A DNA stretch of 63,935 nucleotides, filler included, from an uncultured Methanoregulaceae archaeon (GTDB taxonomy: Archaea; Halobacteriota; Methanomicrobia; Methanomicrobiales; Methanospirillaceae), in assembly GCA_964530035.1 (NCBI GenBank). It is 3 parts of 3 records of this genome, joined end to end, with 100 filler letters (N's around TTAATTAATTAA, not from the genome) between each part and the next. Parts side by side here need not be neighbours in the genome. Positions count along the whole stretch, not along the records: positions 1 to 28,550 come from CAZGXZ010000008.1; 2 more parts are not named here. One strand, written 5' to 3'. The notes under the pieces are model-generated. The model searched no databases. It worked only from the letters and a program-made list of their open reading frames with translations, and had not been told where the DNA came from. Made by a program: the position numbers and the translations under genes. The stretch's first letter is position 1, and each line of letters opens with the position of its first letter. Shown piece after piece: positions 1 to 63,935 of this stretch.

Positions 1-28
1 CCTATGAGCCGTGGCCGGGTGACCCCGA

Positions 29-589
29 TCAGTTCCCGAACGCAGAACCGGCCTGCCCGGACGGCATGACTTCGGCGAAGGTGCCGGAGAGCGCTGCCAG
101 GAAAGCTGCCTGGACGTCTGCGGCCCGGACGGTCCTCCCCTCCCAGGCAAGGTCGCGTGTCGCACAGGCATCTGAAGCGAGGACGCAGCGGTACCCGAGG
201 TCGGCCGCTGCCCTGACCGTCGTGTCGATGCACAGGTGGGTCATCATCCCGGTGATGACGAGCCGGTCCACCCCTGCTCCCGACAGCATGTCGTGAAGCC
301 CGGTGCCGTGGAAACTGTTCGGAACGTGCTTCGTGACGACCGCCTCGCCGGCACGCGGTGCGACAAAGTCATGGATACCGGTCCCGGGGGTACCGGGGAG
401 GAAAAAGCTGGCACCCGGACGGACAGACTCGTGCCTGACATGAAAGACCGGCACGCCCTGTTCCCTGCCCCTCTCAAGGAGCAGGGCGGCGTTTTTCCCG
501 GCGGCCAGGCTCCCACGCAGTTCCATGGCCCCGCCCGGGAAGTAGTCGTTCTGGATATCGACGAGGAGGAGGGCGGTGGTGCCGGGCAT
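29..589 (-). CDS. Cysteine hydrolase / isochorismatase family protein
   Basis: ALLLVDIQNDYFPGG, K..PNSF and GMMTHLCIDTT (Asp-Lys-Cys triad); start placed at ATG 589. Confidence 0.92.
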   Translation of the reverse strand: MPGTTALLLVDIQNDYFPGGAMELRGSLAAGKNAALLLERGREQGVPVFHVRHESVRPGASFFLPGTPGTGIHDFVAPRAGEAVVTKHVPNSFHGTGLHDMLSGAGVDRLVITGMMTHLCIDTTVRAAADLGYRCVLASDACATRDLAWEGRTVRAADVQAAFLAALSGTFAEVMPSGQAGSAFGN

Positions 590-590
590 C

Positions 591-974
591 CTACCTGCCC
601 CCTGCGCCGGAAGTACCCGGGAGGTCGCGGTGGGCTGCCCCTTCGGCGAAAGCCGGCAGACAGACCGCGATGTACTCAGCACCTTCCGGGGTGCTGTACT
701 GCACCCACTCCCCCTTCGGGACGGATATCGCCTGGCCTGCCCGGACGGTCACGGTCCCGTCGCGGGTGGAGACGCAGAGGGACCCCTGGAGGACAAGGCT
801 GTACTCGTCAAAGAGGGGTGTCTGGCCAGGTTCAGACCAGCCCTGCGGGCTCTTCATCCTGGCGATGCTGACGTGCTCAGTGCCGGAGACGGCCCTGCCG
901 ATGAACTCCTCGATACGTTTCGGAGGCCTGCCGGCGGCTGATATGACCCGCGGTGAAGTGATAAGCCGGACCAT
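591..974 (-). CDS. Cupin domain protein (EutQ-like)
   Basis: IEEFIGR...SIARMKSPQGWSEPGQTPLFDEYSLVLQG...VPKGEWVQYSTP; start at ATG 974. Confidence 0.85.
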   Translation of the reverse strand: MVRLITSPRVISAAGRPPKRIEEFIGRAVSGTEHVSIARMKSPQGWSEPGQTPLFDEYSLVLQGSLCVSTRDGTVTVRAGQAISVPKGEWVQYSTPEGAEYIAVCLPAFAEGAAHRDLPGTSGAGGR

Positions 975-1086
975 GCGGTACCTTTCGGCAGGCACGGGGT
1001 TATCGGTTGCGGGTACCGGGGACCACGGTCCAGGGATAACCCGGACGGTGCCGGGTGGTAAAAGTGAAAAAAGGTTCGAGCGGGGA

Positions 1087-1767
1087 TCAGATGGTATCCG
1101 TGGTCTCCGCTCCGCCGCTTTCATACACCATGGCGATGTACCGGGCCGAGAAAACGGCGAGGAACGGGGAGACGATGAACAGGAGCACCTTCCCAATGTA
1201 CGGGATGGCCCAAAGCACGCCCTCGGCGACCCCGACGAGGATCCCGAGGATGATGAGGGCGAGGATATAGCCCCCGATCCCGATCTTCCCGATCCGCGCA
1301 AAAATGGCGCTGAAGTTGAACGCCTGGCCCATGCTGCCCGTCCTGGCGAACCGGACGATCCCGATGGTCGCGATCAGCTGGATGATGATCGCCACGATGA
1401 CCATGACGATGATTCCGAACAGGACTCCCCCGACCATCGCCATGACGGCGCCAGGGTCCGGGTTCGTGGTCATGACCGTCGCAATGAACGCGATGCCGGC
1501 ACTTCCGATCACGGCGACCCCGATGATCAGGACCGGGATTAGGTAGATGATGTTGATGACCAGGAGCTTCAGCCCGTCGATGAACATCCCTCCCCACTCC
1601 TTGAGCTCGGGCGAGGGCTTGTCCCCGCGGTACACCCGGACCGCGTATCCCATGATGAGGGGGAAGATGATGCAGCAGATGATCAGGAGCACCCACTTCG
1701 CCCATTTCCCAACCAGGCCCTCCTTTGCATACTCAAAGGATTCACCCACGATGTTTCCGTATTCCAT
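1087..1767 (-). CDS. DUF4013-like membrane protein
   Basis: FPLIMGYAVRVYRG..P.PEL.EWGGMFIDGLK and QAFNFSAIF motifs; multiple TM segments; GGTGA RBS. Confidence 0.8.
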   Translation of the reverse strand: MEYGNIVGESFEYAKEGLVGKWAKWVLLIICCIIFPLIMGYAVRVYRGDKPSPELKEWGGMFIDGLKLLVINIIYLIPVLIIGVAVIGSAGIAFIATVMTTNPDPGAVMAMVGGVLFGIIVMVIVAIIIQLIATIGIVRFARTGSMGQAFNFSAIFARIGKIGIGGYILALIILGILVGVAEGVLWAIPYIGKVLLFIVSPFLAVFSARYIAMVYESGGAETTDTI

Positions 1768-2050
1768 TACCATCACCTGTTATACTGAATGGCTGGATCA
1801 GGGAGATATTTAAAATGTGACCTTCATCTGAACGTTCCGACAACTGGTCCCCGTGAACCCTCCTCTAAAAAAAGCAGAGTGAAATTCCGGTTGGACAACC
1901 CTGCACTGCTTCAGGAAAGGTCGGAGGACAGTCGTGTGTACCTGAAGGACACCTGCCCTGAAGAGGCCCCTGTTTCGGGCGGACAAGGCCTGCCCAGAAG
2001 GGAAACCAGAAGTAGCCCTGGGCGCAATCCTGTGATACACGGTTGCATCC

Positions 2051-3463
2051 ATGGAACGCTGGTCGTCCCACGTGGGTTTTATCCTTGCCGCAATAGGCGC
2101 CGCGGTCGGAATAGGGAATATATGGCGTTTTTCCGCCGTGCTAGGCCAGAATGGCGGCGGGGCGTATCTCGTCCCGTACGGTATCGCAGTGTTCGTGTTC
2201 GCCCTCCCCCTCATGGTCCTCGAGATCACCATGGGCCGCCGGTTCAGGGGCGGTGTCGTCCGGGCTTTCCGCGAGGTAAGGCCGGCGTTCCGGATTACCG
2301 GCTGGCTGCTGGTCGCCATTGTCTTCCTTATTTTAAGTTACTACCTCGTCATCACCGGCTGGACCCTGGCATTCACGGTGTTTTCCACCATGGGGCAGAC
2401 ACAGACGTTTCCTGGTTTCGTCCAGACCTACCTGCCGCTCCTGTTTGCGGCAATCTCGGTCCTCGCGACAGGGATAATCGTCTCGGCAGGTGTCAGGAAA
2501 GGGATCGAGCGGTTATCAGTCGTCCTGGTCCCGGCCTGTGTCATTATCCTCGTCGTCCTCGCCCTCTTCTGTGCGACCCTGCCCGGTTTCGGAGCGAGCC
2601 TTGTATTCCTCTTCACCCCTGATTTCTCCGTCCTCCTCAAACCTGACATCTGGGCGGCGGCGTTCGGGCAGGCATTCTTTTCGCTCTCTGTTGGGGAAGG
2701 CATTCTCCTCACGTATGGGTCGTATATGGCACGGGACCAGGATGTCAGGCTGGCAGCCCTCATCATAACGGTCGCCGACCTGGGGGTTGCCCTCCTCGCG
2801 GGGATCGTCATCTTCCCGGTCGTGTTCACCTACGGGCTGTCACCGTCTGCCGGGGCGGAGCTTGCCTTTACGACGCTCCCGGTCGCCTTCTCGCTGATGC
2901 CTGCCGGAAAGGTCTTCGCTGTTGCCTTTTTCGCCATGCTTTTCTTCGCCGCCCTCACCTCGGCCGTTTCGATGCTTGAGGTCTGCGTGGCGGCCGCCGA
3001 GGAAACCACCGGCTGGTCCAGGAGGAGGACAACGGCGTTGGTCACCGGAGTCCTCCTCGGGGCTACCATGCTGCCGGCACTCAGTTACAGTGCCGCAAAT
3101 CTCTCGTTCCTGGGAGTCCCGCTCCTCGACTTCATGGATGAGTCCGTGGGCACTCTGGGCCTCCACGTCGCGTCGGTGATCCTTGCCGTCACCTTCACCT
3201 GGTTCCTCTCTGAAGAGGTCTTTATGTCTGAAACCGGAGGGACCAGCCCCCTCAACCGGGCCTTCCTCCTCTGCCGGTACGTCATCCCTGCGGTCCTCAT
3301 CCTCACGGTCGCCGCCCAGCTTGTGTCCGGCTTCACGGTCGCCGGAAGTTCGTTCATCCCCGGTACCCGGCACATCGGTTCCCTGCTCCAGGTCGAGGGT
3401 GTCGCGTTCGTCGCCTGTATTGTCCTTGTTGCCTGCATTATCGCAGGGCGTTCAAAGACCTGA
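2051..3463 (+). CDS. Sodium-dependent transporter, NSS/SNF family
   Basis: ERWSS...GAAVGIGNIWRF, GGGAYLVPY, AAFGQAFFSLSVG, TYGSY. Confidence 0.95.
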   Translation: MERWSSHVGFILAAIGAAVGIGNIWRFSAVLGQNGGGAYLVPYGIAVFVFALPLMVLEITMGRRFRGGVVRAFREVRPAFRITGWLLVAIVFLILSYYLVITGWTLAFTVFSTMGQTQTFPGFVQTYLPLLFAAISVLATGIIVSAGVRKGIERLSVVLVPACVIILVVLALFCATLPGFGASLVFLFTPDFSVLLKPDIWAAAFGQAFFSLSVGEGILLTYGSYMARDQDVRLAALIITVADLGVALLAGIVIFPVVFTYGLSPSAGAELAFTTLPVAFSLMPAGKVFAVAFFAMLFFAALTSAVSMLEVCVAAAEETTGWSRRRTTALVTGVLLGATMLPALSYSAANLSFLGVPLLDFMDESVGTLGLHVASVILAVTFTWFLSEEVFMSETGGTSPLNRAFLLCRYVIPAVLILTVAAQLVSGFTVAGSSFIPGTRHIGSLLQVEGVAFVACIVLVACIIAGRSKT

Positions 3464-3539
3464 AGCTCTCCGGCTCGGGGGCCAGGGATCTCTTGCACCC
3501 GTGAACCGGTTAAAAAAGTGGACCTCGTTGCCGTTCCGT

Positions 3540-4283
3540 TCAGACGAGGTCCTTTTCGAGGTCGAGGATTGGGGAGAGGTCCACGTCGGCGAAGGTCTTC
3601 TGTCCGTACTCGAACGGGTTGTCCATGTCCCTGATGAGGAGGATGATGGAGATGAGGAGGGCGATGATGACGGTGAAGATGACCATCCCCTCGTAGAAGG
3701 GGTCGATCTTGACGATAAAGAGGAGGAAGACGACACCGGCGACGGATATCTCGGCGATCGCGTAGGCAGCCGGGATGAACGAGGTCTCGGCGATCGTCCT
3801 GACCCGGCTCGTGAGCTTGTCGAGGTTCGCCAGCTCGGTCCTCACCTTGACGATGAACGGCGCCGGTGCGTTCTTTGCGGCAAGGGTGTAGAGGTGGCCG
3901 TTGATGTGGGCGATGGCGGCCCTGACTGCCTCGTTGCCGTACGTGTTCGTCCTGAAGTTCCCGATGACCGTGCGGGCAAGGGACCTGACGTCCTCCTGCA
4001 TCGTCCGCGAGACATCGCCGTCGATCGAAGCAAAGAGCCGGCAGTCCTGGTACAGGGTCAGGAGCGAGACCGAGATGTCGTTCGGGATCTTCTCGCTCTC
4101 CTTGTAGTCGGTAAGGGTGCCCGAGAAGATGATGGCGACCGTGAAGATCGCGGCCCCGATGAACGCGGTGATCAGGTTGGTGAGCGCCAGGAAATCATAG
4201 TTGGAAAAGTCGATGATAAGCCGTATCACGACGAGGACGGCGGTGATGGCAAGCGCCTTTCCGATAAGACCCCATTTCTTCAT
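3540..4283 (-). CDS. Conserved membrane protein (bestrophin/DUF4239-like topology)
   Basis: Two N-terminal and two C-terminal TM helices around a helical soluble region; IRDMDNPF motif. Confidence 0.6.
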   Translation of the reverse strand: MKKWGLIGKALAITAVLVVIRLIIDFSNYDFLALTNLITAFIGAAIFTVAIIFSGTLTDYKESEKIPNDISVSLLTLYQDCRLFASIDGDVSRTMQEDVRSLARTVIGNFRTNTYGNEAVRAAIAHINGHLYTLAAKNAPAPFIVKVRTELANLDKLTSRVRTIAETSFIPAAYAIAEISVAGVVFLLFIVKIDPFYEGMVIFTVIIALLISIILLIRDMDNPFEYGQKTFADVDLSPILDLEKDLV

Positions 4284-4627
4284 GAACTCGTTCATAGGTT
4301 GTGTCCTGATCAGGTTAGTCCTTTCTTTCACAAGGTCGTTTCCCGGGAGGGAGCGGATGACCGGGTGAAAACACCCCCCTTGACCTTGCTGCAGGCTGAA
4401 CGTGGAACACGGAGCATTCCCATCAACACCGGGTAAACGGGGTGCGATGGGCTGCCTTTCGCCGGGCCACGCCCGCCCCAGGCAAGGCGCCCGTTCAGGA
4501 CAGGCCCTTCAACGGAACCAGTATGGAACGTCCGTTTTTCGGTTGTTGCACGGGGTCCGGGGATTTTTCTTCACGGCGACAAAACACCTATATACCCTCA
4601 TTTCGATAGGGATCGGGAAGCACATCC

Positions 4628-4876
4628 ATGATCTCGCGGGACGCCTGCACCCTGCTGCACCTGTTCAACTCCGGTATCACGTTACTGGAGGCGCCGGTGA
4701 TCCACCAGATGACCCGCCTGCCCCCGGAGCGGATCAATATGGCAGTGTTCGAGCTGACCCGGAAAGACATGGTCGAGACGTTCACGACCCGCCCTTTCAA
4801 CCCCGAGGGCTTCTGTTTTTACTCCATCCGCCTCACCGTGAAGGGCCAGGAGGTCCTGGCGGTCGGCAGCCCGTGA
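4628..4876 (+). CDS. Small hypothetical protein, possible winged helix
   Basis: 82 aa with coding-like codon usage; AVFELTRKDMVE...IRLTVKGQEVL pattern. Confidence 0.5.
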   Translation: MISRDACTLLHLFNSGITLLEAPVIHQMTRLPPERINMAVFELTRKDMVETFTTRPFNPEGFCFYSIRLTVKGQEVLAVGSP

Positions 4877-4936
4877 CGGGGGCTCCACTGGCCAGGACCT
4901 GTTCATCCATCCACCACAGTCGCGTGGAAGGCCTGG

Positions 4937-5434
4937 TTACTGCCCGCCGCCCGCCGGCCCCGCGGCCTTCCTGACCGACTCCGCGAACGCCTCGAACCGT
5001 GACTGCAGCGCCGAGGTCCCGAGCCCGGTCTCGGTGGAGGTCACCGACCCGGCAAACCGCATTCCCTTTGCCTCGAGCGCCTTTCTCACTGCGGCGATGG
5101 CACCCTCGTGGCCCGACTTGCCGGCCTGTGCGGCCACGGCGAAGGGCTTTCCCTGCCCCCCCGTGATGAGGGAGAGGTATGTGTTCACGTACGGCGGGAC
5201 CTTTCCTGCCCAGACCGGGGTCGCGACGACGAGGAGGTCGACGTCTCCGAGGTCGGCATTGCAGGGCCTGATGGCCGACTTCATGCCCATGACTGCCTTT
5301 ATCCCACCGGAAAATGCGTGTACACTGCCTTCAGGGGAGATACGTTCAAGATCGGCCCCGAAGAGCGGGGCAAGGGCGTTGGCGACCTGCTCGGTGTGCC
5401 CCTGCCATGAAAAATACGCGATCCGCGTCTTCAT
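4937..5434 (-). CDS. Flavodoxin family protein
   Basis: IAYFSWQGHTEQVA and VATPVWAGKVPP; GAGGTG RBS. Confidence 0.9.
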   Translation of the reverse strand: MKTRIAYFSWQGHTEQVANALAPLFGADLERISPEGSVHAFSGGIKAVMGMKSAIRPCNADLGDVDLLVVATPVWAGKVPPYVNTYLSLITGGQGKPFAVAAQAGKSGHEGAIAAVRKALEAKGMRFAGSVTSTETGLGTSALQSRFEAFAESVRKAAGPAGGGQ

Positions 5435-5522
5435 ACACCTCTCCTCGTACGGGTGACCCATCAACCTTGCGGTCCCCGGCGGAAAAAATGCCGGAGATGG
5501 AATCAGGAAAACCCTGACGGTT

Positions 5523-6128
5523 TCACTGCCGTTCCTCGAGGAGCCGCCTGATGGCACGGACCTCGTCGAGGAGGGGTTCCCCGCTTCCCGTTGGGACGAC
5601 CGGGCGTGCAGGCGTCCCGGTCGCGTCTGTCGGTCCTGTTGCCTTTCTCGTCTCCCTGATGAGCGAGCGGAGCCGTTCCCTGAGTTCCTCGGCATCGACG
5701 ATCCCTTCGAGGGTGATCTCCGACCGGTTGGCCTGGGCCGAGTACCCGGCCGTCTGGATCTTGATGCAGGAAAACCCGAAGTGGCGCATGAGGGGTCCCT
5801 GGTAGATATCGATGTTCGTGATGCGGTCATAGGGGACGATGCCCGTCATCCTGAACCACACGCCCCGGCGCCAGGTCACCTCGTCGTCCTTTAACTCGAA
5901 GAGGACGGTTTCGTAGTACTTTTTAACCCAGAAGAGATAGAAGGCGGCGATGATGAGGAGCACGATGACACTGGTGGCGAGGAACGGGGCTGACTCGGAA
6001 AGAAAGGCGGCAGCGAGCAGGCCCACTCCGAATATGGCGAAAACGACGGCGAAGATTACATTGTACAGGCTGATGACTTTTCTGTCCGGCTTGAAGGGGC
6101 TGAACAGCCCGAATCGGGATGGTTCCAT
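5523..6128 (-). CDS. Bacterial PH domain membrane protein (YdbS-like)
   Basis: Two TM helices, then RRGVWF...VPYDRITNIDIYQGPLMRHFG..IKIQTAG. Confidence 0.88.
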   Translation of the reverse strand: MEPSRFGLFSPFKPDRKVISLYNVIFAVVFAIFGVGLLAAAFLSESAPFLATSVIVLLIIAAFYLFWVKKYYETVLFELKDDEVTWRRGVWFRMTGIVPYDRITNIDIYQGPLMRHFGFSCIKIQTAGYSAQANRSEITLEGIVDAEELRERLRSLIRETRKATGPTDATGTPARPVVPTGSGEPLLDEVRAIRRLLEERQ

Positions 6129-6363
6129 GGGTTCCTCTGTGAATGGCCTGAACTGGCCAGGCCTGGTGTTTGAGATAGGAATTCATTCCAGAAAAGGTTG
6201 CTCTCCCTCGCGGCACCCGCAAAGCCAGGATTGGCATGCAACCGCAGGTCGGGGATCCTGGAGGTGCGTTTCGGTTCCGTCTGCTTCTCTGCCGGGGGGG
6301 GAAGTATAGCAAAAAATGTAGATATGGTATGATAATCAATACCTATCATTAAACGGAACTACC

Positions 6364-6573
6364 ATGAAGATCAGTGCACGCAACCAGATCAAGGGAACGG
6401 TAAAAATGATCAGGAAGGGCCCGGTGACCACCGAGGTCATCATCAGTATCGGGGGCGGAAATGAGATCGTCTCCACGATAACGACCCATTCCGCCGAGAA
6501 GATGGGCCTGCGGGAAGGATCCCCGGTCTACGCGGTCATGAAGGCCTCCGAAGTGATGGTCGGGACCGATTAA
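6364..6573 (+). CDS. mop: Molybdenum-pterin binding (Mop/TOBE) protein
   Basis: MKISARNQIKG...STIT..S...MGL..G..VYAVMKASEV. Confidence 0.93.
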   Translation: MKISARNQIKGTVKMIRKGPVTTEVIISIGGGNEIVSTITTHSAEKMGLREGSPVYAVMKASEVMVGTD

Positions 6574-6896
6574 AACCCCTTCTTTTCCACCCACCCGACC
6601 GGGGTGACGAGCGGGAACCGTGTGGCCAGGAGGGCGTCAAGGTACTCGCGGGCGTGCGCCCCGCTCTCCGGGTCTGACCAGACCCCGACCTTTGACTCAC
6701 CGACAATGAACCCCAGTTCGAAGAGGCCGTACTTCTGGACGACATGGATGGTCCCGCCCGGCGTCTCGCGGGTGAAGCCGTCTTCGTCTCCGAGAAATGC
6801 CCGGATGTCGTCGGTAGTGACCGGCCGGGCGAGGCGGTACACCCGGCATTTCCAGCCAGGGAAGGGGGAGACCGGGGGGTCGAATGGTTCGGGCAT
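6570..6896 (-). CDS. Hypothetical protein
   Basis: Coding-like ORF whose stop overlaps the mop stop (TTAA). Confidence 0.55.
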   Translation of the reverse strand: MPEPFDPPVSPFPGWKCRVYRLARPVTTDDIRAFLGDEDGFTRETPGGTIHVVQKYGLFELGFIVGESKVGVWSDPESGAHAREYLDALLATRFPLVTPVGWVEKKGF

Positions 6897-7767
6897 GGGC
6901 TTCACAGGACCGTTTTTTCAGGGTATCCCGGTCGGGTTGCCGTGCCGGGAGAAGTACAGGGTCCTCACGGTAGTATCCGCCCTGTGACCTATTGAGACCT
7001 TCCCGGTGACCGGGAAACGGAAGAGATCGGTGAGGCGGCTTCGTAGACGGTAAACAATTCCAGGTACCTGTCACCCGGGACTCCTTCCCGGCAGTAGGAA
7101 TTCCGGAACATGTCCCTGCCCTTGAAATGGCCTTGCCTATGGGTCCTGACCTTCAGGGCCGCCACCTCGTCAAAATGGGGCTCCTCCCGCAGGGCAAGAG
7201 GAGTGTAGAGCGTGAGATGGGGTCTCCCCGGCCCTTGGGGGCCGGAAAATCCCTCTTTTGCACTCCGTTTCTGTATGATGACGCAATCATGGTCTTTTCG
7301 CAATCATTTTCCTGTCATTGCAGGACATGCAGGGACAATCCACTCCGTCCACCCTGCCGGACCCAGGTCCGTCCGGGGTTGCGGTCCGGGACACTCTTTC
7401 TGCAAGGTATGCCAGTGCAGGCGGTATGCCACTCACGTCAGCGCAATACGGGGGGTAATGACCGGTTCCGGCCTCCAGGCCGGTAGACGTTACGGTGCCT
7501 GGCGCTTCCCTGTCCCGATACCTGGACGAAGGGGATGACGGATGGTGCTGTGTCTTCTCGATGCCGGACAGGCACGGACACCACCAGGATAGTGGTCTCT
7601 TTTTTACATTAAATAATTTACTTTTTTATATTTATAAGTACATTTATTTAATAAATGGCCGGGAATGTGAATGGAAAAGTTACCCGCGAAAAGGGAAGCG
7701 TATTAACCCTCTTCCGGGATGGTATCCCTTAAAATACGGGGTTGATTCCGGCGTCCAGTCCAGGGGG

Positions 7768-8835
7768 TCACCCCTCCCCGCCGGCCCCTGGTATCACGTG
7801 GACGGCCGAGGCCTTGAAGGTCGCAAAGACCGCGGACCCGGGCGCAAGCTCCAGGTCGTGGCAGCTCTCCCTCGTCAGGAGGGCGGTCAGGGGGAAGCCC
7901 GCGTCGAGGACGACCCGGACGGTGCTCCCCGAGGGGACGAGCCCGGAGACGGTCCCGGCGAGGCAGTTGCGGGCGCTCGAGGAGAACGGGGCCTTCGACA
8001 GCACCACGTCCTCGGCATGGAGGGTCGCGACCACGTCCCCGGTCATACCCGAGGCCGCGTGGAACACCGTGCCGGAGGACGTGGTGATGGTCACCAGGTT
8101 GCCCCTTTTCGAGGACCTCCCCCTGATGATGTTCCCTATGCCGAGGAACTCCGCGACGAAGGTGTCAGCCGGGTGGAGGAACACTTCCGCGGTCTCCCCG
8201 GCCTGCACGACCCGGCCGTCCCTCATGATTGCGATCCGGTCGGCAAGGGCGAAGGCGTCCTCGAAGTGGTGGGTGATCTGGACGACCGTCGTGCCGGTGA
8301 GCCGCCTGACCCGGGACAGCTCTGCCCGCATCCGCTCCCGGGTCCTGCCGTCCAGGGCGCTCAGGGGTTCGTCGAGCAAAAGCACGGACGGCCTGAGTAC
8401 GAGGGCCCGGGCGAGGGCGACCCGCTGCTGCTCCCCTCCGCTCAGGGTGCCGGGGTACCGCTTCCTCAGGTGTCCGACCTCCATAAGGGCGATGGCATCC
8501 TCAACCCGCCGCCGCCGCTCATCCCCGGGGACCTTCCTGTGGCGGAGCCCGAAGCCGATGTTGGCCTCGACCGTGAGATGGGGGAACAGCATGTAGTCCT
8601 GGTAGACCATCCCGATGTTCCGCTCCCTGGGATCGACCGTGGTGACCTCCCGCCCGTTGAGGAAGACCCGCCCCGAGTCAGGTGCGTGGACCCCGGCTAT
8701 CGTCTCAAGGAGGACGGTCTTACCCGCTCCCGTGGGACCGAGGATGACGAAGTACTCGTTGTCATGCACCGTGAGCGACACGTCCCGTACCGAGAAGTCG
8801 CCGAGGGTCACGGACAGGGAGTCGAGGACCAGCAC
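7768..8835 (-). CDS. modC: Molybdate/tungstate ABC transporter ATP-binding protein with C-terminal TOBE
   Basis: GPTGAGKT, LSGGEQQR, LLLDEP, SARNCL...FKASAV. Confidence 0.92.
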   Translation of the reverse strand: MLVLDSLSVTLGDFSVRDVSLTVHDNEYFVILGPTGAGKTVLLETIAGVHAPDSGRVFLNGREVTTVDPRERNIGMVYQDYMLFPHLTVEANIGFGLRHRKVPGDERRRRVEDAIALMEVGHLRKRYPGTLSGGEQQRVALARALVLRPSVLLLDEPLSALDGRTRERMRAELSRVRRLTGTTVVQITHHFEDAFALADRIAIMRDGRVVQAGETAEVFLHPADTFVAEFLGIGNIIRGRSSKRGNLVTITTSSGTVFHAASGMTGDVVATLHAEDVVLSKAPFSSSARNCLAGTVSGLVPSGSTVRVVLDAGFPLTALLTRESCHDLELAPGSAVFATFKASAVHVIPGAGGEG

Positions 8836-8849
8836 CCCGCCCTCACCGC

Positions 8850-9623
8850 CTAGAAGACATGCACGCCCCGGTCGAGGTATTCCACTGCACAGAGCGTTAC
8901 GAGCGAGATCAGGACGAGGATGGTCGCCGCGGCCACCGCCTGGGACAGGTCACCGGTCGAGATGTTAAGGTACAGCGCGATTGGGAGCGTCTCGGTCCTC
9001 ATGGTGGTCGCACCGGCCACCATCAGCACGGCCCCGAACTCGCCCATTGCCTTCGCCCACGTGATGACCGTCCCGGCGAGGAGGCCCTGGCGCGCCATCG
9101 GAAGCGTGACCTCCAGGAAGGCGCGGGTCTCGGTGCAGCCGAGAGTACGGGCCACGTACTCGTACCTGGGGTTGACGGCCGAAAAGGCGGACCGCAGCAC
9201 CCGGACAAGGTACGGGAGGTTCACGAACACCTCGGCGACGATGATCCCGAGCGGCGTGAATATGACGGCGAAGCCAGCCTCCTGGAGCGCCCTGCCGGGA
9301 GCGGTCGTCCCGAAAAAGAGAAGGAGGGCGATCCCGGCGACGAGCGGGGGAAGCGTGAGTGGGAGGGTGAGGGCGAGGTTCGCGGCCCGCTTCCCGGTGA
9401 AATCGTACCTGGCCAGGGCATAGGAGACCGGGACCGCCATGGCGATGCAGGCAAGGGTCGATGCGATGCTCGTCGCGAGGCTCAGCAGGATGGCGAACCG
9501 GATCTCCGGGCTCGCGAGGCTTGCGGCAAGGGCCGGCAGGGGGGAGTACATCACGAGCCCGAGGAGGACGACGGTGATGCAGAGGAAAACGAGGTACGTC
9601 AGTATAATGAAGGTCCTTCGCAT
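8850..9623 (-). CDS. modB: Molybdate/tungstate ABC transporter permease
   Basis: LPLTLPPLVAG, ARTLG, MGEFGA. Confidence 0.92.
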   Translation of the reverse strand: MRRTFIILTYLVFLCITVVLLGLVMYSPLPALAASLASPEIRFAILLSLATSIASTLACIAMAVPVSYALARYDFTGKRAANLALTLPLTLPPLVAGIALLLFFGTTAPGRALQEAGFAVIFTPLGIIVAEVFVNLPYLVRVLRSAFSAVNPRYEYVARTLGCTETRAFLEVTLPMARQGLLAGTVITWAKAMGEFGAVLMVAGATTMRTETLPIALYLNISTGDLSQAVAAATILVLISLVTLCAVEYLDRGVHVF

Positions 9624-9640
9624 CTGCCGCCTCCCTGGGT

Positions 9641-10144
9641 TTAAAGGCCCTGCCTGTCAGCGGAAAGGGCCCTCTCCGCCAGGATACTGGTCTCCCGGAT
9701 CCGTTCGATATGCTGCGCCGAGACCCAGCCTGACACGGCATGGGGGATGCTGTCGAACTCGGGAACGTAGGGCTTGATGTCGAGGACGGGTGTCCCGTCG
9801 AGGAGGTCCATCCCGGTGACATGGAGGACGCCGCCGTCGACCCTCGTAAGGGCGACGTAGGATATCCCGATCGGGTTCGGGCGGTTGTAGTGGCGGGTCG
9901 CGAAGATGCCGTGCTCAGCCTGCCCGTCGGAGAGGGGGAGTTCGGTCAGGGCACGGCGTTCCGCCCGGTCGAAATGCGAGAGCAGGATAAGGTGCGAAAA
10001 CCCCCCGATGCTCGCGAGGCCCTCCCGGTACTCGGGGAAGACCTCAACGGTCCCTTCCACCCGTGAGAAGCTGCTCTGGAACGGGGGTGCGCCCGCCGTC
10101 CTGAAGGGCGAGCGGGCGATGCCTATCGGTGTGAAGTCGGTCAT
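9641..10144 (-). CDS. tsaA: TsaA/TrmO (YaeB) family SAM-binding protein
   Basis: HGIFATRHYNRPNPIGIS and DLLDGTPVLDIKPY. Confidence 0.9.
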   Translation of the reverse strand: MTDFTPIGIARSPFRTAGAPPFQSSFSRVEGTVEVFPEYREGLASIGGFSHLILLSHFDRAERRALTELPLSDGQAEHGIFATRHYNRPNPIGISYVALTRVDGGVLHVTGMDLLDGTPVLDIKPYVPEFDSIPHAVSGWVSAQHIERIRETSILAERALSADRQGL

Positions 10145-10983
10145 GGCTTCACACCCGCGAACTGGGAGTCAGGGTAGACCGGGAATCCATGCTCCGCGAA
10201 GACCTTCCTGCCCTCGTCCGATGCCACGAAGTCGACGAATTTCCGGGCTTTGTCCGTGTCTTTCGTGAAGGTGGTGACCCCGGCCGGGACGATCAGGACC
10301 ACGTTGTCGGCGGTGGGGATGGTGACCGTGTCCACCTTGTCGGGGTTGACCTGGTCAAGGGTGAGGATGGCGGCATCGGCCTGCCCCGTGTTCATGATGA
10401 CCGTGAGCTCGTTGATGGTCGGCGTCCGGGTGACGACGTTTTTCCCGACGGCCGCGGTGATGTTGTACTTCGCGAACATCTTCGCCCCGGCCTTGCCGAT
10501 CGCGGTTGCGTTGGCATCACCGAGGGCGACCTTGAGCCCGGGTTTCGCAAGGTCCTGGATAGTGTGTATCCCGTCAGGGTTGCCCTTCCGGACGACGATC
10601 ACCGGGACATGGTACGCGATCAGCTGGGACGAGTTGACGAGTCCCTGGTTCTTCGCCGTGGCGAACTCGACGGTGGAGCCCGGGACGAAGACATCGCCCA
10701 GTCTCGTCAGGTTCATCTGGGTGATGAGCACCCCGCTTCCCCCGTAGGTGTAATGGACGGCGACCCCGGTCCTGTTGGTATAGAGCGCCCCGATCTCGTC
10801 CATCGGGGCCTTGAGACCTGCTCCCGCGTACACGAGGATGCTTCCGCCGGCCTGGCCGGCAGTGGCCGGGGCCGTTGTCGTCACGGCGGGGCTTGCAGGT
10901 GGCTGCGTGGTCGTACAGCCCGCGGTACAGAGTGCGACCGCGATGAGGAGCACGGCCAGCAGGCACAGGTGTTTAATTTTCAT
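10141..10983 (-). CDS. modA: Molybdate/tungstate ABC transporter substrate-binding lipoprotein
   Basis: Lipobox-like TAGC, VYAGAGLK, YGGSG, VRKGNP, AIGKAG. Confidence 0.92.
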   Translation of the reverse strand: MKIKHLCLLAVLLIAVALCTAGCTTTQPPASPAVTTTAPATAGQAGGSILVYAGAGLKAPMDEIGALYTNRTGVAVHYTYGGSGVLITQMNLTRLGDVFVPGSTVEFATAKNQGLVNSSQLIAYHVPVIVVRKGNPDGIHTIQDLAKPGLKVALGDANATAIGKAGAKMFAKYNITAAVGKNVVTRTPTINELTVIMNTGQADAAILTLDQVNPDKVDTVTIPTADNVVLIVPAGVTTFTKDTDKARKFVDFVASDEGRKVFAEHGFPVYPDSQFAGVKP

Positions 10984-11326
10984 TGTTAACAATATGAGAA
11001 AATAAAATAAAATTGTTGTTAAATTGATTGGGCATTCAGGCATTCACAGGGGCCGGACAGGTGCCGGTACCGCATCCTGGAGAGCAATAAATTCCCTGTT
11101 TTCACCTTTTCATCGCATATATTGCCGTTTTCATCAAATGTCCCGCCTTTTCGGGGTCTGTTACCGGGACCCCTGTCCCGTGGGGATGGGTGACTGGTGT
11201 TGTGTCCCAGGTGTTCACCCGGGTCCTCTGGTACAGGGTCATACAGAAACCGGAGAACCCACCCTTCCACCGGAGGTTTCGGATACCTGCACACGTGTTT
11301 TCATCCTATTCCGTTAACCTGGGATG

Positions 11327-11385
11327 AGTTAGATATATATAACATAATGTTATACATTTCTCACAGTTGTGAGAAATACATAACG
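11327..11385. promoter_or_regulatory. Three tandem TGT-N12-ACA-like boxes; putative operator of the adjacent XRE regulator
   Basis: AGT-N12-ACA 11327-11344, TGT-N12-ACA 11348-11365, TGT-N12-ACG 11368-11385, immediately upstream of ATG 11399. Confidence 0.65.
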
Positions 11386-11398
11386 TAAGAGACACGAC

Positions 11399-11821
11399 AT
11401 GCTGCCACATACCTCCCCCCTGTTCACACCCCGTGCCTGGACCACGGGACTGACCGTAACCGGAATACTCCTTATCGGGGTTGGAATGGTCCTGATAGCC
11501 ACCCCGGCCGGGGACACCCCGGGGTCCCTCGGACCCAGCCTCGCCTCCATAGGTGGGGTACTCCTGGCGATCGGGCTGCTCCGGTCAGCACAGGGCGACA
11601 AGGAACGCCTCCAGGACGAACGGACCAGGAAGATCGGGGCCTATGGCCTCTCGTGGTCCTGGTTCCTGACCTTCGTCGTGCTCTTCGCGGTATTCTGGGC
11701 CGATTACCTCCATGTGTGGTCACCGGACGCCGGCGTCCTCAGCGTCATCCTCATCCTCCTGATGGGGATTTCGGCAAAAGCATTCCAGTGGTGGCTCTTC
11801 AGGAAGGGAGACGTTCCATGA
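11399..11821 (+). CDS. DUF2178-like membrane protein
   Basis: Four TM helices with QDERTRKI motif; coupled to the downstream XRE gene. Confidence 0.7.
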
Positions 11822-12042
11822 GGACCCGCATCCGCGAGTTCAGGGTACTCCGGGAGATGACCCAGGCCGACCTCGCGGACGCTGTCGGGGTCAGGAGGGA
11901 GACGATCGTCTTCCTCGAAAAGGGAAAGTACAACCCCTCGCTCAAGCTCGCCCACGATGTCTCTGTCGTCCTCGGCACGACCATCGACGCGCTGTTCCTG
12001 TTCGATGATGACGAGTCTGCCAGGAAAAAGGAAGAAGGATGA
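11818..12042 (+). CDS. XRE-family HTH transcriptional regulator
   Basis: [32 protein letters not shown]. Confidence 0.93.
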
Positions 12043-12439
12043 GTCCTGGGTGGACCGGTGCCACCTCTCCGTGATCAGGCATCGCTGCACGGGCTGTCCT
12101 TGTCCCGCCGGACGAACGGGGTCCCGTCTTCGGCAGCGCCTGCAAACGTGTCTGAAACGGCCCCTGCCCTGCTTTCATCGTCCGCTCCCGGGCCTGCAGC
12201 CGAGATGTCGACGGTATAGATGACCTTCTCCTTCTGGTCCTCCCCGCCACCGGGTGGTGAACCTTCCATATACGGGAAAGAGTATATAACCTCAAAAAAC
12301 TGCTCATCACGTACCCGGGCTACGGTCTCTGATCCCTGGCAGAGTTCCCGCCTGGTGGCGGGAATGCAGAAACTGGCTGCAAAAGGGATTTTTTCAGGAC
12401 GGAAGGGGCCAGGTCCCGGGAAAACCGGGAGTGGACGCC

Positions 12440-13009
12440 ATGTCAGGCAGGCAGGTCATCCTTGAAAGCATCGTACGGGCCAGGCTGCAACCTGGAGAAC
12501 AGCTGTACGCGGTCCTGGACGCGGCCAGAAACCCATCCTCCCTTCTTGAGTGCATCCGCGAGCGGGACCTGCCATCGTACTCCCTCTTTTCGGGCAGGCT
12601 GGCACGGCGGCTCGACCATGTCGCTCCCTTCCTGGTCAGTGCAGGGACAGACCCGGGCTTCCTTTCACTCTGGGAAGAGCATTTCGGGGAAAACTACGGG
12701 GTCCTCCTCCTTTCCGGGGCCCCTCCCGGAGAACTCTGGCGGCACCTCAGGAGCGTGTTTGTTTCCTCTGACGAGGACGGGAACGAGTTTTTCTTCAGGT
12801 TCTACGACCCCCGGGTCCTCGGCCTGTTCCTGCCGACCTGCACCCCCCACGACCTGTCGGCGTTTCTTGGTCCCATTGGCGCTCTCTTTACCGCGACCCG
12901 GTTCCCCGGCATGGTCCTGTGCGTCAGGAGGACTCCTGACGGGGTCGTGACCGAGCGTTTTCATGTGACCCGTATCGCAGAGGAAGCAATTCGCATCGAG
13001 GTGGTATGA
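12440..13009 (+). CDS. DUF4123 domain protein (T6SS effector chaperone Tap-1/TEC-like)
   Basis: LYAVLDAAR...SLF.G......APFLV...L.RHLRS......G.EFFFRFYDPRVL..FLP, the DUF4123 signature. Confidence 0.88.
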   Translation: MSGRQVILESIVRARLQPGEQLYAVLDAARNPSSLLECIRERDLPSYSLFSGRLARRLDHVAPFLVSAGTDPGFLSLWEEHFGENYGVLLLSGAPPGELWRHLRSVFVSSDEDGNEFFFRFYDPRVLGLFLPTCTPHDLSAFLGPIGALFTATRFPGMVLCVRRTPDGVVTERFHVTRIAEEAIRIEVV

Positions 13010-13371
13010 TGCGGATCCGGAGGGAACAGATGGAGGCGATGTCGCAGGCGGTGGAGGAGGAGTTCACCCGGGAGATGGTCCGCCACCTGGCGACGTCGTT
13101 TGCGACGTACCTCGAACGCCACGGGATACCGGAAGACGCCCTGTTTGACCTTGTCGAGGCAGGCACCGCCGATGCGAAGCGTCACGGCCTTTTCTACCCC
13201 GGCCACATCAGGAAATACCTTGAAATCGTCGTCATGACCGGGCCGGGACTCCGGGAGGGAGGGGAGTTTGCCTGGATACCGGAACTCCTGGAGTCCGACG
13301 GCCCCGACGGCGAGACAAAGCTCCAGAGGATCAACGAACGGCTCCTCTTCGAGTGGGAAGGGATTGTGTAA
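13006..13371 (+). CDS. Helical protein resembling the C-terminal half of long DUF4123 chaperones
   Basis: MRIRREQMEAM...F...MVRHL...A.RHG......Y.......G......FAWI.ELL; ATGA overlap with the DUF4123 gene. Confidence 0.7.
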   Translation: MMRIRREQMEAMSQAVEEEFTREMVRHLATSFATYLERHGIPEDALFDLVEAGTADAKRHGLFYPGHIRKYLEIVVMTGPGLREGGEFAWIPELLESDGPDGETKLQRINERLLFEWEGIV

Positions 13372-14742
13372 ATGGCGGGGGATGACGAGTACCGGTACGC
13401 GACGAGCCCGCCGAACTGCCCGGCGCTGAAAAAAGCAAACGAGGCGATGAAAAAGTGCATCCTGAAGATGATCGAGGACAACCCCGGCCTCGAGCAGGAC
13501 GTCATCGACCCGGACACCGGCGAGTTCAAGCGGTACATCTCGATGGACCAGAAAAAGGACAAAAAGTACGCGAAGTGCCGCAAGGTCTGGATGGACACGT
13601 ACAAGGCGGCGGGCGGGGAGTCCTCGCCGGTTGACCAGGGCCTCGCCCACGGCGAGCTGAGCCGGCAGTGCCAGTGCCCGAAGGCAAACGGTTCGGGCTC
13701 CCTCGGAGTCCTCGTGAAGGACGACACGACCCAGGAGCCGATACCAGGTGCAAAGGTCAGGATCTCCGGCCCGGTCACGAAGCAGGGCACAACCACGGAT
13801 GGCGGAAGGATCGCATTCGAGAAGGTCCCGGCCGGGAAGTACCGGGTCAATGCATACAAGGAGCCGTACAAGGAAAAATGGGTGAACGCGACGGTCAAGG
13901 CGGACAGCACGGAGCAGGTCGAGGTCCTCCTTACGATGGAGGAGCCCGGGAGCGTGCTCGTGAAGGTCGTCGGGGAGACATGGTTTTCAAACTGGGTGGC
14001 GACCAGTACTGATGAGATTGTCAAGGCTTTTTTGGGGAAGAAAAGGACACGGCCTGTGGCAGATGCCGACGTCGAGGTGAAGGAGCGGGTCGCAGACACC
14101 CCGAAGACGTTCCCCCAGACGAAGACCGAGAAGACCGACAAGGAGGGGTATGTCCTGATCAAGGGCCTGAGGCATGGTTCGTACTGGGTCTCCGGGAAAA
14201 AGGGGAACTGGCCGACGGACAAAAAACAGTGCGTCATCCATAAGCCCGGGCGGGCGGACCCGGTCGAGCTCACCATACTGAGCCGGAAGAAGTTCGTCCT
14301 CCAGATCATGAAGGTCTCATGGGGTGAGGTTGGCACTCCTTTCATCGAGGCAAAGGTCGTCATCGGCCGGATGAATGTGGAAATTCGTGATGTTGAACGG
14401 GGAATAACCGGGATGTATACCGTCTGGTTCACAACAGCGGGAGTCGAGGTTTCACTCGAACCGAAGCTTCCAGCAAAGGGTGTGTCTACGAAGGCACCAG
14501 GGAATCCCAGTCATTTCGAAACACCGAGGTTCTTTGCCAATAAAGAGGTGACCGCGAATTCGTTTGCGAACAAGAACCAGAAGATGAACATATCCACTGC
14601 AGGGGTTACCTTCGTCTTTTTTGACCTCATTACCGTGTACCAGGTTGACATGGGAGAAACGGACGAGGACGTCCAGTTTCCGGGTGTTGGTTTCACGAGG
14701 GGTCGTTTCGACATGACCTTCAAGGGCAGCAAGGCAACTTAA
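13372..14742 (+). CDS. Putative effector-like protein with two transthyretin/carboxypeptidase-regulatory-like domains
   Basis: VLVKDDTTQEPIPGAKVRI.GP...G.T..GG...FEKVPAGKYRVNA and PVADADVEV...KTDKEGYVLIKGLRHGSYWV; no signal peptide; ATG directly follows the upstream TAA. Confidence 0.6.
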   Translation: MAGDDEYRYATSPPNCPALKKANEAMKKCILKMIEDNPGLEQDVIDPDTGEFKRYISMDQKKDKKYAKCRKVWMDTYKAAGGESSPVDQGLAHGELSRQCQCPKANGSGSLGVLVKDDTTQEPIPGAKVRISGPVTKQGTTTDGGRIAFEKVPAGKYRVNAYKEPYKEKWVNATVKADSTEQVEVLLTMEEPGSVLVKVVGETWFSNWVATSTDEIVKAFLGKKRTRPVADADVEVKERVADTPKTFPQTKTEKTDKEGYVLIKGLRHGSYWVSGKKGNWPTDKKQCVIHKPGRADPVELTILSRKKFVLQIMKVSWGEVGTPFIEAKVVIGRMNVEIRDVERGITGMYTVWFTTAGVEVSLEPKLPAKGVSTKAPGNPSHFETPRFFANKEVTANSFANKNQKMNISTAGVTFVFFDLITVYQVDMGETDEDVQFPGVGFTRGRFDMTFKGSKAT

Positions 14743-14825
14743 AATGGCCTGACCCGTGTGCATAAGCAGTGCCCTGTAAGAATTCAGGATTTTTTGGCTT
14801 TTTTCCCGAAGAAACAAAAAAGGTT

Positions 14826-16139
14826 TCAGGGACCCGCCGTTCCCGCCCCGGCAGTCTCTCGCGGCTGTCCCCCGGCCTGGTTCATCCTGTCGATGGCGTT
14901 CAGGATCGAGACCAGGAGGAAGAGCAGGAGCCCGTTGACGATCACGATGGCGGCGATGACGTTTCCCGGGATGGCCCCGGGCATGAACATGGAGAGACCG
15001 AAGGCGATCCCCACGATGTTCAGGACGGTCTGGGTGATGTTCAGCTTTTTTACGATGGGAAGCACGGGGGTGGCAGCAGCACCGGACCTGTCCAGGATGG
15101 CGGGGAGGAACCGCTGGACCATGGGGACGACGCCCCCGATGATGTTGAGGAGCCCGAGGAGGAGCTGGATGCTGCCGGTCAGGACCCCCGGGACGACGCA
15201 GGAGAAGACTCCGAGGGCTGCGAACACGACTCCGAGGAGGGTCATGGCCCACGACCGCCTGAACTGGCCGACCGGGGTGCTCCCGAGCGCCATCATCTGC
15301 AGCGACATGATGACCAGCATAAGGCCGAGCTGGCCGTCAGGGGAGAAGGGGATGAGCCCCAGGTTCACCGGGAAGAGGAGGACGCCGAGGAGCACGAGGA
15401 GGACGCCGAGAAGTGCGATGACCGCAAGGGAAAGGGGAAACGAGGTCTCGCCGAAGAGGGAGAACCCCGGCGTTTCACCGGTTCCACCCGTTCCCGCGGA
15501 GGTCTGTGCCGCGACCTCTCCGGGCGGGTACCTCCTCCTGGTCTCCTGGATGCAGATCGCGAGGTAGAAGATGCAGAAGCCATACACAAGGAGCAGGACC
15601 GCCGTCTGCGGGTTGGTCGTGATACCGGGGAAGAGTGTCACGAGGCCGGCCAGGACCGAGAGGACGTACACGAGGGCAGCGGAAAGCGTAAGGTGCCTGA
15701 GCACCCCGGGGACCTTCAGCCACGTCTTCGCCCGGTCCTTCATGACCAGCAGCTGCATGAGGAGTGCTGCCCCGCCTACTGCCAGGAGGAGGCCCGAAAG
15801 GACCCGGACGACCCCTGTCAGCGTCCCGGGGATGAAGCAGGCGGCCATCCCGATGACCGCCGTGCATATCCCGAGGATGATGACCATCCACGACCGCCGG
15901 AGGTCTCCGAAGGGAGTCTTGCCCATCGTGATGGTCTGGATGGAGACGAGCACCAGGAACAGGCCGTACGTGCTGTCTGGGGTGTAGGGCAGTTCCCCCG
16001 TATGGATCTTCAGGAGGAGAAAGGCGAAGAGGGTCATAAAGACCCCGAAGATGACCAGGACGACGACTTCGAGGTCTAGGTCAAGTTCCTTCCGTGGCGC
16101 CTGGCTGGGCGGATTGCTTTCTTTGTTTCCTGGTGACAT
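14826..16139 (-). CDS. Polytopic membrane protein with internal duplication
   Basis: Two homologous halves (MGKTPFGDLRRSW / LGSTPVGQFRRSW); GGAGG RBS. Confidence 0.8.
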   Translation of the reverse strand: MSPGNKESNPPSQAPRKELDLDLEVVVLVIFGVFMTLFAFLLLKIHTGELPYTPDSTYGLFLVLVSIQTITMGKTPFGDLRRSWMVIILGICTAVIGMAACFIPGTLTGVVRVLSGLLLAVGGAALLMQLLVMKDRAKTWLKVPGVLRHLTLSAALVYVLSVLAGLVTLFPGITTNPQTAVLLLVYGFCIFYLAICIQETRRRYPPGEVAAQTSAGTGGTGETPGFSLFGETSFPLSLAVIALLGVLLVLLGVLLFPVNLGLIPFSPDGQLGLMLVIMSLQMMALGSTPVGQFRRSWAMTLLGVVFAALGVFSCVVPGVLTGSIQLLLGLLNIIGGVVPMVQRFLPAILDRSGAAATPVLPIVKKLNITQTVLNIVGIAFGLSMFMPGAIPGNVIAAIVIVNGLLLFLLVSILNAIDRMNQAGGQPRETAGAGTAGP

Positions 16140-16415
16140 CCTGTTCCTCCTCCCGGACGGTCCGCGGGCCGGGAAACCGGTTGCTCTCATCAGGCCGGCC
16201 CCCCCGGAGTCCCTGCCCGGACCATCTTTACGTGACAGGGTTTAGGCAGCCGGCAGTATAAGTCAGTTGCGAGGTGACGTCAGCCACGGCCTTTTTCACA
16301 GCCTTCCCGGTATGACCGGCCCCCGCCATTTCAACACCGGTCAGCCTTGTGCTGGCCGTTATTCAGCGCTTATGATCGTTAAAAAGGAAACGCAGGATTC
16401 AGTCTGCCCCTGGTT

Positions 16416-17252
16416 TTAGTAGTAGTTCCCGCCCTTCTCGTAGGCGGCCCTGCGGTCACGTGCCATCTGCATGAACTGCTCCTCACCCTCCTTTGCCCCG
16501 CTGGCGTACAGCCTCCACATCTCGGTGAACGGGTGTTCGGGCACGACGATGACCCCCTTCTTCTGTGCGACCTGGTCGAGGACGTACCGTGCCGTCTTGT
16601 CGGCAGGATATGCGTCCTCAGGGATCTTGATCTCGTTGTAGACCGTACCGTCCTTCCCCTTCTGGAAGATGGGCGTTGCGATGTTTGCCGGGCAGATAAC
16701 CGAGAACTGGATGTTCTTCTCCGCGTACTCGTACCTCAGGCATTCGGAGAGCCCGGTGACCCCGAACTTCGTCAGGGAGTAGAGGGCCTGGAACGGCGGG
16801 GGGACGAGGCCGGCAATCGAGCTCGTGTTCACGATATGGCCAAAGCCCTGCTTCAGCATGATCGGGACGGCGGTGTGGACGCCGTAGATAACACTCCAGA
16901 CGTTTACATCGATGATGTTCTTCCAGTCGTCGATGGTCGCCGTCTCGAACTGCAGGGTCCCGCCGATCCCCGCGTTGTTGAAGAGCATGTCAAGCCTGCC
17001 CGCTTCCGCAGCCGTCCCCTTGATGGCGGTCTCCACCTGATGCTGGTTCGTAACGTCCGCGATGAGGGTGTGGACGCGGCCCCCGTGCCGGGAGAGTTTC
17101 TTCGCAGCCTCCTCGACCTTTTCACGGCTCCGTCCGAGCATGTACACGGTGGCACCGCGGTTCAGGAGTTCCTCGCTCAGTGCATACCCGATGCCGGAGT
17201 TGGCACCGGTCACGATACAGACCTTGTCCTTGAAGTATGCTGCATTGTCCAT
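16416..17252 (-). CDS. Short-chain dehydrogenase/reductase
   Basis: TGANSGIG, NNAGI, NTSS, YSLTK (YxxxK). Confidence 0.95.
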   Translation of the reverse strand: MDNAAYFKDKVCIVTGANSGIGYALSEELLNRGATVYMLGRSREKVEEAAKKLSRHGGRVHTLIADVTNQHQVETAIKGTAAEAGRLDMLFNNAGIGGTLQFETATIDDWKNIIDVNVWSVIYGVHTAVPIMLKQGFGHIVNTSSIAGLVPPPFQALYSLTKFGVTGLSECLRYEYAEKNIQFSVICPANIATPIFQKGKDGTVYNEIKIPEDAYPADKTARYVLDQVAQKKGVIVVPEHPFTEMWRLYASGAKEGEEQFMQMARDRRAAYEKGGNYY

Positions 17253-17474
17253 GATGTTCACCTGGCTGTGGGCTTTGAGAGGTTTCTCTGATGTTAACCG
17301 GTTGAGGTCGTCCTGGTATTTAAACAAGGGCATTTCAGCCCGGCAGGACGGTGGGAGGTATGAAGGGGGCTGAAGAGGCAGGATTGGGATTTTTTCCTCC
17401 TTATCGCCACTCCGGAGAAAACCGCCATGAAAGCTGCAGTCTCCTGAAAAAAAAGAGGCTGGCTGAAAAATGGG

Positions 17475-18272
17475 TCAGTTCATGAACAGAGCTTTCCTGA
17501 CCTCATCAGGGCTCATGCCGCTTGCGATCCGGTTACTGTACAGCACTTTTGCCGCCGCTGCATCGATTCCGGACATCTGGGTCACCGTAGCCCCGTCCGG
17601 GTTGAAGATGCTGTCAGGATAGGTATAGTTCTCCCCGTTGAAGTTGAGGACCTCGAGTATCGCCCTCAGTAGGTAATGCTTCCGTTCGTCACCCTTCAGG
17701 TCTGAGTTGACATAGACCTGGGTCCCCGAGGTACTGATATAGTACTTCACCTGCCCACCGACCGTCACGTTCTTCCTGATGGTGTCGCGGTTGACCTCCC
17801 GGAGCGTTGCCTCGGGGAGGAGACTGACGGTAACCCCGCTGATCTTCTTCAGGGCGAACTCCTCCTCGGGCAGGTGGAGGTTCGGGGCGAGGTTATTGAA
17901 CTCCCGGTTGAAGGCGACGACTGTTTTGAAGTCCTCGTCGGTGGCCTGCCCTTCGAGGCTCATCCGTAGGTTGCCGGACTGCTTGTAAATCCGCGAATAC
18001 TCCGTCCCAATGATGGCGACCAGGTGCTTATTGACCTCGTCGGTGGTGTAGCTCTTCCTTTCGGGAGTAGAGAGGGGGGTCGGGACGGCAGTCACGGGTG
18101 AAATGGTATCTCCCTGAAGTGTCAACGGGTGGGAGGTTACCGGCAGTCCCGGGGTTGCGGGAGGGACCGGGGAGGAGGTGACCGGGACGGGCCCTGACGG
18201 GGTATCCATGCACCCGGCGGCCAGAATGACCAGCAAAAGGCAGATCCCGGGAACAATAACGAGACGTTTCAT
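17475..18272 (-). CDS. DUF2927-like lipoprotein
   Basis: Lipobox LAAGC, Pro/Thr linker, RKHYLLRAILEVLNF.G.....PDSIFN. Confidence 0.65.
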   Translation of the reverse strand: MKRLVIVPGICLLLVILAAGCMDTPSGPVPVTSSPVPPATPGLPVTSHPLTLQGDTISPVTAVPTPLSTPERKSYTTDEVNKHLVAIIGTEYSRIYKQSGNLRMSLEGQATDEDFKTVVAFNREFNNLAPNLHLPEEEFALKKISGVTVSLLPEATLREVNRDTIRKNVTVGGQVKYYISTSGTQVYVNSDLKGDERKHYLLRAILEVLNFNGENYTYPDSIFNPDGATVTQMSGIDAAAAKVLYSNRIASGMSPDEVRKALFMN

Positions 18273-19093
18273 ACAGGGATATCCTGGACGGAGGCATAAA
18301 AATAAAGCGGTTTTGTTGCAGGGAACGGAAAGGGGACTGCCATGTACCGGAACGGTTCAGGCCACCTGGTCCGGCATGGGCACAAGGCCCACGGCACAAG
18401 GCCAATATTTCCCGGCAGGCAACGGGAAAGGGATGGATAGCAACGAAACCGTCACGATACACGTCGAACTGCCCAAGCACGAACTGGTAGTGTAATGCAA
18501 GGAACCCGTGCCTCACGAACTGGAAATGGCTCCTGAATTCAGATGCAAAGAACTCCATCTGCGACCGGTGCCCGTTCCGGGACTCCATGCGGAGGTTCAT
18601 CACCGGAAACCCCGACCTTTTTTCAGGTGAACAGACCGCTTTCGCGAGGGCTATGGAGTCCAGGTGGGGAATGCTGCGGTAAGGCTCCAGGAGGCCATCA
18701 GGTCTTTTTTCTGGCTGTCTGGAAGGCTTGAACAACCTGCCAGGTGCGACATGTCCCGGTCCCCGGGGGCATACGGGCGCAGGGTGTGTCAGCCAAACAA
18801 TTCCTGCCTGAAAACGGGCTGCCTGGGGTTACGTATGGCTGGGGATACCGGTCCGGGTGGCTATATCCACCCGTCATGGAACACCTTTTACCCGGCGGCG
18901 ACAACGTCCTGGATGGTATTTGGGACCTGGTGGGAAAGCTACCCTTATCATGGCCCTCAGGGTAAGGACCCGAACCCTTCTGACTCCATGCCACCCTTGC
19001 GGTAAATCAAGCGATTGCCGGTAATGCATGAATAAATCATCAGGTATACGTCACAAGGTTCATTTCCTCGTCGTACCCATCTTCACGAAGCAC

Positions 19094-19423
19094 ATGCCTG
19101 ATTACCAGAATGGAGACAATGTCCCAAGCCTGTCAGAAGTAATGGATATACTCCGTTCTGCCCTCCCCACGCTGTCCTCGAAATATAAAGTACATCAGGT
19201 CGGGATTGTCGGTTCCTATGCAAGAAACGAGCAAAAAGCAGGGAGCGATATCGACCTGATGATTGACCTGTACGAACCCATCGGCTGGGATGTTGTTGAA
19301 CTCAAGGAATACCTTGAAAACCTCCTCCATATTCCTGTTGACCTGGTCCTGAAAGGAGGAGTTATCAACCGGCCCAGGCTCTATGCAGCGATGACAGAGG
19401 ACGTCATTTATGTCACAGCGTGA
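19094..19423 (+). CDS. Minimal nucleotidyltransferase antitoxin (MntA-like)
   Basis: GIVGSYARNEQKAGSDIDLMID (GSx10DxD). Confidence 0.92.
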   Translation: MPDYQNGDNVPSLSEVMDILRSALPTLSSKYKVHQVGIVGSYARNEQKAGSDIDLMIDLYEPIGWDVVELKEYLENLLHIPVDLVLKGGVINRPRLYAAMTEDVIYVTA

Positions 19424-19757
19424 CCCGGTGATCGCCCTTCTGGACATGTCCGAGGCAATCCAGACCATCGGGGAATACCTCCAGGGCCTCTCCTACCAGG
19501 AGTATATCGCCGATAATAGGACGAAAGACGCAATTGTCAGAAACCTGGAAGTCCTGGGCGAGGCCGCCACCCACATTCCCGATGATGTAAAGGAAAGATA
19601 CCGTAATATCCCCTGGAAGAATGTAATTGGTCTCCGGAATGTTGTAATTCATCGCTATTTTGGAATAGATTATGCCACAATCTGGTTTATCATTAAAGAA
19701 CAACTCCCGGTGCTGAAAAACCAGATTGAAACAATTATGAAGGATTTTTCTCGATAA
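19410..19757 (+). CDS. HEPN/DUF86 ribonuclease toxin (HepT-like)
   Basis: DAIVRNLEVLGEAA, IPW...GLRNVVIHRYFGID (Rx4HxY); overlaps the MNT gene. Confidence 0.92.
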   Translation: MSQRDPVIALLDMSEAIQTIGEYLQGLSYQEYIADNRTKDAIVRNLEVLGEAATHIPDDVKERYRNIPWKNVIGLRNVVIHRYFGIDYATIWFIIKEQLPVLKNQIETIMKDFSR

Positions 19758-20062
19758 ACAAGGTTCAATAGGAATAATGGGAACATGTCCCAGGAACCAG
19801 GTATTACTGGTCAATTTCCCCCATGCATCATCCCCCTCGCGCTCACTGTCCAGACCTGCTGTGTCTTCATGAATACCTGAAAGCCAGCCCGCCCGGCCCG
19901 GGAAGTTGAACCAACTCCATTTGTTTTCAAAATGGCTGTCTCCCCGAAGAAAACATATGCAGGGCCGCAGCTCCATTCCACGTCAGGCAGGACCCTTTTT
20001 CCGAAAGGCAGTGACAACGAAAACCCCAAGTAAAGTGAACCTCCCGCCGCCTTCCCCGCCGG

Positions 20063-20767
20063 TTACAGCCGCACGCCATTCGCCCTGGCAAAGGCAAGGA
20101 GGTCATAGGACGGGACAAGCACCGATATCGCAAGCCTGACAGACCGGGGGGAGGGGTACGGGGCATCAGGCAGGACATCGGTGCCGACCTGGGAAGCCAC
20201 CTGCATCCCGATGACGGTCCCGTCCACCAGGAACACCGGGCAGCCGCTCGAACCGCTGTACATCAGGGCGTCCATCTCGTAGCACGGGACCATGGCCCCG
20301 GACGGCGTGCCCTTCATGAAGAACGAGGAGACGAATGAGCCCTGGAACCGCTCGATGAGGTTGAACCGCCTTCCCGTGTCCAGGAAATCGACCGTGGAGA
20401 GCGGGAACCCGAGCGAGCCGCAGGAGGTCCCGGGCATGACCGGGTCCTGGCGCAGGGTGAGACAGTCCGACGACCGCGGGTGTTCCATGCGGAAGAGGGC
20501 GATGTCCCGCACCGGGTCCACGGCGACGAGGGACATGGGTTCCATGGTGGTGCCGACGTCCGGTGCCCGGACCGCCTCGAACCGCTGGTGATACGGCCGT
20601 GACCAGTCGTTGTCGACATGGGTCATGTGCCCGGCGGTCAGGAGGACCCCCGGGGCGACCATGAACGCCGTACCCTGCGAACAGACGGTCCCGGCCGCCG
20701 GGGTATCAGAGGTCCCCATGACCCCGTACACCGCCCTCCGCACGGTAAGGCAGGTCTTTGAAAACAT
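20063..20767 (-). CDS. Trypsin-like serine protease, no signal peptide
   Basis: GTAF...LTAGHM, RDIALF, GFP, YSGSSGCPV (His-Asp-Ser). Confidence 0.88.
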   Translation of the reverse strand: MFSKTCLTVRRAVYGVMGTSDTPAAGTVCSQGTAFMVAPGVLLTAGHMTHVDNDWSRPYHQRFEAVRAPDVGTTMEPMSLVAVDPVRDIALFRMEHPRSSDCLTLRQDPVMPGTSCGSLGFPLSTVDFLDTGRRFNLIERFQGSFVSSFFMKGTPSGAMVPCYEMDALMYSGSSGCPVFLVDGTVIGMQVASQVGTDVLPDAPYPSPRSVRLAISVLVPSYDLLAFARANGVRL

Positions 20768-20983
20768 CAGGCATGTCCGTTTTGGAAAAGAAGGCTAAAA
20801 ACGTATCTCTTTGGCCCCGGCAGTACGGGGGCCGTGGTCCGCCCGGACAGGCCGGTACCTTCCCCTCCTTCCCCGACCGATACCCTTATCGGCATAAGGG
20901 TAGAGTCCCATCTGTTTTTTTCCGCCCACCCCGATACGTATCTCAGTCTTTCTTGAAAAACCAACGAAAAGGAGGTGAAATGA

Positions 20984-21478
20984 ATGAAAACACCCGCGAA
21001 ATGGATGGTCATCGCCCTTTTACTCTGCATCGTGGCAGCCGCGGCAACAGCCGTCGCCAGTGCCGCCCCCGGCGGCAAACCACCGGCAACGCCGAAAAAG
21101 GTCGTGAAGATGGTGGTTACCGGCAGCACCATGACCCCGCTGGCCGGGGCCGTCGAGAACCTTGCGATGGACGACGGCCTCCATGTGTACGACCGCTCCA
21201 GCTACATGCTCGGGCTCCTGATCGCGGAGGCGAACCTCATGAAGGCATACGGGAGCGAGGAAGCCCGTGAACAGGCCCATGGGACGATCAAGAACCTGAC
21301 GTCCGAGTTCAATGCTGATGTCTGGATCCATTTCAACAGTACTCCCGAAACAACGACCGTCACGATCAGGGCAGGAAACAAGGTACGGGTCCTCACCTTC
21401 CCGACTCCCCGCCCGGGACCCGAGACCCAGGCACGGGCAGCCGAGGTCTACAACGCCGCGACAAGGATGCTCGGGTGA
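20984..21478 (+). CDS. Secreted hypothetical protein
   Basis: Signal peptide; GGAGGTGA RBS. Confidence 0.7.
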   Translation: MKTPAKWMVIALLLCIVAAAATAVASAAPGGKPPATPKKVVKMVVTGSTMTPLAGAVENLAMDDGLHVYDRSSYMLGLLIAEANLMKAYGSEEAREQAHGTIKNLTSEFNADVWIHFNSTPETTTVTIRAGNKVRVLTFPTPRPGPETQARAAEVYNAATRMLG

Positions 21479-21757
21479 GCCGCCCGGCAACCGCTCCCTT
21501 TTTTCCGGCACGCTCCGTTGGGGGAGGATATTGCAGGGTATACCTGGTTGCCGTGAAGACCTGCCGATGAACTGTTTCTGCTGATCCATCAAACCGGATC
21601 CTGATCAGAGTGCACTGAAGGACTGGATAAAACCCTGGTTTTGGTATATTGAAGAAATTAAGGCCTTGTTGTATGCCTTTTCCTGGTGCACACCTTCAGG
21701 GACATGAAAACCCTTATCCTGTGGGAATGCAATGCCCTCGTTCAGGGGGAACCAAAC

Positions 21758-22270
21758 GTGTCAGAGTCATCAGTACTTCTTGCCGTTAGCCTGAGTTTTG
21801 TACAGCTTTTGTTCGCATTAATCGTGGCCGCACTGGGTGGCTACGGGGCATACCGGCTGTTCTCGCACCTGACAAAGGGAATGGATGAGGCAGCGGAGCT
21901 GAAAAAAGGGAACATCGCCGTCGGTATCGTCGTCATGTCGGTCATGGTGGCAATGGGGATCGTGCTCCAGGCGGGTATTTCCGGGATTTCTTCAGGCATC
22001 GACTATGCCCTCAAGGTCGGGCTGATGACACCGATGGGACTCATCTCGATCGGGGTGGCATTCTTGCAGTTCATCGTCGGGGCTGTACTTGCGGTCCTTT
22101 CGGTCCTGTTCAGTTTCACGGTCTTCAACAGGCTGACCCGAGAAGTCGACGAGTTTGACGAGGTCGCGAAGGGAAACATAGCAATTGCCCTTCTCATGGC
22201 AGGTATCGCGATAATGACGGCTCTTCTGGTACAGGTGGGAATCTCGGGCATTACCCAGGCCCTCTTCTGA
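21758..22270 (+). CDS. DUF350 family membrane protein (two repeats)
   Basis: DEAAELKKGNIAVGI / DEFDEVAKGNIAIAL. Confidence 0.85.
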   Translation: MSESSVLLAVSLSFVQLLFALIVAALGGYGAYRLFSHLTKGMDEAAELKKGNIAVGIVVMSVMVAMGIVLQAGISGISSGIDYALKVGLMTPMGLISIGVAFLQFIVGAVLAVLSVLFSFTVFNRLTREVDEFDEVAKGNIAIALLMAGIAIMTALLVQVGISGITQALF

Positions 22271-22279
22271 AGGGGGGGA

Positions 22280-23299
22280 ATGATGCACCTGTTTCATCAT
22301 CTGCTCATCGGGGTGCTTGTATGTATGTTATCCGGGTTTGTTTCGGCCGGTGAACACCCTTTTAGCTTCGACCCGGCGACTGAACGGGACTATGACGCTT
22401 TTGGAGGTTTCTTCGACCGTGACGGACAATATATCGACCCATTTGGAAACGTCGTGGACAAGTACGGGGAGCTTGTCAGGAACTCCTATAACCCTTCATC
22501 AGACACCTACACGGACAGTAAAGGGAAAGTGTACGGCCCCGGACCCCTTTCAGGGAACCTGAAGCCCGGCGAATGGCATTTTACGAACTACAAGAAGTAC
22601 GTATATGCCTGGCCCACGGCACCTGTCTCCCTTGCCTATACTTCCCAGGGCGTGCTGAAAGGTACGTTCACGAACTCGAAGGGCCAGAGCACCATTCTCA
22701 GGATCTGGCAGACACGTCGCTACGTAGGGAGGGACCCTGAAACTATTTCGCTCAACCTCCGTTCGATGCGTGACCCAGTGACCAAGGAGCCACTCTATTC
22801 TGATGCGGATGCCACAACTGCCGTTGCAAAACTGTTGCTCGATGAAAAGGTCATCGATTCGGACGGGTACATGACCAGTATCATGGGGACCTTCAATCCC
22901 CCGGGTTCCGTCTCAAACTGCCTGTGGTACGCACAGTTTGAAGGATTCGCATTCAACAACGGAAAGCGGTTTACGGTAAGTTACCAGCGTTGTGCAGTCT
23001 GCGAAAGAACGACGGACAAGAACTCAAATGTCCCTGGATATGTCCCTGATGCGTACGCAGGTGAAGAGACCGGGCTTTGCGATATCATGTATAACGATAA
23101 AGGTGAGGGAGTAATTCACACAGCGTCATTTGAGATGGTCCCGCTGAACCTCGCCGGGGACTGGCTCGGGGACGGGCAACAGGTTGATGACCCTCAGCCA
23201 TCGCCACCGACGGGTATCCCGTCCGGAAACAACCCTTTCTCCCAAAAGAAGAGGGATCCTTCCACCATAATCACAATAACTACAAAGAACAAGAAATGA
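22280..23299 (+). CDS. Secreted hypothetical protein
   Basis: Signal peptide; 339 aa; starts 9 nt after the DUF350 stop. Confidence 0.75.
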   Translation: MMHLFHHLLIGVLVCMLSGFVSAGEHPFSFDPATERDYDAFGGFFDRDGQYIDPFGNVVDKYGELVRNSYNPSSDTYTDSKGKVYGPGPLSGNLKPGEWHFTNYKKYVYAWPTAPVSLAYTSQGVLKGTFTNSKGQSTILRIWQTRRYVGRDPETISLNLRSMRDPVTKEPLYSDADATTAVAKLLLDEKVIDSDGYMTSIMGTFNPPGSVSNCLWYAQFEGFAFNNGKRFTVSYQRCAVCERTTDKNSNVPGYVPDAYAGEETGLCDIMYNDKGEGVIHTASFEMVPLNLAGDWLGDGQQVDDPQPSPPTGIPSGNNPFSQKKRDPSTIITITTKNKK

Positions 23300-23581
23300 A
23301 CAGGACCCGTAACATACCCAGCGAAAAATTGCCCTTCCTTTTTTCCCAGCATTCTTTCGCCTGGTAGTGCTCCTTTACGAATACTCATCCCGGTAGCATG
23401 AATATTTTAAGTTCACCTGTGATTTCCGATCCTCCTCATCAAAAAGCATGCAAAGCCGGTCGCAGGGAGACCCTGGGGGGGTGGCCCGGATTATTCTGAC
23501 AACCAGGTGAAACGGTCTTCCAGTCGGACGAGTCCCTGGATTGGCTAAGGCCGGGTCTCTGCCCGCAATAACCCGGCGACT

Positions 23582-23620
23582 GAAAAAAGAGAGAGGCCCG
23601 GTCCGGGACTCCCCCGGACC
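23582..23620 (-). terminator. Hairpin plus T-tract terminator after the sheath-like gene
   Basis: GGTCCGGG-5nt-CCCGGACC (23600-23620) followed on the minus strand by a pyrimidine/T tract. Confidence 0.55.
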
Positions 23621-23642
23621 AAGGTCATTTTTGACGACCTGT

Positions 23643-24494
23643 TCACAGGCTGAACCCGGACCTCGAGGCGTACTGCTTCGAGAGTTTCGCGACCATCCCG
23701 GAAACGGTCGCCTTGTCGGTGAAGACGCCGGATACCGAAGGCTTTGGAATGAAGTCATCGCTCCAGCCGCGTTCCTCCTTGACCGAGATGCCGAACTCGG
23801 TACCGAAGGTCCCCATGGCGTACCCGACGCCTGCGGAGGCGTCAGGCTTCACGTCGAAGTTGTAGTTCAGCTCGGCAGGAGTATCTGCAGTGGCTGCGAC
23901 CGTCCTCGTCCGTGCCGATGAGGACTGGGCGGCTGACGTGACGCCCTGGCTCATCGATTTCGCATAGACGACGTTGCAGAATGCCGGGAACCAGAAACTC
24001 TCGGACGGACCGAACGGGCAGGCGATGACATCGGCGGTACTGGTAATCTCGCCCATGTTGTCCACGGTGACCGACTCTGCGGCCTGGGCAATGCTGCCGG
24101 TGTTTGCGTCGGTCGCATAGGTGAAGGTCTTCGTTGATTCGACGTTGAAGAGACCGACCGCCTTGTCCCTGGTGTCGGTGTCGAAGGTCTTGGTCTCGGA
24201 GACGTACCCGCCGTTCGTTTCCGTCATCTCGGAGTAGGCGGTGGTCGAACGGACCTCGTGGAGGTCGAGGAGACCTGTGTGGAGGCCGCCGCTACCGCCG
24301 CCTGCGGGGTCATACCCCGTCGTCCACTGGAGGGCCTGCGAACCTGAGTATGAACCGATCGCCTCGACTGACGAGGCCTCCGAGAAGACCTGGTTTTCCG
24401 GGGTCTGGTTCGGGAGCCGGTCTGCCGCGGCGGTCCCGGCGAGCATTACGAGGAGAATAACAACTATGAGGTTAAACCATGCTTTTTTTTTCAT
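23643..24494 (-). CDS. Secreted Ser/Thr-rich protein, sheath protein MspA-like (short paralog)
   Basis: Signal peptide then DRLPNQTPENQ; CPF...PAFCNVV; C-terminal YASRSGFSL; family assignment from recall. Confidence 0.65.
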   Translation of the reverse strand: MKKKAWFNLIVVILLVMLAGTAAADRLPNQTPENQVFSEASSVEAIGSYSGSQALQWTTGYDPAGGGSGGLHTGLLDLHEVRSTTAYSEMTETNGGYVSETKTFDTDTRDKAVGLFNVESTKTFTYATDANTGSIAQAAESVTVDNMGEITSTADVIACPFGPSESFWFPAFCNVVYAKSMSQGVTSAAQSSSARTRTVAATADTPAELNYNFDVKPDASAGVGYAMGTFGTEFGISVKEERGWSDDFIPKPSVSGVFTDKATVSGMVAKLSKQYASRSGFSL

Positions 24495-24686
24495 CGACGA
24501 CCTCCAAAGGCGGAAGGGGTGAATGTGGAACAGAGGCTTCTTTTTCCGTCATAAAAAACCTGCTGAAATGAATTGGAGGCCGGGGAAAGAAGGAAATTTT
24601 ACTGGTGTAATTCAGGTACGAACGAACGGCTATACAGGGCTCTCTTGGACGGGAAGAAAAAAGGAGAATGCCGTGGCTCTTCAGGA

Positions 24687-25802
24687 TCACAGCCCGAACC
24701 CGGACTTCGAGGCGTACTGCTTCGAGAACTTCGCGACCATCCCTGCCACCGTCGCCTTGTCGGTGTAGACGAGCGTTGCAGACGGCGTCCAGTTCCCGTC
24801 GCGGCCCTCCTTGATCGAGACCCCGAACTCTGTCCCGAAGGTCCCCATGGCGTACCCGACGCCTGCGGAGGCGTCCGGTTTCACGTCGAAGTTATAGTTC
24901 AGTTCGGCCGGAGTATCGGCACTGGCAGCGACCATCCTGACCTGTGCGGACGACGACTGTGCGGCGGAGGTCACGCCCTGGCTCATCGACTTCGCATACA
25001 CCACGTTGCAGAACGCCGGGTAGATCTCGCTCTGGGAAGGCCCGAACGGGCAGGCGACGACATCGGCGGTCGGCGTCGGGGCGCCCATGTTGTCTGTTGC
25101 GACCATCTCGGAAGTCTGGGCGATGCTGCCGGTGTTTGCATCGGTCGCATAGGTGAAGGTTTTCGTTGATTCGACATTGAACAGACCCACCGCCTTGTTC
25201 CGGGTGTCGGGGTCGAAGGTCTTCGTCTCGGAAACGTACCCGCCGTTCGTCTCCGTCATCTCGGAGTAGGCGGTTGTCGCCCGGACTTCATTGGGGTCGA
25301 GTATGCCTGTGTGGAGGCCGCCGTGGCCGGAAGTCTGTGCCGGGGTGACCTCGCTCGGGCCGTTACCTGTCAGGAGTTGGCCAAGGTTCTGGTACGTTGC
25401 CCCTGAGACCAATCCCCCGGCGTTTGGTTTCGTTAAAAGGGATTCTGGAATATACAGGGCGGTAATATACAACCCGTTATTAGACGTGGTTTCAAGCGAA
25501 CCTCCCTGGGAACGGAGTTCGTTTTCCAACAATGCAATATCTTCACTATTCGACTCGATTCCCTGACCTCCCGACAGCACATATCCATAGATTGCCTGCC
25601 CACCTACGGTGACCGGGTCATACCCCGTCGTCCACTGCAGGTCCTGTGACCCGGAGTACGACCCGATCGCCTCGACCGACGAGGCCGCCGAGAAGACCTG
25701 GTTCTCGGGTGTCTGGTTCGGGAGCCGGTCGGCGGATGCCGTCCCGGCGAGCAGTACGAAGAGAATGAAGACTGAGAAGAGGAAAGATGCTGGTTTTTTC
25801 AT
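24687..25802 (-). CDS. Secreted Ser/Thr-rich protein, sheath protein MspA-like (long paralog)
   Basis: Near-identical core to 23643-24494 plus an insert of about 90 aa; GGAGG RBS before ATG 25802. Confidence 0.65.
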   Translation of the reverse strand: MKKPASFLFSVFILFVLLAGTASADRLPNQTPENQVFSAASSVEAIGSYSGSQDLQWTTGYDPVTVGGQAIYGYVLSGGQGIESNSEDIALLENELRSQGGSLETTSNNGLYITALYIPESLLTKPNAGGLVSGATYQNLGQLLTGNGPSEVTPAQTSGHGGLHTGILDPNEVRATTAYSEMTETNGGYVSETKTFDPDTRNKAVGLFNVESTKTFTYATDANTGSIAQTSEMVATDNMGAPTPTADVVACPFGPSQSEIYPAFCNVVYAKSMSQGVTSAAQSSSAQVRMVAASADTPAELNYNFDVKPDASAGVGYAMGTFGTEFGVSIKEGRDGNWTPSATLVYTDKATVAGMVAKFSKQYASKSGFGL

Positions 25803-25983
25803 GATAGACCTCCGCTGATGAAGGAGCGGAACGTGAACTAAAAACTTCGTTTTCCTGTCATAAAAGGCTGCTGAAACAAATTGGGGCCCGGGAAATGGCC
25901 ACATGCGGAGGAGCCGGGGAGATCGTGGCAGCCCTCTCCCCCTCCCGCAGGGTATATCAGCCCTGGGCTGGAACATGGGCAGC

Positions 25984-26424
25984 ATGAGAGCAATCATCTG
26001 TGCCGGGGTCGTCGTGGCCTGCATGGTGCTGGCCTGCGGGTGCGTGGTAAACACCTCTTCGGAAAAGCCCGCGGAAAGCCCTGCAAAGACCCCGGACCTC
26101 GTCGGGAACTGGTCGGGGACGATGGACGGGTACGTCGGGGGGATGGGCTTCAACCACTATCCGGGAGCGGTCATGACCATGAGGGTCACGGAACAGCAGG
26201 GCCGGGTGTTCATGGGCAGTTTCTTCTTCGCGAACACGACCGGAGCCACGAAGACCGTGGAGTTCGGCGGCGTGGTGGACCATGACGGCATGACCGTGAC
26301 CATCGTTGAGCAGAACGGTGGTTACAGCTGGGGCACGCTCCTCGGCCCCGACGAGATCGAGCTGGTCCACGCCGACGACCAGGACCCCTCGGACGTTGCC
26401 ATCGACTCGCTCAAAAGACGGTAA
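25984..26424 (+). CDS. Putative lipoprotein, beta-rich hypothetical protein
   Basis: LACGC lipobox-like motif; PDLVGNWSG. Confidence 0.7.
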   Translation: MRAIICAGVVVACMVLACGCVVNTSSEKPAESPAKTPDLVGNWSGTMDGYVGGMGFNHYPGAVMTMRVTEQQGRVFMGSFFFANTTGATKTVEFGGVVDHDGMTVTIVEQNGGYSWGTLLGPDEIELVHADDQDPSDVAIDSLKRR

Positions 26425-26780
26425 GACCGTCCCCTTTTTTCCCGGAAAGCCAGTCCTTGTTCTTTTGAACATCACTCCCTGAGTCTGCTACAGGTACTGC
26501 CAGGGACAAATTATGAGTTGTTTGTCTTTGATTGAAAATGGCCCGGAGAACATGCAATTTCAACCATCATCCCCCTGAAATAATCCAGGGTCCCGGCCGG
26601 GTTCGATCAAAAGCCGGTCATTCCCTGCTATCGGAAATGGGAGGGTGAAAGAGAGACGGTAAAGGGTGGTCGTGACGACGGGATCATCCGGTTTCAAAAC
26701 GGCTCAATGACGGTCTGGATGTAGTCATGCCAGGTATCCCCTTTTCGTTTCTCATCCTGTTTTCCAGGCCCTCCCGATAT

Positions 26781-26799
26781 TTTTGGGCACCTGCCAAAA
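26781..26799. promoter_or_regulatory. Palindromic operator TTTTGG-N7-CCAAAA (DtxR-family box)
   Basis: 6 nt upstream of the regulator ATG; core repeated before znuA. Confidence 0.65.
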
Positions 26800-26805
26800 T
26801 TAATC

Positions 26806-27261
26806 ATGTCAGGAGTTCAAACCTCTTGCATGAACCCTGAACCCGGCCTTGCCCTTCCGGCCAGGAAGGTGGAATACCTCAAGTTCATCTTCGAGTCGGG
26901 AGGGACTGCCCGGACAAACGATATCGCGTCGGCGTTCAGCGTTGATCCTTCTACCATCACCAAGATGCTCGCAGAACTGACCGAAGGGGGATACCTCCTG
27001 CACACGCCGTACCGCGGCGTCACGCTCACCGAGTCAGGCAGGCGCTATGCCGCATTTCTCATCAGGCGGCACCGTATCCTGAGCCTCATGCTCGTGAGAA
27101 ACGGGCTCTCTCCACAGGAAGCCTGTGATGCGGTCCGGAGGTTCGAGAGCATGGTCTCGAAAAAGACCGTCGACCGGATCTGCCAGTTCATGGGGCACCC
27201 GCAACAGGGTGTCTGCGGGGAAATTACGCATGAAGATGAAGGGATTGCCAAATATGCATAA
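26806..27261 (+). CDS. DtxR/MntR-family metal-dependent regulator
   Basis: EYLKFI...DIA..FSVDPSTITKML..L...GY...PYRGVTLTESG...IRRHRIL. Confidence 0.9.
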   Translation: MSGVQTSCMNPEPGLALPARKVEYLKFIFESGGTARTNDIASAFSVDPSTITKMLAELTEGGYLLHTPYRGVTLTESGRRYAAFLIRRHRILSLMLVRNGLSPQEACDAVRRFESMVSKKTVDRICQFMGHPQQGVCGEITHEDEGIAKYA

Positions 27262-27310
27262 ACCCGGGCTTATTACAATGCCGTTACTTCCATCAACAAC
27301 CCCTGGTCAA

Positions 27311-27330
27311 AATTGGTGTTATACCAAATT
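27311..27330. promoter_or_regulatory. Second TTGG-N7-CCAA operator
   Basis: AATTGGTGTTATACCAAATT just before the znuA start. Confidence 0.6.
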
Positions 27331-27332
27331 CA

Positions 27333-28322
27333 ATGTCCCAGGAGCTGATATTCATGAATGAAAAGAGACCTGCCTCCCATCCGGTGAACAAAGACCGGGC
27401 AACCCGCAGCATGCTTTCATTTCTGGCTGCAGCGGGATTAGTCCTGGTCTGCCTTTCTGCAGGGTGTATCCAGCAGCAGGCACAAAACGGGAATACCTGG
27501 AATGCAACACCGGACCTTACCGTGGGGGTCACCATCCTGCCACAGAAATATTTCGTGGAGCGGATTGCCGGGGACCATGCGAAGGTTATCGTACTCGTCC
27601 CACCGGGAGCAAGCCCTCATACGTATGAGCCTACTCCCGGACAACTGGCTGAGATCAGTTCGGCTGGAGTATACTTTAAGGTGGGGTCCGGCATCGAGTT
27701 CGAACAGGCCTGGATGGACAAGATAGCAGGTGTCAATCCCGCAATGACCGTCGTGGACAGTTCGAGGGGGGTCCTGTTCCTGGAAGGCGCCGGCGATGAA
27801 GACAGGGAGGGCCATTCACACACTACCGGGGACAAGGCGGGAACTGACCCCCATATCTGGCTCTCTCTTAAAAACGCCCGTATTATGGCGGAGAACACGG
27901 AGCAGGGCCTTGCCGCTGCCGATCCTTCCCATGCGGCAGAGTACCGCGCCAATACCGACTCTTTCATCCGGGAACTTGACACCATCGACATGGCCATCGC
28001 CCGGGATATCGCAGGACGCAACACCAGTGCCTTCATGGTCTACCACCCGGCCTGGTCGTACTTTGCCCGGGACTACGGGATCACCCAGATCCCCATCGAG
28101 GCCGACGGAAAAGAACCTACTGCAGCAGGAGTCCGGGACCTCATACGCCAGGCGAAGGAAAAGAACATCACCGTGGTATTTGCGGCGCCTGAATACAGCA
28201 CCAGGAGCGCAGAGGTTGTCGCGGGTGAAATAGGGGGCAGGGTTGCCCTGGTCAGTCCCCTTGAAGAGGACTACCTCAATAACATGAAGAACGCGGCTTC
28301 GGCATTCATGGAGGGATCCTGA
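27333..28322 (+). CDS. znuA: Zn/Mn ABC transporter substrate-binding protein
   Basis: PPGASPHTYEP, DPHIWLS, VYHPAWSYF. Confidence 0.9.
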   Translation: MSQELIFMNEKRPASHPVNKDRATRSMLSFLAAAGLVLVCLSAGCIQQQAQNGNTWNATPDLTVGVTILPQKYFVERIAGDHAKVIVLVPPGASPHTYEPTPGQLAEISSAGVYFKVGSGIEFEQAWMDKIAGVNPAMTVVDSSRGVLFLEGAGDEDREGHSHTTGDKAGTDPHIWLSLKNARIMAENTEQGLAAADPSHAAEYRANTDSFIRELDTIDMAIARDIAGRNTSAFMVYHPAWSYFARDYGITQIPIEADGKEPTAAGVRDLIRQAKEKNITVVFAAPEYSTRSAEVVAGEIGGRVALVSPLEEDYLNNMKNAASAFMEGS

Positions 28323-28324
28323 TA

Positions 28325-28550
28325 GTGGCGGAGAGCCCGGTTATTGAGCTTAGGGATGTCTGGCTGACAAAGGACGGCAGGTCCGTTCTTGAACGGGTTA
28401 ACCTCAGGGTCATGGAGGGCGATGTGTTTGCCATTCTCGGGCCGAACGGGGGGGGAAAGACAACGCTCCTCAAGGTGGTCCTCGGCCTTATCCCCCCTGA
28501 CCGGGGCACCGTCCTCGTCTTCGGAAAGCCCCCGGAAGAGACCCGGCACC
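28325..28550 (+). CDS. znuC: Zn/Mn ABC transporter ATPase, truncated at the contig end
   Basis: ILGPNGGGKTTLLK; runs into the N gap. Confidence 0.85.
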
Positions 28551-28650
28551 NNNNNNNNNNNNNNNNNNNNNNNNNNNNNNNNNNNNNNNNNNNNTTAATT
28601 AATTAANNNNNNNNNNNNNNNNNNNNNNNNNNNNNNNNNNNNNNNNNNNN
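28551..28650. other. Artificial contig join (N pad with TTAATTAATTAA linker)
   Basis: Linker at 28595-28606 places stops in all six frames. Confidence 0.97.
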
Positions 28651-28669
28651 GCCATGGCTATCGTATGCA

Positions 28670-28940
28670 GGGGGTTTGGGGGGCGGCAGCCCCCCGGTTC
28701 TCATCCCTCTCATCTTCTGCAGGTTCAAGATGAAAACCAAAAATCGGCTCTACTGAAACACACATGAACCGGAGTTCACACCGGAACCATGAAAAACACC
28801 ATCCAAAATCTCCTTATTATGAGGCCGTTTTTAGCATTTTCACAGGAAATCCTACGATCAAAATGGCAGCGGATGGAGATCTCTCATACGTGGAGTGAAT
28901 ACCATTGAAGATATGGAGGATTATACAGAGCCGTTGTTTG
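28670..28940 (+). repeat. Dispersed non-coding repeat, copy A
   Basis: Colinear with 44026-44298; shares AAAATCTCCTTATTATGAGGC exactly. Confidence 0.8.
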
Positions 28941-28957
28941 GTTCATCCGTACCCTTT

Positions 28958-29257
28958 TTATCTCCGGTTTCTCAACTCCTTCTCCCTGGCCTCCAGCTCC
29001 ACCGCCACCTGCTCGTCAGATACTCCGGGGTCCCTGAACCGGGTGAACCTCTCGCAGAGGAGATCGGGGCACCTCCCGCAGTGGGGGAATTTCCGCTCGT
29101 TCACACAGCACGAGTACACCGGGCAGGCATCGACACCAACGAATGCCGTCCAGAACGGTCGGCCCTCCGTGGGACTACACCCCGGACATTCGTTCCCAAG
29201 GTGGTCACAATCACTGCAGGAATAGCCACAGACGGTTTCTATCTTCCGTTCGCCCAT
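28958..29257 (-). CDS. DUF3795 family Cys-rich protein
   Basis: CGYSCSDC...CPGC...CPVYSCC...HCGRCPDLLC. Confidence 0.85.
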   Translation of the reverse strand: MGERKIETVCGYSCSDCDHLGNECPGCSPTEGRPFWTAFVGVDACPVYSCCVNERKFPHCGRCPDLLCERFTRFRDPGVSDEQVAVELEAREKELRNRR

Positions 29258-29534
29258 GGTGGATAGAAGGTGGACAAGGATAATCGACCTTGTGGTCAGT
29301 TATTGTCCTCGGTGTGTCATGGTAACGCCAGGAAACGAGCGGAGGTCCCCGTGATCGGATTTTCACCGGCTACCTTCCCGGCACCCGTTGCAGGAGGTCC
29401 GAATCGGGAAGGGGCTGTGATCAGGACGTATACCAGTTTCTTCGTCGTGTTTACCTTCCCTGCGCCCTGTTTTAAAAATCATAACCAATATAAGCCAACC
29501 GGATGATGAGTACTTCCAAACGGAACGTGATTAC

Positions 29535-30080
29535 ATGGGTGCAAGCAGTTCCTTTACCGTAGAACGGAGCCAGCAGGACGCGTACAACGCGGTCTTCAAT
29601 GCACTTGAGAACAATTCCGCCGAACTGACCAACCAGACCCCCCCGGCGAGGCTCGAGTTTACCATGCAGAGGAAGGACATCATGGCCAAGTTTCTCGGCG
29701 AGGCACGGATCAATGTCCTCCAGAACGGGAAGACCAGTATCAACCTCGAAGTGAACCCCGATACCGGGAGCCTTGCCATCGCTGGGATAGGGGGAGTCAT
29801 CCTTGTCCTTGTTTTCGCAGCCCTGCTCGGGGGTCTCGGCTTCCTGATCGGGATCTGTATCCTCGGTGCGCTGGTCTATATCATGTGGCAGGACGCGCCC
29901 GATAAAATGGTGAAGCGGCTTAAGGACTCCATAATGACCTATGAAGTCACGAGGGGCCCTGCTCCCGGGTACTCCTCCGTACCTTCGGCAGCGGTCGAAG
30001 GGGAAAAGTTCTGCTCCTCCTGTGGCCAGAAGATCGAGGCTGATGCCAAGTTCTGCAGCGTTTGCGGTGCGACACAATAA
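29535..30080 (+). CDS. Membrane protein with C-terminal zinc ribbon
   Basis: Two TM helices; KFCSSCG...AKFCSVCG. Confidence 0.8.
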   Translation: MGASSSFTVERSQQDAYNAVFNALENNSAELTNQTPPARLEFTMQRKDIMAKFLGEARINVLQNGKTSINLEVNPDTGSLAIAGIGGVILVLVFAALLGGLGFLIGICILGALVYIMWQDAPDKMVKRLKDSIMTYEVTRGPAPGYSSVPSAAVEGEKFCSSCGQKIEADAKFCSVCGATQ

Positions 30081-30403
30081 ATACCTTTTTTTCTCCGCCC
30101 TGACCATTCCCGGGTCATTGCGCACTCTTTCGAGTATCCTTTGAACCAAGAGTGACAACACCCGGATGGCGCCGCTGACCGGTATCAATCCCAAAGCAGA
30201 TTATTTTCATTGGTTGCCCCCCCGAATTCCCGATATGATGTGGAATTATCTCCATGTCCTGCAGAACAGTGCCGGTCGTGCCGGAAATGCTTCAGGGGTG
30301 GCAGTCCCATGGCCGGACGACGAGGTGAATGAAAGGGGGGTCTGCCATCCGCGGGCCTTATAAAAAGATCCTGGGGTTTCCCGGGCCGCCAGGGTCCCCT
30401 GGC

Positions 30404-31588
30404 TTATTCACTGTTGATGTGCACGACTTTTGCCGGGGGAAACCCGTTGAAGTAGGTCGACGAGGCGATGGAGTATGCACCGATGTTCTCGGAGTAGACC
30501 AGGTCTCCGATCTCAAGGTCGGGGAGGTCGGCACTGAGCGTGATGGTGTCGAATGCATCGCAGGTCGGCCCGAAGACCGCTGAAATCCTGGTCGGGCCTT
30601 CGCTGAACGACAGCACCGGGTACGTGTTGTGGTCGAAGACCTGCCCGGAATAAGTGTGGTAGACGCCGTCGTTGATGTAATAGCATGGCTTTCCGTCGCG
30701 GAACGCTTTTCCTATGACGCTTGAGACGAGGGTGCATGCATTGGCCACGAGGTAGCGGCCCGGTTCGGCGAGGATCTGGATGTCAGGCGGGAACAGCCGC
30801 CCTATCTCCTTGTTCAGCTTCCCGGCCAGGACCCCGACCGGTTTTACCTCGGGGTGGTACGCGACCGGGAACCCTCCCCCGATATCAAGGATCCGTATCG
30901 ACTGTCCCGTCCTTGCCTCGGTCTCGTTCATGATGTCAGAGGACAGCTGGAGGGCCTGGACATAGTTGTCAAAGTTGGTGCACTGGCTCCCTACATGGAA
31001 ACTGAGGCCCTCCACGGCAAGGCCCATCGCAAAGGCACTGGCAATCAGGTCGACCGCCTCGCCCGGGTCTGCCCCGAACTTCGAGGACAGCTCCACCATC
31101 GAGCCGGTGTTGGGGACGCGGATCCTGAGGACAAGCCCTGCATGGGGTGCATGGGTTTTTATCTTCTTCAGTTCCTCGTGGTTGTCAAAGGTGACGAGCG
31201 GCCGGTACTGGTCAAGGGCTTTTAACGTGTCAATCGGCTTGATGGTGTTCGCATAGATGATGTTGTCCCAGATCCATTCCTGCCGCTTCTTTTCGGGCAT
31301 ATCCTGGATATTTTCGTAAACGACCTTGAACTCGGGCATGGAGGCGACATCGAAACTGCATCCCAGGTGGTAAAGGGTGTGGACAATTTCAGGGTTTGAA
31401 TTTGCCTTGACTGCGTAGTATACCTGGACATCAGGCATATGGGCCTTGAACTCCCTGTAGTTCTGCCGTATCTTCTCATGGTCGATGATGAAGACCGGCG
31501 TCCCCTCCCGGAGCGCCAGCTCGCGGATCTGTTCCTTTCCTCTCTGGTCGATATGCGGGACATCACCTTCACAGCTTCCGTTTTTCAT
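30404..31588 (-). CDS. Fold-type III PLP decarboxylase (ornithine/lysine/arginine decarboxylase-like)
   Basis: YYAVKAN, SKFG, FHVGSQ, DIGGGF, AEPGR, FGPTCD, GAY. Confidence 0.93.
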   Translation of the reverse strand: MKNGSCEGDVPHIDQRGKEQIRELALREGTPVFIIDHEKIRQNYREFKAHMPDVQVYYAVKANSNPEIVHTLYHLGCSFDVASMPEFKVVYENIQDMPEKKRQEWIWDNIIYANTIKPIDTLKALDQYRPLVTFDNHEELKKIKTHAPHAGLVLRIRVPNTGSMVELSSKFGADPGEAVDLIASAFAMGLAVEGLSFHVGSQCTNFDNYVQALQLSSDIMNETEARTGQSIRILDIGGGFPVAYHPEVKPVGVLAGKLNKEIGRLFPPDIQILAEPGRYLVANACTLVSSVIGKAFRDGKPCYYINDGVYHTYSGQVFDHNTYPVLSFSEGPTRISAVFGPTCDAFDTITLSADLPDLEIGDLVYSENIGAYSIASSTYFNGFPPAKVVHINSE

Positions 31589-32093
31589 TGTGATATGCCT
31601 CCTGCCAGGTCCTGACGTGGATATATCATTGGATCAGTCTGCGGATATGAAATTATGTAAGGGCGCCACCCGGTCGAACCGGTCCGTCTCCCTACGCGCC
31701 AGGGTACATGGTTTAATAGGTCATCTGAAGAAGATATCGTCAAATCAAGGGGCCGGGGCAAGGATGCGGGTGGAGGCCGGGGACTGTCCTGGTGAGGGGG
31801 TGGTACGGGGACCATGTCCTCCGGTACCGGGTGGAAAGACCGGATGACATGAAACCCTTTTAACCTATGGCAAAAGGGAAAAGGATGTTAATGGTGGCCG
31901 ACGTACACCTGTACCATATCGTTTCCTGAGGAATGCGCCGGGCCCTCATGTCAGAAAATGTCAGCGGATCCTGGTGCTGGGCTCCGGGTTCCCTTGTCCG
32001 GACCTGGCGGGTCATCAGCGAAGTACCGGGGCAGTATCCGGGTGTTCAAAACCCGGTAGGGGCATTTCCGGAAACGATACAGAGGGGAAGTGT

Positions 32094-32702
32094 ATGAAGT
32101 CTTTCAGGATAATCGTTGTTATCACAGTCCTCGTCGCGGTGCTGCTCATTATCGCACCCATGGCCGCCTTCGTGTTTCCCTCGGGGACGACCTTCCGCAG
32201 CCTGTACCTGAAGAACACCATTGGGTCCGAGGTGCAGCCTGCATCAACCGATACAGCTACACCGACACCAACCATCACCGCAACAAAAACACCGGTGCCG
32301 ACCCGGTCTCCGATTACGTTCAAGCCGAAGGTAACGCCCACGAAAAAACCGGTCATAACCCGGACCACCCGTACGCCAACACCCAGCCCGACGCCAACAC
32401 CGCAGGTAACGGCCACGCCTGCCGTGGAAGGATCTTCCTCCTTCCGCGACCGGTACGGAGGTCTGCTCCAGGCGGGCAGCAAACAGACCCCCGTGACACC
32501 CTCGGTGAAGGTCCTCCCTACCCAGATCGACCCGGGATGGGACAGCAGCGGCCGGCTCCCGGCCGGCTGGAAGTATGACCCGGACACCCAGATGTTGTAT
32601 CCGCCGGGATGGGAGGAGTGGGACATGGCCGCTCAAACGAGCTGGCTGGTTGACAGTGGCAACTCCCCCCAGGCTGAGAACTGGAAGAGCGTCTGGAGCT
32701 GA
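32094..32702 (+). CDS. Secreted Pro/Thr-rich hypothetical protein
   Basis: Signal anchor, PT repeats, Trp-rich C-terminus. Confidence 0.7.
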   Translation: MKSFRIIVVITVLVAVLLIIAPMAAFVFPSGTTFRSLYLKNTIGSEVQPASTDTATPTPTITATKTPVPTRSPITFKPKVTPTKKPVITRTTRTPTPSPTPTPQVTATPAVEGSSSFRDRYGGLLQAGSKQTPVTPSVKVLPTQIDPGWDSSGRLPAGWKYDPDTQMLYPPGWEEWDMAAQTSWLVDSGNSPQAENWKSVWS

Positions 32703-32820
32703 CCTGCTGGCTTCAGTCAGGCGTGAAACCCGGCCATAATGAAAACAGAGCAATAATCTCCTTTTTTAGGTCCCGCGTATCCCGTCAGGCATAAGTAGAC
32801 TGAACACCGAAAGGACAGGC

Positions 32821-33303
32821 ATGAAGACCTGTATCATTTTTTACTCGTATTCAGGGGTCACCCGTGGTGTCGCAGAATCTCTCGCGGATTCATGCGGGGC
32901 CGATCTCATCGAGGTGCATGCGAAAAACCCGTATTCGAAGCTGACCGCCTACACGGTCGGATGCATGAGGGCCCGGCGGGGTGATGCTGACCCCATCGAC
33001 CGGGAAACGATCGATGTCTCTCCTTACGACCTTGTCATTATCGGGACACCGGTCTGGGCATTCCGTGCCGCTCCGCCGGTCAATGCCGCAATTGCTGCAC
33101 TCTCCGGGTGCAGCGGGAAAAAGGCCGTTCTCTTTGCAACATGCGGCGGAAAGGCCGGGGATACCATACAGGAACTGAAAAAAATCCTTCTCGACAAGGG
33201 TTTCCGCATCACGAGTGACATTACGTTCACGAAAAAGGAACTGGACGACAACCGGAAGACCGGTGAACTTGCCGCTCTCGTCAAGGCGGCGGAACAGGCA
33301 TAA
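32821..33303 (+). CDS. Flavodoxin family protein
   Basis: FYSYSGVTR and IGTPVWAFRAAP. Confidence 0.9.
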   Translation: MKTCIIFYSYSGVTRGVAESLADSCGADLIEVHAKNPYSKLTAYTVGCMRARRGDADPIDRETIDVSPYDLVIIGTPVWAFRAAPPVNAAIAALSGCSGKKAVLFATCGGKAGDTIQELKKILLDKGFRITSDITFTKKELDDNRKTGELAALVKAAEQA

Positions 33304-33731
33304 TTTTTTTTTGGGTAAGAGCCGAAAATGCGCTCCACTCCGGAAATGGACTGGTACACCTCTCTTCCTGGTCCACATTGACCTCGGTTTACTACGCTGC
33401 CCTGCAGGACGTGCGCCTTACAATAATTATTTATAGTACAGGAAGGAAGTATCTTTTGTTACCGTTGGCGACCTGCCCTGGCACGAGGCCTTCCCGGAGT
33501 ACGGGAGAGCCGGTGCATCTTCCCCTTGCCGGACGTGCAGGTGAAACGGCAGACAGGACGGGGTGGTCAGAATAAAAAGTAACTATAATCCGCGGTATGC
33601 CCGGCCTGTTCGAGGTACCCCGGTATCATAAGAGGCTCCGGGCACCAGGCCCGCACTGAACGGTCAGGGCCTGCTGTATACAATATGCATGAATGAACGG
33701 CGACAGAGATTACAAGAGCGGAGGCTCTGTC

Positions 33732-34100
33732 ATGTTGACCCTGGAACAACAACACAACAAGGACTTCCTGCCCCGGTATGAGGACCCCGGGCAGTGGGAA
33801 GATAATACTCCCGACCTCCTTGATTACGAGCGGATGATTGAACACCTCGAGGAGTATGGTCAGCCGGTTATCCAGTCTTCCTATTACTTCATCCGGTCTC
33901 ATGAAAAGGGGTATTCCCTTTGCCGGATAATGACCGCCGGAAACCTCTTTTCCTGTGAGCATGTCGATCACGAGGAGTATGGTATCAGCGATGAAGACCT
34001 GGAATTTGCAGCAGGAACTCCCGGGGAGGCGTTTCCCTTCGAGGGATATTTCCCGGTATCAGCTCTCATCATCACCAAGCTGGAAGCGATACTGGTATAA
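33732..34100 (+). CDS. Acidic hypothetical protein
   Basis: GGAGG RBS; coding-like ORF. Confidence 0.6.
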   Translation: MLTLEQQHNKDFLPRYEDPGQWEDNTPDLLDYERMIEHLEEYGQPVIQSSYYFIRSHEKGYSLCRIMTAGNLFSCEHVDHEEYGISDEDLEFAAGTPGEAFPFEGYFPVSALIITKLEAILV

Positions 34101-34305
34101 TCCCCGGTTTCACCTATTTTCACATGGCAGTACCTGCTGAGGACCTCTTTCCGCCAGTCCCTGCAGGTTCCCGGTTATTACCTTAAAGCACGGTTTTAAA
34201 TTGTACCAGGGGATATTTCCTGATTACACACCCGGATTCGGGGGATTGTAGTGGTGTACGGATTGCACCCGGGCAATCCCCGGCAGCGGAATAAAATCCT
34301 TATTA

Positions 34306-34344
34306 TGTAATGTTTATTGCACATATTGTAAAGTTTATATTACA
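34306..34344. promoter_or_regulatory. Two TGT-N12-ACA boxes 21 bp apart
   Basis: TGTAATGTTTATTGCACA and TGTAAAGTTTATATTACA. Confidence 0.6.
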
Positions 34345-34398
34345 TTATTGGGGAAGTACTACCCAGCCATGATCCCTCCAGGAATCCGGACCCGAGGT

Positions 34399-35700
34399 AT
34401 GCAGGTTCTTAAAAAAGCGGCCAGGCTCCTGGTATTGCTGCTGCCGTTTTCCCTGCTCCTCGTCCGGCCTGCATGTGCCGCTATATGCCCGAAGGGGAGG
34501 TCCGGCTGTCCTTACCCTGGCCGTTGCTTTCTCTATACCGATGCCGATGCCAACTCCCTCTGTGATTACACCCTTCCCGGAGCAGCTCCGCCTGCCCCGA
34601 AGACGCAGGCCGTTGTGCCCACCACCCTCCCGTCAATACCTTCACCCACTCCCGGCCAGGCAGCCTCCTCCGTCCCTGGCCTTCACCAGCCGGCAGCAGT
34701 CCTGACCGATACGCCCGTAGCTGTCACGGTACATGGCGGGCATCTGCCCGCCTGGCACTGGGCCGGCGACCCTGCCCTCATCCTTGCAGGGATCCTGCTC
34801 TTCGCAGGTATATTCGTGGTGTGCTGGGCGGTCTTCAGGTACAGGATACCCGGCCTCGCCAGAAACCCCTCCAAAAAGCCGGTCATGGTGCCTGCAATGC
34901 TTGCCGTCCTGGCAAGCGTACTCCTTCTCTGGCTGCTTATGCCTGAATCTGCCCCGGTGCTCTGGTTCGTTCTGGTATATATCCTGGGTGCAACGGCCCT
35001 GTCAGCCTGGCTATGGATAAAAGGCCTGATGACCCGGGGATTCTTATACCTGACACTCTCCCTGAGCATCATTGCCGGGTTTGTCTTCGGTGCACCCCTG
35101 ATGCCGCTCATGTTCCCGGACATGAACGGGTGGGTCAGTATCGCAACAGCGCTGACCCCGGGAATACTCATCATATCGGTCGTCGTTATTGCGACATTCC
35201 TCCTGGGGAGACTGTTCTGCGGGCAGGTCTGCCCGGTGGGGTCGGTCCAGGAATATGCGTCCCGCCTCACGAAACGTAAAATCACCGTGGGGCCTCCCGT
35301 TCTTCCAGAAGCAGTCCGGTTCGCTGTGCTGGTGATTGCCCTCATCTCCGGAGGTTCCTATGCGTATCTCATCACCCTCACCGGCATATCATCGTTCTTT
35401 GAGCTCACCCTGTCTGCGGGGTTTTTCATGTTCATCGTGGTAATCGCCCTGTCGGTGGTGGTATACCGCCCTGTGTGCCGTTTCCTGTGTCCCTTCGGTG
35501 CGGTCTTTTCGGTCCCGGCACACCTCAGCCGCATGGGGCTTACCCGGACAGAGTCGTGCATACAATGCAGGCGGTGTGAAAAGGTATGTCCGGTCGGGGC
35601 TGCCGGCAGGGATGCTTCGAAACGCGAGTGCTACCTGTGCGGGAGGTGCACGGAGACATGTCCCGTCGCAGGTGCCCTTGTCTACCGGAAACGGTTTTAA
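34399..35700 (+). CDS. Membrane-bound 4Fe-4S protein (NapH/YccM-like)
   Basis: GRLFCGQVCPVG, RPVCRFLCPFG, two CxxCxxCxxxCP motifs; Cys-rich N-terminal motif. Confidence 0.88.
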   Translation: MQVLKKAARLLVLLLPFSLLLVRPACAAICPKGRSGCPYPGRCFLYTDADANSLCDYTLPGAAPPAPKTQAVVPTTLPSIPSPTPGQAASSVPGLHQPAAVLTDTPVAVTVHGGHLPAWHWAGDPALILAGILLFAGIFVVCWAVFRYRIPGLARNPSKKPVMVPAMLAVLASVLLLWLLMPESAPVLWFVLVYILGATALSAWLWIKGLMTRGFLYLTLSLSIIAGFVFGAPLMPLMFPDMNGWVSIATALTPGILIISVVVIATFLLGRLFCGQVCPVGSVQEYASRLTKRKITVGPPVLPEAVRFAVLVIALISGGSYAYLITLTGISSFFELTLSAGFFMFIVVIALSVVVYRPVCRFLCPFGAVFSVPAHLSRMGLTRTESCIQCRRCEKVCPVGAAGRDASKRECYLCGRCTETCPVAGALVYRKRF

Positions 35701-35822
35701 GGTCCGAATCCCCTGCCATTCCCGAGCTTTCCGGCTGGCTCATCCGCGGAGATGGCAATGCGGTCCCTGGCATCCAGCAGCTATTTCATGCACGATACCC
35801 ATGACCACATGAGGGAGGTACC

Positions 35823-36320
35823 ATGGACCAGGATATCAGTTTCAGGCGGGTGACCATCACGAAGCCCGCCGAGGTGAACTTCATCCTCGGGCAGTCACAT
35901 TTCATCAAGACCGTGGAGGACATCAGCGAGGCGGTCGCAGGTTCTGTCCCGGGAGCCAGGTTCGGGCTGGCGTTCTGCGAGTCATCAGGAGAGTGCCTCG
36001 TGCGGCTCGACGGGAACGACCCGGAGCTGACCGCCATGGCGAAGGAGAATGCCCTTGCCATCGGAGCTGGCCATTCGTTCATCCTTTTCCTGCGTGACTG
36101 CTACCCGATGAATGTCCTCAATGCGATCAAGCAACTCCAGGAGGTCTGCACCATTTATTGCGCCACGGCCAACCCGGCGGAGGTGATCGTGGCGGAGTCT
36201 GCCCAGGGGTGCGGGATAATGGGTGTCATCGACGGAGAGCGGCCGAAAGGTGTCGAGGCGCCCGATGGTGTCAGGTGGAGGACAGCATTTTTGCGGACGA
36301 TCGGCTATAAGCGAGGGTAG
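35823..36320 (+). CDS. Adenosine-specific kinase family protein (DUF355)
   Basis: NFILGQSHFIKTVED, FCESSG, IGAGH, IYCATANP, IGYK. Confidence 0.92.
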   Translation: MDQDISFRRVTITKPAEVNFILGQSHFIKTVEDISEAVAGSVPGARFGLAFCESSGECLVRLDGNDPELTAMAKENALAIGAGHSFILFLRDCYPMNVLNAIKQLQEVCTIYCATANPAEVIVAESAQGCGIMGVIDGERPKGVEAPDGVRWRTAFLRTIGYKRG

Positions 36321-36556
36321 GCAGCCGGCAGGCAGGAGAGCTGCGACTCAATGGAACTGTCCTGGACGGACCAATCCTGGTGTCCAGGATGACCATGACC
36401 CTCTCTCCCGGGAAGAGGAGGCCCTCCCTGTTCAGGCAGATCCGGACGGCCGTGGTCGGACCAGCTGGATATAAAAGGGGCCGCGTGTGCACCACTAGTA
36501 CGACACCCTGGAGGCCAGGATAGGGAAGGCTCCAGGAAGGGCCGGAAGTGAAACGG

Positions 36557-37231
36557 ATGAAGATCGTTGGTATTAACGGGAGCCCGAGAAAGGACCGGAG
36601 CCGGACGCTGCAGCTCGTCCGGGCGGTCCTGGACGGGGCGAAACAGGAAGGAGCGCAAACGGAGATCGTGGATATCTGCAGTCTCGACATCGAGTTCTGT
36701 ACCGGGTGCGAGACATGCTACCTCACGGGCGAGTGCATCCATGATGACGATGCAGCCGCTCTCTTTTCGAAACTCGAGGAGGCTGACGGCATTGTCCTTG
36801 GATCGCCGGTGTACATCGACAGCGTTACCGCCCAGCTGAAGCGCTGGATTGACCGGCTCGCCGACGCGGTCCACTGCCAGCTGCTGGCCGGAAAGTACGG
36901 TTGTTCGGTCTCGACCGCCGGCGGGTCCAGGGAACAGGAAGTGGTGGACTACCTTAACACCGTGCTTGGTGCCGTTGGTGTCGTCGCGATAGGCGGTGTC
37001 GGTGTGGCCCTGTCAAAGGGACCGGATGCCCTTGCCGATGCAACAGTCCAGGCCACAGCCCTTGGGAGGGAGCTGGCATCAGCGATCCGTTCAAAACGGC
37101 AGTACCCTGAAAAACAGGCTTTCCTGGACGCCAGACGCGATTACTTCTGCCGCCTTGCAACCCTCAACAAGGAAGCCTGGAAACACCAGTACGAGTTCTG
37201 GGTAGAAAAGGGCTACATCAGGGACCAGTAG
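36557..37231 (+). CDS. Iron-sulfur flavoprotein / FMN reductase family
   Basis: GINGSPRK, CTGCETCYLTGEC, GSPVY. Confidence 0.9.
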   Translation: MKIVGINGSPRKDRSRTLQLVRAVLDGAKQEGAQTEIVDICSLDIEFCTGCETCYLTGECIHDDDAAALFSKLEEADGIVLGSPVYIDSVTAQLKRWIDRLADAVHCQLLAGKYGCSVSTAGGSREQEVVDYLNTVLGAVGVVAIGGVGVALSKGPDALADATVQATALGRELASAIRSKRQYPEKQAFLDARRDYFCRLATLNKEAWKHQYEFWVEKGYIRDQ

Positions 37232-37526
37232 GACGGCGCCGGCTGAAGGTCTCCCTGCCCCGACTGTTTCAAGGACTGGAAAAGGGAACATCTTCCCTGC
37301 CGTCGTTTGCCGGGACCAGGATTTCCCGCTCTGTATGGATGTCCCGGACCCGGGATGGCAGCTCATCCGGCCTGCCCCCAAATGACACGGTATCGGTCGG
37401 GTGACCAGAGAACCGCCCCGGGCTTGTGAATAATACCGGTAATCCTCCTATACACCGTTGTTTTCCCAGAGCCCCACCTCCCCGTTCCCTGTGAGAGAAG
37501 AAAGGCCTTATTCAGGAACGAAGATT

Positions 37527-37535
37527 TTTATATAA
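37527..37535 (+). promoter_or_regulatory. TATA box with purine-rich BRE
   Basis: CGAAGATTTTTATATAAG. Confidence 0.6.
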
Positions 37536-37559
37536 GCCCCCGTCAGTCCAACCTCCATA

Positions 37560-37647
37560 CAATGATACGGCACCTCAATCGTGTGATGGGGGTGAACCTC
37601 TCATCCGGCCGTTCAGGCCGGGTGCAGGTGGTTTTTGTTGTTTTTTC
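37560..37647 (+). ncRNA. Candidate structured small RNA or leader
   Basis: Three-way-junction fold between a TATA box and a T-tract. Confidence 0.35.
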
Positions 37648-37937
37648 CGTTCTTACCATTTCTTCACGGCCCTGCCTCGAGGAATGATGCCGGGACTGCC
37701 GGGATGGATATCAGGCCGGCAGCAGGATGAGTTACGACCGGCAGGATGGAGCTATGCCGTTCCGTCCACGGTCCTCGTATCGGTTGGAAGCGCACTCTGT
37801 GACCTGCTTCTCCCGTAACTCCTCTCCCTTTCCGGACCTCGCTCTGATAACCCCGGTATGTCATCGCAATATACTTCGTCCCCCTCTCCAAGACGTACAG
37901 GTACTCCTGTTTCAGGCGGCCATATTCTGACATTGCC

Positions 37938-39392
37938 ATGACAAGCCTTGAGCCCGGCCCTGCTGATGCCCCGATATCCAGAGCGGTCGGTCCTGGCCCC
38001 GGTGAAAAAAGGGCTGCGACAACCCAGAAGAGGATCGTCCTGTTCATTGCGGTCCTTGCCGGTTTTTTAACCCCGTTTGACGGCTCGGCGGTCAACATCG
38101 CCCTCCCCACGATCGCCGGGGAGCTCCACATGGACGCGGTCACGCTCTCCTGGGTGGCGACCGCCTACCTGCTGGCATCCGCGCTCTTCCTCGTCCCCCT
38201 AGGAAAGATCGCAGACATACATGGTAGAAAACGTATTTTTCTCTATGGGATCGCGATATTCTCCCTGGCATCGCTGCTCATGACCCTGGCCGTTTCCACC
38301 CCGATGCTCCTGGCGTTCAGGGTCATCCAGGGGCTCGGCAGCTCCATGATCTTCGGGACATCAGTCGCCATCCTGACCTCGGTATTTCCCCAGGGTGAAC
38401 GGGGGAGGGCGCTTGGCATCTATATCACCTCGGTATACCTCGGCCTGACGGCCGGCCCGTTCCTGGGCGGTATCCTTACCGGGTTTTTCGGGTGGCGGAG
38501 CATCTTCCTGATCAATGTGCCCCTTGGGATCTCGGTTTTCATCCTGGTCATCACGATGCTGAAAGGGGAGTGGGCCGAGTGCCGGGGGGAGCCCTTTGAC
38601 CTGGCCGGCTCGGTCATCTACAGCCTGATGCTCCTCGCCGCCATGGTGGGATTTTCCGAACTTCCCGGATTGTCCGGGGCCGGACTCCTTGTCGCGGCGC
38701 TCGTGCTCCTCGTCCTGTTCATCAGGTACGAGGACCGCCAGGCCCATCCCGTCCTGTACATGGGGCTGTTCAAGAAAAGCCGGGTCTTCACCTTTTCCAA
38801 CCTTGCAGCTCTTATCAACTACAGCGCCACCTACTCGGTGTCCTTCTTAATAAGTCTCTTTCTCCAGTATACCCGTGATTACCCCCCTGAATATGCCGGG
38901 ATTATCCTGATTGCCGCCCCCCTGGCCCAGGTTGCCGTCTCCCCGTTTGCCGGGCGGCTCTCGGACCGGGTCGACCCGGGCCTCATCGCGTCGGTCGGTA
39001 TGGCATGTTCGGGGATCGGCATCCTGCTCCTCACCGGGCTCGGTGATACCACCCCGTTGTGGTACATCCTGTTTGCCCTCCTGGTTATCGGGCTTGGGTT
39101 CGGCCTGTTCACCTCGCCGAACACGAATGCCATCATGGGCTCGGTTGAAAAACGGTATTACGGCGTTGCGTCGGGAATTGTCAGTACCATGCGGCTACTC
39201 GGCCAGATGTTGTCGATGGGTATCGCGATGACCCTCTTTGCGGTAATCATCGGGAGGGTCGAGATAACGGCGGATTATTACCCAGAATTTCTTGAAGCGG
39301 TCCATTATGCATTCCTTTTATTCTCCGTGCTCTGCGGGGCCGGTGTCCTGTGCTCCCTCATGAGAAGAAACAAAGCAGAAACACAACGGTGA
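37938..39392 (+). CDS. MFS drug:H+ antiporter (DHA2, 14 TM)
   Basis: DGSAVNIALP, GKIADIHGRKR, ERGRALG, WRSIFLINVP. Confidence 0.95.
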   Translation: MTSLEPGPADAPISRAVGPGPGEKRAATTQKRIVLFIAVLAGFLTPFDGSAVNIALPTIAGELHMDAVTLSWVATAYLLASALFLVPLGKIADIHGRKRIFLYGIAIFSLASLLMTLAVSTPMLLAFRVIQGLGSSMIFGTSVAILTSVFPQGERGRALGIYITSVYLGLTAGPFLGGILTGFFGWRSIFLINVPLGISVFILVITMLKGEWAECRGEPFDLAGSVIYSLMLLAAMVGFSELPGLSGAGLLVAALVLLVLFIRYEDRQAHPVLYMGLFKKSRVFTFSNLAALINYSATYSVSFLISLFLQYTRDYPPEYAGIILIAAPLAQVAVSPFAGRLSDRVDPGLIASVGMACSGIGILLLTGLGDTTPLWYILFALLVIGLGFGLFTSPNTNAIMGSVEKRYYGVASGIVSTMRLLGQMLSMGIAMTLFAVIIGRVEITADYYPEFLEAVHYAFLLFSVLCGAGVLCSLMRRNKAETQR

Positions 39393-39593
39393 TTGCGGCC
39401 TGGCAAACGGGTTATCCTAGGAATAACGGGCCTTCCCATGTCTTTTCCGGTTCCCCTGTCTGATCGGCGGGATGCTTGCAGGGTTGACCCGCCTCGGTAT
39501 TTCATTTTGGGTGGCCGGAATTCTTTCCATCGTCCCATCATTTCATTACCTTGAACATCCATTCCGTCTCTTACAGGAAGCTGGAGGGGGTCA

Positions 39594-40307
39594 ATGGGTG
39601 GTATGTTTCCGTTTTTCAAAAAAAAGGCCGAAACACCTGGCGGGACAGCTCCCACTCCCGGGGAGACGGAGCAAGGCCATGAAAAGGAGGGGGCGGGAAC
39701 GGCGAAGACCCATCCAGAGCCTGCAAAACGGATCTATCCCCACCTCCCGACCGTGAAGGGGGCCGGGGTCCAGCGCGGCTGCCTTTTTTTTACCTGCCCG
39801 GGGTGCGGGGAACTGAACCGGCTTTCAGTGGACGTCGTCCACCCTGTCCTTGGCGTCAGGGTGGTATGCAGCAGTTGTGGCACGCTTGTGCATATTTCTG
39901 GGTTCGATCCGTTTTCCATGCGGGCGTCAGAAATCATGATCCACAGCGGGGTCCCGGTACGGCTCATCGAGTTCGACGACTGGTACAACCACCACCCCGT
40001 AACCGAATCACTCTGTCAGCGGCACAAGCAGGAGAGCCATATCGAGTACGGACTGTGGGTATTCTGCATACGGTGCCACCACGAATTTTCCGCGGCGATG
40101 CTCATGAACATCCCCCCGGTATGGGACCCCCGCATCATTCAGCGTTCAGGAATGGACAAGTCCCAGATAAAGGAGCTGGCGGCTATCAAGAGCGGCAGGT
40201 GCCCGGCATGCGGCAACGGCATTGTCATGGTGATCATAACCGACATACCTGACCGGGTCATCCACATGATCGAGGACCAGGAGTACAGCTGGAGCAGCGA
40301 GGACTAA
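39594..40307 (+). CDS. Hypothetical protein with four CxxC pairs
   Basis: CPGC, CSSC, CIRC, CPAC; GGAGG RBS. Confidence 0.7.
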   Translation: MGGMFPFFKKKAETPGGTAPTPGETEQGHEKEGAGTAKTHPEPAKRIYPHLPTVKGAGVQRGCLFFTCPGCGELNRLSVDVVHPVLGVRVVCSSCGTLVHISGFDPFSMRASEIMIHSGVPVRLIEFDDWYNHHPVTESLCQRHKQESHIEYGLWVFCIRCHHEFSAAMLMNIPPVWDPRIIQRSGMDKSQIKELAAIKSGRCPACGNGIVMVIITDIPDRVIHMIEDQEYSWSSED

Positions 40308-40802
40308 TCGGTCCGATAGCTACCCCGGGTTCAGGGCTCCGCACGTTTCCCTATTCCCGTATTGACGCGTTTTTGGACCCGGATAGCAGGACCAAATTGT
40401 TAAAATTGCTAATATAACTTAATTTATTATTGGCCCGGTCGACTGATACCATGGTGAGACCCGGTTTCCGGTCATCCTGAGAACCCTTCTCCCATCCGGC
40501 CAGGATCCCGATGGCCTCACCGACTTCGTCCATGGGGAGAGCAGCATTCCATATCCTGGCGGCACGTACCCCTCATGCAGAGAATGCCTGTTCAATTTCG
40601 CTCTGTTGTCATGCCCTCCACCGTAGTAGCTGGAAATCCCGGGGCAGGGGTTATTAAGGGGGTAACGCCCTCGTCAACCGTCTTTGCCAATGCGTTCTCC
40701 CATACTCCGAAAACCCTATCCCGGATGCAGGCCAACCGGTTACCTTACGGTGGTTCACCTGTACCTGTCATCCGGGCAGGGCCGTGAAACCTGTGAGAAC
40801 CC

Positions 40803-41765
40803 GTGAAACCAGGCGCTCCTCCCAGTAACGAAGATCTCAACCGTCTGAAGCAGCAGACCGCCCGTCTTTCCGTCTTTTCGAATACCGCCCTCGTGGTCCT
40901 GAAATTCATGGTCGGGTTTGCGTCCGGGTCTGTAAGCATCATTTCCGAGGCCATCCACTCCTCGATGGACCTCGTTGCAGCGGTCATCGCGTTTTTTTCC
41001 GTCAGGAAATCGTCCGAACCTCCGGATGACGTCCATGCCTTCGGGCATGGGAAGTTCGAGGTCATTTCCGGGCTGGTCGAAGCGCTCCTCATCTTTGCAG
41101 CGGCAATCCTGATCATCCGCGAGGCACTGGAGAAGCTTGCCGGCCACGGGAGCGAGGAGATGCAGGGCCAGCTCCTCATGCTCGGGATCCTTGTCATGGG
41201 AATTTCTGCCGTCGTCAACTGGCTCGTCTCCGCGAGGCTGATGAAGGTTGCACACCAGGCCCAGTCCATCGCCCTGGAATCGGATGCCTGGCACCTAAGG
41301 ACCGATGTCTATACCTCGCTCGGTGTTTTCATCGGCCTGGTCCTCATCAGGATTACCGGGCTTACGTTCCTGGACCCGCTCTTTGCGATAGCGGTGGCGG
41401 TCATCATCATGAAGGCCGCATTCGACCTGACGAAGCGGGCATACTCCGACCTGATCGATTCGCGGCTGACGGATGATGAAGAAGACCGGATCCGTCACAT
41501 CATCTGCGAGCACGAGGCTGAATACATCAATTTCCACAGCCTGCGGACGCGGAGGGCCGGCCCTGACGTATTCATAGAGTTCCACCTCTGCTTCCCGGGA
41601 AAAGTCAGCGTCGAACAGTCCCATGACTTCACCGATCACCTGGAAGCGGACCTGAAACTGGAATTTCCGCGGGCAAGCGTGACGATCCATGTCGAGCCGT
41701 GCGACTCGGCATGTGAGACCTGCACCTCTTTCTGTCATATCCGGACCGGAAAGGACACTGGTTGA
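40803..41765 (+). CDS. Cation diffusion facilitator (FieF-like)
   Basis: SEAIHSSMD, HAFGHGKFE, DAWHLRTD, IHVEP. Confidence 0.95.
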   Translation: MKPGAPPSNEDLNRLKQQTARLSVFSNTALVVLKFMVGFASGSVSIISEAIHSSMDLVAAVIAFFSVRKSSEPPDDVHAFGHGKFEVISGLVEALLIFAAAILIIREALEKLAGHGSEEMQGQLLMLGILVMGISAVVNWLVSARLMKVAHQAQSIALESDAWHLRTDVYTSLGVFIGLVLIRITGLTFLDPLFAIAVAVIIMKAAFDLTKRAYSDLIDSRLTDDEEDRIRHIICEHEAEYINFHSLRTRRAGPDVFIEFHLCFPGKVSVEQSHDFTDHLEADLKLEFPRASVTIHVEPCDSACETCTSFCHIRTGKDTG

Positions 41766-42356
41766 AGAAGTGAATATGAAGAAAAGGAAGCAGAGGAAAT
41801 GGGTCAGGTTCGAGCGAGCACATTCCATGTCACTCTGGCAGGGGGGTTGGAAACAGGTGACCCCCGATGGCCAGGTGAAATGGCTTGTCGCGTTCATGGA
41901 TGATTCATCGCGTCTTGTCACATGTCATGGTTTGTTTGATTCACCGACAACGGAAAATACAATTCTGGTGCTCGAAATGGGGTTCGCACAGTATGGGATA
42001 CCTCGTGAGATCCTTACTGATCATGGAACCCAGTTTGTATCCGCTCGGGATCGGAAAAATGCTCACCATTCCTTCAAAGGATTCCTTGATAAACACGGTA
42101 TCAAGCACATCGTAGCACGAGTAAAACATCCCCGGACGAATGGTAAGATCGAACGGTTCTTCGGTGAAGTTGAACGCCGAATTCCAAAATTCAGGACGGT
42201 AGACAAAATAGTGATCTGGCACAATGAGGTTAAACCTCACTCAAGCTTGGATTATGATGAACCCTGCAACGCATTCTGGTACCGCCTCCCACCCGAGCGG
42301 GTCCTTGGGTATGTTAACGGGTGGTCCTATGTGTAAACATAATTCAGGATACCACA
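41757..42356 (+). mobile_element. 5'-truncated IS481-family element remnant
   Basis: RFERAHSMSLWQG.WK, DDSSR, ILTDHGTQF, NGKIERFF; likely right end ...ATTCAGGATACCACA; lower GC. Confidence 0.82.
41776..42336 (+). pseudogene. Transposase (integrase core) fragment
   Basis: No N-terminal HTH; first catalytic Asp reads Gly (GGT 41845-41847). Confidence 0.75.
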
Positions 42357-42413
42357 GTGAAGAAAGCCGATGCAAAAGATTAAACCACGACTCCCGCATA
42401 GGTCTGATTCAGG

Positions 42414-42752
42414 ATGCCTATGTTCTGTCCTTCTTGTGGATCGGAAAATACTGAATCGGCCCAGTTTTGCGAGATATGTGGAAAACCTATCGTACCCGAT
42501 TCAGGTGGGCCGGTTACGGCCCCCCCGCCGGTGTCCCAGGGGGAATGGGGGACGTATGCCGGAGTGGGTATCGTGGTGGCAGTGGTCGGAATCCTGTTCA
42601 TCCCGATAATTCTTTGCCCTATAGCCATCATCCTCGGGTATATCGCGACAAAACGGGGGGAGCGGAACGGGAAGCTGGCCATGATCGCCGGTGCCGTCTG
42701 CCTGGTTGTCGGGATCCTCCTCTCACTCATGTTCCTTCCCATGGGGTTCTGA
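42414..42752 (+). CDS. Zinc-ribbon membrane protein
   Basis: FCPSCG...FCEICG followed by TM helices. Confidence 0.8.
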   Translation: MPMFCPSCGSENTESAQFCEICGKPIVPDSGGPVTAPPPVSQGEWGTYAGVGIVVAVVGILFIPIILCPIAIILGYIATKRGERNGKLAMIAGAVCLVVGILLSLMFLPMGF

Positions 42753-42849
42753 CCTGGATGTGTGCTGAAACGGTAACCCACGGACACTGCGGGGAGGAAA
42801 GGTTGAAAAATTCCCGTGGAATTTACAGGGGCCGGCACCCGGGGGGAGC

Positions 42850-43041
42850 ATGAACCGGATCTGGGGCCAGTGCCTGGCTGCCGTCGCCCTGGGGGTAGTC
42901 CTGTTTCTTGTTTCCGGCTATCTCCCCCCCTTTGAATGGGCTCTTTCCGCCCTTGGCGTCATCCTGATCATTGCGGGAATCATTGCAGTGGTGCTGGCAT
43001 TCATCACCGGATGGATCGGCAGGGGCGAGAACGCACCATGA
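42850..43041 (+). CDS. Small two-TM membrane protein
   Basis: GGAG RBS; ATGA overlap with the next gene. Confidence 0.65.
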   Translation: MNRIWGQCLAAVALGVVLFLVSGYLPPFEWALSALGVILIIAGIIAVVLAFITGWIGRGENAP

Positions 43042-43493
43042 GCCCGGGGAAATTTTTTTGTGGGCATTGCGGGGAGCCACTCGATCCTGGTAACCGTTTC
43101 TGCGAGCAGTGCGGAAGCCCGGCCGTCACACCTGGTGTCCCGGAGGAGCCACTGCTGGCCGGGAATGAGGGCGATGCCGAGCTGCTCCTCGGGTATGCCA
43201 TGGACCTTGACACGGCCCTCCTGTACGAGGAGGCAGCCATGGCCTACAGCCGCGTCCTTGCCATGGACCCCGTACGTATCGAGGCCCTGTTCAACCGGGG
43301 ACTTGATTACTTCTACCTTTCCCGGTACGAGGAGGCCCTGCCCGATTTCGAAACATACCTCGGCCTGGTCCCGGACGATGCCTTCGCCCTCAAGTACCTT
43401 GCCATATCCTGCATGGAGACGGGCCAGTTGGAAAAAGGCAGGGGTCTCATGGAAAGGGCCCGGTCCATCGACCCCATGATCGATGAGAAGTAA
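43038..43493 (+). CDS. Zinc ribbon plus TPR protein
   Basis: FCGHCG...FCEQCG; YEEAA..YSRVLAMDP...ALFNRG. Confidence 0.85.
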   Translation: MSPGKFFCGHCGEPLDPGNRFCEQCGSPAVTPGVPEEPLLAGNEGDAELLLGYAMDLDTALLYEEAAMAYSRVLAMDPVRIEALFNRGLDYFYLSRYEEALPDFETYLGLVPDDAFALKYLAISCMETGQLEKGRGLMERARSIDPMIDEK

Positions 43494-43545
43494 AGAGGAC
43501 CCGAACCGTCCCACAGGCTTTCCTTTTTTTAGGCCCGGTTAAAAT

Positions 43546-43640
43546 GCAGATGAATGGGAGTTCGCACCCTGGCCATAAAGGTCCCCATCCAAAATTTCCT
43601 TATTAAAAGGCTATTTTTAAAATTCTCTGAGGAAATCTCA
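43546..43640 (+). repeat. Dispersed non-coding repeat, partial copy C
   Basis: GCAGATGAA...CATCCAAAATTTCCTTATTAAAAGGC matches copies A and B. Confidence 0.7.
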
Positions 43641-43945
43641 ATTTTTAACAAATACTTCTTCTGTGCCTGACATACTTGTCAGGAAACCTGCATGATTGAA
43701 GAAACGGGATCTGAAATATTTAGAGACCTATTACAATGTATCCAGACCCTGCTGATTCCATAGCATCACCATCCCCAATGTCCCATAACCACTAATCCTT
43801 TGTGGAGGCTTCGCCTCCATACCCCCGAAACGATACCCCGCCGCCCCCGGTGGGCGCCCCGGCGGCGGTCTCACGGCCCTTCATGAAGATTTGGATCTGA
43901 AAAAATCGCTGAAGACTTAAAACCACAAAACAATAAATCACGAAC

Positions 43946-43955
43946 NNNNNNNNNN
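43946..43955. other. Scaffold gap (10 N) inside the repeat region
   Basis: N run; the flanking sequence is homopolymer-rich and likely low quality. Confidence 0.95.
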
Positions 43956-44025
43956 AAAAACACACTAAACCCCAACCACCCCTCATACCTAAACCCAAAC
44001 CGGCGCCCCACGGTTTTTTTTGGCT

Positions 44026-44298
44026 GGGTTTTGGGGGGGGCGGCCCCCCCCCGGTTCAAATCTCTCTCATCCTCTGGCTGTTTAAGGTCAAAACTAAAAA
44101 ATCGGCTTTGGAAAACGCAGATGAACGGGATTTTACACCCGGGCCGTGAAAATCCCCCATTGAAAATCTCCTTATTATGAGGCTATTATTAGCATTTCCC
44201 TACCAAATCCCATAATCACAATTACCGCTGATGGAGATCGCTCATAATGGGGTGAAAAAAAATAGCATATGTAGCGGATTTTCACAGATCCATTTTTT
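44026..44298 (+). repeat. Dispersed non-coding repeat, copy B
   Basis: Colinear with 28670-28940. Confidence 0.8.
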
Positions 44299-44417
44299 GC
44301 CCATTTTTTGTAGACTTTTACCGTATTTTTCCCAACTCCCTCCGGGGTTTTCATGGTGACCGCAGGGGTTTTTCAGATCTGCCACAGGTTTTTGGTCAGG
44401 GAAGGTCACTTTGATTC

Positions 44418-45560
44418 ATGGACCGGTTCTGCGCATATTGCGGAGATGAGATCACCCCGGGAAACCGGTTTTGTGAAGGGTGTGGACACCCCATCGGACC
44501 AGCCCCCGGAGAACAGGGCGTTGCCGGGTGTCAGGAATCCAGCGAAACCCATTCATCAGACGGGACAGGGGACACCCCGCTGGCGGTCATCCCCTTCGCG
44601 TACACGGCAGAGGGCCTCTTTCGGACAGATGAGTGCACGCTCGTGGTATACCGCGACTGTTTCGTGGTCGCCTTCGTCCCCGGACCGCGAAAAAAAGAGA
44701 TGAGCGATGCCATGACCGGGGTCATGGCAAAACTCGCGGAAAAGGAATTCGAAGGGAAGACGCTCCGGGACCTCGTGGCCGGTGCCGGCTTTTCGCTCCT
44801 GAAAATCGCGTGGAGCGCCCCGGATTTTTACACGGGCGATGCCGCGAGGGAGAGGCAGCTCCTTGCCTCGGTCACGGTGGACGACCGGCCCTGGGAGCGT
44901 TATTCGTCCATGGGGTCTGGAGAGGTCCTTGCAGAGGACCCGCGGAATATCGTGGTATACAGGGACCGGGTCGGGGTAGTCAGGGGTGAGAGCGACCTTT
45001 CGACCGATACCGACCAGATCATCATCCTGCACCAGGACGGGCAGGTAACCCTGTATTTCCGGCTGGGAACCTTTTTTCCTGCAAGAACCGCTCTCTTCTT
45101 CATGCTTCATCCGGGAGGCGTGCCAGAAACGGCTCTTGGCGTTATCGCGTCGGGAAGCGAACCCGAGGTGGAGGGGTTCGGGTTCCAGTACAGCTGGAAC
45201 CTTGTTGTGACCGACCAGCGGGTCATTTTCTCCAGCATCGATGAAGCGCTCGCAGAACGGATGGCCTCCTGGGAGGAAGGGACTGCCGGCCGGGCAGGTG
45301 GAAGCGGTACAACCGGTGCTCCCTGGGACGAGCTGCTGACCATGAGCCCTGAAACGCTCCTTGAGCCCGGGGAGAACTTTTTCCTGCCCTTGTCTGCCAT
45401 ATCCTCGGTCGATATCGTGGAGGGAGGACCCGGGCAGGCGGACGAGGTTTGTTTTTTCCTTCCGGGGGCACCCTACAGCCTGGTCTTTCCCGGAGGTGCA
45501 GGAGCATATGCACGGGCCGTGCTCTCACAGGTCCTGCCTGACAGAATAGGATCCGGGTAG
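44418..45560 (+). CDS. Zinc ribbon protein with two PH-like repeats
   Basis: RFCAYCG...RFCEGCG; duplicated LVV...PW....M motif. Confidence 0.75.
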   Translation: MDRFCAYCGDEITPGNRFCEGCGHPIGPAPGEQGVAGCQESSETHSSDGTGDTPLAVIPFAYTAEGLFRTDECTLVVYRDCFVVAFVPGPRKKEMSDAMTGVMAKLAEKEFEGKTLRDLVAGAGFSLLKIAWSAPDFYTGDAARERQLLASVTVDDRPWERYSSMGSGEVLAEDPRNIVVYRDRVGVVRGESDLSTDTDQIIILHQDGQVTLYFRLGTFFPARTALFFMLHPGGVPETALGVIASGSEPEVEGFGFQYSWNLVVTDQRVIFSSIDEALAERMASWEEGTAGRAGGSGTTGAPWDELLTMSPETLLEPGENFFLPLSAISSVDIVEGGPGQADEVCFFLPGAPYSLVFPGGAGAYARAVLSQVLPDRIGSG

Positions 45561-45585
45561 GGGAAGGGACCCCCGAAATCCCCGG

Positions 45586-46755
45586 TCAGGGTGATTCGCG
45601 CTTTTTTCCGCAGTTCTGGCAGAACTGGGCATCCGCAGCAAAGGGGGTGCCACAGGCCGGGCATGCCGGAACCGCGGCAGGGGCTGGAGCGGGGGCCGTA
45701 CCCTGTTCCTGGGGAGCCCCGCAGTGCGGACAGAACTTCTTTCCCGGCTGGACCTCTGCCTTGCAGGCGGGGCATAGACCGGCCTGTGTCACCGGGGTGT
45801 CCACTTCCTGGGGTGCCCCGCAGTTATGGCAGAACTTCTTCCCTGGTTTGAGCTCCGTATTGCATTTCGGGCAGACGGGGTTCCGGATAGCATCACTCAT
45901 GGTCGCGGGGTCGAAGGTCTGGCGGGAGAGGACCCGCTCGTACCCGCCCTCATCGATCCACTTCATGAGCTCGGCTGCCCTCATCACAGTCCAGGGATGG
46001 GTCATTCCCTGCCAGGGGTTCAGTTCGGTGAACAGGCGGAACAGCTTGTTGAGCGTGTTGTAGTCATAGTCTTTAAACTCCCGGGCCTGGGCCAGGAAGG
46101 AATCGACCGGTGGGTTGTCCATGTATTTTTCCGGAAGACCGGCGAGTTTCATGTTCACGGACGTGGCGACCCTGATGTCCTGGCAGGTGAGGAGGCCTGC
46201 CCGGTCCGAGGTGAACTCTGCCATGCGGGACCAGTACAGGAGCGGGACCTGGACGGCGGTCGTGATGATGTCACCGATCCCCAGGGTAAGGTTGCCGACA
46301 AATCCCCCGAACATCGTGATGAGGTTCGCGGTCTGCTGGTAGAGCATGTGCTTGCTCTTGATATGGCCCATTTCATGCCCGATCAGGTAGACTAGCTCGT
46401 CGTCGTTCATGAGGTCGACTGACTTCGTCGTGATGACAATGATCGGGTTCTCGACCCCGATGGTAAAGGCGTTCGGATAGGGGTTCTGCATCAGGTAGAG
46501 TTCGATGTCCCCCGGGACGTTCAGGATTGCCTTGACCTCCTTGAACAACGCGTAGAGGTTTCCAAAATTGTTCTCGGTCACCTGGATGCAGCTCCCGGTG
46601 TACTGGACCCGGAGGAAGTTCTCTCCCACCTTCTCCCATAACTTCTGGAGGATGGTGTCCAGTGCAGGTGTTTTTTCGAGTGCCTCGAGCGCCTTGTGGT
46701 CGAACGGGTGTTCGTACTCATCGTCATGAAGGTTCTTGAGTTTCTGCCTGGCCAT
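45586..46755 (-). CDS. M48 (HtpX-like) zinc metallopeptidase with C-terminal zinc ribbons
   Basis: PNAF, IGHEMGH (HExxH), AEFTSDRAG, THP; three CxxC...FCxxCG ribbons. Confidence 0.9.
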   Translation of the reverse strand: MARQKLKNLHDDEYEHPFDHKALEALEKTPALDTILQKLWEKVGENFLRVQYTGSCIQVTENNFGNLYALFKEVKAILNVPGDIELYLMQNPYPNAFTIGVENPIIVITTKSVDLMNDDELVYLIGHEMGHIKSKHMLYQQTANLITMFGGFVGNLTLGIGDIITTAVQVPLLYWSRMAEFTSDRAGLLTCQDIRVATSVNMKLAGLPEKYMDNPPVDSFLAQAREFKDYDYNTLNKLFRLFTELNPWQGMTHPWTVMRAAELMKWIDEGGYERVLSRQTFDPATMSDAIRNPVCPKCNTELKPGKKFCHNCGAPQEVDTPVTQAGLCPACKAEVQPGKKFCPHCGAPQEQGTAPAPAPAAVPACPACGTPFAADAQFCQNCGKKRESP

Positions 46756-46998
46756 TTCAGACCACCATGAAAAAATGAATGCTTCTGAAAGATGTTTAAT
46801 GTTGTTGAGTCATCGCGCCCGGTATTGGTATCATGCGGGGTGTACTCCTATGAAATGGTTGTTTTCAGTGCATGGTCACCAAAATCCTGCATGCCGGCGT
46901 ATCCGGGACGCTGGCGGACATGAGATTATCACTCCACGAGGACTGCACAGGTCTGCACATCCCGATTTTTCAAACCCGTGGTAAAAACGGCTCGCTGT

Positions 46999-47550
46999 TC
47001 AGAGGGGTATGAACAGCAGGAGGATTGCAATCGCAAAGGGGACCACGAGGTTGTCGTCAACCGGTGACACGAGTTCGACGATCCCTCCCACCAACGCTGC
47101 GGTGATTGCCGACACCGGGGGAAAAAGCGGCAGCAGGACGACAATTGCCGCGACAACCCCCCCGGCAAATCCCTCCCAGGTCTTCTTGTTCCATATCCTG
47201 TGTTTTCCTATTGCAAGGCCGACAATGGTCGCCATGCCGTCGAGGACCGCAAGGACGAGGATTGAGGCGGCGGCTATCAGGGTCGGAAAGAGGATCACGA
47301 GGACCAGTGCGGAAAAAACAAAGAAAAACGCGCCTTTTCCCGGGATTTCCTCATTTCTCTCGAGGGTGGCAAGGACCTCGCGGATGACCGGTATGGAGTA
47401 CCCTTTCAGGCACAGGTCGATGATGGCAAGGCCGGCAACGAGTGAAACGGCGATGACAAAAAGAGCGATGTCACGCGGAAGGATCCATATGAGGGCGGCG
47501 ATGCCGACACCGAAAAGGATGTGGGAAGCCTTTCGTGCATATTCATTCAT
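46999..47550 (-). CDS. Polyprenol/diacylglycerol kinase (SEC59/DGK1-like, CTP-dependent)
   Basis: RKASH, DGMATIVG, KKTWEG, DDNLVVP. Confidence 0.88.
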   Translation of the reverse strand: MNEYARKASHILFGVGIAALIWILPRDIALFVIAVSLVAGLAIIDLCLKGYSIPVIREVLATLERNEEIPGKGAFFFVFSALVLVILFPTLIAAASILVLAVLDGMATIVGLAIGKHRIWNKKTWEGFAGGVVAAIVVLLPLFPPVSAITAALVGGIVELVSPVDDNLVVPFAIAILLLFIPL

Positions 47551-47703
47551 CCGGAAACGTCCTCTCAGGGGTAGTACTACGCCGGTATGCCGGATAATGG
47601 TTCGTTCCGGGATTCAGGAAGGAACGTCCGGACGGGGGGGCCATGAAGGCAGCAGACGGAACACCGGGTGGAAACACCCTGCCGGGCGCAAACACGGTTT
47701 TTT

Positions 47704-50700
47704 TCAGCCGAACTCCTCTCCCGGTGACTGATGAGCCTCCCCACCTTCATCGAGAGGGATACCGTCCTCCTCCTGGAACACGGTGACCGCCGCCGCGACA
47801 AGCGGTTCCAGGTCGCGGTGAGGAAGTAACGGGAAGGGTACCAGCCTGTCACACTCGACCCAGTACACCCATCCGCTCACCGCCTTCCGGGTCATCTGCG
47901 AAACGGCATGGCAATAGGTGCTGACTGACACGCGGTATTTCTCAACGAGATCGGCGTCCTCCTCGTCACCCGCCCCGGTCTTGAGGTCGATGACGACCAG
48001 GCTCCCGTCTGGCATCACCTGGAGCCGGTCGATGACTCCGCTGACCTCGACACCGGAAATGGTGGTGACGAACGGGAACTCGGTAAATACCCTTGTCGCA
48101 TCACGTATGAGGGAGTGCTGAAGGAAACACCGGTAATATCCATCGATCCGTGCGGCATCGGTATCCGGGAGACCGTGCCTGCGACATACCCCGGCGGCAT
48201 CCCTGCCCTCAAAGACCTCATGTACCGCCGTGCCGAAGGTAGTTTCAGGCGAGCCAGGAAGGTTTCTCAGGACACTCCGGGTGGGGACGCCTGGCGGGAC
48301 ACCCGGCTCTCTCTTTTTAAGGTCAGTGTCCTCGATTTTTGACACGGAAATCCTTGTCAGCGGTCGCGGCCCGGACGTTGTCGCCGCCAGCGCGACTCTT
48401 GCAGGCGAGTCCGGCACATTGTCCGGTATCATGACCTGGCCGGGTGACCGGCACCGTTTTTCAGCGGTGAATATTCCGGGGTCGGTGATGAACCTGACAC
48501 CGACCGTTGAACCGTCAGGGGCTTTCACCGGGACACAGCCGCCGGCCGGGTCAGCACCCTGGCTGTACAGGAGCGACAGCAGGAAGTCAGTGCCGGAGTT
48601 CCCACTGGCGGCTTTTTCCCGTGCATCAGGCTTCACCATGCCTGATAGGACCAGGTAGTCGCGGGCCCTCGTGAACGCGACATAGAGGAGCCGGCGGTAC
48701 TCGGCCGTCTCCTTTTCATGAAGTTCCCGGGTGAGCATGGCGAGGACCGGTGTCGGGTGCACCTCGTGGTCCCTGTCAGGGTCCGGCGCCTTCACACCGG
48801 CTATCGCGGGTTCATCCCCGAACATGAACGGTTTGGACGAGTGCTTTCCCGGGTGGGAGCATTCAGGGACCACCACCACCGGGAACTCAAGCCCCTTGGC
48901 CGCATGGATGGTCATGATGTTGACCCGGTCACGGACAGGGTCTTCAGGCTGGCCCTGGCCTGACCGCTCCTCTTCATCGATGGACCGGGCAAGCCCGTCG
49001 GAGAACACTGAAAGGTCCTGGCCCCTGGTGAGGACGGTGTCCTCTGTGGTCATGTGCACGACCTTCTCGATGTTTGCAAGCATCTGCGGCCCGTCGGGGA
49101 GGGCGGCATATACCGTGTACACTCCTGACTCAGACAGGATGCGCCTGATAAACGGGGTCAGAGGCTCCCTGCCACGGTATGCAAGCCAGCGGGAGAGGAT
49201 CCGGATGACCCGGGATACCCCGGTATCAGCGGGGTGGTGCCCTGCATACTCCCGGACCTTTTCCCAGAGTGTCCTCCCCCCTGCCATGGAGACAAGGAAC
49301 AGGGTGTCGTCAGGGAGACCGAGGAACGGGGACCGGAGCGCCCCGAGGAGGGCCATGTCGTCATGGGGCCGGCAGAGGAATGCAAGGGTGCTGGTAAGGT
49401 CCATGACCTCCTGCCTGGCAAACAGGCCGGTCCCTGCATGGACATGGAAGGGGATCCCGTACCGTGAGAGGGCGGCGGTCCAGGCGGGAAGGTGTGTCCG
49501 TCGTGCAAGAAGGAGGGCGATATCGCCGTACCCTGCCGGCCTGCCGGTCATTGCCCCCGTCCCGTCCGGTTCCCAGACCATGGGGCGCTCCTTTTCTGCG
49601 AGCACCTGGATCCGTCGTGCCACGGCGTCCGATTCAGCATCATAGGACTTCTTACCCTCCTGTTCGGGGACCGCGAGGAACTCGACTCCTCCCGTGGTCT
49701 CCTGGCGCATGTCGCAGGCGGCTACCGGCTGGTACTCAAACTCCCATGGTTTCTTGGAAGGGGGAAAAATCAGGGAAAAGAATGCGTTTGCAAAGGTCAC
49801 CAGTTCGGGGGCGCTCCGGAAGTTCGTGTCGAGGTTCACCGTATGGCCCTCGAACTCCGTCGTGATGAACTCCGCGGCCTCGCGGAACCGTGTCACGTCG
49901 GCGTTCCTGAACAGGTATATGGACTGTTTCGGGTCCCCGACGATGAACAGCCGGTTGTTCCTGCCTCTCACACCGGTAAGGATACTCAGGATCATCCCGA
50001 ACTGTGAAGGGTCCGTGTCCTGGAACTCGTCGACCAGGATGAAGCGGTACCTGGCCGAGAGGTCCCGGGCAACCTGCCCGTCCGAGTCAAGGAGCCTTTG
50101 GGCATACCATACCAGGTCGTCGAAGTCGAGGGCCCCGCACTGCTCCTTGACGGAGTCAAGGTCCCTGCAATAGGCATCGAACAGGACCCGGATGTCATGC
50201 AGGTAAAGGACCGCCGTTTCGTGGTGACGGGAACCGGGGGAAACCTCCATCTCCAGCAGGGGGGCCAGGTCTTTTGCGGTGTCCCTTACAATCCTCATGC
50301 ATTCCTTGTAGGACGGGAAGTCATCCCCGGCCCACCGCGAAGCGCTCCCGCCGGTCAGCTGGATGCCTGAAACAGATTTTAATGCTCCTGCAAGCCCGTC
50401 CAGGTCAGACGAGGGGTCTGCAAGGACAAGGAGGTCTTCCCGGGCGCCGTGCAGGGTGGCAATGGCGCGGTCAGACCGGTCGGTGTTCCGCTCCATGAGC
50501 AGGAAGAGCCGGTCAAGGCTCTTCCTGACGAGCGGGTCCCTCAGCGCCTCCCCGACCCGCCTTTCGCGTTCCCGCCCGGAATAGGCAGACCAGGCCTCCT
50601 GTATTTCCCGGGGGTCCTGCCCGAGAAGCTGGAAAAAACCGGTACTCCTCCCGCGGTCGTCATAGAGCGCTTCAAGGATGTCCCTGAGTGTTGTCCTGGG

Positions 50701-51159
50701 TGTGCAGGCGAGGACCCGTTCAAGCGCCCCGCTGTCCTCGCAGCAGGTCACTCCCCGCACGAGCCTGTCGAACGAGTCCGCCCTGACCTGTGCAGCCTCA
50801 GTCTCGTCCATGACGGCAAAGCCCGGGATGATCCCTGCCTTTTCCGGGTACTCCCGCAGCACCGTCGCACAAAAGGAGTGAAACGTCATGACCGGAGCGA
50901 CGATCAGTTCTTCCTCAAGCACCTGCGGCGCGAGGTGGGAGAGTACTCCGGCCTCCTCCCTGATTCGGCTCCTCATTTCTGCTGCTGCCTTGTCGGTGAA
51001 CGTCAGGGCAAGGACCTCCCCGATGGACGCCCCCTGTTCCCGGAGCAGGGCGAGATACCGCTGGACGAGCACATGGGTCTTCCCGGTGCCCGCCCCGGCG
51101 GTGACGACCATGCTGTGCCCATGGCCCCTGATGGCCTTCTCCTGGCCTTCGGGCGTCAT
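47704..51159 (-). CDS. addA: AddA-like UvrD helicase with C-terminal RecB-type nuclease
   Basis: AGAGTGKT, LTFTDKAA, VDEFQD, VGDPKQSIY, MTIHAAKGLEF, LLYVAFTRA, GVIDRL, IDLKTG. Confidence 0.9.
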   Translation of the reverse strand: MTPEGQEKAIRGHGHSMVVTAGAGTGKTHVLVQRYLALLREQGASIGEVLALTFTDKAAAEMRSRIREEAGVLSHLAPQVLEEELIVAPVMTFHSFCATVLREYPEKAGIIPGFAVMDETEAAQVRADSFDRLVRGVTCCEDSGALERVLACTPRTTLRDILEALYDDRGRSTGFFQLLGQDPREIQEAWSAYSGRERERRVGEALRDPLVRKSLDRLFLLMERNTDRSDRAIATLHGAREDLLVLADPSSDLDGLAGALKSVSGIQLTGGSASRWAGDDFPSYKECMRIVRDTAKDLAPLLEMEVSPGSRHHETAVLYLHDIRVLFDAYCRDLDSVKEQCGALDFDDLVWYAQRLLDSDGQVARDLSARYRFILVDEFQDTDPSQFGMILSILTGVRGRNNRLFIVGDPKQSIYLFRNADVTRFREAAEFITTEFEGHTVNLDTNFRSAPELVTFANAFFSLIFPPSKKPWEFEYQPVAACDMRQETTGGVEFLAVPEQEGKKSYDAESDAVARRIQVLAEKERPMVWEPDGTGAMTGRPAGYGDIALLLARRTHLPAWTAALSRYGIPFHVHAGTGLFARQEVMDLTSTLAFLCRPHDDMALLGALRSPFLGLPDDTLFLVSMAGGRTLWEKVREYAGHHPADTGVSRVIRILSRWLAYRGREPLTPFIRRILSESGVYTVYAALPDGPQMLANIEKVVHMTTEDTVLTRGQDLSVFSDGLARSIDEEERSGQGQPEDPVRDRVNIMTIHAAKGLEFPVVVVPECSHPGKHSSKPFMFGDEPAIAGVKAPDPDRDHEVHPTPVLAMLTRELHEKETAEYRRLLYVAFTRARDYLVLSGMVKPDAREKAASGNSGTDFLLSLLYSQGADPAGGCVPVKAPDGSTVGVRFITDPGIFTAEKRCRSPGQVMIPDNVPDSPARVALAATTSGPRPLTRISVSKIEDTDLKKREPGVPPGVPTRSVLRNLPGSPETTFGTAVHEVFEGRDAAGVCRRHGLPDTDAARIDGYYRCFLQHSLIRDATRVFTEFPFVTTISGVEVSGVIDRLQVMPDGSLVVIDLKTGAGDEEDADLVEKYRVSVSTYCHAVSQMTRKAVSGWVYWVECDRLVPFPLLPHRDLEPLVAAAVTVFQEEDGIPLDEGGEAHQSPGEEFG

Positions 51160-54100
51160 GCCGGACCCTCCCCGGCCTCTTCCTCGTCGGGTACCGTCCT
51201 GAACGATGAAAACCTGCAGGCTGTCCGTGCATCGCAGAACCGGCCCGGGCAGCCACGGTTAAGCGGCAGGGGAAACCTCCCTGAACGGATATTCATGACA
51301 TGGTCTTCTGATACCTGGAGCGTCTGTTCGAGAAACGCATCGAGGTCCCTGCCTTTCCTGGCCGCGAGCCCGGCATACTGCGTTGCTTCCGGTGCCATGA
51401 CGCTCGCGCCGGCTTTCACCTCCCCTTTCAACCCGAGGTACATCCCCCCTGCCGGGGGGCATCCGGTCAGCCCCTGGTAGGCGAGGATATAGAGGGGCAG
51501 CTGCAGGGCAACCCCCTGGTCCACCTCCTTCTGGCGTGGTACAGAAGCCCCGGTCTTGTAGTCCGTAACGATGAACCGGCCGTCGGGAGTCATGTCCACA
51601 CGGTCGATCCTGCCCCTGAGCCTGAACGGCAACCCCGGTCTGTCTGCATTGAGGTCAACGGCAGGCAACTCCTGCCCGTCTCCTGTACCTTCCATGCCAA
51701 AACCGAGTTCAAACCGGTACGGGACCAGGCCCGTCCCGCTCCGTTGTGATTCGTAGAGGAGGAACCGGTACAGCATGCCCGGTCCTGCATACCCTCCGCC
51801 GGTCATCTCCCGTTCGAGGGCACGCCACCGTGGGCCTCTCGCCCTTACGGCTGACAGGAGACCTTCCGCGATCCCGAGGATATCCCGGTGTGCCGTATCA
51901 ACCGAGCCGGGACCGGCCATCCCGAGGCCTTTGCCTGTCCGTTCCAGGTAATACGTCGCAAGGACCTGGTGGGCGATGCTGCCGAAGTCCCTGACCGCCG
52001 TGTCCTCGTCGGGATCGGGCAGGGGGCTGATTGAAAGGACCCGTTCAATGAAAAACCTGAACGGACAGGTAGCATAGGTCTCGATCTGGGAGGCGGACCA
52101 TGTCCGGTCAGGGCCGAACCGTCGCTGCAGGCTGGTGACGATCTCCGGGATGTCCTGCAGCACGCCGTCATATGCCGAGTCGCAATGCCCCTGCCGGTGA
52201 AAATCCTCGGCGGTGATCCGGCCTGCGATCTCACGGATGCCGGAACCCGCCGGGAGAAGCCGGGACGCCCCTTCAAAGTCCCCGGCAGCCATGCATTTTC
52301 CGGCTTCCAGCTGGCGGGACCTCGCGGAACTGTCTTCAGGGGGGGTGTCCCAGGGGAGGACGCCTCCGGCTGATGACAGGTCCTCGAAGAACACCGACGG
52401 GAGGACGGGGCCGGACCCGTTGGAATCGGGGCAGCTGATATACAGGCAGTCGCCGGCGGTGAGGCACGCCGCGGCGAAGGCGAACCGCTCCTCAGCCACG
52501 ACCTCGTGGAGGGTCCGGGCCCCCATCCGCTGGCTTTCCGGCCGGGTGCAAAGGGGGAGCCGCGTGGTGGGGCTGGGGATCGCTCCCTCTGCCAGCCCGG
52601 CAAGGAATACATGCCCGAAGCGCAGATGTGCCAGTTCCCTGATTCCCGCGATCCTGACCCCGGGAGGACCTCCGGCGGCGAGGTATTCCTCACGGGCAAG
52701 GGCCGTGAAGGCTGAAACAAACGAGCCGAACGGAACCCGTTCATCAGGGTCAGGCCAGGGGAGGCCGGGGACCTGCCGGAGGAGGGAACACGCCCTGAAA
52801 AGGGCCGATCGTTCGCTGTTAACCAGGGAATGGTCTACTATATGGTCATCGAGGACAGGGATACGCATGTCCAGGAGGAACTCCGTGACAGCGCGGAGGT
52901 GTTCACGGGGGCTCCGGGGAGCGTTGAGTGCTGAAAGCCTGCCGATGAGACCTGACAGGTACCTGGCGATACAGGCCGAACGCCCGGAGAGCCAGCCGGG
53001 GATATCCGGTTCCCAGCCATTCTCCTCCATGAGACGGGCGGTCTCCTCAAGCCCCCTGGACCACCCCGTGCGCCCGCCGGTGATACCCAGGTGGCGTGAC
53101 AGGAGGTCAACCTCGGCCATCGCCGGGACTGCTTCGCTGCCGTCCTGGGAAGGCCACCGGAAGTACGGGCTGCCTACCCACGAGACCAGGTCTTCGCGCT
53201 GGTAGTCGGTGAGGGGAAGGCGGAACCCTTCGGCAAGGAACCGGACCACCGGGAAAGAAAGCAGCGGGACCACCGGCGGAGCCAGGTACGGGATGCCGTA
53301 CTCATGGAGGACATCGGCGAGTTCCCGGTAGGCTCCCCTGATGTCGGGAAGGGCGACCGCGATCTCGCGGTACGGGACGCCTGATCCGTGGAGTGCGGCA
53401 ATTGTCCCGGCTATTGACCGGAACTCAGCCATGCGGGTTGAAAACCTTACTGACCTGACCGACCCCGGGGTGACACTGCCACCGGCAGCGGTCGCAGCAA
53501 GGAACCTTGACACCCGTTCAGGTGAAGATGCAGGGATTTCCACGCGGTTACCGGTATTATCGTCCAGTCCGGCGGACCCGGGACGGTCGGCACACCCGGT
53601 CTGCGGGACGAGGACCCTGCAGTCCCGTGACTTTGACCTGACACGTTCGAATGCCTCACGTTCAAGGGCGAGCATGAAGGGGTGGCCGTACCAGATCACG
53701 GTGTCCAGGGGTAGCTGGGCCGGTCCGTCAAGGACCTGGCAGGCCCTGAGGAGGAGCGTGTCACGGTCCATAAACCTGTTTTTCTCAAGACTGTCGTGGT
53801 ATATCGCAATTAGCGCTGCGATCGCCTCGCTTTTTTCACCCGCGAGGTCACCCAGGCATTCCGGGTACGCGATCTTTCTCCTCGTGATAACCGAGACGAG
53901 GTCCTGGACCTCCCTCTGCAGGGCGTCAGGGAGGGATTTTCCGGGGTACAGGACTCCCTGCAGGGAAGGTGTTTCCGTGATGCACCTGGCCAGCAGGAAC
54001 CTGGCCTCGGCCCGGCTGATCAACCGCAGCCCGGGCCTGCCCGTCCTGACGACCTCCTGGTACAGGTCTGTCGGCGTGCAGACCCGGGATCCGGCGATTG

Positions 54101-54269
54101 CTATGCCGGAACCGAGGACCTGCGACTGTATCGTGTCTCTCAGCAGGCGTGTGGGCAGGACGAACCAGGTCCCGAACGGGTCGTCCCGGGAGGCGGCGAT
54201 GAACTCCTCACGGCACCGGTCAAGGCCTTCGCCGGGAATTGCGGTAAAGCGGGTGATGGAAGGTGACAT
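51156..54269 (-). CDS. addB: AddB-like inactive helicase with PD-(D/E)xK nuclease and Fe-S staple
   Basis: SASQIETYATCPFRFF, GRIDRVD, TDYKTG, LQLPLY, CPGRFCDARTAC; ATGA overlap with addA. Confidence 0.87.
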   Translation of the reverse strand: MSPSITRFTAIPGEGLDRCREEFIAASRDDPFGTWFVLPTRLLRDTIQSQVLGSGIAIAGSRVCTPTDLYQEVVRTGRPGLRLISRAEARFLLARCITETPSLQGVLYPGKSLPDALQREVQDLVSVITRRKIAYPECLGDLAGEKSEAIAALIAIYHDSLEKNRFMDRDTLLLRACQVLDGPAQLPLDTVIWYGHPFMLALEREAFERVRSKSRDCRVLVPQTGCADRPGSAGLDDNTGNRVEIPASSPERVSRFLAATAAGGSVTPGSVRSVRFSTRMAEFRSIAGTIAALHGSGVPYREIAVALPDIRGAYRELADVLHEYGIPYLAPPVVPLLSFPVVRFLAEGFRLPLTDYQREDLVSWVGSPYFRWPSQDGSEAVPAMAEVDLLSRHLGITGGRTGWSRGLEETARLMEENGWEPDIPGWLSGRSACIARYLSGLIGRLSALNAPRSPREHLRAVTEFLLDMRIPVLDDHIVDHSLVNSERSALFRACSLLRQVPGLPWPDPDERVPFGSFVSAFTALAREEYLAAGGPPGVRIAGIRELAHLRFGHVFLAGLAEGAIPSPTTRLPLCTRPESQRMGARTLHEVVAEERFAFAAACLTAGDCLYISCPDSNGSGPVLPSVFFEDLSSAGGVLPWDTPPEDSSARSRQLEAGKCMAAGDFEGASRLLPAGSGIREIAGRITAEDFHRQGHCDSAYDGVLQDIPEIVTSLQRRFGPDRTWSASQIETYATCPFRFFIERVLSISPLPDPDEDTAVRDFGSIAHQVLATYYLERTGKGLGMAGPGSVDTAHRDILGIAEGLLSAVRARGPRWRALEREMTGGGYAGPGMLYRFLLYESQRSGTGLVPYRFELGFGMEGTGDGQELPAVDLNADRPGLPFRLRGRIDRVDMTPDGRFIVTDYKTGASVPRQKEVDQGVALQLPLYILAYQGLTGCPPAGGMYLGLKGEVKAGASVMAPEATQYAGLAARKGRDLDAFLEQTLQVSEDHVMNIRSGRFPLPLNRGCPGRFCDARTACRFSSFRTVPDEEEAGEGPA

Positions 54270-54482
54270 GGACACTCCGTACGACCAGGCGCCTGAACGG
54301 AGCCAGGCGCTTCATTGTCTTTCCAGGGTTTGGCCCCGCCCCTCATTACATCGCCGGAGTTGAGCATCGTGAGCATCGTGGAACTGACCCATGATACCCT
54401 GAGATGAATCCCGGGACAGGTCAGCCTGCAAGGGTTCAATGGAGGTGACTGCGGCCCGGAAACCCCCTGGGATTCCCTGTGT

Positions 54483-54703
54483 TTAATCCCGGCCCGCGTT
54501 TCGTGCAGCTGTGATGAACCGGCGCACCAGGTCCGGGTCTTTCACCCCTGGACTCCGCTCAGTCCCGGACGCAACATCAACCCCGAAGGGCGCCAGGTCC
54601 CGGATGGCCTGGCCTACGTTGCCGGGGTCCAGTCCCCCTGCAAGGATGACGGGGACGGGAGACTCGCGGATGACCCGCCCGGCATACTCCCTGTCAAACA
54701 CAC
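54483..54703 (-). CDS. trpF: Phosphoribosylanthranilate isomerase, C-terminal part (cut by the contig end)
   Basis: [25 protein letters not shown]. Confidence 0.9.
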
Positions 54704-54803
54704 NNNNNNNNNNNNNNNNNNNNNNNNNNNNNNNNNNNNNNNNNNNNTTAATTAATTAANNNNNNNNNNNNNNNNNNNNNNNNNNNNNNNNNNNNNNNNN
54801 NNN
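54704..54803. other. Artificial contig join (N pad with TTAATTAATTAA linker)
   Basis: Linker at 54748-54759. Confidence 0.97.
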
Positions 54804-55592
54804 CCTCTTGACGAGGATTACGACCAGGACCATGCCCTGGTCGTGCTCTTTGCCGGGAGCCCGGGTTATACCCTGAAACCGGTGAGGAAGTATGATTTCT
54901 ATGACGGGTGGTATGCCGATGGAAAGGTCTTCAAGGGCGACCGGGTCGTCGTAGAGAGGGACTACCCGTGGCGGACCGACTCGGTCGACCCGGCAAGAAT
55001 AGAATCGCTTCCCGGTGATCCCCTTGAACGTCTGCGGGATATGAGCGACCTGTCGCCCTATGCCATCAACTACAACACGACCAACTGGCAGCTGTTTTCC
55101 CCGAACGAGAAGTTCATCGACTTCAGGTTCGACCCTGATATCCTCGTTCCCGACCACCTCGAAGGCTATGAAACCCTGAACGACACAGACCGGGAAGGCA
55201 GGGGACGACAGGTCGTGGACGCACGTATTGCAGGAGCGGTGCTCTCGAAATCCCTTACCTACACTCCGTCAGCCTCGTCAGCACTTGAGGGAAAAATAAC
55301 CGGGGTCGTCCTCGAGGCTCTCACCTTCCGGGACAGGGAATCGGCGAACGCTTACTACCAGGGATTGTTCTCTTCAGGATTGCCCAGAAGACCTGGAGGG
55401 CTGGACGCGGCGTACGAGTACGCCGCACGGGACGGGGCTGCAAGCGCATCATATACGATGCTTCTCGGGGACACGGCGGTCATATCAACGGCTTTCGACC
55501 ATGGGGATGGCGGGCGGAGCCTGGCCAGCGAGGACATTCTGGAAACCGCATCGAAAACCACACTCTATTCCGCCCTGAAGACGGTCCTTTAA
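54804..55592 (+). CDS. Hypothetical protein, 5' end missing
   Basis: Frame open from the contig start to TAA. Confidence 0.7.
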   Translation, partial: PLDEDYDQDHALVVLFAGSPGYTLKPVRKYDFYDGWYADGKVFKGDRVVVERDYPWRTDSVDPARIESLPGDPLERLRDMSDLSPYAINYNTTNWQLFSPNEKFIDFRFDPDILVPDHLEGYETLNDTDREGRGRQVVDARIAGAVLSKSLTYTPSASSALEGKITGVVLEALTFRDRESANAYYQGLFSSGLPRRPGGLDAAYEYAARDGAASASYTMLLGDTAVISTAFDHGDGGRSLASEDILETASKTTLYSALKTVL

Positions 55593-55795
55593 AATGGGCC
55601 GGGACTTCCCGCGATCCGGGGTTTTCCAGGAAGGTTCCCGTCCATGATGCCAATGTCCCGGGCAACCATTATGTCCCCCACCTCCCGATCCTTTAACAAC
55701 GGCCGGGCCGGAGACCCCCGGACTGCCGGTAGGGAGCATGGCCCGGTATAGGGTCTGCTGAACACCCTGCATGGGTTCCAGAGGGGGGAGCGTGC

Positions 55796-56686
55796 ATGAA
55801 TATCCCGAAGAAGGTCATCAGGAAGGAAATGGTATCCACTCCTGGCGAAATACTCGTGATACAAATCGAGGAGGAGGATTTCTCAGGGGTTTACCCGGGC
55901 ATGATCAGGTACACCGTTTCTGCACTGGCAGGTGACCGGCCGATAACGGTCTTTAAGACAAATACCTACGAATATGCACCCCTTGTCCCTCTTGAAGCCA
56001 GGGAGGTTGCCTCCCGCATCGCTGATGAATGGAAGGGCCTCATCAGCGAGGACCCGGACGGTTTCCGTGTCACGGCTCCATCCGTCCAGGGGGACACGGG
56101 GATCGTTTCCAGGGCGGCCGTGGTCATCATCCAGGGAAGTCCCCGGGCGGACGGGAACTGCGGGATCATGGCCGGATGGGTCGCTGAGGAGGCACGCACA
56201 CGGGGCCTGCCGGTTGCCATCATTTTTCCCGACGAACTTGCGGTCCACCCGTGCATAGGCTGCTACCAGTGTTACAATACCGGTTTCTGCACGTTTTCCG
56301 ATGACATGGGAGAGGTTATCAACGCCCTTTCCCGCTGTTCACTCCTGGTCGTTTGCTCGCCCGTATACACGAACACCGTTCCCGGCGGGCTTAAACTGCT
56401 TATCGACCGCTGTCTCGCCTATCATGCAAGGCGGACCATCGGAGGCGAGGAAGGTCCGCAGGGAACAGGTATCCTCCTGTCGGTTGCCGGACGCCGGGGT
56501 CTGAAGAACTTCTCCTGTGTCACGCATGTCGTCGAGGCGTTCTTCCAGAACCTTGGTTTTACACCATCAGGGCGGGTCCTTGCCGATGGGATGGACGACC
56601 ACGATGATGTAAGGACCATGCCCGGAATCAGGGAGCAGGTACGGCACCTTGCAGGGCGGTGCCTGGGCGCTCGCGGTCCGACGTAG
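55796..56686 (+). CDS. Iron-sulfur flavoprotein family protein with N-terminal extension
   Basis: IQGSPR, CIGCYQCYNTGFC, SPVY. Confidence 0.85.
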   Translation: MNIPKKVIRKEMVSTPGEILVIQIEEEDFSGVYPGMIRYTVSALAGDRPITVFKTNTYEYAPLVPLEAREVASRIADEWKGLISEDPDGFRVTAPSVQGDTGIVSRAAVVIIQGSPRADGNCGIMAGWVAEEARTRGLPVAIIFPDELAVHPCIGCYQCYNTGFCTFSDDMGEVINALSRCSLLVVCSPVYTNTVPGGLKLLIDRCLAYHARRTIGGEEGPQGTGILLSVAGRRGLKNFSCVTHVVEAFFQNLGFTPSGRVLADGMDDHDDVRTMPGIREQVRHLAGRCLGARGPT

Positions 56687-56747
56687 CGGTAGGCCTGTCC
56701 GGGGAGGGTTTTTTCCTTCCCTCACGAAATGTGAATGGGTCAGGTGT

Positions 56748-57245
56748 ATGCCGTTTTGTGAGACCTGTGGCGTGAAGGTCGGGGCCGGGGCACGGTTCTG
56801 CGAAAACTGCGGGACTGCCCTCATTCATCAGGTACCGGTATCCCGCAGGGATAAAGATGGAAGCAATGGCACTGCGGGAACGGGGGCCGGATACACGGAT
56901 TCGGGTGGCCTTACTCCTGCACCGCCGAAAAACGTAGCCCTTGCTGCGGCTGCATCGTTGCTCTGCCCGGGGCTCGGCCAGGTATATAACGGCAGTACCG
57001 GGTGGGGGGTCATCATCCTGGCAGGGACCATGACCGGACTGTACCTTTTCAGCCTGATAGGTTTCATCGTCTGGGCCTATGGGATATACAACGCTTTTGA
57101 GACGGCAGCCCGGATGAACAGCGGGCAGAAAGCCCCCGTCCCCCATAACCCGACTCATGTCATTATTTTCGTGATATGTGCCGCAATAGCGTCTCTCGTC
57201 CTGGGCCTTCTCATGATCTCTGCAGGCAGGTCACTGATTGGTTGA
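56748..57245 (+). CDS. Zinc-ribbon membrane protein (TM2-like)
   Basis: FCETCG...FCENCG; K...LAAAASLLCPGLGQVYNG. Confidence 0.82.
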   Translation: MPFCETCGVKVGAGARFCENCGTALIHQVPVSRRDKDGSNGTAGTGAGYTDSGGLTPAPPKNVALAAAASLLCPGLGQVYNGSTGWGVIILAGTMTGLYLFSLIGFIVWAYGIYNAFETAARMNSGQKAPVPHNPTHVIIFVICAAIASLVLGLLMISAGRSLIG

Positions 57246-57435
57246 ATAGCCGTCCCGATAGCGGGTCCTCCTTATTCACCGGGGAGGACTATCCGTTTTA
57301 CACCTGTCAAGGACCTCGATCCAGGGATAATCTCTTCATCGGCTCCTGATATCCAGACAACGGGCATGCGGCCGGGGTCTCCGAAGCGTTCTTGGTTTCA
57401 CCAGCGCATTATACGATAAACAAATCCCGTGAACT

Positions 57436-58158
57436 ATGATGACCCGTTGTCCTGCCTGTACGCATGAAAATCCCCCTGCCGCACGGTACTGCGGGGATTG
57501 CGGTTCGGAGCTCCCCATGACCCCGTCACGGAACGGGCGGAGGCGAAACAGGAATACGGAGGTTACTCAGGAGATGATTGACAACGGGCAGGCGTTCGTC
57601 TGGGAGAACAAGATACGGTTTTTCGATATGGTCATCTTCCGGGGCATGGTCTTCCTCGTTACCGTCAGTATCGGGGTGCTCTTTCTCATCCTGCTGATAA
57701 CCTTTCTCCTGGCCGGGAATGACCTCCTGGACATTCTCAGCGGGCTCGGACTCCTCCTCCTCATTGCAGGAGGTATTCTGGCCATCCTCATCGTCGTTTC
57801 TGTCATTATCCTCCACGTGGTGACCGGCGGCGGGTATGACGCGACCTTCGTCGTCAGCCCGGAAGGGGTAGGGTTCTTTGGCGGGAGTACCATGAAAAAA
57901 GTGAACACCGGGCTCCTGGTCCTTGGCGCCCTTTCACGGAGCCCGCAGGCCCTCGGTGCGTCACTGATAAACTACGGCACGGAGGAGAACCGAATCGGAT
58001 GGAAGGACGTCCGTTCCGTGAAGGTCTACCCGGACGAGCACTATATCCTCGTCAGGCCACGATGGCTTGTATACCCGCTCCCCCTCTACTGCACTGAAGG
58101 GAACTTCCAGCCTGTCCTGGACCTTATCAGGACATACCGTCCTGACCTGACATACTAG
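57436..58158 (+). CDS. Zinc-ribbon membrane protein
   Basis: CPAC...YCGDCG, two TM helices, PH-like C-terminus (IGWKDVRSV). Confidence 0.8.
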   Translation: MMTRCPACTHENPPAARYCGDCGSELPMTPSRNGRRRNRNTEVTQEMIDNGQAFVWENKIRFFDMVIFRGMVFLVTVSIGVLFLILLITFLLAGNDLLDILSGLGLLLLIAGGILAILIVVSVIILHVVTGGGYDATFVVSPEGVGFFGGSTMKKVNTGLLVLGALSRSPQALGASLINYGTEENRIGWKDVRSVKVYPDEHYILVRPRWLVYPLPLYCTEGNFQPVLDLIRTYRPDLTY

Positions 58159-58180
58159 TGTTCTCCCGGTCCATCGTGTG

Positions 58181-58546
58181 TCACTCCCTGATCATGGTCA
58201 GTGACATCTTGAAACGTGTGACCGCCGAAAGGGCATGGGGAACATTCGCAGGAAAGATGATCGTGTCCCCTTCCTTCATCTGGTGTGTCGCTCCGGCGAC
58301 CCAGACCTCGCACTCCCCGTCGAGGATGGTGACCACGGCATCGAAGGGTGACGTGTGCTCTGAAAGCCCTTCGTCGGCATCGAAAGAGAACAGCGTTATG
58401 CTTCCCGACTTCCTGTTGATGATCATCCGGCTTGCTACCGTCCCGTCCTGGTAATGGACGAGTTCCTTGAGTTCAAGGACTTTTCCGAGGAGCTCCTTTC
58501 TTTTTTCCTCGTGTTTTTCAGAAGATTCAAGTTTGAATTCCACCAT
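58181..58546 (-). CDS. Cupin domain protein
   Basis: TLFSFDADEGLSEHTSPFDA...PANVPHAL. Confidence 0.9.
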   Translation of the reverse strand: MVEFKLESSEKHEEKRKELLGKVLELKELVHYQDGTVASRMIINRKSGSITLFSFDADEGLSEHTSPFDAVVTILDGECEVWVAGATHQMKEGDTIIFPANVPHALSAVTRFKMSLTMIRE

Positions 58547-58801
58547 GACGATGTACCCTCCTACAAGGGAATGGCAGGGCTAGGATAAAATCCTGTCATA
58601 CCTGGTCGCCCTTTACAATCCCAAGACCATCAGTACAAAATCTTCCCGTAAACGGAGGACATGCCTGATACCTGACTCCAGGACGGGCTGGGTGTAACCA
58701 TCATCGCCTGGAGATTACCGCAGTCCCGGGCCCCGGGTGATGGTGCACGTTGTTCACGCCCTGGCCTTATCCTTATCTCTTTATGAGGGCTGTTCTTTCA
58801 T

Positions 58802-60529
58802 TCATTCCCGGAAGGTGTCCTGGTCTGCGTCAACGAACCGGTATCCTCCTCTCGGGACGACGATCTCAAACCGTGCCCCTTTGCCCGGGAGGCTCGTCTC
58901 CCTGATCGCGATGTTTGAAACCGACAGGATCTCCCGCGACAGGAACAGGCCGAAGCCTGTTGTAGTGCTGCCACCCCTTGTAAACAGGGTCTTCCGCGCA
59001 GCTTCCGATATCCCTTTTCCGTCGTCTTCACAGGTGATGACCAGTCCTTCGCCGGTCTCCTGCGAAGATACCCGGATTGTCCTCATGGATCCTCCGCTGT
59101 GGCGGATTGTATTGTCAAAGAGATTGAAAAAGACTTTTTCGAGGAGCGGGTCTGCTAGTACCTGCAGTCCCGGGCGGTGGAATTTAAGCTCGTACTGTAC
59201 CATGGGGAGCCCGCCCCTGGCCTGGATGATGACCTGGTTTATACTTTGCCACGACGGTCGTTTCGAGCCTAGTTCCTGGTAATTCCTGGTAAACGTAATC
59301 TGGTTTTCGATGGTGTTCACGGCCGCCATCGCGTTTTCAACAAATCCTCTGCTTCTATCAGGGGTGTCCTGATAATCAAGGGCCAGCTGCAGGAACCCTT
59401 TCAATGCGAAGACCTGGTTGAGAATGTCCTGTCTTGTCACGCTTGAGAGGAGGTTGAGCTTCTGGTTGGTCAGGATCAGGGTGTCCTCGATGTGCTTCTG
59501 CCACGTTATATCCCTGCCGACGCCCTGGATTTCAAAAATGTCCCCGCTATCCTTGAAAATCCCCCGGATAACCCAGTGGAGCCACGACTCCTGCCCATCC
59601 TGCATGATCGCCCGGTGGGTTACCTGGGTGACCGGTTTCACCGGTGTGAGGGTGCTTATGGCGGCCGCCACGGACTTCCGCTCATCCCCGGGTATATGCG
59701 AGATCTCCCCCAATTTTGGCAGATGGTCCCGTTCTACGGAGAAAAAGCGACAGAAGGCATCGTTTACAAAAGTATAGGTGCCGTCAGGAAGTGCCCTGAA
59801 GATGAACTCCGTCTGGTCCTCGACGACGCTCCGGTACCTCTCCTCGCTCTCCCGGATGAGCGAGGCGGTATCCTCCAGCTGTTTTCGCTCCCGTTCGTTG
59901 CGGTCCAGGATGAAGAAAAAGAACAGGACGATGAGTAAAGCGACCCCTGCCCCGGCGACCACGACAAGGACATCAGCCATGATCCGGTTGTTCCAGTACC
60001 TGGCATCCACGTCCATACCGAACACTGCCAGGAGTTTTCCCGAAGCCGGGTCGTGTATAGGGACAAGGGAACTGACCCATGTGCCCCAGCGGTCCGGGTA
60101 CGGTCCGATGGTGGCTGCTCTCTCTCTTCGGAAAAGGTCGATGAGTTCAGGGGACGCTTCCTGGTAATCCTGCCCGGGAGGAGAATAGTCCCTGGATCCG
60201 GGAGGTTCTGAATCGACATAAAAAAACAGGAGGCCGTCAGGCCGCTGACCCATGAAGTAGGCAAACCGGATGGAAGGGTCGGCGACAGGCAGGTCTGACA
60301 GGTGGGCCTTGAGTTCCTGGTATTCATTAAGATCAAGATCGGACTGAGAACCGCTCAACGCTGATACAAAGCTCGTGTTGAACCCCGTTATGACCAGTTT
60401 TGCCTTGATGAGGGCCTCCTCCCTCATCGACCGGTCCGACTGGGATGCTACAAACACGGCGAGCAGGGTCCCGGAACAGAGTATGACCACCACACCGATA
60501 ACCAACCAGTATCTGCGGTCGATGTTCAT
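58802..60529 (-). CDS. Membrane sensor histidine kinase-like protein (Cache-like, PAS, HATPase) with H-box His replaced by Gln
   Basis: SEERYR, PAS ending GRDIT, LSSVTRQDILNQ, NLFDNTIRH, DDGKGI, GFGLFL. Confidence 0.9.
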   Translation of the reverse strand: MNIDRRYWLVIGVVVILCSGTLLAVFVASQSDRSMREEALIKAKLVITGFNTSFVSALSGSQSDLDLNEYQELKAHLSDLPVADPSIRFAYFMGQRPDGLLFFYVDSEPPGSRDYSPPGQDYQEASPELIDLFRRERAATIGPYPDRWGTWVSSLVPIHDPASGKLLAVFGMDVDARYWNNRIMADVLVVVAGAGVALLIVLFFFFILDRNERERKQLEDTASLIRESEERYRSVVEDQTEFIFRALPDGTYTFVNDAFCRFFSVERDHLPKLGEISHIPGDERKSVAAAISTLTPVKPVTQVTHRAIMQDGQESWLHWVIRGIFKDSGDIFEIQGVGRDITWQKHIEDTLILTNQKLNLLSSVTRQDILNQVFALKGFLQLALDYQDTPDRSRGFVENAMAAVNTIENQITFTRNYQELGSKRPSWQSINQVIIQARGGLPMVQYELKFHRPGLQVLADPLLEKVFFNLFDNTIRHSGGSMRTIRVSSQETGEGLVITCEDDGKGISEAARKTLFTRGGSTTTGFGLFLSREILSVSNIAIRETSLPGKGARFEIVVPRGGYRFVDADQDTFRE

Positions 60530-61061
60530 GGTACCCTTACCGTCCCTGTCGTCCCGTCCATCTGGCTCCAGTGAAATTGTTCACGCTTTGGCCGGACAAT
60601 AATCGCCCTGAACTCCTTACCGGAATTTACAGGCGAAAGATGTGTGGCGTCAATCCCGGGAGACGAAGAGATCCTCTCCCCTGTCTTCCGGGAGCACTCT
60701 GGTATTCTCATTCTCATTCATATAGAGGTATCGAAAACGTACGTTTCATGATCGGGACAAATTAAAACGACATCAGTCCTTGATTATGTCAGGGGAATAC
60801 GACATTTCTTATCCATTTTCCTCCAAAGGGAATGAACCGGACGTCATCGTTTCCATCCCTGACCTGGTGTACCTGGCAGGTAGTCCAACGGGGTCGGTCT
60901 TGTTTTAAATTGACATAAAACAGGTATTTTTAAATTTGAACTTATTAAATCGCTTATTTGCGTTTCACTAGTATAATAAAAATCATATTTGATAGGATCA
61001 TATTGGTTCAAGGTATGGTGACGGCAAAAATCCTCCCGAAGAAAAAAGCGGGGTCCCGGCC

Positions 61062-61883
61062 ATGACCTCGCTCCTGAACAGTCTCCAGACAAAACTAACC
61101 GTGGCATTTGTCATTCTTATTCTCCTGATTGCAGGGCTCACGTTCTTCTATACATACGGCCAGACAAAGGATGCTCTCAAGGAATCTGTCCGTGATGAAC
61201 TCGCCCAGGTAGCCGGGGTCATGTCGACCCAGGTTTCCGGGGATGCAGTATTAGCCCTTAAACCCGGGGATGAAGGGACTCCTGCATTCAAGGAACTCCA
61301 GGACAAGCTTCTGAAACTCCGGAGCCAGAGTACTATTACCAAGAATGCTTATATTATGAAGCTTTCCGGAACCGATATCGTCTTCGTTGTTGATGATATT
61401 TATGGGACGGATGCGGACGCAGCCACTATCGGAGAAGTATATGACTCTCCAGACCGGCAGCAGATCCTCGCGGCATTCTCATCGCCTACCGCCTCGAATG
61501 ACTTTTACACCGACAGGTGGGGGACCTTCATCTCCGGGTATGCCCCTGTCCTCGACAGTACGGGCAAGGCGGTAGCAGTCCTCGGGGTGGACATGGACGC
61601 ATCAGCGGTCATTGCCCGCCAGGACTTCATCGGATATACGATTTATCTCATCCTGGCAATTGCCGTACTCATCGCAGGCATTATCATATTGTTCTTTTCC
61701 CGAACGCTCATCCGGGACATCAAGAGCCTGAATGATGCCGCAACGAAGATCAGCATGGGTGATATGACCGCCATGGTCGAAGTCGAGAGAAACGATGAAA
61801 TCGGAGACCTTGCCCGCTCATTCTCACGAATGGTAGCCAGCCTCAAGATCATGATGGGGGCAGCGGATGAGGGCCAGCAGTAG
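61062..61883 (+). CDS. Membrane receptor with Cache-like sensor and terminal HAMP, no output domain
   Basis: TM, YTDRWGTFISGYAPV, TM, then IKSLNDAATKISMGD...RNDEIGDLARSFSRM and stop. Confidence 0.88.
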   Translation: MTSLLNSLQTKLTVAFVILILLIAGLTFFYTYGQTKDALKESVRDELAQVAGVMSTQVSGDAVLALKPGDEGTPAFKELQDKLLKLRSQSTITKNAYIMKLSGTDIVFVVDDIYGTDADAATIGEVYDSPDRQQILAAFSSPTASNDFYTDRWGTFISGYAPVLDSTGKAVAVLGVDMDASAVIARQDFIGYTIYLILAIAVLIAGIIILFFSRTLIRDIKSLNDAATKISMGDMTAMVEVERNDEIGDLARSFSRMVASLKIMMGAADEGQQ

Positions 61884-61894
61884 ACGGTGGGCTG

Positions 61895-62122
61895 ATGAGT
61901 GTACTATCAGAAAAAGTCCTCAAAGAGACCACGGTTTACCTCGGTCCGGCATCAAAGATGTTCCTTGAACGCCAGACAAAAGGCCACATGAACGGCCTCA
62001 TGTTTGACCAGCTGGAACCGAAACACCTGGCGGAGCTGGGAAAATGGATAGAAATCTCGGCTGGTCTTCTCATCCCCAGGGAGAAGGCAAAAGAGCTTGC
62101 AGACAAGATTAAGTCGATGTAA
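61895..62122 (+). CDS. Small helical protein, possibly STAC-like
   Basis: 75 aa, 11 nt after the HAMP gene; YLGPAS..FLERQ...AGLLIP.EKA. Confidence 0.7.
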   Translation: MSVLSEKVLKETTVYLGPASKMFLERQTKGHMNGLMFDQLEPKHLAELGKWIEISAGLLIPREKAKELADKIKSM

Positions 62123-62534
62123 CCTTTCCCGGTCTTTTTTTAATATCTGCCTTCATCAGGCGCCCCTATCAAGAGAGAGGTCTTCTGAAGGATACAATTA
62201 TATCCTGTCTACCCGGCTTCATGACAGGGAATTTAGAGATTTATGGCAGGACAGGAAATTCTTCCTCCCTCCTGTCGGCCATCAGCCACAACCGGGAAAA
62301 TTTTCTCCCCTATTAGTAGCGAGTGGATCAAAGGATCCTTTAAAAGCCGTATTTCTCAATAGAATTACAATTTGAGAGGATATTGCTCATTGGCAATAAC
62401 CGGGACCATATTATTGGTGTCTTCCCTGTGCATGCATCCCGCTGACAGGAATTGTATCGCAAGGAACTGGTCAGGATAGTATTATGTGGGTATACTCTCT
62501 TTCAGACAACTATCCCAGGCAGGAGGTTGGACCC

Positions 62535-63161
62535 ATGACACTGCTATCCCAGGAGAAATCAGTGCACCGATTACGAGAGATCATCGAGAGCCAGGACAAC
62601 CACCCGGTCTTCCAGACCATCTGTGAACGGACAGTGATCCCCCAGAAACAGATGTTTCTCCTCCTTTCGAAGCGGTCTATACCAACGCTCGACCATGATG
62701 GGCTAAAAAACCTCCACGAAGTCCTGAAAAATACCATTACCGGTGGAATCCGGGATACCTATGCAGAGCAGCTGTTGAGCGGGGATATCGTATCCGTCCG
62801 GGAGCACCTGTCTGACCTGGTCTATGGGGATGCTCCTTTCATAGACCGCTATCATCGTTTCAGGCGGCACCATCCCGGGTTCGGACCAGGGAACATCACC
62901 TGCATCCTCTCCCTGCTCTTCCCCAACAGGTACATGATCGTCTGCAGGGAATCAGAGATCGGAATGAAGATACTGGAATCGGAGGGGGTCATCTCATTTG
63001 GAAACCGGAAGACGTTCGATGAAAAGGACGGCAACGTATACCAAGCGTATGTTGACTTCTGTCAGGAAGTCCTCGGTCTCCTCCACCGTGGGCTGTCGCT
63101 TGAATCAGCGAATCTCCTGACGGTCCATGAACTGTTCGTATTCGTGAAGAGGACCTCCTGA
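62535..63161 (+). CDS. Hypothetical helical protein with HhH-like motif
   Basis: GGAGG RBS; HPGFGPGNITCILSLLFP. Confidence 0.65.
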   Translation: MTLLSQEKSVHRLREIIESQDNHPVFQTICERTVIPQKQMFLLLSKRSIPTLDHDGLKNLHEVLKNTITGGIRDTYAEQLLSGDIVSVREHLSDLVYGDAPFIDRYHRFRRHHPGFGPGNITCILSLLFPNRYMIVCRESEIGMKILESEGVISFGNRKTFDEKDGNVYQAYVDFCQEVLGLLHRGLSLESANLLTVHELFVFVKRTS

Positions 63162-63278
63162 AGGAACCAGCCCTTTATGAAGCACGGATGATGGTACACC
63201 AGCAGTCATATGGCATCCCCGGGGTACAGGGGAAGGGCGACACCCCCTGTATTTCCTTATAAGGAGCACGCTCATTCC

Positions 63279-63935
63279 ATGACCGGCCATGGGCCTGATG
63301 CCTGTCTTGAAGGAATTCTTGCCCTTGGCGGCGACGACCGGTGGAGGATTGACCGGGCCCACGTGGTCAGGAACGTCACGGCCTATTGTGTCCGGTCATT
63401 CGACAACAATGCGCTGATTTTTGCCATACCCGTGCTCGTCTCCCGCCCGTTCCTGTCAGAAATCTCTCTCGGTCCACGGGGAGCATCCGGGGCTGTCGCC
63501 TCCATCATCGAGCACATCAAGAAAAAGGCCCGGACAGAAGCCGGATTGGGGCCTCTGACCGGGCGGAACACCCACTCCCCTGGATTATTTGCAGCATTCA
63601 CCGAGCCATTTACCATCGTGACATCCCCCTCCGCACTTGCATCGGACATCTGGCATGCAGGTGACCGCAATTTCGCTGATCCTGCAGGGGTTCACCTCCT
63701 GCTCAACGGGGCAGTCCCCTGTCCGGCAACCTTCTCCCAACAGGAGGTCGCATCGGTAACAGAAGCGGTCGCACACATGTGTGATACGGTCGCAGGAATC
63801 GTATTCGCAGTTCCCGTCCCGGAACTGGTCCGTGCATGGACTTCAGCCCTTGACCAGCGGATGCTCAGGGACAGGCTCCCGGAGCTGGGACTGGTCGCTT
63901 TTATCGGGGACGGGACACGGCTTGCCCGTTGGTAT
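63279..63935 (+). CDS. Predicted ABC-class ATPase family protein, N-terminal part (runs off the window)
   Basis: Manual translation is open to the window end; DQRMLRDRLPELGLVAFIGDGTRL motif. Confidence 0.75.
   Translation, partial: MTGHGPDACLEGILALGGDDRWRIDRAHVVRNVTAYCVRSFDNNALIFAIPVLVSRPFLSEISLGPRGASGAVASIIEHIKKKARTEAGLGPLTGRNTHSPGLFAAFTEPFTIVTSPSALASDIWHAGDRNFADPAGVHLLLNGAVPCPATFSQQEVASVTEAVAHMCDTVAGIVFAVPVPELVRAWTSALDQRMLRDRLPELGLVAFIGDGTRLARWY

Follow-up and report, generated by a model that had tools for sequence, protein, structure and literature searches.

A T6SS-type split adaptor and cargo cassette in a methanogen genus, and its possible loading of a resident phage-tail-like injection system

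The closest described counterparts of the locus examined here are the T6SS effector adaptors of Pseudomonas aeruginosa. In the portion of PMC11582642 drawn on here, adaptors of the Tap/Tec type bind a C-terminal motif of VgrG and occur both as two-lobed Tap proteins and as the split pair TecT/co-TecT, the latter belonging to the TecT/co-TecT/TseT/PAAR4 system (Burkinshaw et al. 2018, as recounted there). The sole role given to DUF4123 there is that of tethering to VgrG or PAAR. For archaea, the part of PMC7714669 consulted reports a survey from 2020, covering 11,495 reference genomes, in which no archaeal genome had a DUF4123 adaptor. Phage-tail-like protein translocation structures (eCIS) have been noted for ANME archaea in the text available from PMC12180501, and PAAR is given as present in 7.8% of archaeal genomes in an extract of PMC8651086.

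The locus is a cassette of three genes, g1, g2 and g3, in a metagenome-assembled genome (MAG) of a methanogenic archaeon. It lies in a stretch of 63,935 nucleotides, filler included, composed of contigs C8, C9 and C101 and called the window below. An earlier note, made from this sequence, had taken the genes for an orphan cargo module of an archaeal contractile injection system or a repurposed horizontal acquisition. The reading that we favour is that a T6SS split adaptor and its cargo were captured from bacteria and now load the resident injection system; for this statement as a whole we put the probability at roughly 0.4, its parts being of very unequal strength.

Gene layout and integration into the archaeal genome

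The cassette is situated inside the 28.5-kb contig C8 and its features are collected in Table 1. Its three genes are coupled as had been noted, with an ATGA overlap at 13006-13009 and a TAA-ATG junction at 13369-13374. A GTG at 12431 offers an alternative start for g1, and a public collection holds the 189-aa form. The TATATAA box reported near 12283 is indeed there and is the candidate promoter of the operon, which would give a leader of ~125 nt to g1. The box falls inside a block without differences between the two species of the genus, in an intergenic region that is 94% identical. At the other end, the oligo-T runs, which look like an archaeal terminator, sit between g3 and a convergent native membrane-protein gene. 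No promoter sequence shared between the cassette intergenic region and the injection locus was found with blastn-short, and a look for flanking repeats or att-like sites around the cassette turned up nothing convincing. Among the sequencing runs listed as holding the stretch there were no RNA data; two runs labelled RNA-Seq gave only scattered low-depth contigs and were marked as probably DNA.

Table 1. Features of the cassette and its immediate surroundings, in positions of the window.
Feature	Position	Strand	Length	Description	Basis
64-codon tail-like ORF	12078-12269	-	64 codons	orientation opposite to g1	tail-profile match
TATATAA box	12283-12289	+		candidate archaeal promoter	read from sequence
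g1	12440-13009	+	189 aa	short DUF4123 protein	ORF call
g2	13006-13371	+	121 aa	unnamed DUF4123-companion family	ORF call
g3	13372-14742	+	456 aa	prealbumin-like domains	ORF call
g3 conserved part	13372-14271	+	residues 1-300	helical N-terminal region, then two prealbumin-like beta domains	
g3 variable C-terminal domain	14272-14742	+	residues 301-456 + stop codon		
two oligo-T runs	14790-14804			terminator-like (archaeal)	read from sequence

The host is archaeal, its genome encoding ribosomal protein S24e. This archaeal protein together with two MtrA copies in the MAG bears out the description of the host as a methanogenic archaeon; mcrA was not found in the host MAG (86% complete) or in the sister MAG (77% complete). 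The host MAG consists of 229 contigs and the close relatives of the cassette beyond the genus are all bacterial, as would be seen if a bacterial fragment had been fused to archaeal contigs or placed in one bin with them. Against such an artefact, the estimated contamination is 0.03 and the nearest N lies at 28551, at the end of C8, in agreement with the statement that no assembly gap is near the cassette. For the three genes, GC, GC3 and codon usage fall within the range of the genome and are like those of the flanking genes, the likeness in codon usage having been remarked before; the composition of the cassette is fully ameliorated.

The region is also anchored on both sides. Flanking genes with matches in other archaeal genera encode an ABC transporter, an HTH protein, a membrane protein and an SDR, and the flanks are found in other genera of the family at 64-85% nucleotide identity; the cassette is not, and the flanking genes are non-adjacent in the other genera searched. 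In the second species of the genus (G001) the cassette region is collinear at 85-90% nucleotide identity. Runs of at least six studies hold 98% of the sampled words of the cassette region, the habitat of the runs holding the stretch being anaerobic digesters. A contig of 15,109 bases covers positions 9500-17500 and one of 12,417 bases, from another study, covers 11416-17500, each differing from the stretch at 9 letters. The same place in a second species, the native flanks and spanning contigs from two other studies sustain the earlier argument against contamination or a chimera, and an artefact of binning or assembly is scarcely credible.

Bacterial origin, distribution and selection

The recognition of g1 as a DUF4123 protein, made earlier from a sequence signature, was confirmed by the HMM search. 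Pfam PF13503 matched residues 22-140 along profile positions 1-118 of 119 with an E value of 9.5e-24 and 84.3 bits (cut-off 25.8), and the match was recovered too in a six-frame search of the genome. DUF4123 was present in 2 of the 61 relatives searched, both of one genus, and in none of the 59 others. Among 401 genomes of the phylum it was found in the host itself and in 0 of the other 400. Among the archaea searched, the domain is confined to one genus.

Relatives of g1 in genome contigs numbered 581, and the best 79 loci were all bacterial. Twelve of the relative loci were annotated (102 proteins) and nine had VgrG and/or PAAR within 6 kb, usually just before DUF4123, with genes for a g2-like protein, an effector and an immunity protein coming after. 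A quick ML tree of the g1 family grouped the three archaeal rows in one clade (SH-aLRT 100), nested in a 16-row clade (SH-aLRT 98) with nine Planctomycetota rows. Elsewhere, little was recovered: the archaeal g1 trio found two distant relatives only in metagenomes, and the metagenome scan gave none for g3. In viral contigs DUF4123 had two relatives, both remote (30-32% identity), and g3 had none, so that no viral vehicle is seen.

Judged by the tree and the gene order, the closest relatives of the cassette are T6SS loci of Planctomycetota type. A single acquisition, in the ancestor of one methanogen genus, brought in the cassette from a donor of this type. The bacterial best loci and the nesting of the archaeal clade uphold the view of a horizontally acquired module of bacterial T6SS type, and we regard this origin, with the identity of the cassette as a bacterial T6SS split adaptor plus cargo, as very probable. 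Given that neither the 2020 survey (in the part cited above) nor the 400 other genomes of the phylum has an archaeal DUF4123 protein, this makes a clean case of a bacterial weapon-loading cassette crossing between domains, one then retained under selection through the divergence of species while its cognate spike gene probably decayed.

A cassette acquired once may also be a leftover of that transfer, functionless now and with its decay still to come. The restriction to one genus, the failure to find a T6SS sheath or Hcp in the two genomes of the genus and the apparent decay of the cognate PAAR gene (see below) would all fit such a passenger. The coding sequences do not. All three ORFs are intact in both species at a synonymous divergence of 0.23-0.79, and the dN/dS values against G001 are 0.26 for g1, 0.14 for g2 and 0.18 for g3, like those of the native flanking genes (0.16-0.36). 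The three genes are under purifying selection. In a third lineage g1 and g2 are both intact (81% and 90% identity, respectively), the composition is ameliorated, and the conservation of the intergenic region exceeds what is expected from the synonymous sites of the neighbouring genes. A functionless relic is thus improbable; the cassette is in all likelihood still functional.

The three proteins, the docking tail and the resident injection system

Against the PDB, a profile search with g1 gave nothing at E 0.01 and a weak match at E 0.24 to 9r8g_B, a solved DUF4123 protein of 318 aa compared with 189 aa for g1. From its length and domain span, g1 would represent the conserved spike-binding lobe alone of a Tap/Tec-type adaptor. 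It retains all invariant residues of a 36-sequence family alignment in which the archaeal protein was included, namely D27, P63, G83, the FRFYDPR stretch F119-R125, G144 and P145.

No match to g2 was found in Pfam, NCBIfam, the PDB or PHROGs, an Atlas search gave unnamed bacterial clusters only, and a word-index search gave only two close relatives, as it did for g3. A local jackhmmer search placed the g2 domain in 49 of the 79 bacterial DUF4123 loci. Its position in the 48 loci with strong matches was fused to DUF4123 in 1, at most 700 nt downstream in 29 and elsewhere in the locus in 18. By analogy with co-TecT, g2 is read as a co-adaptor, the half of a split adaptor that would bind the effector. 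Because g2 belongs to a conserved family of DUF4123 partners, the cassette can be taken as a split adaptor, a point absent from the earlier note.

The third protein, g3, is the candidate cargo. Two transthyretin-like domains had been claimed for it. The first is a strong CarboxypepD_reg/prealbumin-like match in Pfam (residues 114-187, E 4.2e-15); the second (residues 227-274) is below the cut-off and has indirect support from the homologue P0125, in which the aligned region matches CarboxypepD_reg at E 1.5e-5. The QCQCPK motif is present, with cysteines 100 and 102, and the lack of a signal peptide was borne out, there being no hydrophobic N-terminal or membrane-like segment (Kyte-Doolittle 19-residue maximum 1.48). 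Between the two species residues 1-300 are 93% identical (dN/dS 0.10) and residues 301-456 are 51% identical with saturated synonymous sites, suggesting that the C-terminal domain was swapped as in polymorphic toxins. This putative effector or targeting domain had four matches in 1.84 billion representative proteins, one of them a spurious repeat protein, no match in Pfam or the PDB and nothing usable in the Atlas. AlphaFold2 gave a mean pLDDT of 46 for g3 with a 4-row alignment, residues 276-456 being unmodelled, and a pLDDT of 48 for residues 225-456 with a 5-row alignment, the C-terminal domain again being unmodelled. Searches of g3 against PHROGs gave nothing. Of the marks of a polymorphic toxin, g3 has the conserved N-terminal part and the exchangeable C-terminal domain; no recognisable toxin domain was found (Pfam for g3, PDB for its C-terminal domain), and no immunity gene was seen adjoining it, the next gene being the convergent one for the native membrane protein.

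There is no vgrG or PAAR gene directly upstream of g1, where the genes for a native membrane protein and an HTH regulator are found. Of the 75 proteins whose genes precede DUF4123 in the bacterial loci, 30 end in a common tail motif, and a PAAR protein with such a docking tail is a feature of the bacterial relatives. When a profile of the 30 bacterial tails was run against the genome in six frames (45,657 segments), the top match, at E 0.02, was the 64-codon ORF of Table 1; with a profile from the seven closest-clade tails this ORF ranked second (E 0.099). The match is to the last ~20 residues of the ORF, ~170 nt upstream of g1. In a BLASTP comparison with the PAAR protein of bacterial locus L005 the tail alone matched (8/20 identical, E 0.017), and a Pfam PAAR domain was not detectable. 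In G001 the ORF has 89% amino acid identity, 13 of 192 nucleotides differing, with a dN/dS of 0.36. PAAR-like pieces suggested upstream of its ATG by a MAFFT alignment were rejected, their BLASTP E value being about 1. The ORF, absent from the earlier note, is probably what is left of the cognate PAAR gene, and its orientation is opposite to that of g1. Two unnamed elements are hereby defined for T6SS biology, the g2 co-adaptor family and the short C-terminal tail motif on VgrG/PAAR.

The earlier note had supposed that a contractile injection system would be encoded elsewhere in the genome, and the core genes of one were found on contigs C76 and C19 (C5 and C3 in G001). Both species have a sheath, a tube, a GPD hub, a gp5-OB (base_V) spike, PAAR, a gp25-like sheath initiator and Baseplate_J. 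The sole Phage_GPD, PAAR and sheath matches of the genome are on C19 and C76, so the window contains no injection gene, as had been stated. The T6SS sheath TssC/VipB (PF05943) and Hcp (PF05638) were found in neither of the two genomes of the genus; since these MAGs are 86% and 77% complete, a T6SS core may have escaped detection. The resident type of sheath occurs in 4 of the 61 relatives, and DUF4123 was found only in genomes with the sheath. Two archaea with this sheath, G057 and G059, have no DUF4123, so that the co-occurrence rests on one acquisition event. Separate contigs carry the cassette and the injection genes, the cargo gene not being beside the injection locus. In the resident PAAR protein, of 130 aa, nothing follows the PAAR domain and there is no C-terminal docking tail, and no protein of the injection locus was among the tail-profile matches up to E 5. 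Thus the proposal of an orphan cargo module holds as regards horizontal acquisition and the presence of an injection system, and falters at the cargo link, given the unlinked loci and the tailless PAAR. A link between cassette and resident system is possible, at somewhat less than even odds.

The same observations may be accommodated if the cassette was repurposed for a role inside the cell or at its surface involving no injection system, g1 and g2 for example folding or holding g3. Purifying selection on the genes when the cognate spike partner is not intact, surviving as the tail ORF, the resident PAAR without a tail, the unlinked loci and the lack of a visible immunity gene or toxin domain are all in keeping with this. 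So are the prealbumin-like domains often carried by surface and S-layer proteins, and g3 gave an NCBIfam S-layer match, though a weak one far under the cut-off. The lack of a signal peptide or membrane segment in g3, the retention of every family-invariant residue of the spike-binding lobe in g1, the description of DUF4123 only as a VgrG/PAAR tether in the cited portion of PMC11582642, and the swapping of the g3 C-terminal domain, as is characteristic of polymorphic effectors that are delivered, speak against repurposing, which we consider rather unlikely.

Under the favoured reading, capture followed by loading of the resident system, the g1 lobe would grip a short C-terminal tail on a spike protein, as on bacterial VgrG/PAAR, and the separately encoded g2 would bind the effector for g1. 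The cargo would be g3, with its conserved first 300 residues and exchangeable C-terminal domain. The cognate PAAR gene would have decayed to the inverted 64-codon ORF, which still encodes the tail, and the g1-g2 pair would still load g3 onto a spike. That spike may now be the one of the genus's own phage-tail-like system, with its gp5-like spike and PAAR cap, and g3 might be delivered into neighbouring cells in anaerobic digesters. A more specific form, in which the methanogen arms its phage-tail-like injector through the captured split adaptor with a free 64-residue tail protein as the bridge, is doubtful.

If this form is true, spike loading by an adaptor would be seen for the first time outside the T6SS and for the first time in archaea, and it would point to contact warfare of archaea against bacteria or of archaea against archaea in anaerobic digesters. 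With g3 there is also a first candidate for the cargo of an archaeal injection system from this biotechnologically relevant habitat. The testable question raised is whether T6SS adaptors can be re-used by phage-tail-like injection systems.

Comparison with known systems

The likeness to TecT/co-TecT, as presented in the cited portion of PMC11582642, lies in a DUF4123 protein of one conserved lobe, a separate partner that binds the effector (putatively so for g2) and cargo encoded downstream; the layout with a C-terminal extension of PAAR as the docking site is also shown by the bacterial relatives of g1. The comparison of g2 with co-TecT is by role and gene position. Unlike that system, the cassette is in an archaeal host where searches for a T6SS sheath or Hcp found none, with the cognate PAAR apparently reduced to an inverted tail ORF, and in g3 neither a nuclease domain nor any other toxin domain is recognisable. 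As with the Tap/Tec adaptors of P. aeruginosa treated in the same text, g1 matches DUF4123 and keeps its invariant residues, and the short conserved tail of the bacterial relatives fits the C-terminal VgrG motif that those adaptors bind. Compared with the 318-aa 9r8g_B, g1 has 189 aa and the effector-binding lobe would be on a separate gene.

In locus L004 of a Phycisphaerae MAG (JAJDDX010000078.1) a DUF4123 gene is likewise followed by a g2-like and then a g3-like gene. Its DUF4123 protein is in the same tree clade as archaeal g1, and its g3 homologue is 38% identical across the N-terminal region and both beta domains, the contig stopping inside this homologue and leaving its C-terminal domain unseen. 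In contrast to the archaeal cassette, L004 is bacterial and has a PAAR-domain protein and peptidoglycan-binding proteins encoded upstream. Finally, the host genus resembles the archaea with eCIS in having a locus for sheath, tube, hub, spike, PAAR, gp25 and Baseplate_J, and differs from archaeal eCIS, as described in the parts of the literature cited above, in having a DUF4123 adaptor and an unlinked candidate cargo module of T6SS origin.

The cassette on the archaeal chromosome

Three translationally coupled genes led by a DUF4123 gene behind a TATATAA box had been described from this DNA in an earlier note, and the reading frames, coupling, box and domain results confirm that description. 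An ATGA overlap joins g1 (the DUF4123 adaptor) to g2 (a putative co-adaptor), and the ATG of g3 (the putative cargo) immediately abuts the TAA of g2. Pfam DUF4123 matched g1 across the full profile (E 9.5e-24, 84.3 bits, cut-off 25.8), and a match to NCBIfam Tla1 (Tle1 chaperone) was sub-threshold. No match for g2 was found in Pfam, NCBIfam or PHROGs. In g3 there is one strong prealbumin-like CarboxypepD_reg domain (residues 114-187), and a second beta domain (~228-296) with weak or homologue-derived support; no hydrophobic N-terminus or membrane-like segment was found in it. Two oligo-T runs lie downstream of the g3 stop codon.

Table. Coordinates of the features discussed; positions are those of the window unless a contig (C19 or C76) of the host genome G000 is named.
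Feature	Position	Strand	Remark
g1	12440-13009	+	ORF, 189 aa
g2	13006-13371	+	ORF, 121 aa
g3	13372-14742	+	ORF, 456 aa
TATATAA box	12283-12289		seen in sequence
64-codon ORF	12078-12269	-	last ~20 residues bear tail motif
26-nt inverted repeat	12243-12268 / 12337-12362		imperfect, 73% complementary
Conserved flank	7790-10838		ABC transporter + TrmO
Conserved flank	11612-12015		HTH gene region
Conserved flank	14858-17263		membrane protein + SDR
DUF2927 lipoprotein-like gene	17475-18272		E 5.9e-8
283-aa + 488-aa ORFs	23643-26153		no Pfam match
~270-nt element	28651-28920		start of contig C9
AddAB-like pair	47704-54275
Weak DUF2927-like gene	C76:8062-9042		E 6.7e-4, below cut-off
Phage-type sheath	C76:9231-10586
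Tube	C76:10608-11036
GPD hub	C19:3967-5937		~300-residue coiled-coil extension
182-aa helical protein	C19:10656-11204
gp5-OB spike	C19:11176-11856
PAAR	C19:11875-12267
gp25-like sheath initiator	C19:12279-12716
Baseplate_J	C19:12557-14260

The cassette lies on contig C8, the whole of which forms window positions 1-28550; the remainder of the window is C9 and C101. The host MAG (2.36 Mb, 229 contigs, 86% complete, estimated contamination 0.03) encodes ribosomal protein S24e, for which the control search was positive in four archaea only, and two copies of MtrA, for which the control was positive in two methanogens only. Searches for mcrA (PF02249) found none in this MAG or in G001, the MAG of a second species of the genus, and found it in 4/4 other relatives tested; its absence from both probably reflects a gap in assembly or binning. 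Elsewhere in the window, ~640 nt of the 283-aa/488-aa ORFs recur at 70-82% identity in at least six other places in the genome (paralogues on C27, C33, C67 and C111) and in G001; this is a multi-copy family to which no function is assigned. The ~270-nt element recurs on seven other contigs at 80-84% identity, several copies likewise at a contig end, and is probably a dispersed repeat at which the assembly breaks. The AddAB-like pair, in which a UvrD-type helicase of 1151 aa that also bears a PD-(D/E)XK nuclease domain adjoins a 1039-aa PD-(D/E)XK protein, is by its predicted domains a bacterial-type repair system within an archaeal genome.

A 9.3-kb contig of G001 is collinear with C8 9721-18701 at 85-90% nucleotide identity. 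When 41 genomes of the family were searched at the DNA level, the cassette flanks matched other genera at 64-85% identity, and 12016-14857 matched G001 only. Near-identical DNA was present in 15 runs from at least six studies of digesters, sludge and wastewater; a 15,109-base contig covers 9500-17500 and a 12,417-base contig from a separate study covers 11416-17500, each with nine letters different from the window. Taken together, the collinearity, conserved flanks, multi-study runs and spanning contigs place the cassette on the archaeal chromosome. GC, GC3 and codon usage of g1-g3, inside the genome's range and similar to the flanks, also argue against contamination, as had been proposed, and an artefact is so improbable as to be almost negligible.

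Bacterial origin and selection

The closest relatives of g1 were 100% (on 11 contigs), 87% and 81% identical and the next-best 49%; those bearing a name are bacterial. A scan with one genome per species gave 581 relatives, and the best 79 loci all carry bacterial titles. DUF4123 was found in 2/61 archaeal relatives, both of the window's genus, and in one of 401 genomes searched across the phylum, namely that of the window. The available portion of a 2020 survey of 11,495 genomes reports DUF4123 from no archaeal genome (PMC7714669). Literature searches on this domain found no archaeal DUF4123 cassette, though supplementary tables might list isolated archaeal hits. In a quick maximum-likelihood tree of 82 rows, with SH-aLRT support only, the three archaeal rows form a single long-stemmed clade (100) nested within a 16-row clade (98) that includes nine Planctomycetota rows. 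Cross-domain transfer into one methanogen genus is well supported.

Between the two species, dN/dS was 0.26 for g1, 0.14 for g2 and 0.18 for g3, and 0.16-0.36 for five native flanking genes. Maintenance of the cassette by selection is well supported; that it is a passenger relic is quite improbable. Between species, identity in g3 is 93% over residues 1-300 (dN/dS 0.10) but falls to 51% over residues 301-456, where synonymous sites are saturated, a contrast typical, on sequence comparison, of a C-terminal domain that has been exchanged. This domain gave just four matches among 1.84 billion representatives, namely G001's own copy, two fragments and one spurious repeat protein.

A resident injection system and the docking tail

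The earlier note had suggested cargo for an archaeal contractile system encoded elsewhere in the genome. The genome-wide search found sheath, tube, hub, spike, PAAR and baseplate genes on C76 and C19, and all seven injection parts in the Table are encoded in both species. In G001 the copies are intact, most of them at 87-97% identity (71-77% for p182 and p686). Neither T6SS sheath (VipB) nor Hcp was found in either MAG, and in the neighbouring ORFs that were examined Pfam matched neither capsid nor terminase. Of 61 relatives, four have the sheath protein: both species of the window's genus, and G057 and G059, archaea of other families without DUF4123. DUF4123 was thus seen only in injector-bearing genomes, but its co-occurrence with the injector is a single evolutionary event. 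Archaeal phage-tail-like injectors and PAAR proteins are already described in the available parts of published work (PMC12180501, PMC8651086, PMC9230969).

The hub's coiled-coil extension is C-terminal and Lys/Glu-rich, and the G057 homologue matches hub residues 1-391 only. Between hub and spike lie two large unknown genes, a 686-aa ORF and, on the opposite strand, a NosD/CARDB beta-helix gene; the gene of the 182-aa protein and the spike gene are translationally coupled. The cassette has a DUF2927-type gene 2.7 kb away and the sheath gene a weaker one directly upstream, which may be coincidence.

A short conserved C-terminal tail, A-[AS]-x-x-G-x-[APG]-[FLI], was found on VgrG/PAAR encoded just upstream of DUF4123 in 30/75 bacterial loci. 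Across all 45,657 six-frame segments of the genome, the 30-tail profile scored best (E 0.02) with the one at 12078-12455 on the minus strand. This segment lies directly upstream of g1 and holds the 64-codon ORF. With a profile of the seven closest-clade tails this ORF ranked second (E 0.099), and by BLASTP its tail alone matched a Pirellulaceae PAAR (E 0.017). It is kept in G001 at 89% amino acid identity (dN/dS 0.36, from 13 changes only). No PAAR domain was detectable in it. We interpret it, with moderate confidence, as what is left of the cognate PAAR gene, now inverted. The intergenic region upstream of g1 is 94% identical between the two species, more than expected from the neighbours' synonymous sites, and the TATATAA box sits in a block of it that is invariant. 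The two arms of the 26-nt inverted repeat enclose this box together with the 64-codon ORF's start; the repeat could be a regulator site or an inversion scar.

The cargo proposal is now plausible because an injector is encoded in both species, but the expected tailed spike protein was not found. The resident PAAR ends at its PAAR domain, the tail profile picks up no protein of the injection locus, cassette and injector are on separate contigs, and no shared promoter sequence was found. A role as cargo module for the resident injector is plausible but unproven, and we put the probability that the cassette serves it at about 0.4-0.45. Its repurposing is rather unlikely.

Bacterial relatives and the split adaptor

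Twelve bacterial loci (102 proteins) were annotated. VgrG and/or PAAR was encoded within 6 kb of DUF4123 in nine, typically just upstream, and Hcp, TssG, ClpV or VipA/B in several. Downstream effectors included an AHH nuclease with Imm11, Rhs, and a lipase-like protein with an ankyrin protein. Many short bacterial DUF4123 relatives have an N-terminal FHA domain. Pfam and PDB searches with the g2 family gave no match. A local iterative search found its domain in 49 of the best 79 bacterial loci. Among 48 strong-hit loci it lay within 700 nt downstream of DUF4123 on the same strand in 29, elsewhere in the locus in 18, and was fused to DUF4123 as one ORF in one (L067). A Phycisphaerae MAG has the order DUF4123, g2, then a g3 homologue, which is cut by the contig end and 38% identical from the N-terminal region through both beta domains. 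A split DUF4123 adaptor with cargo, of T6SS origin, is well supported.

DUF4123 adaptors, in the sections available of Colautti et al. 2024 (PMC11582642), have two lobes, a conserved N-terminal lobe that binds the VgrG C-terminal motif and a variable one that binds the effector; TecT and co-TecT are these lobes as separate genes, and TecT binds a C-terminal extension of its PAAR. Compared with the solved DUF4123 protein 9r8g_B (318 aa), g1 is shorter, at 189 aa with its domain at 22-140. The g1 and g2 pair fits this split form.
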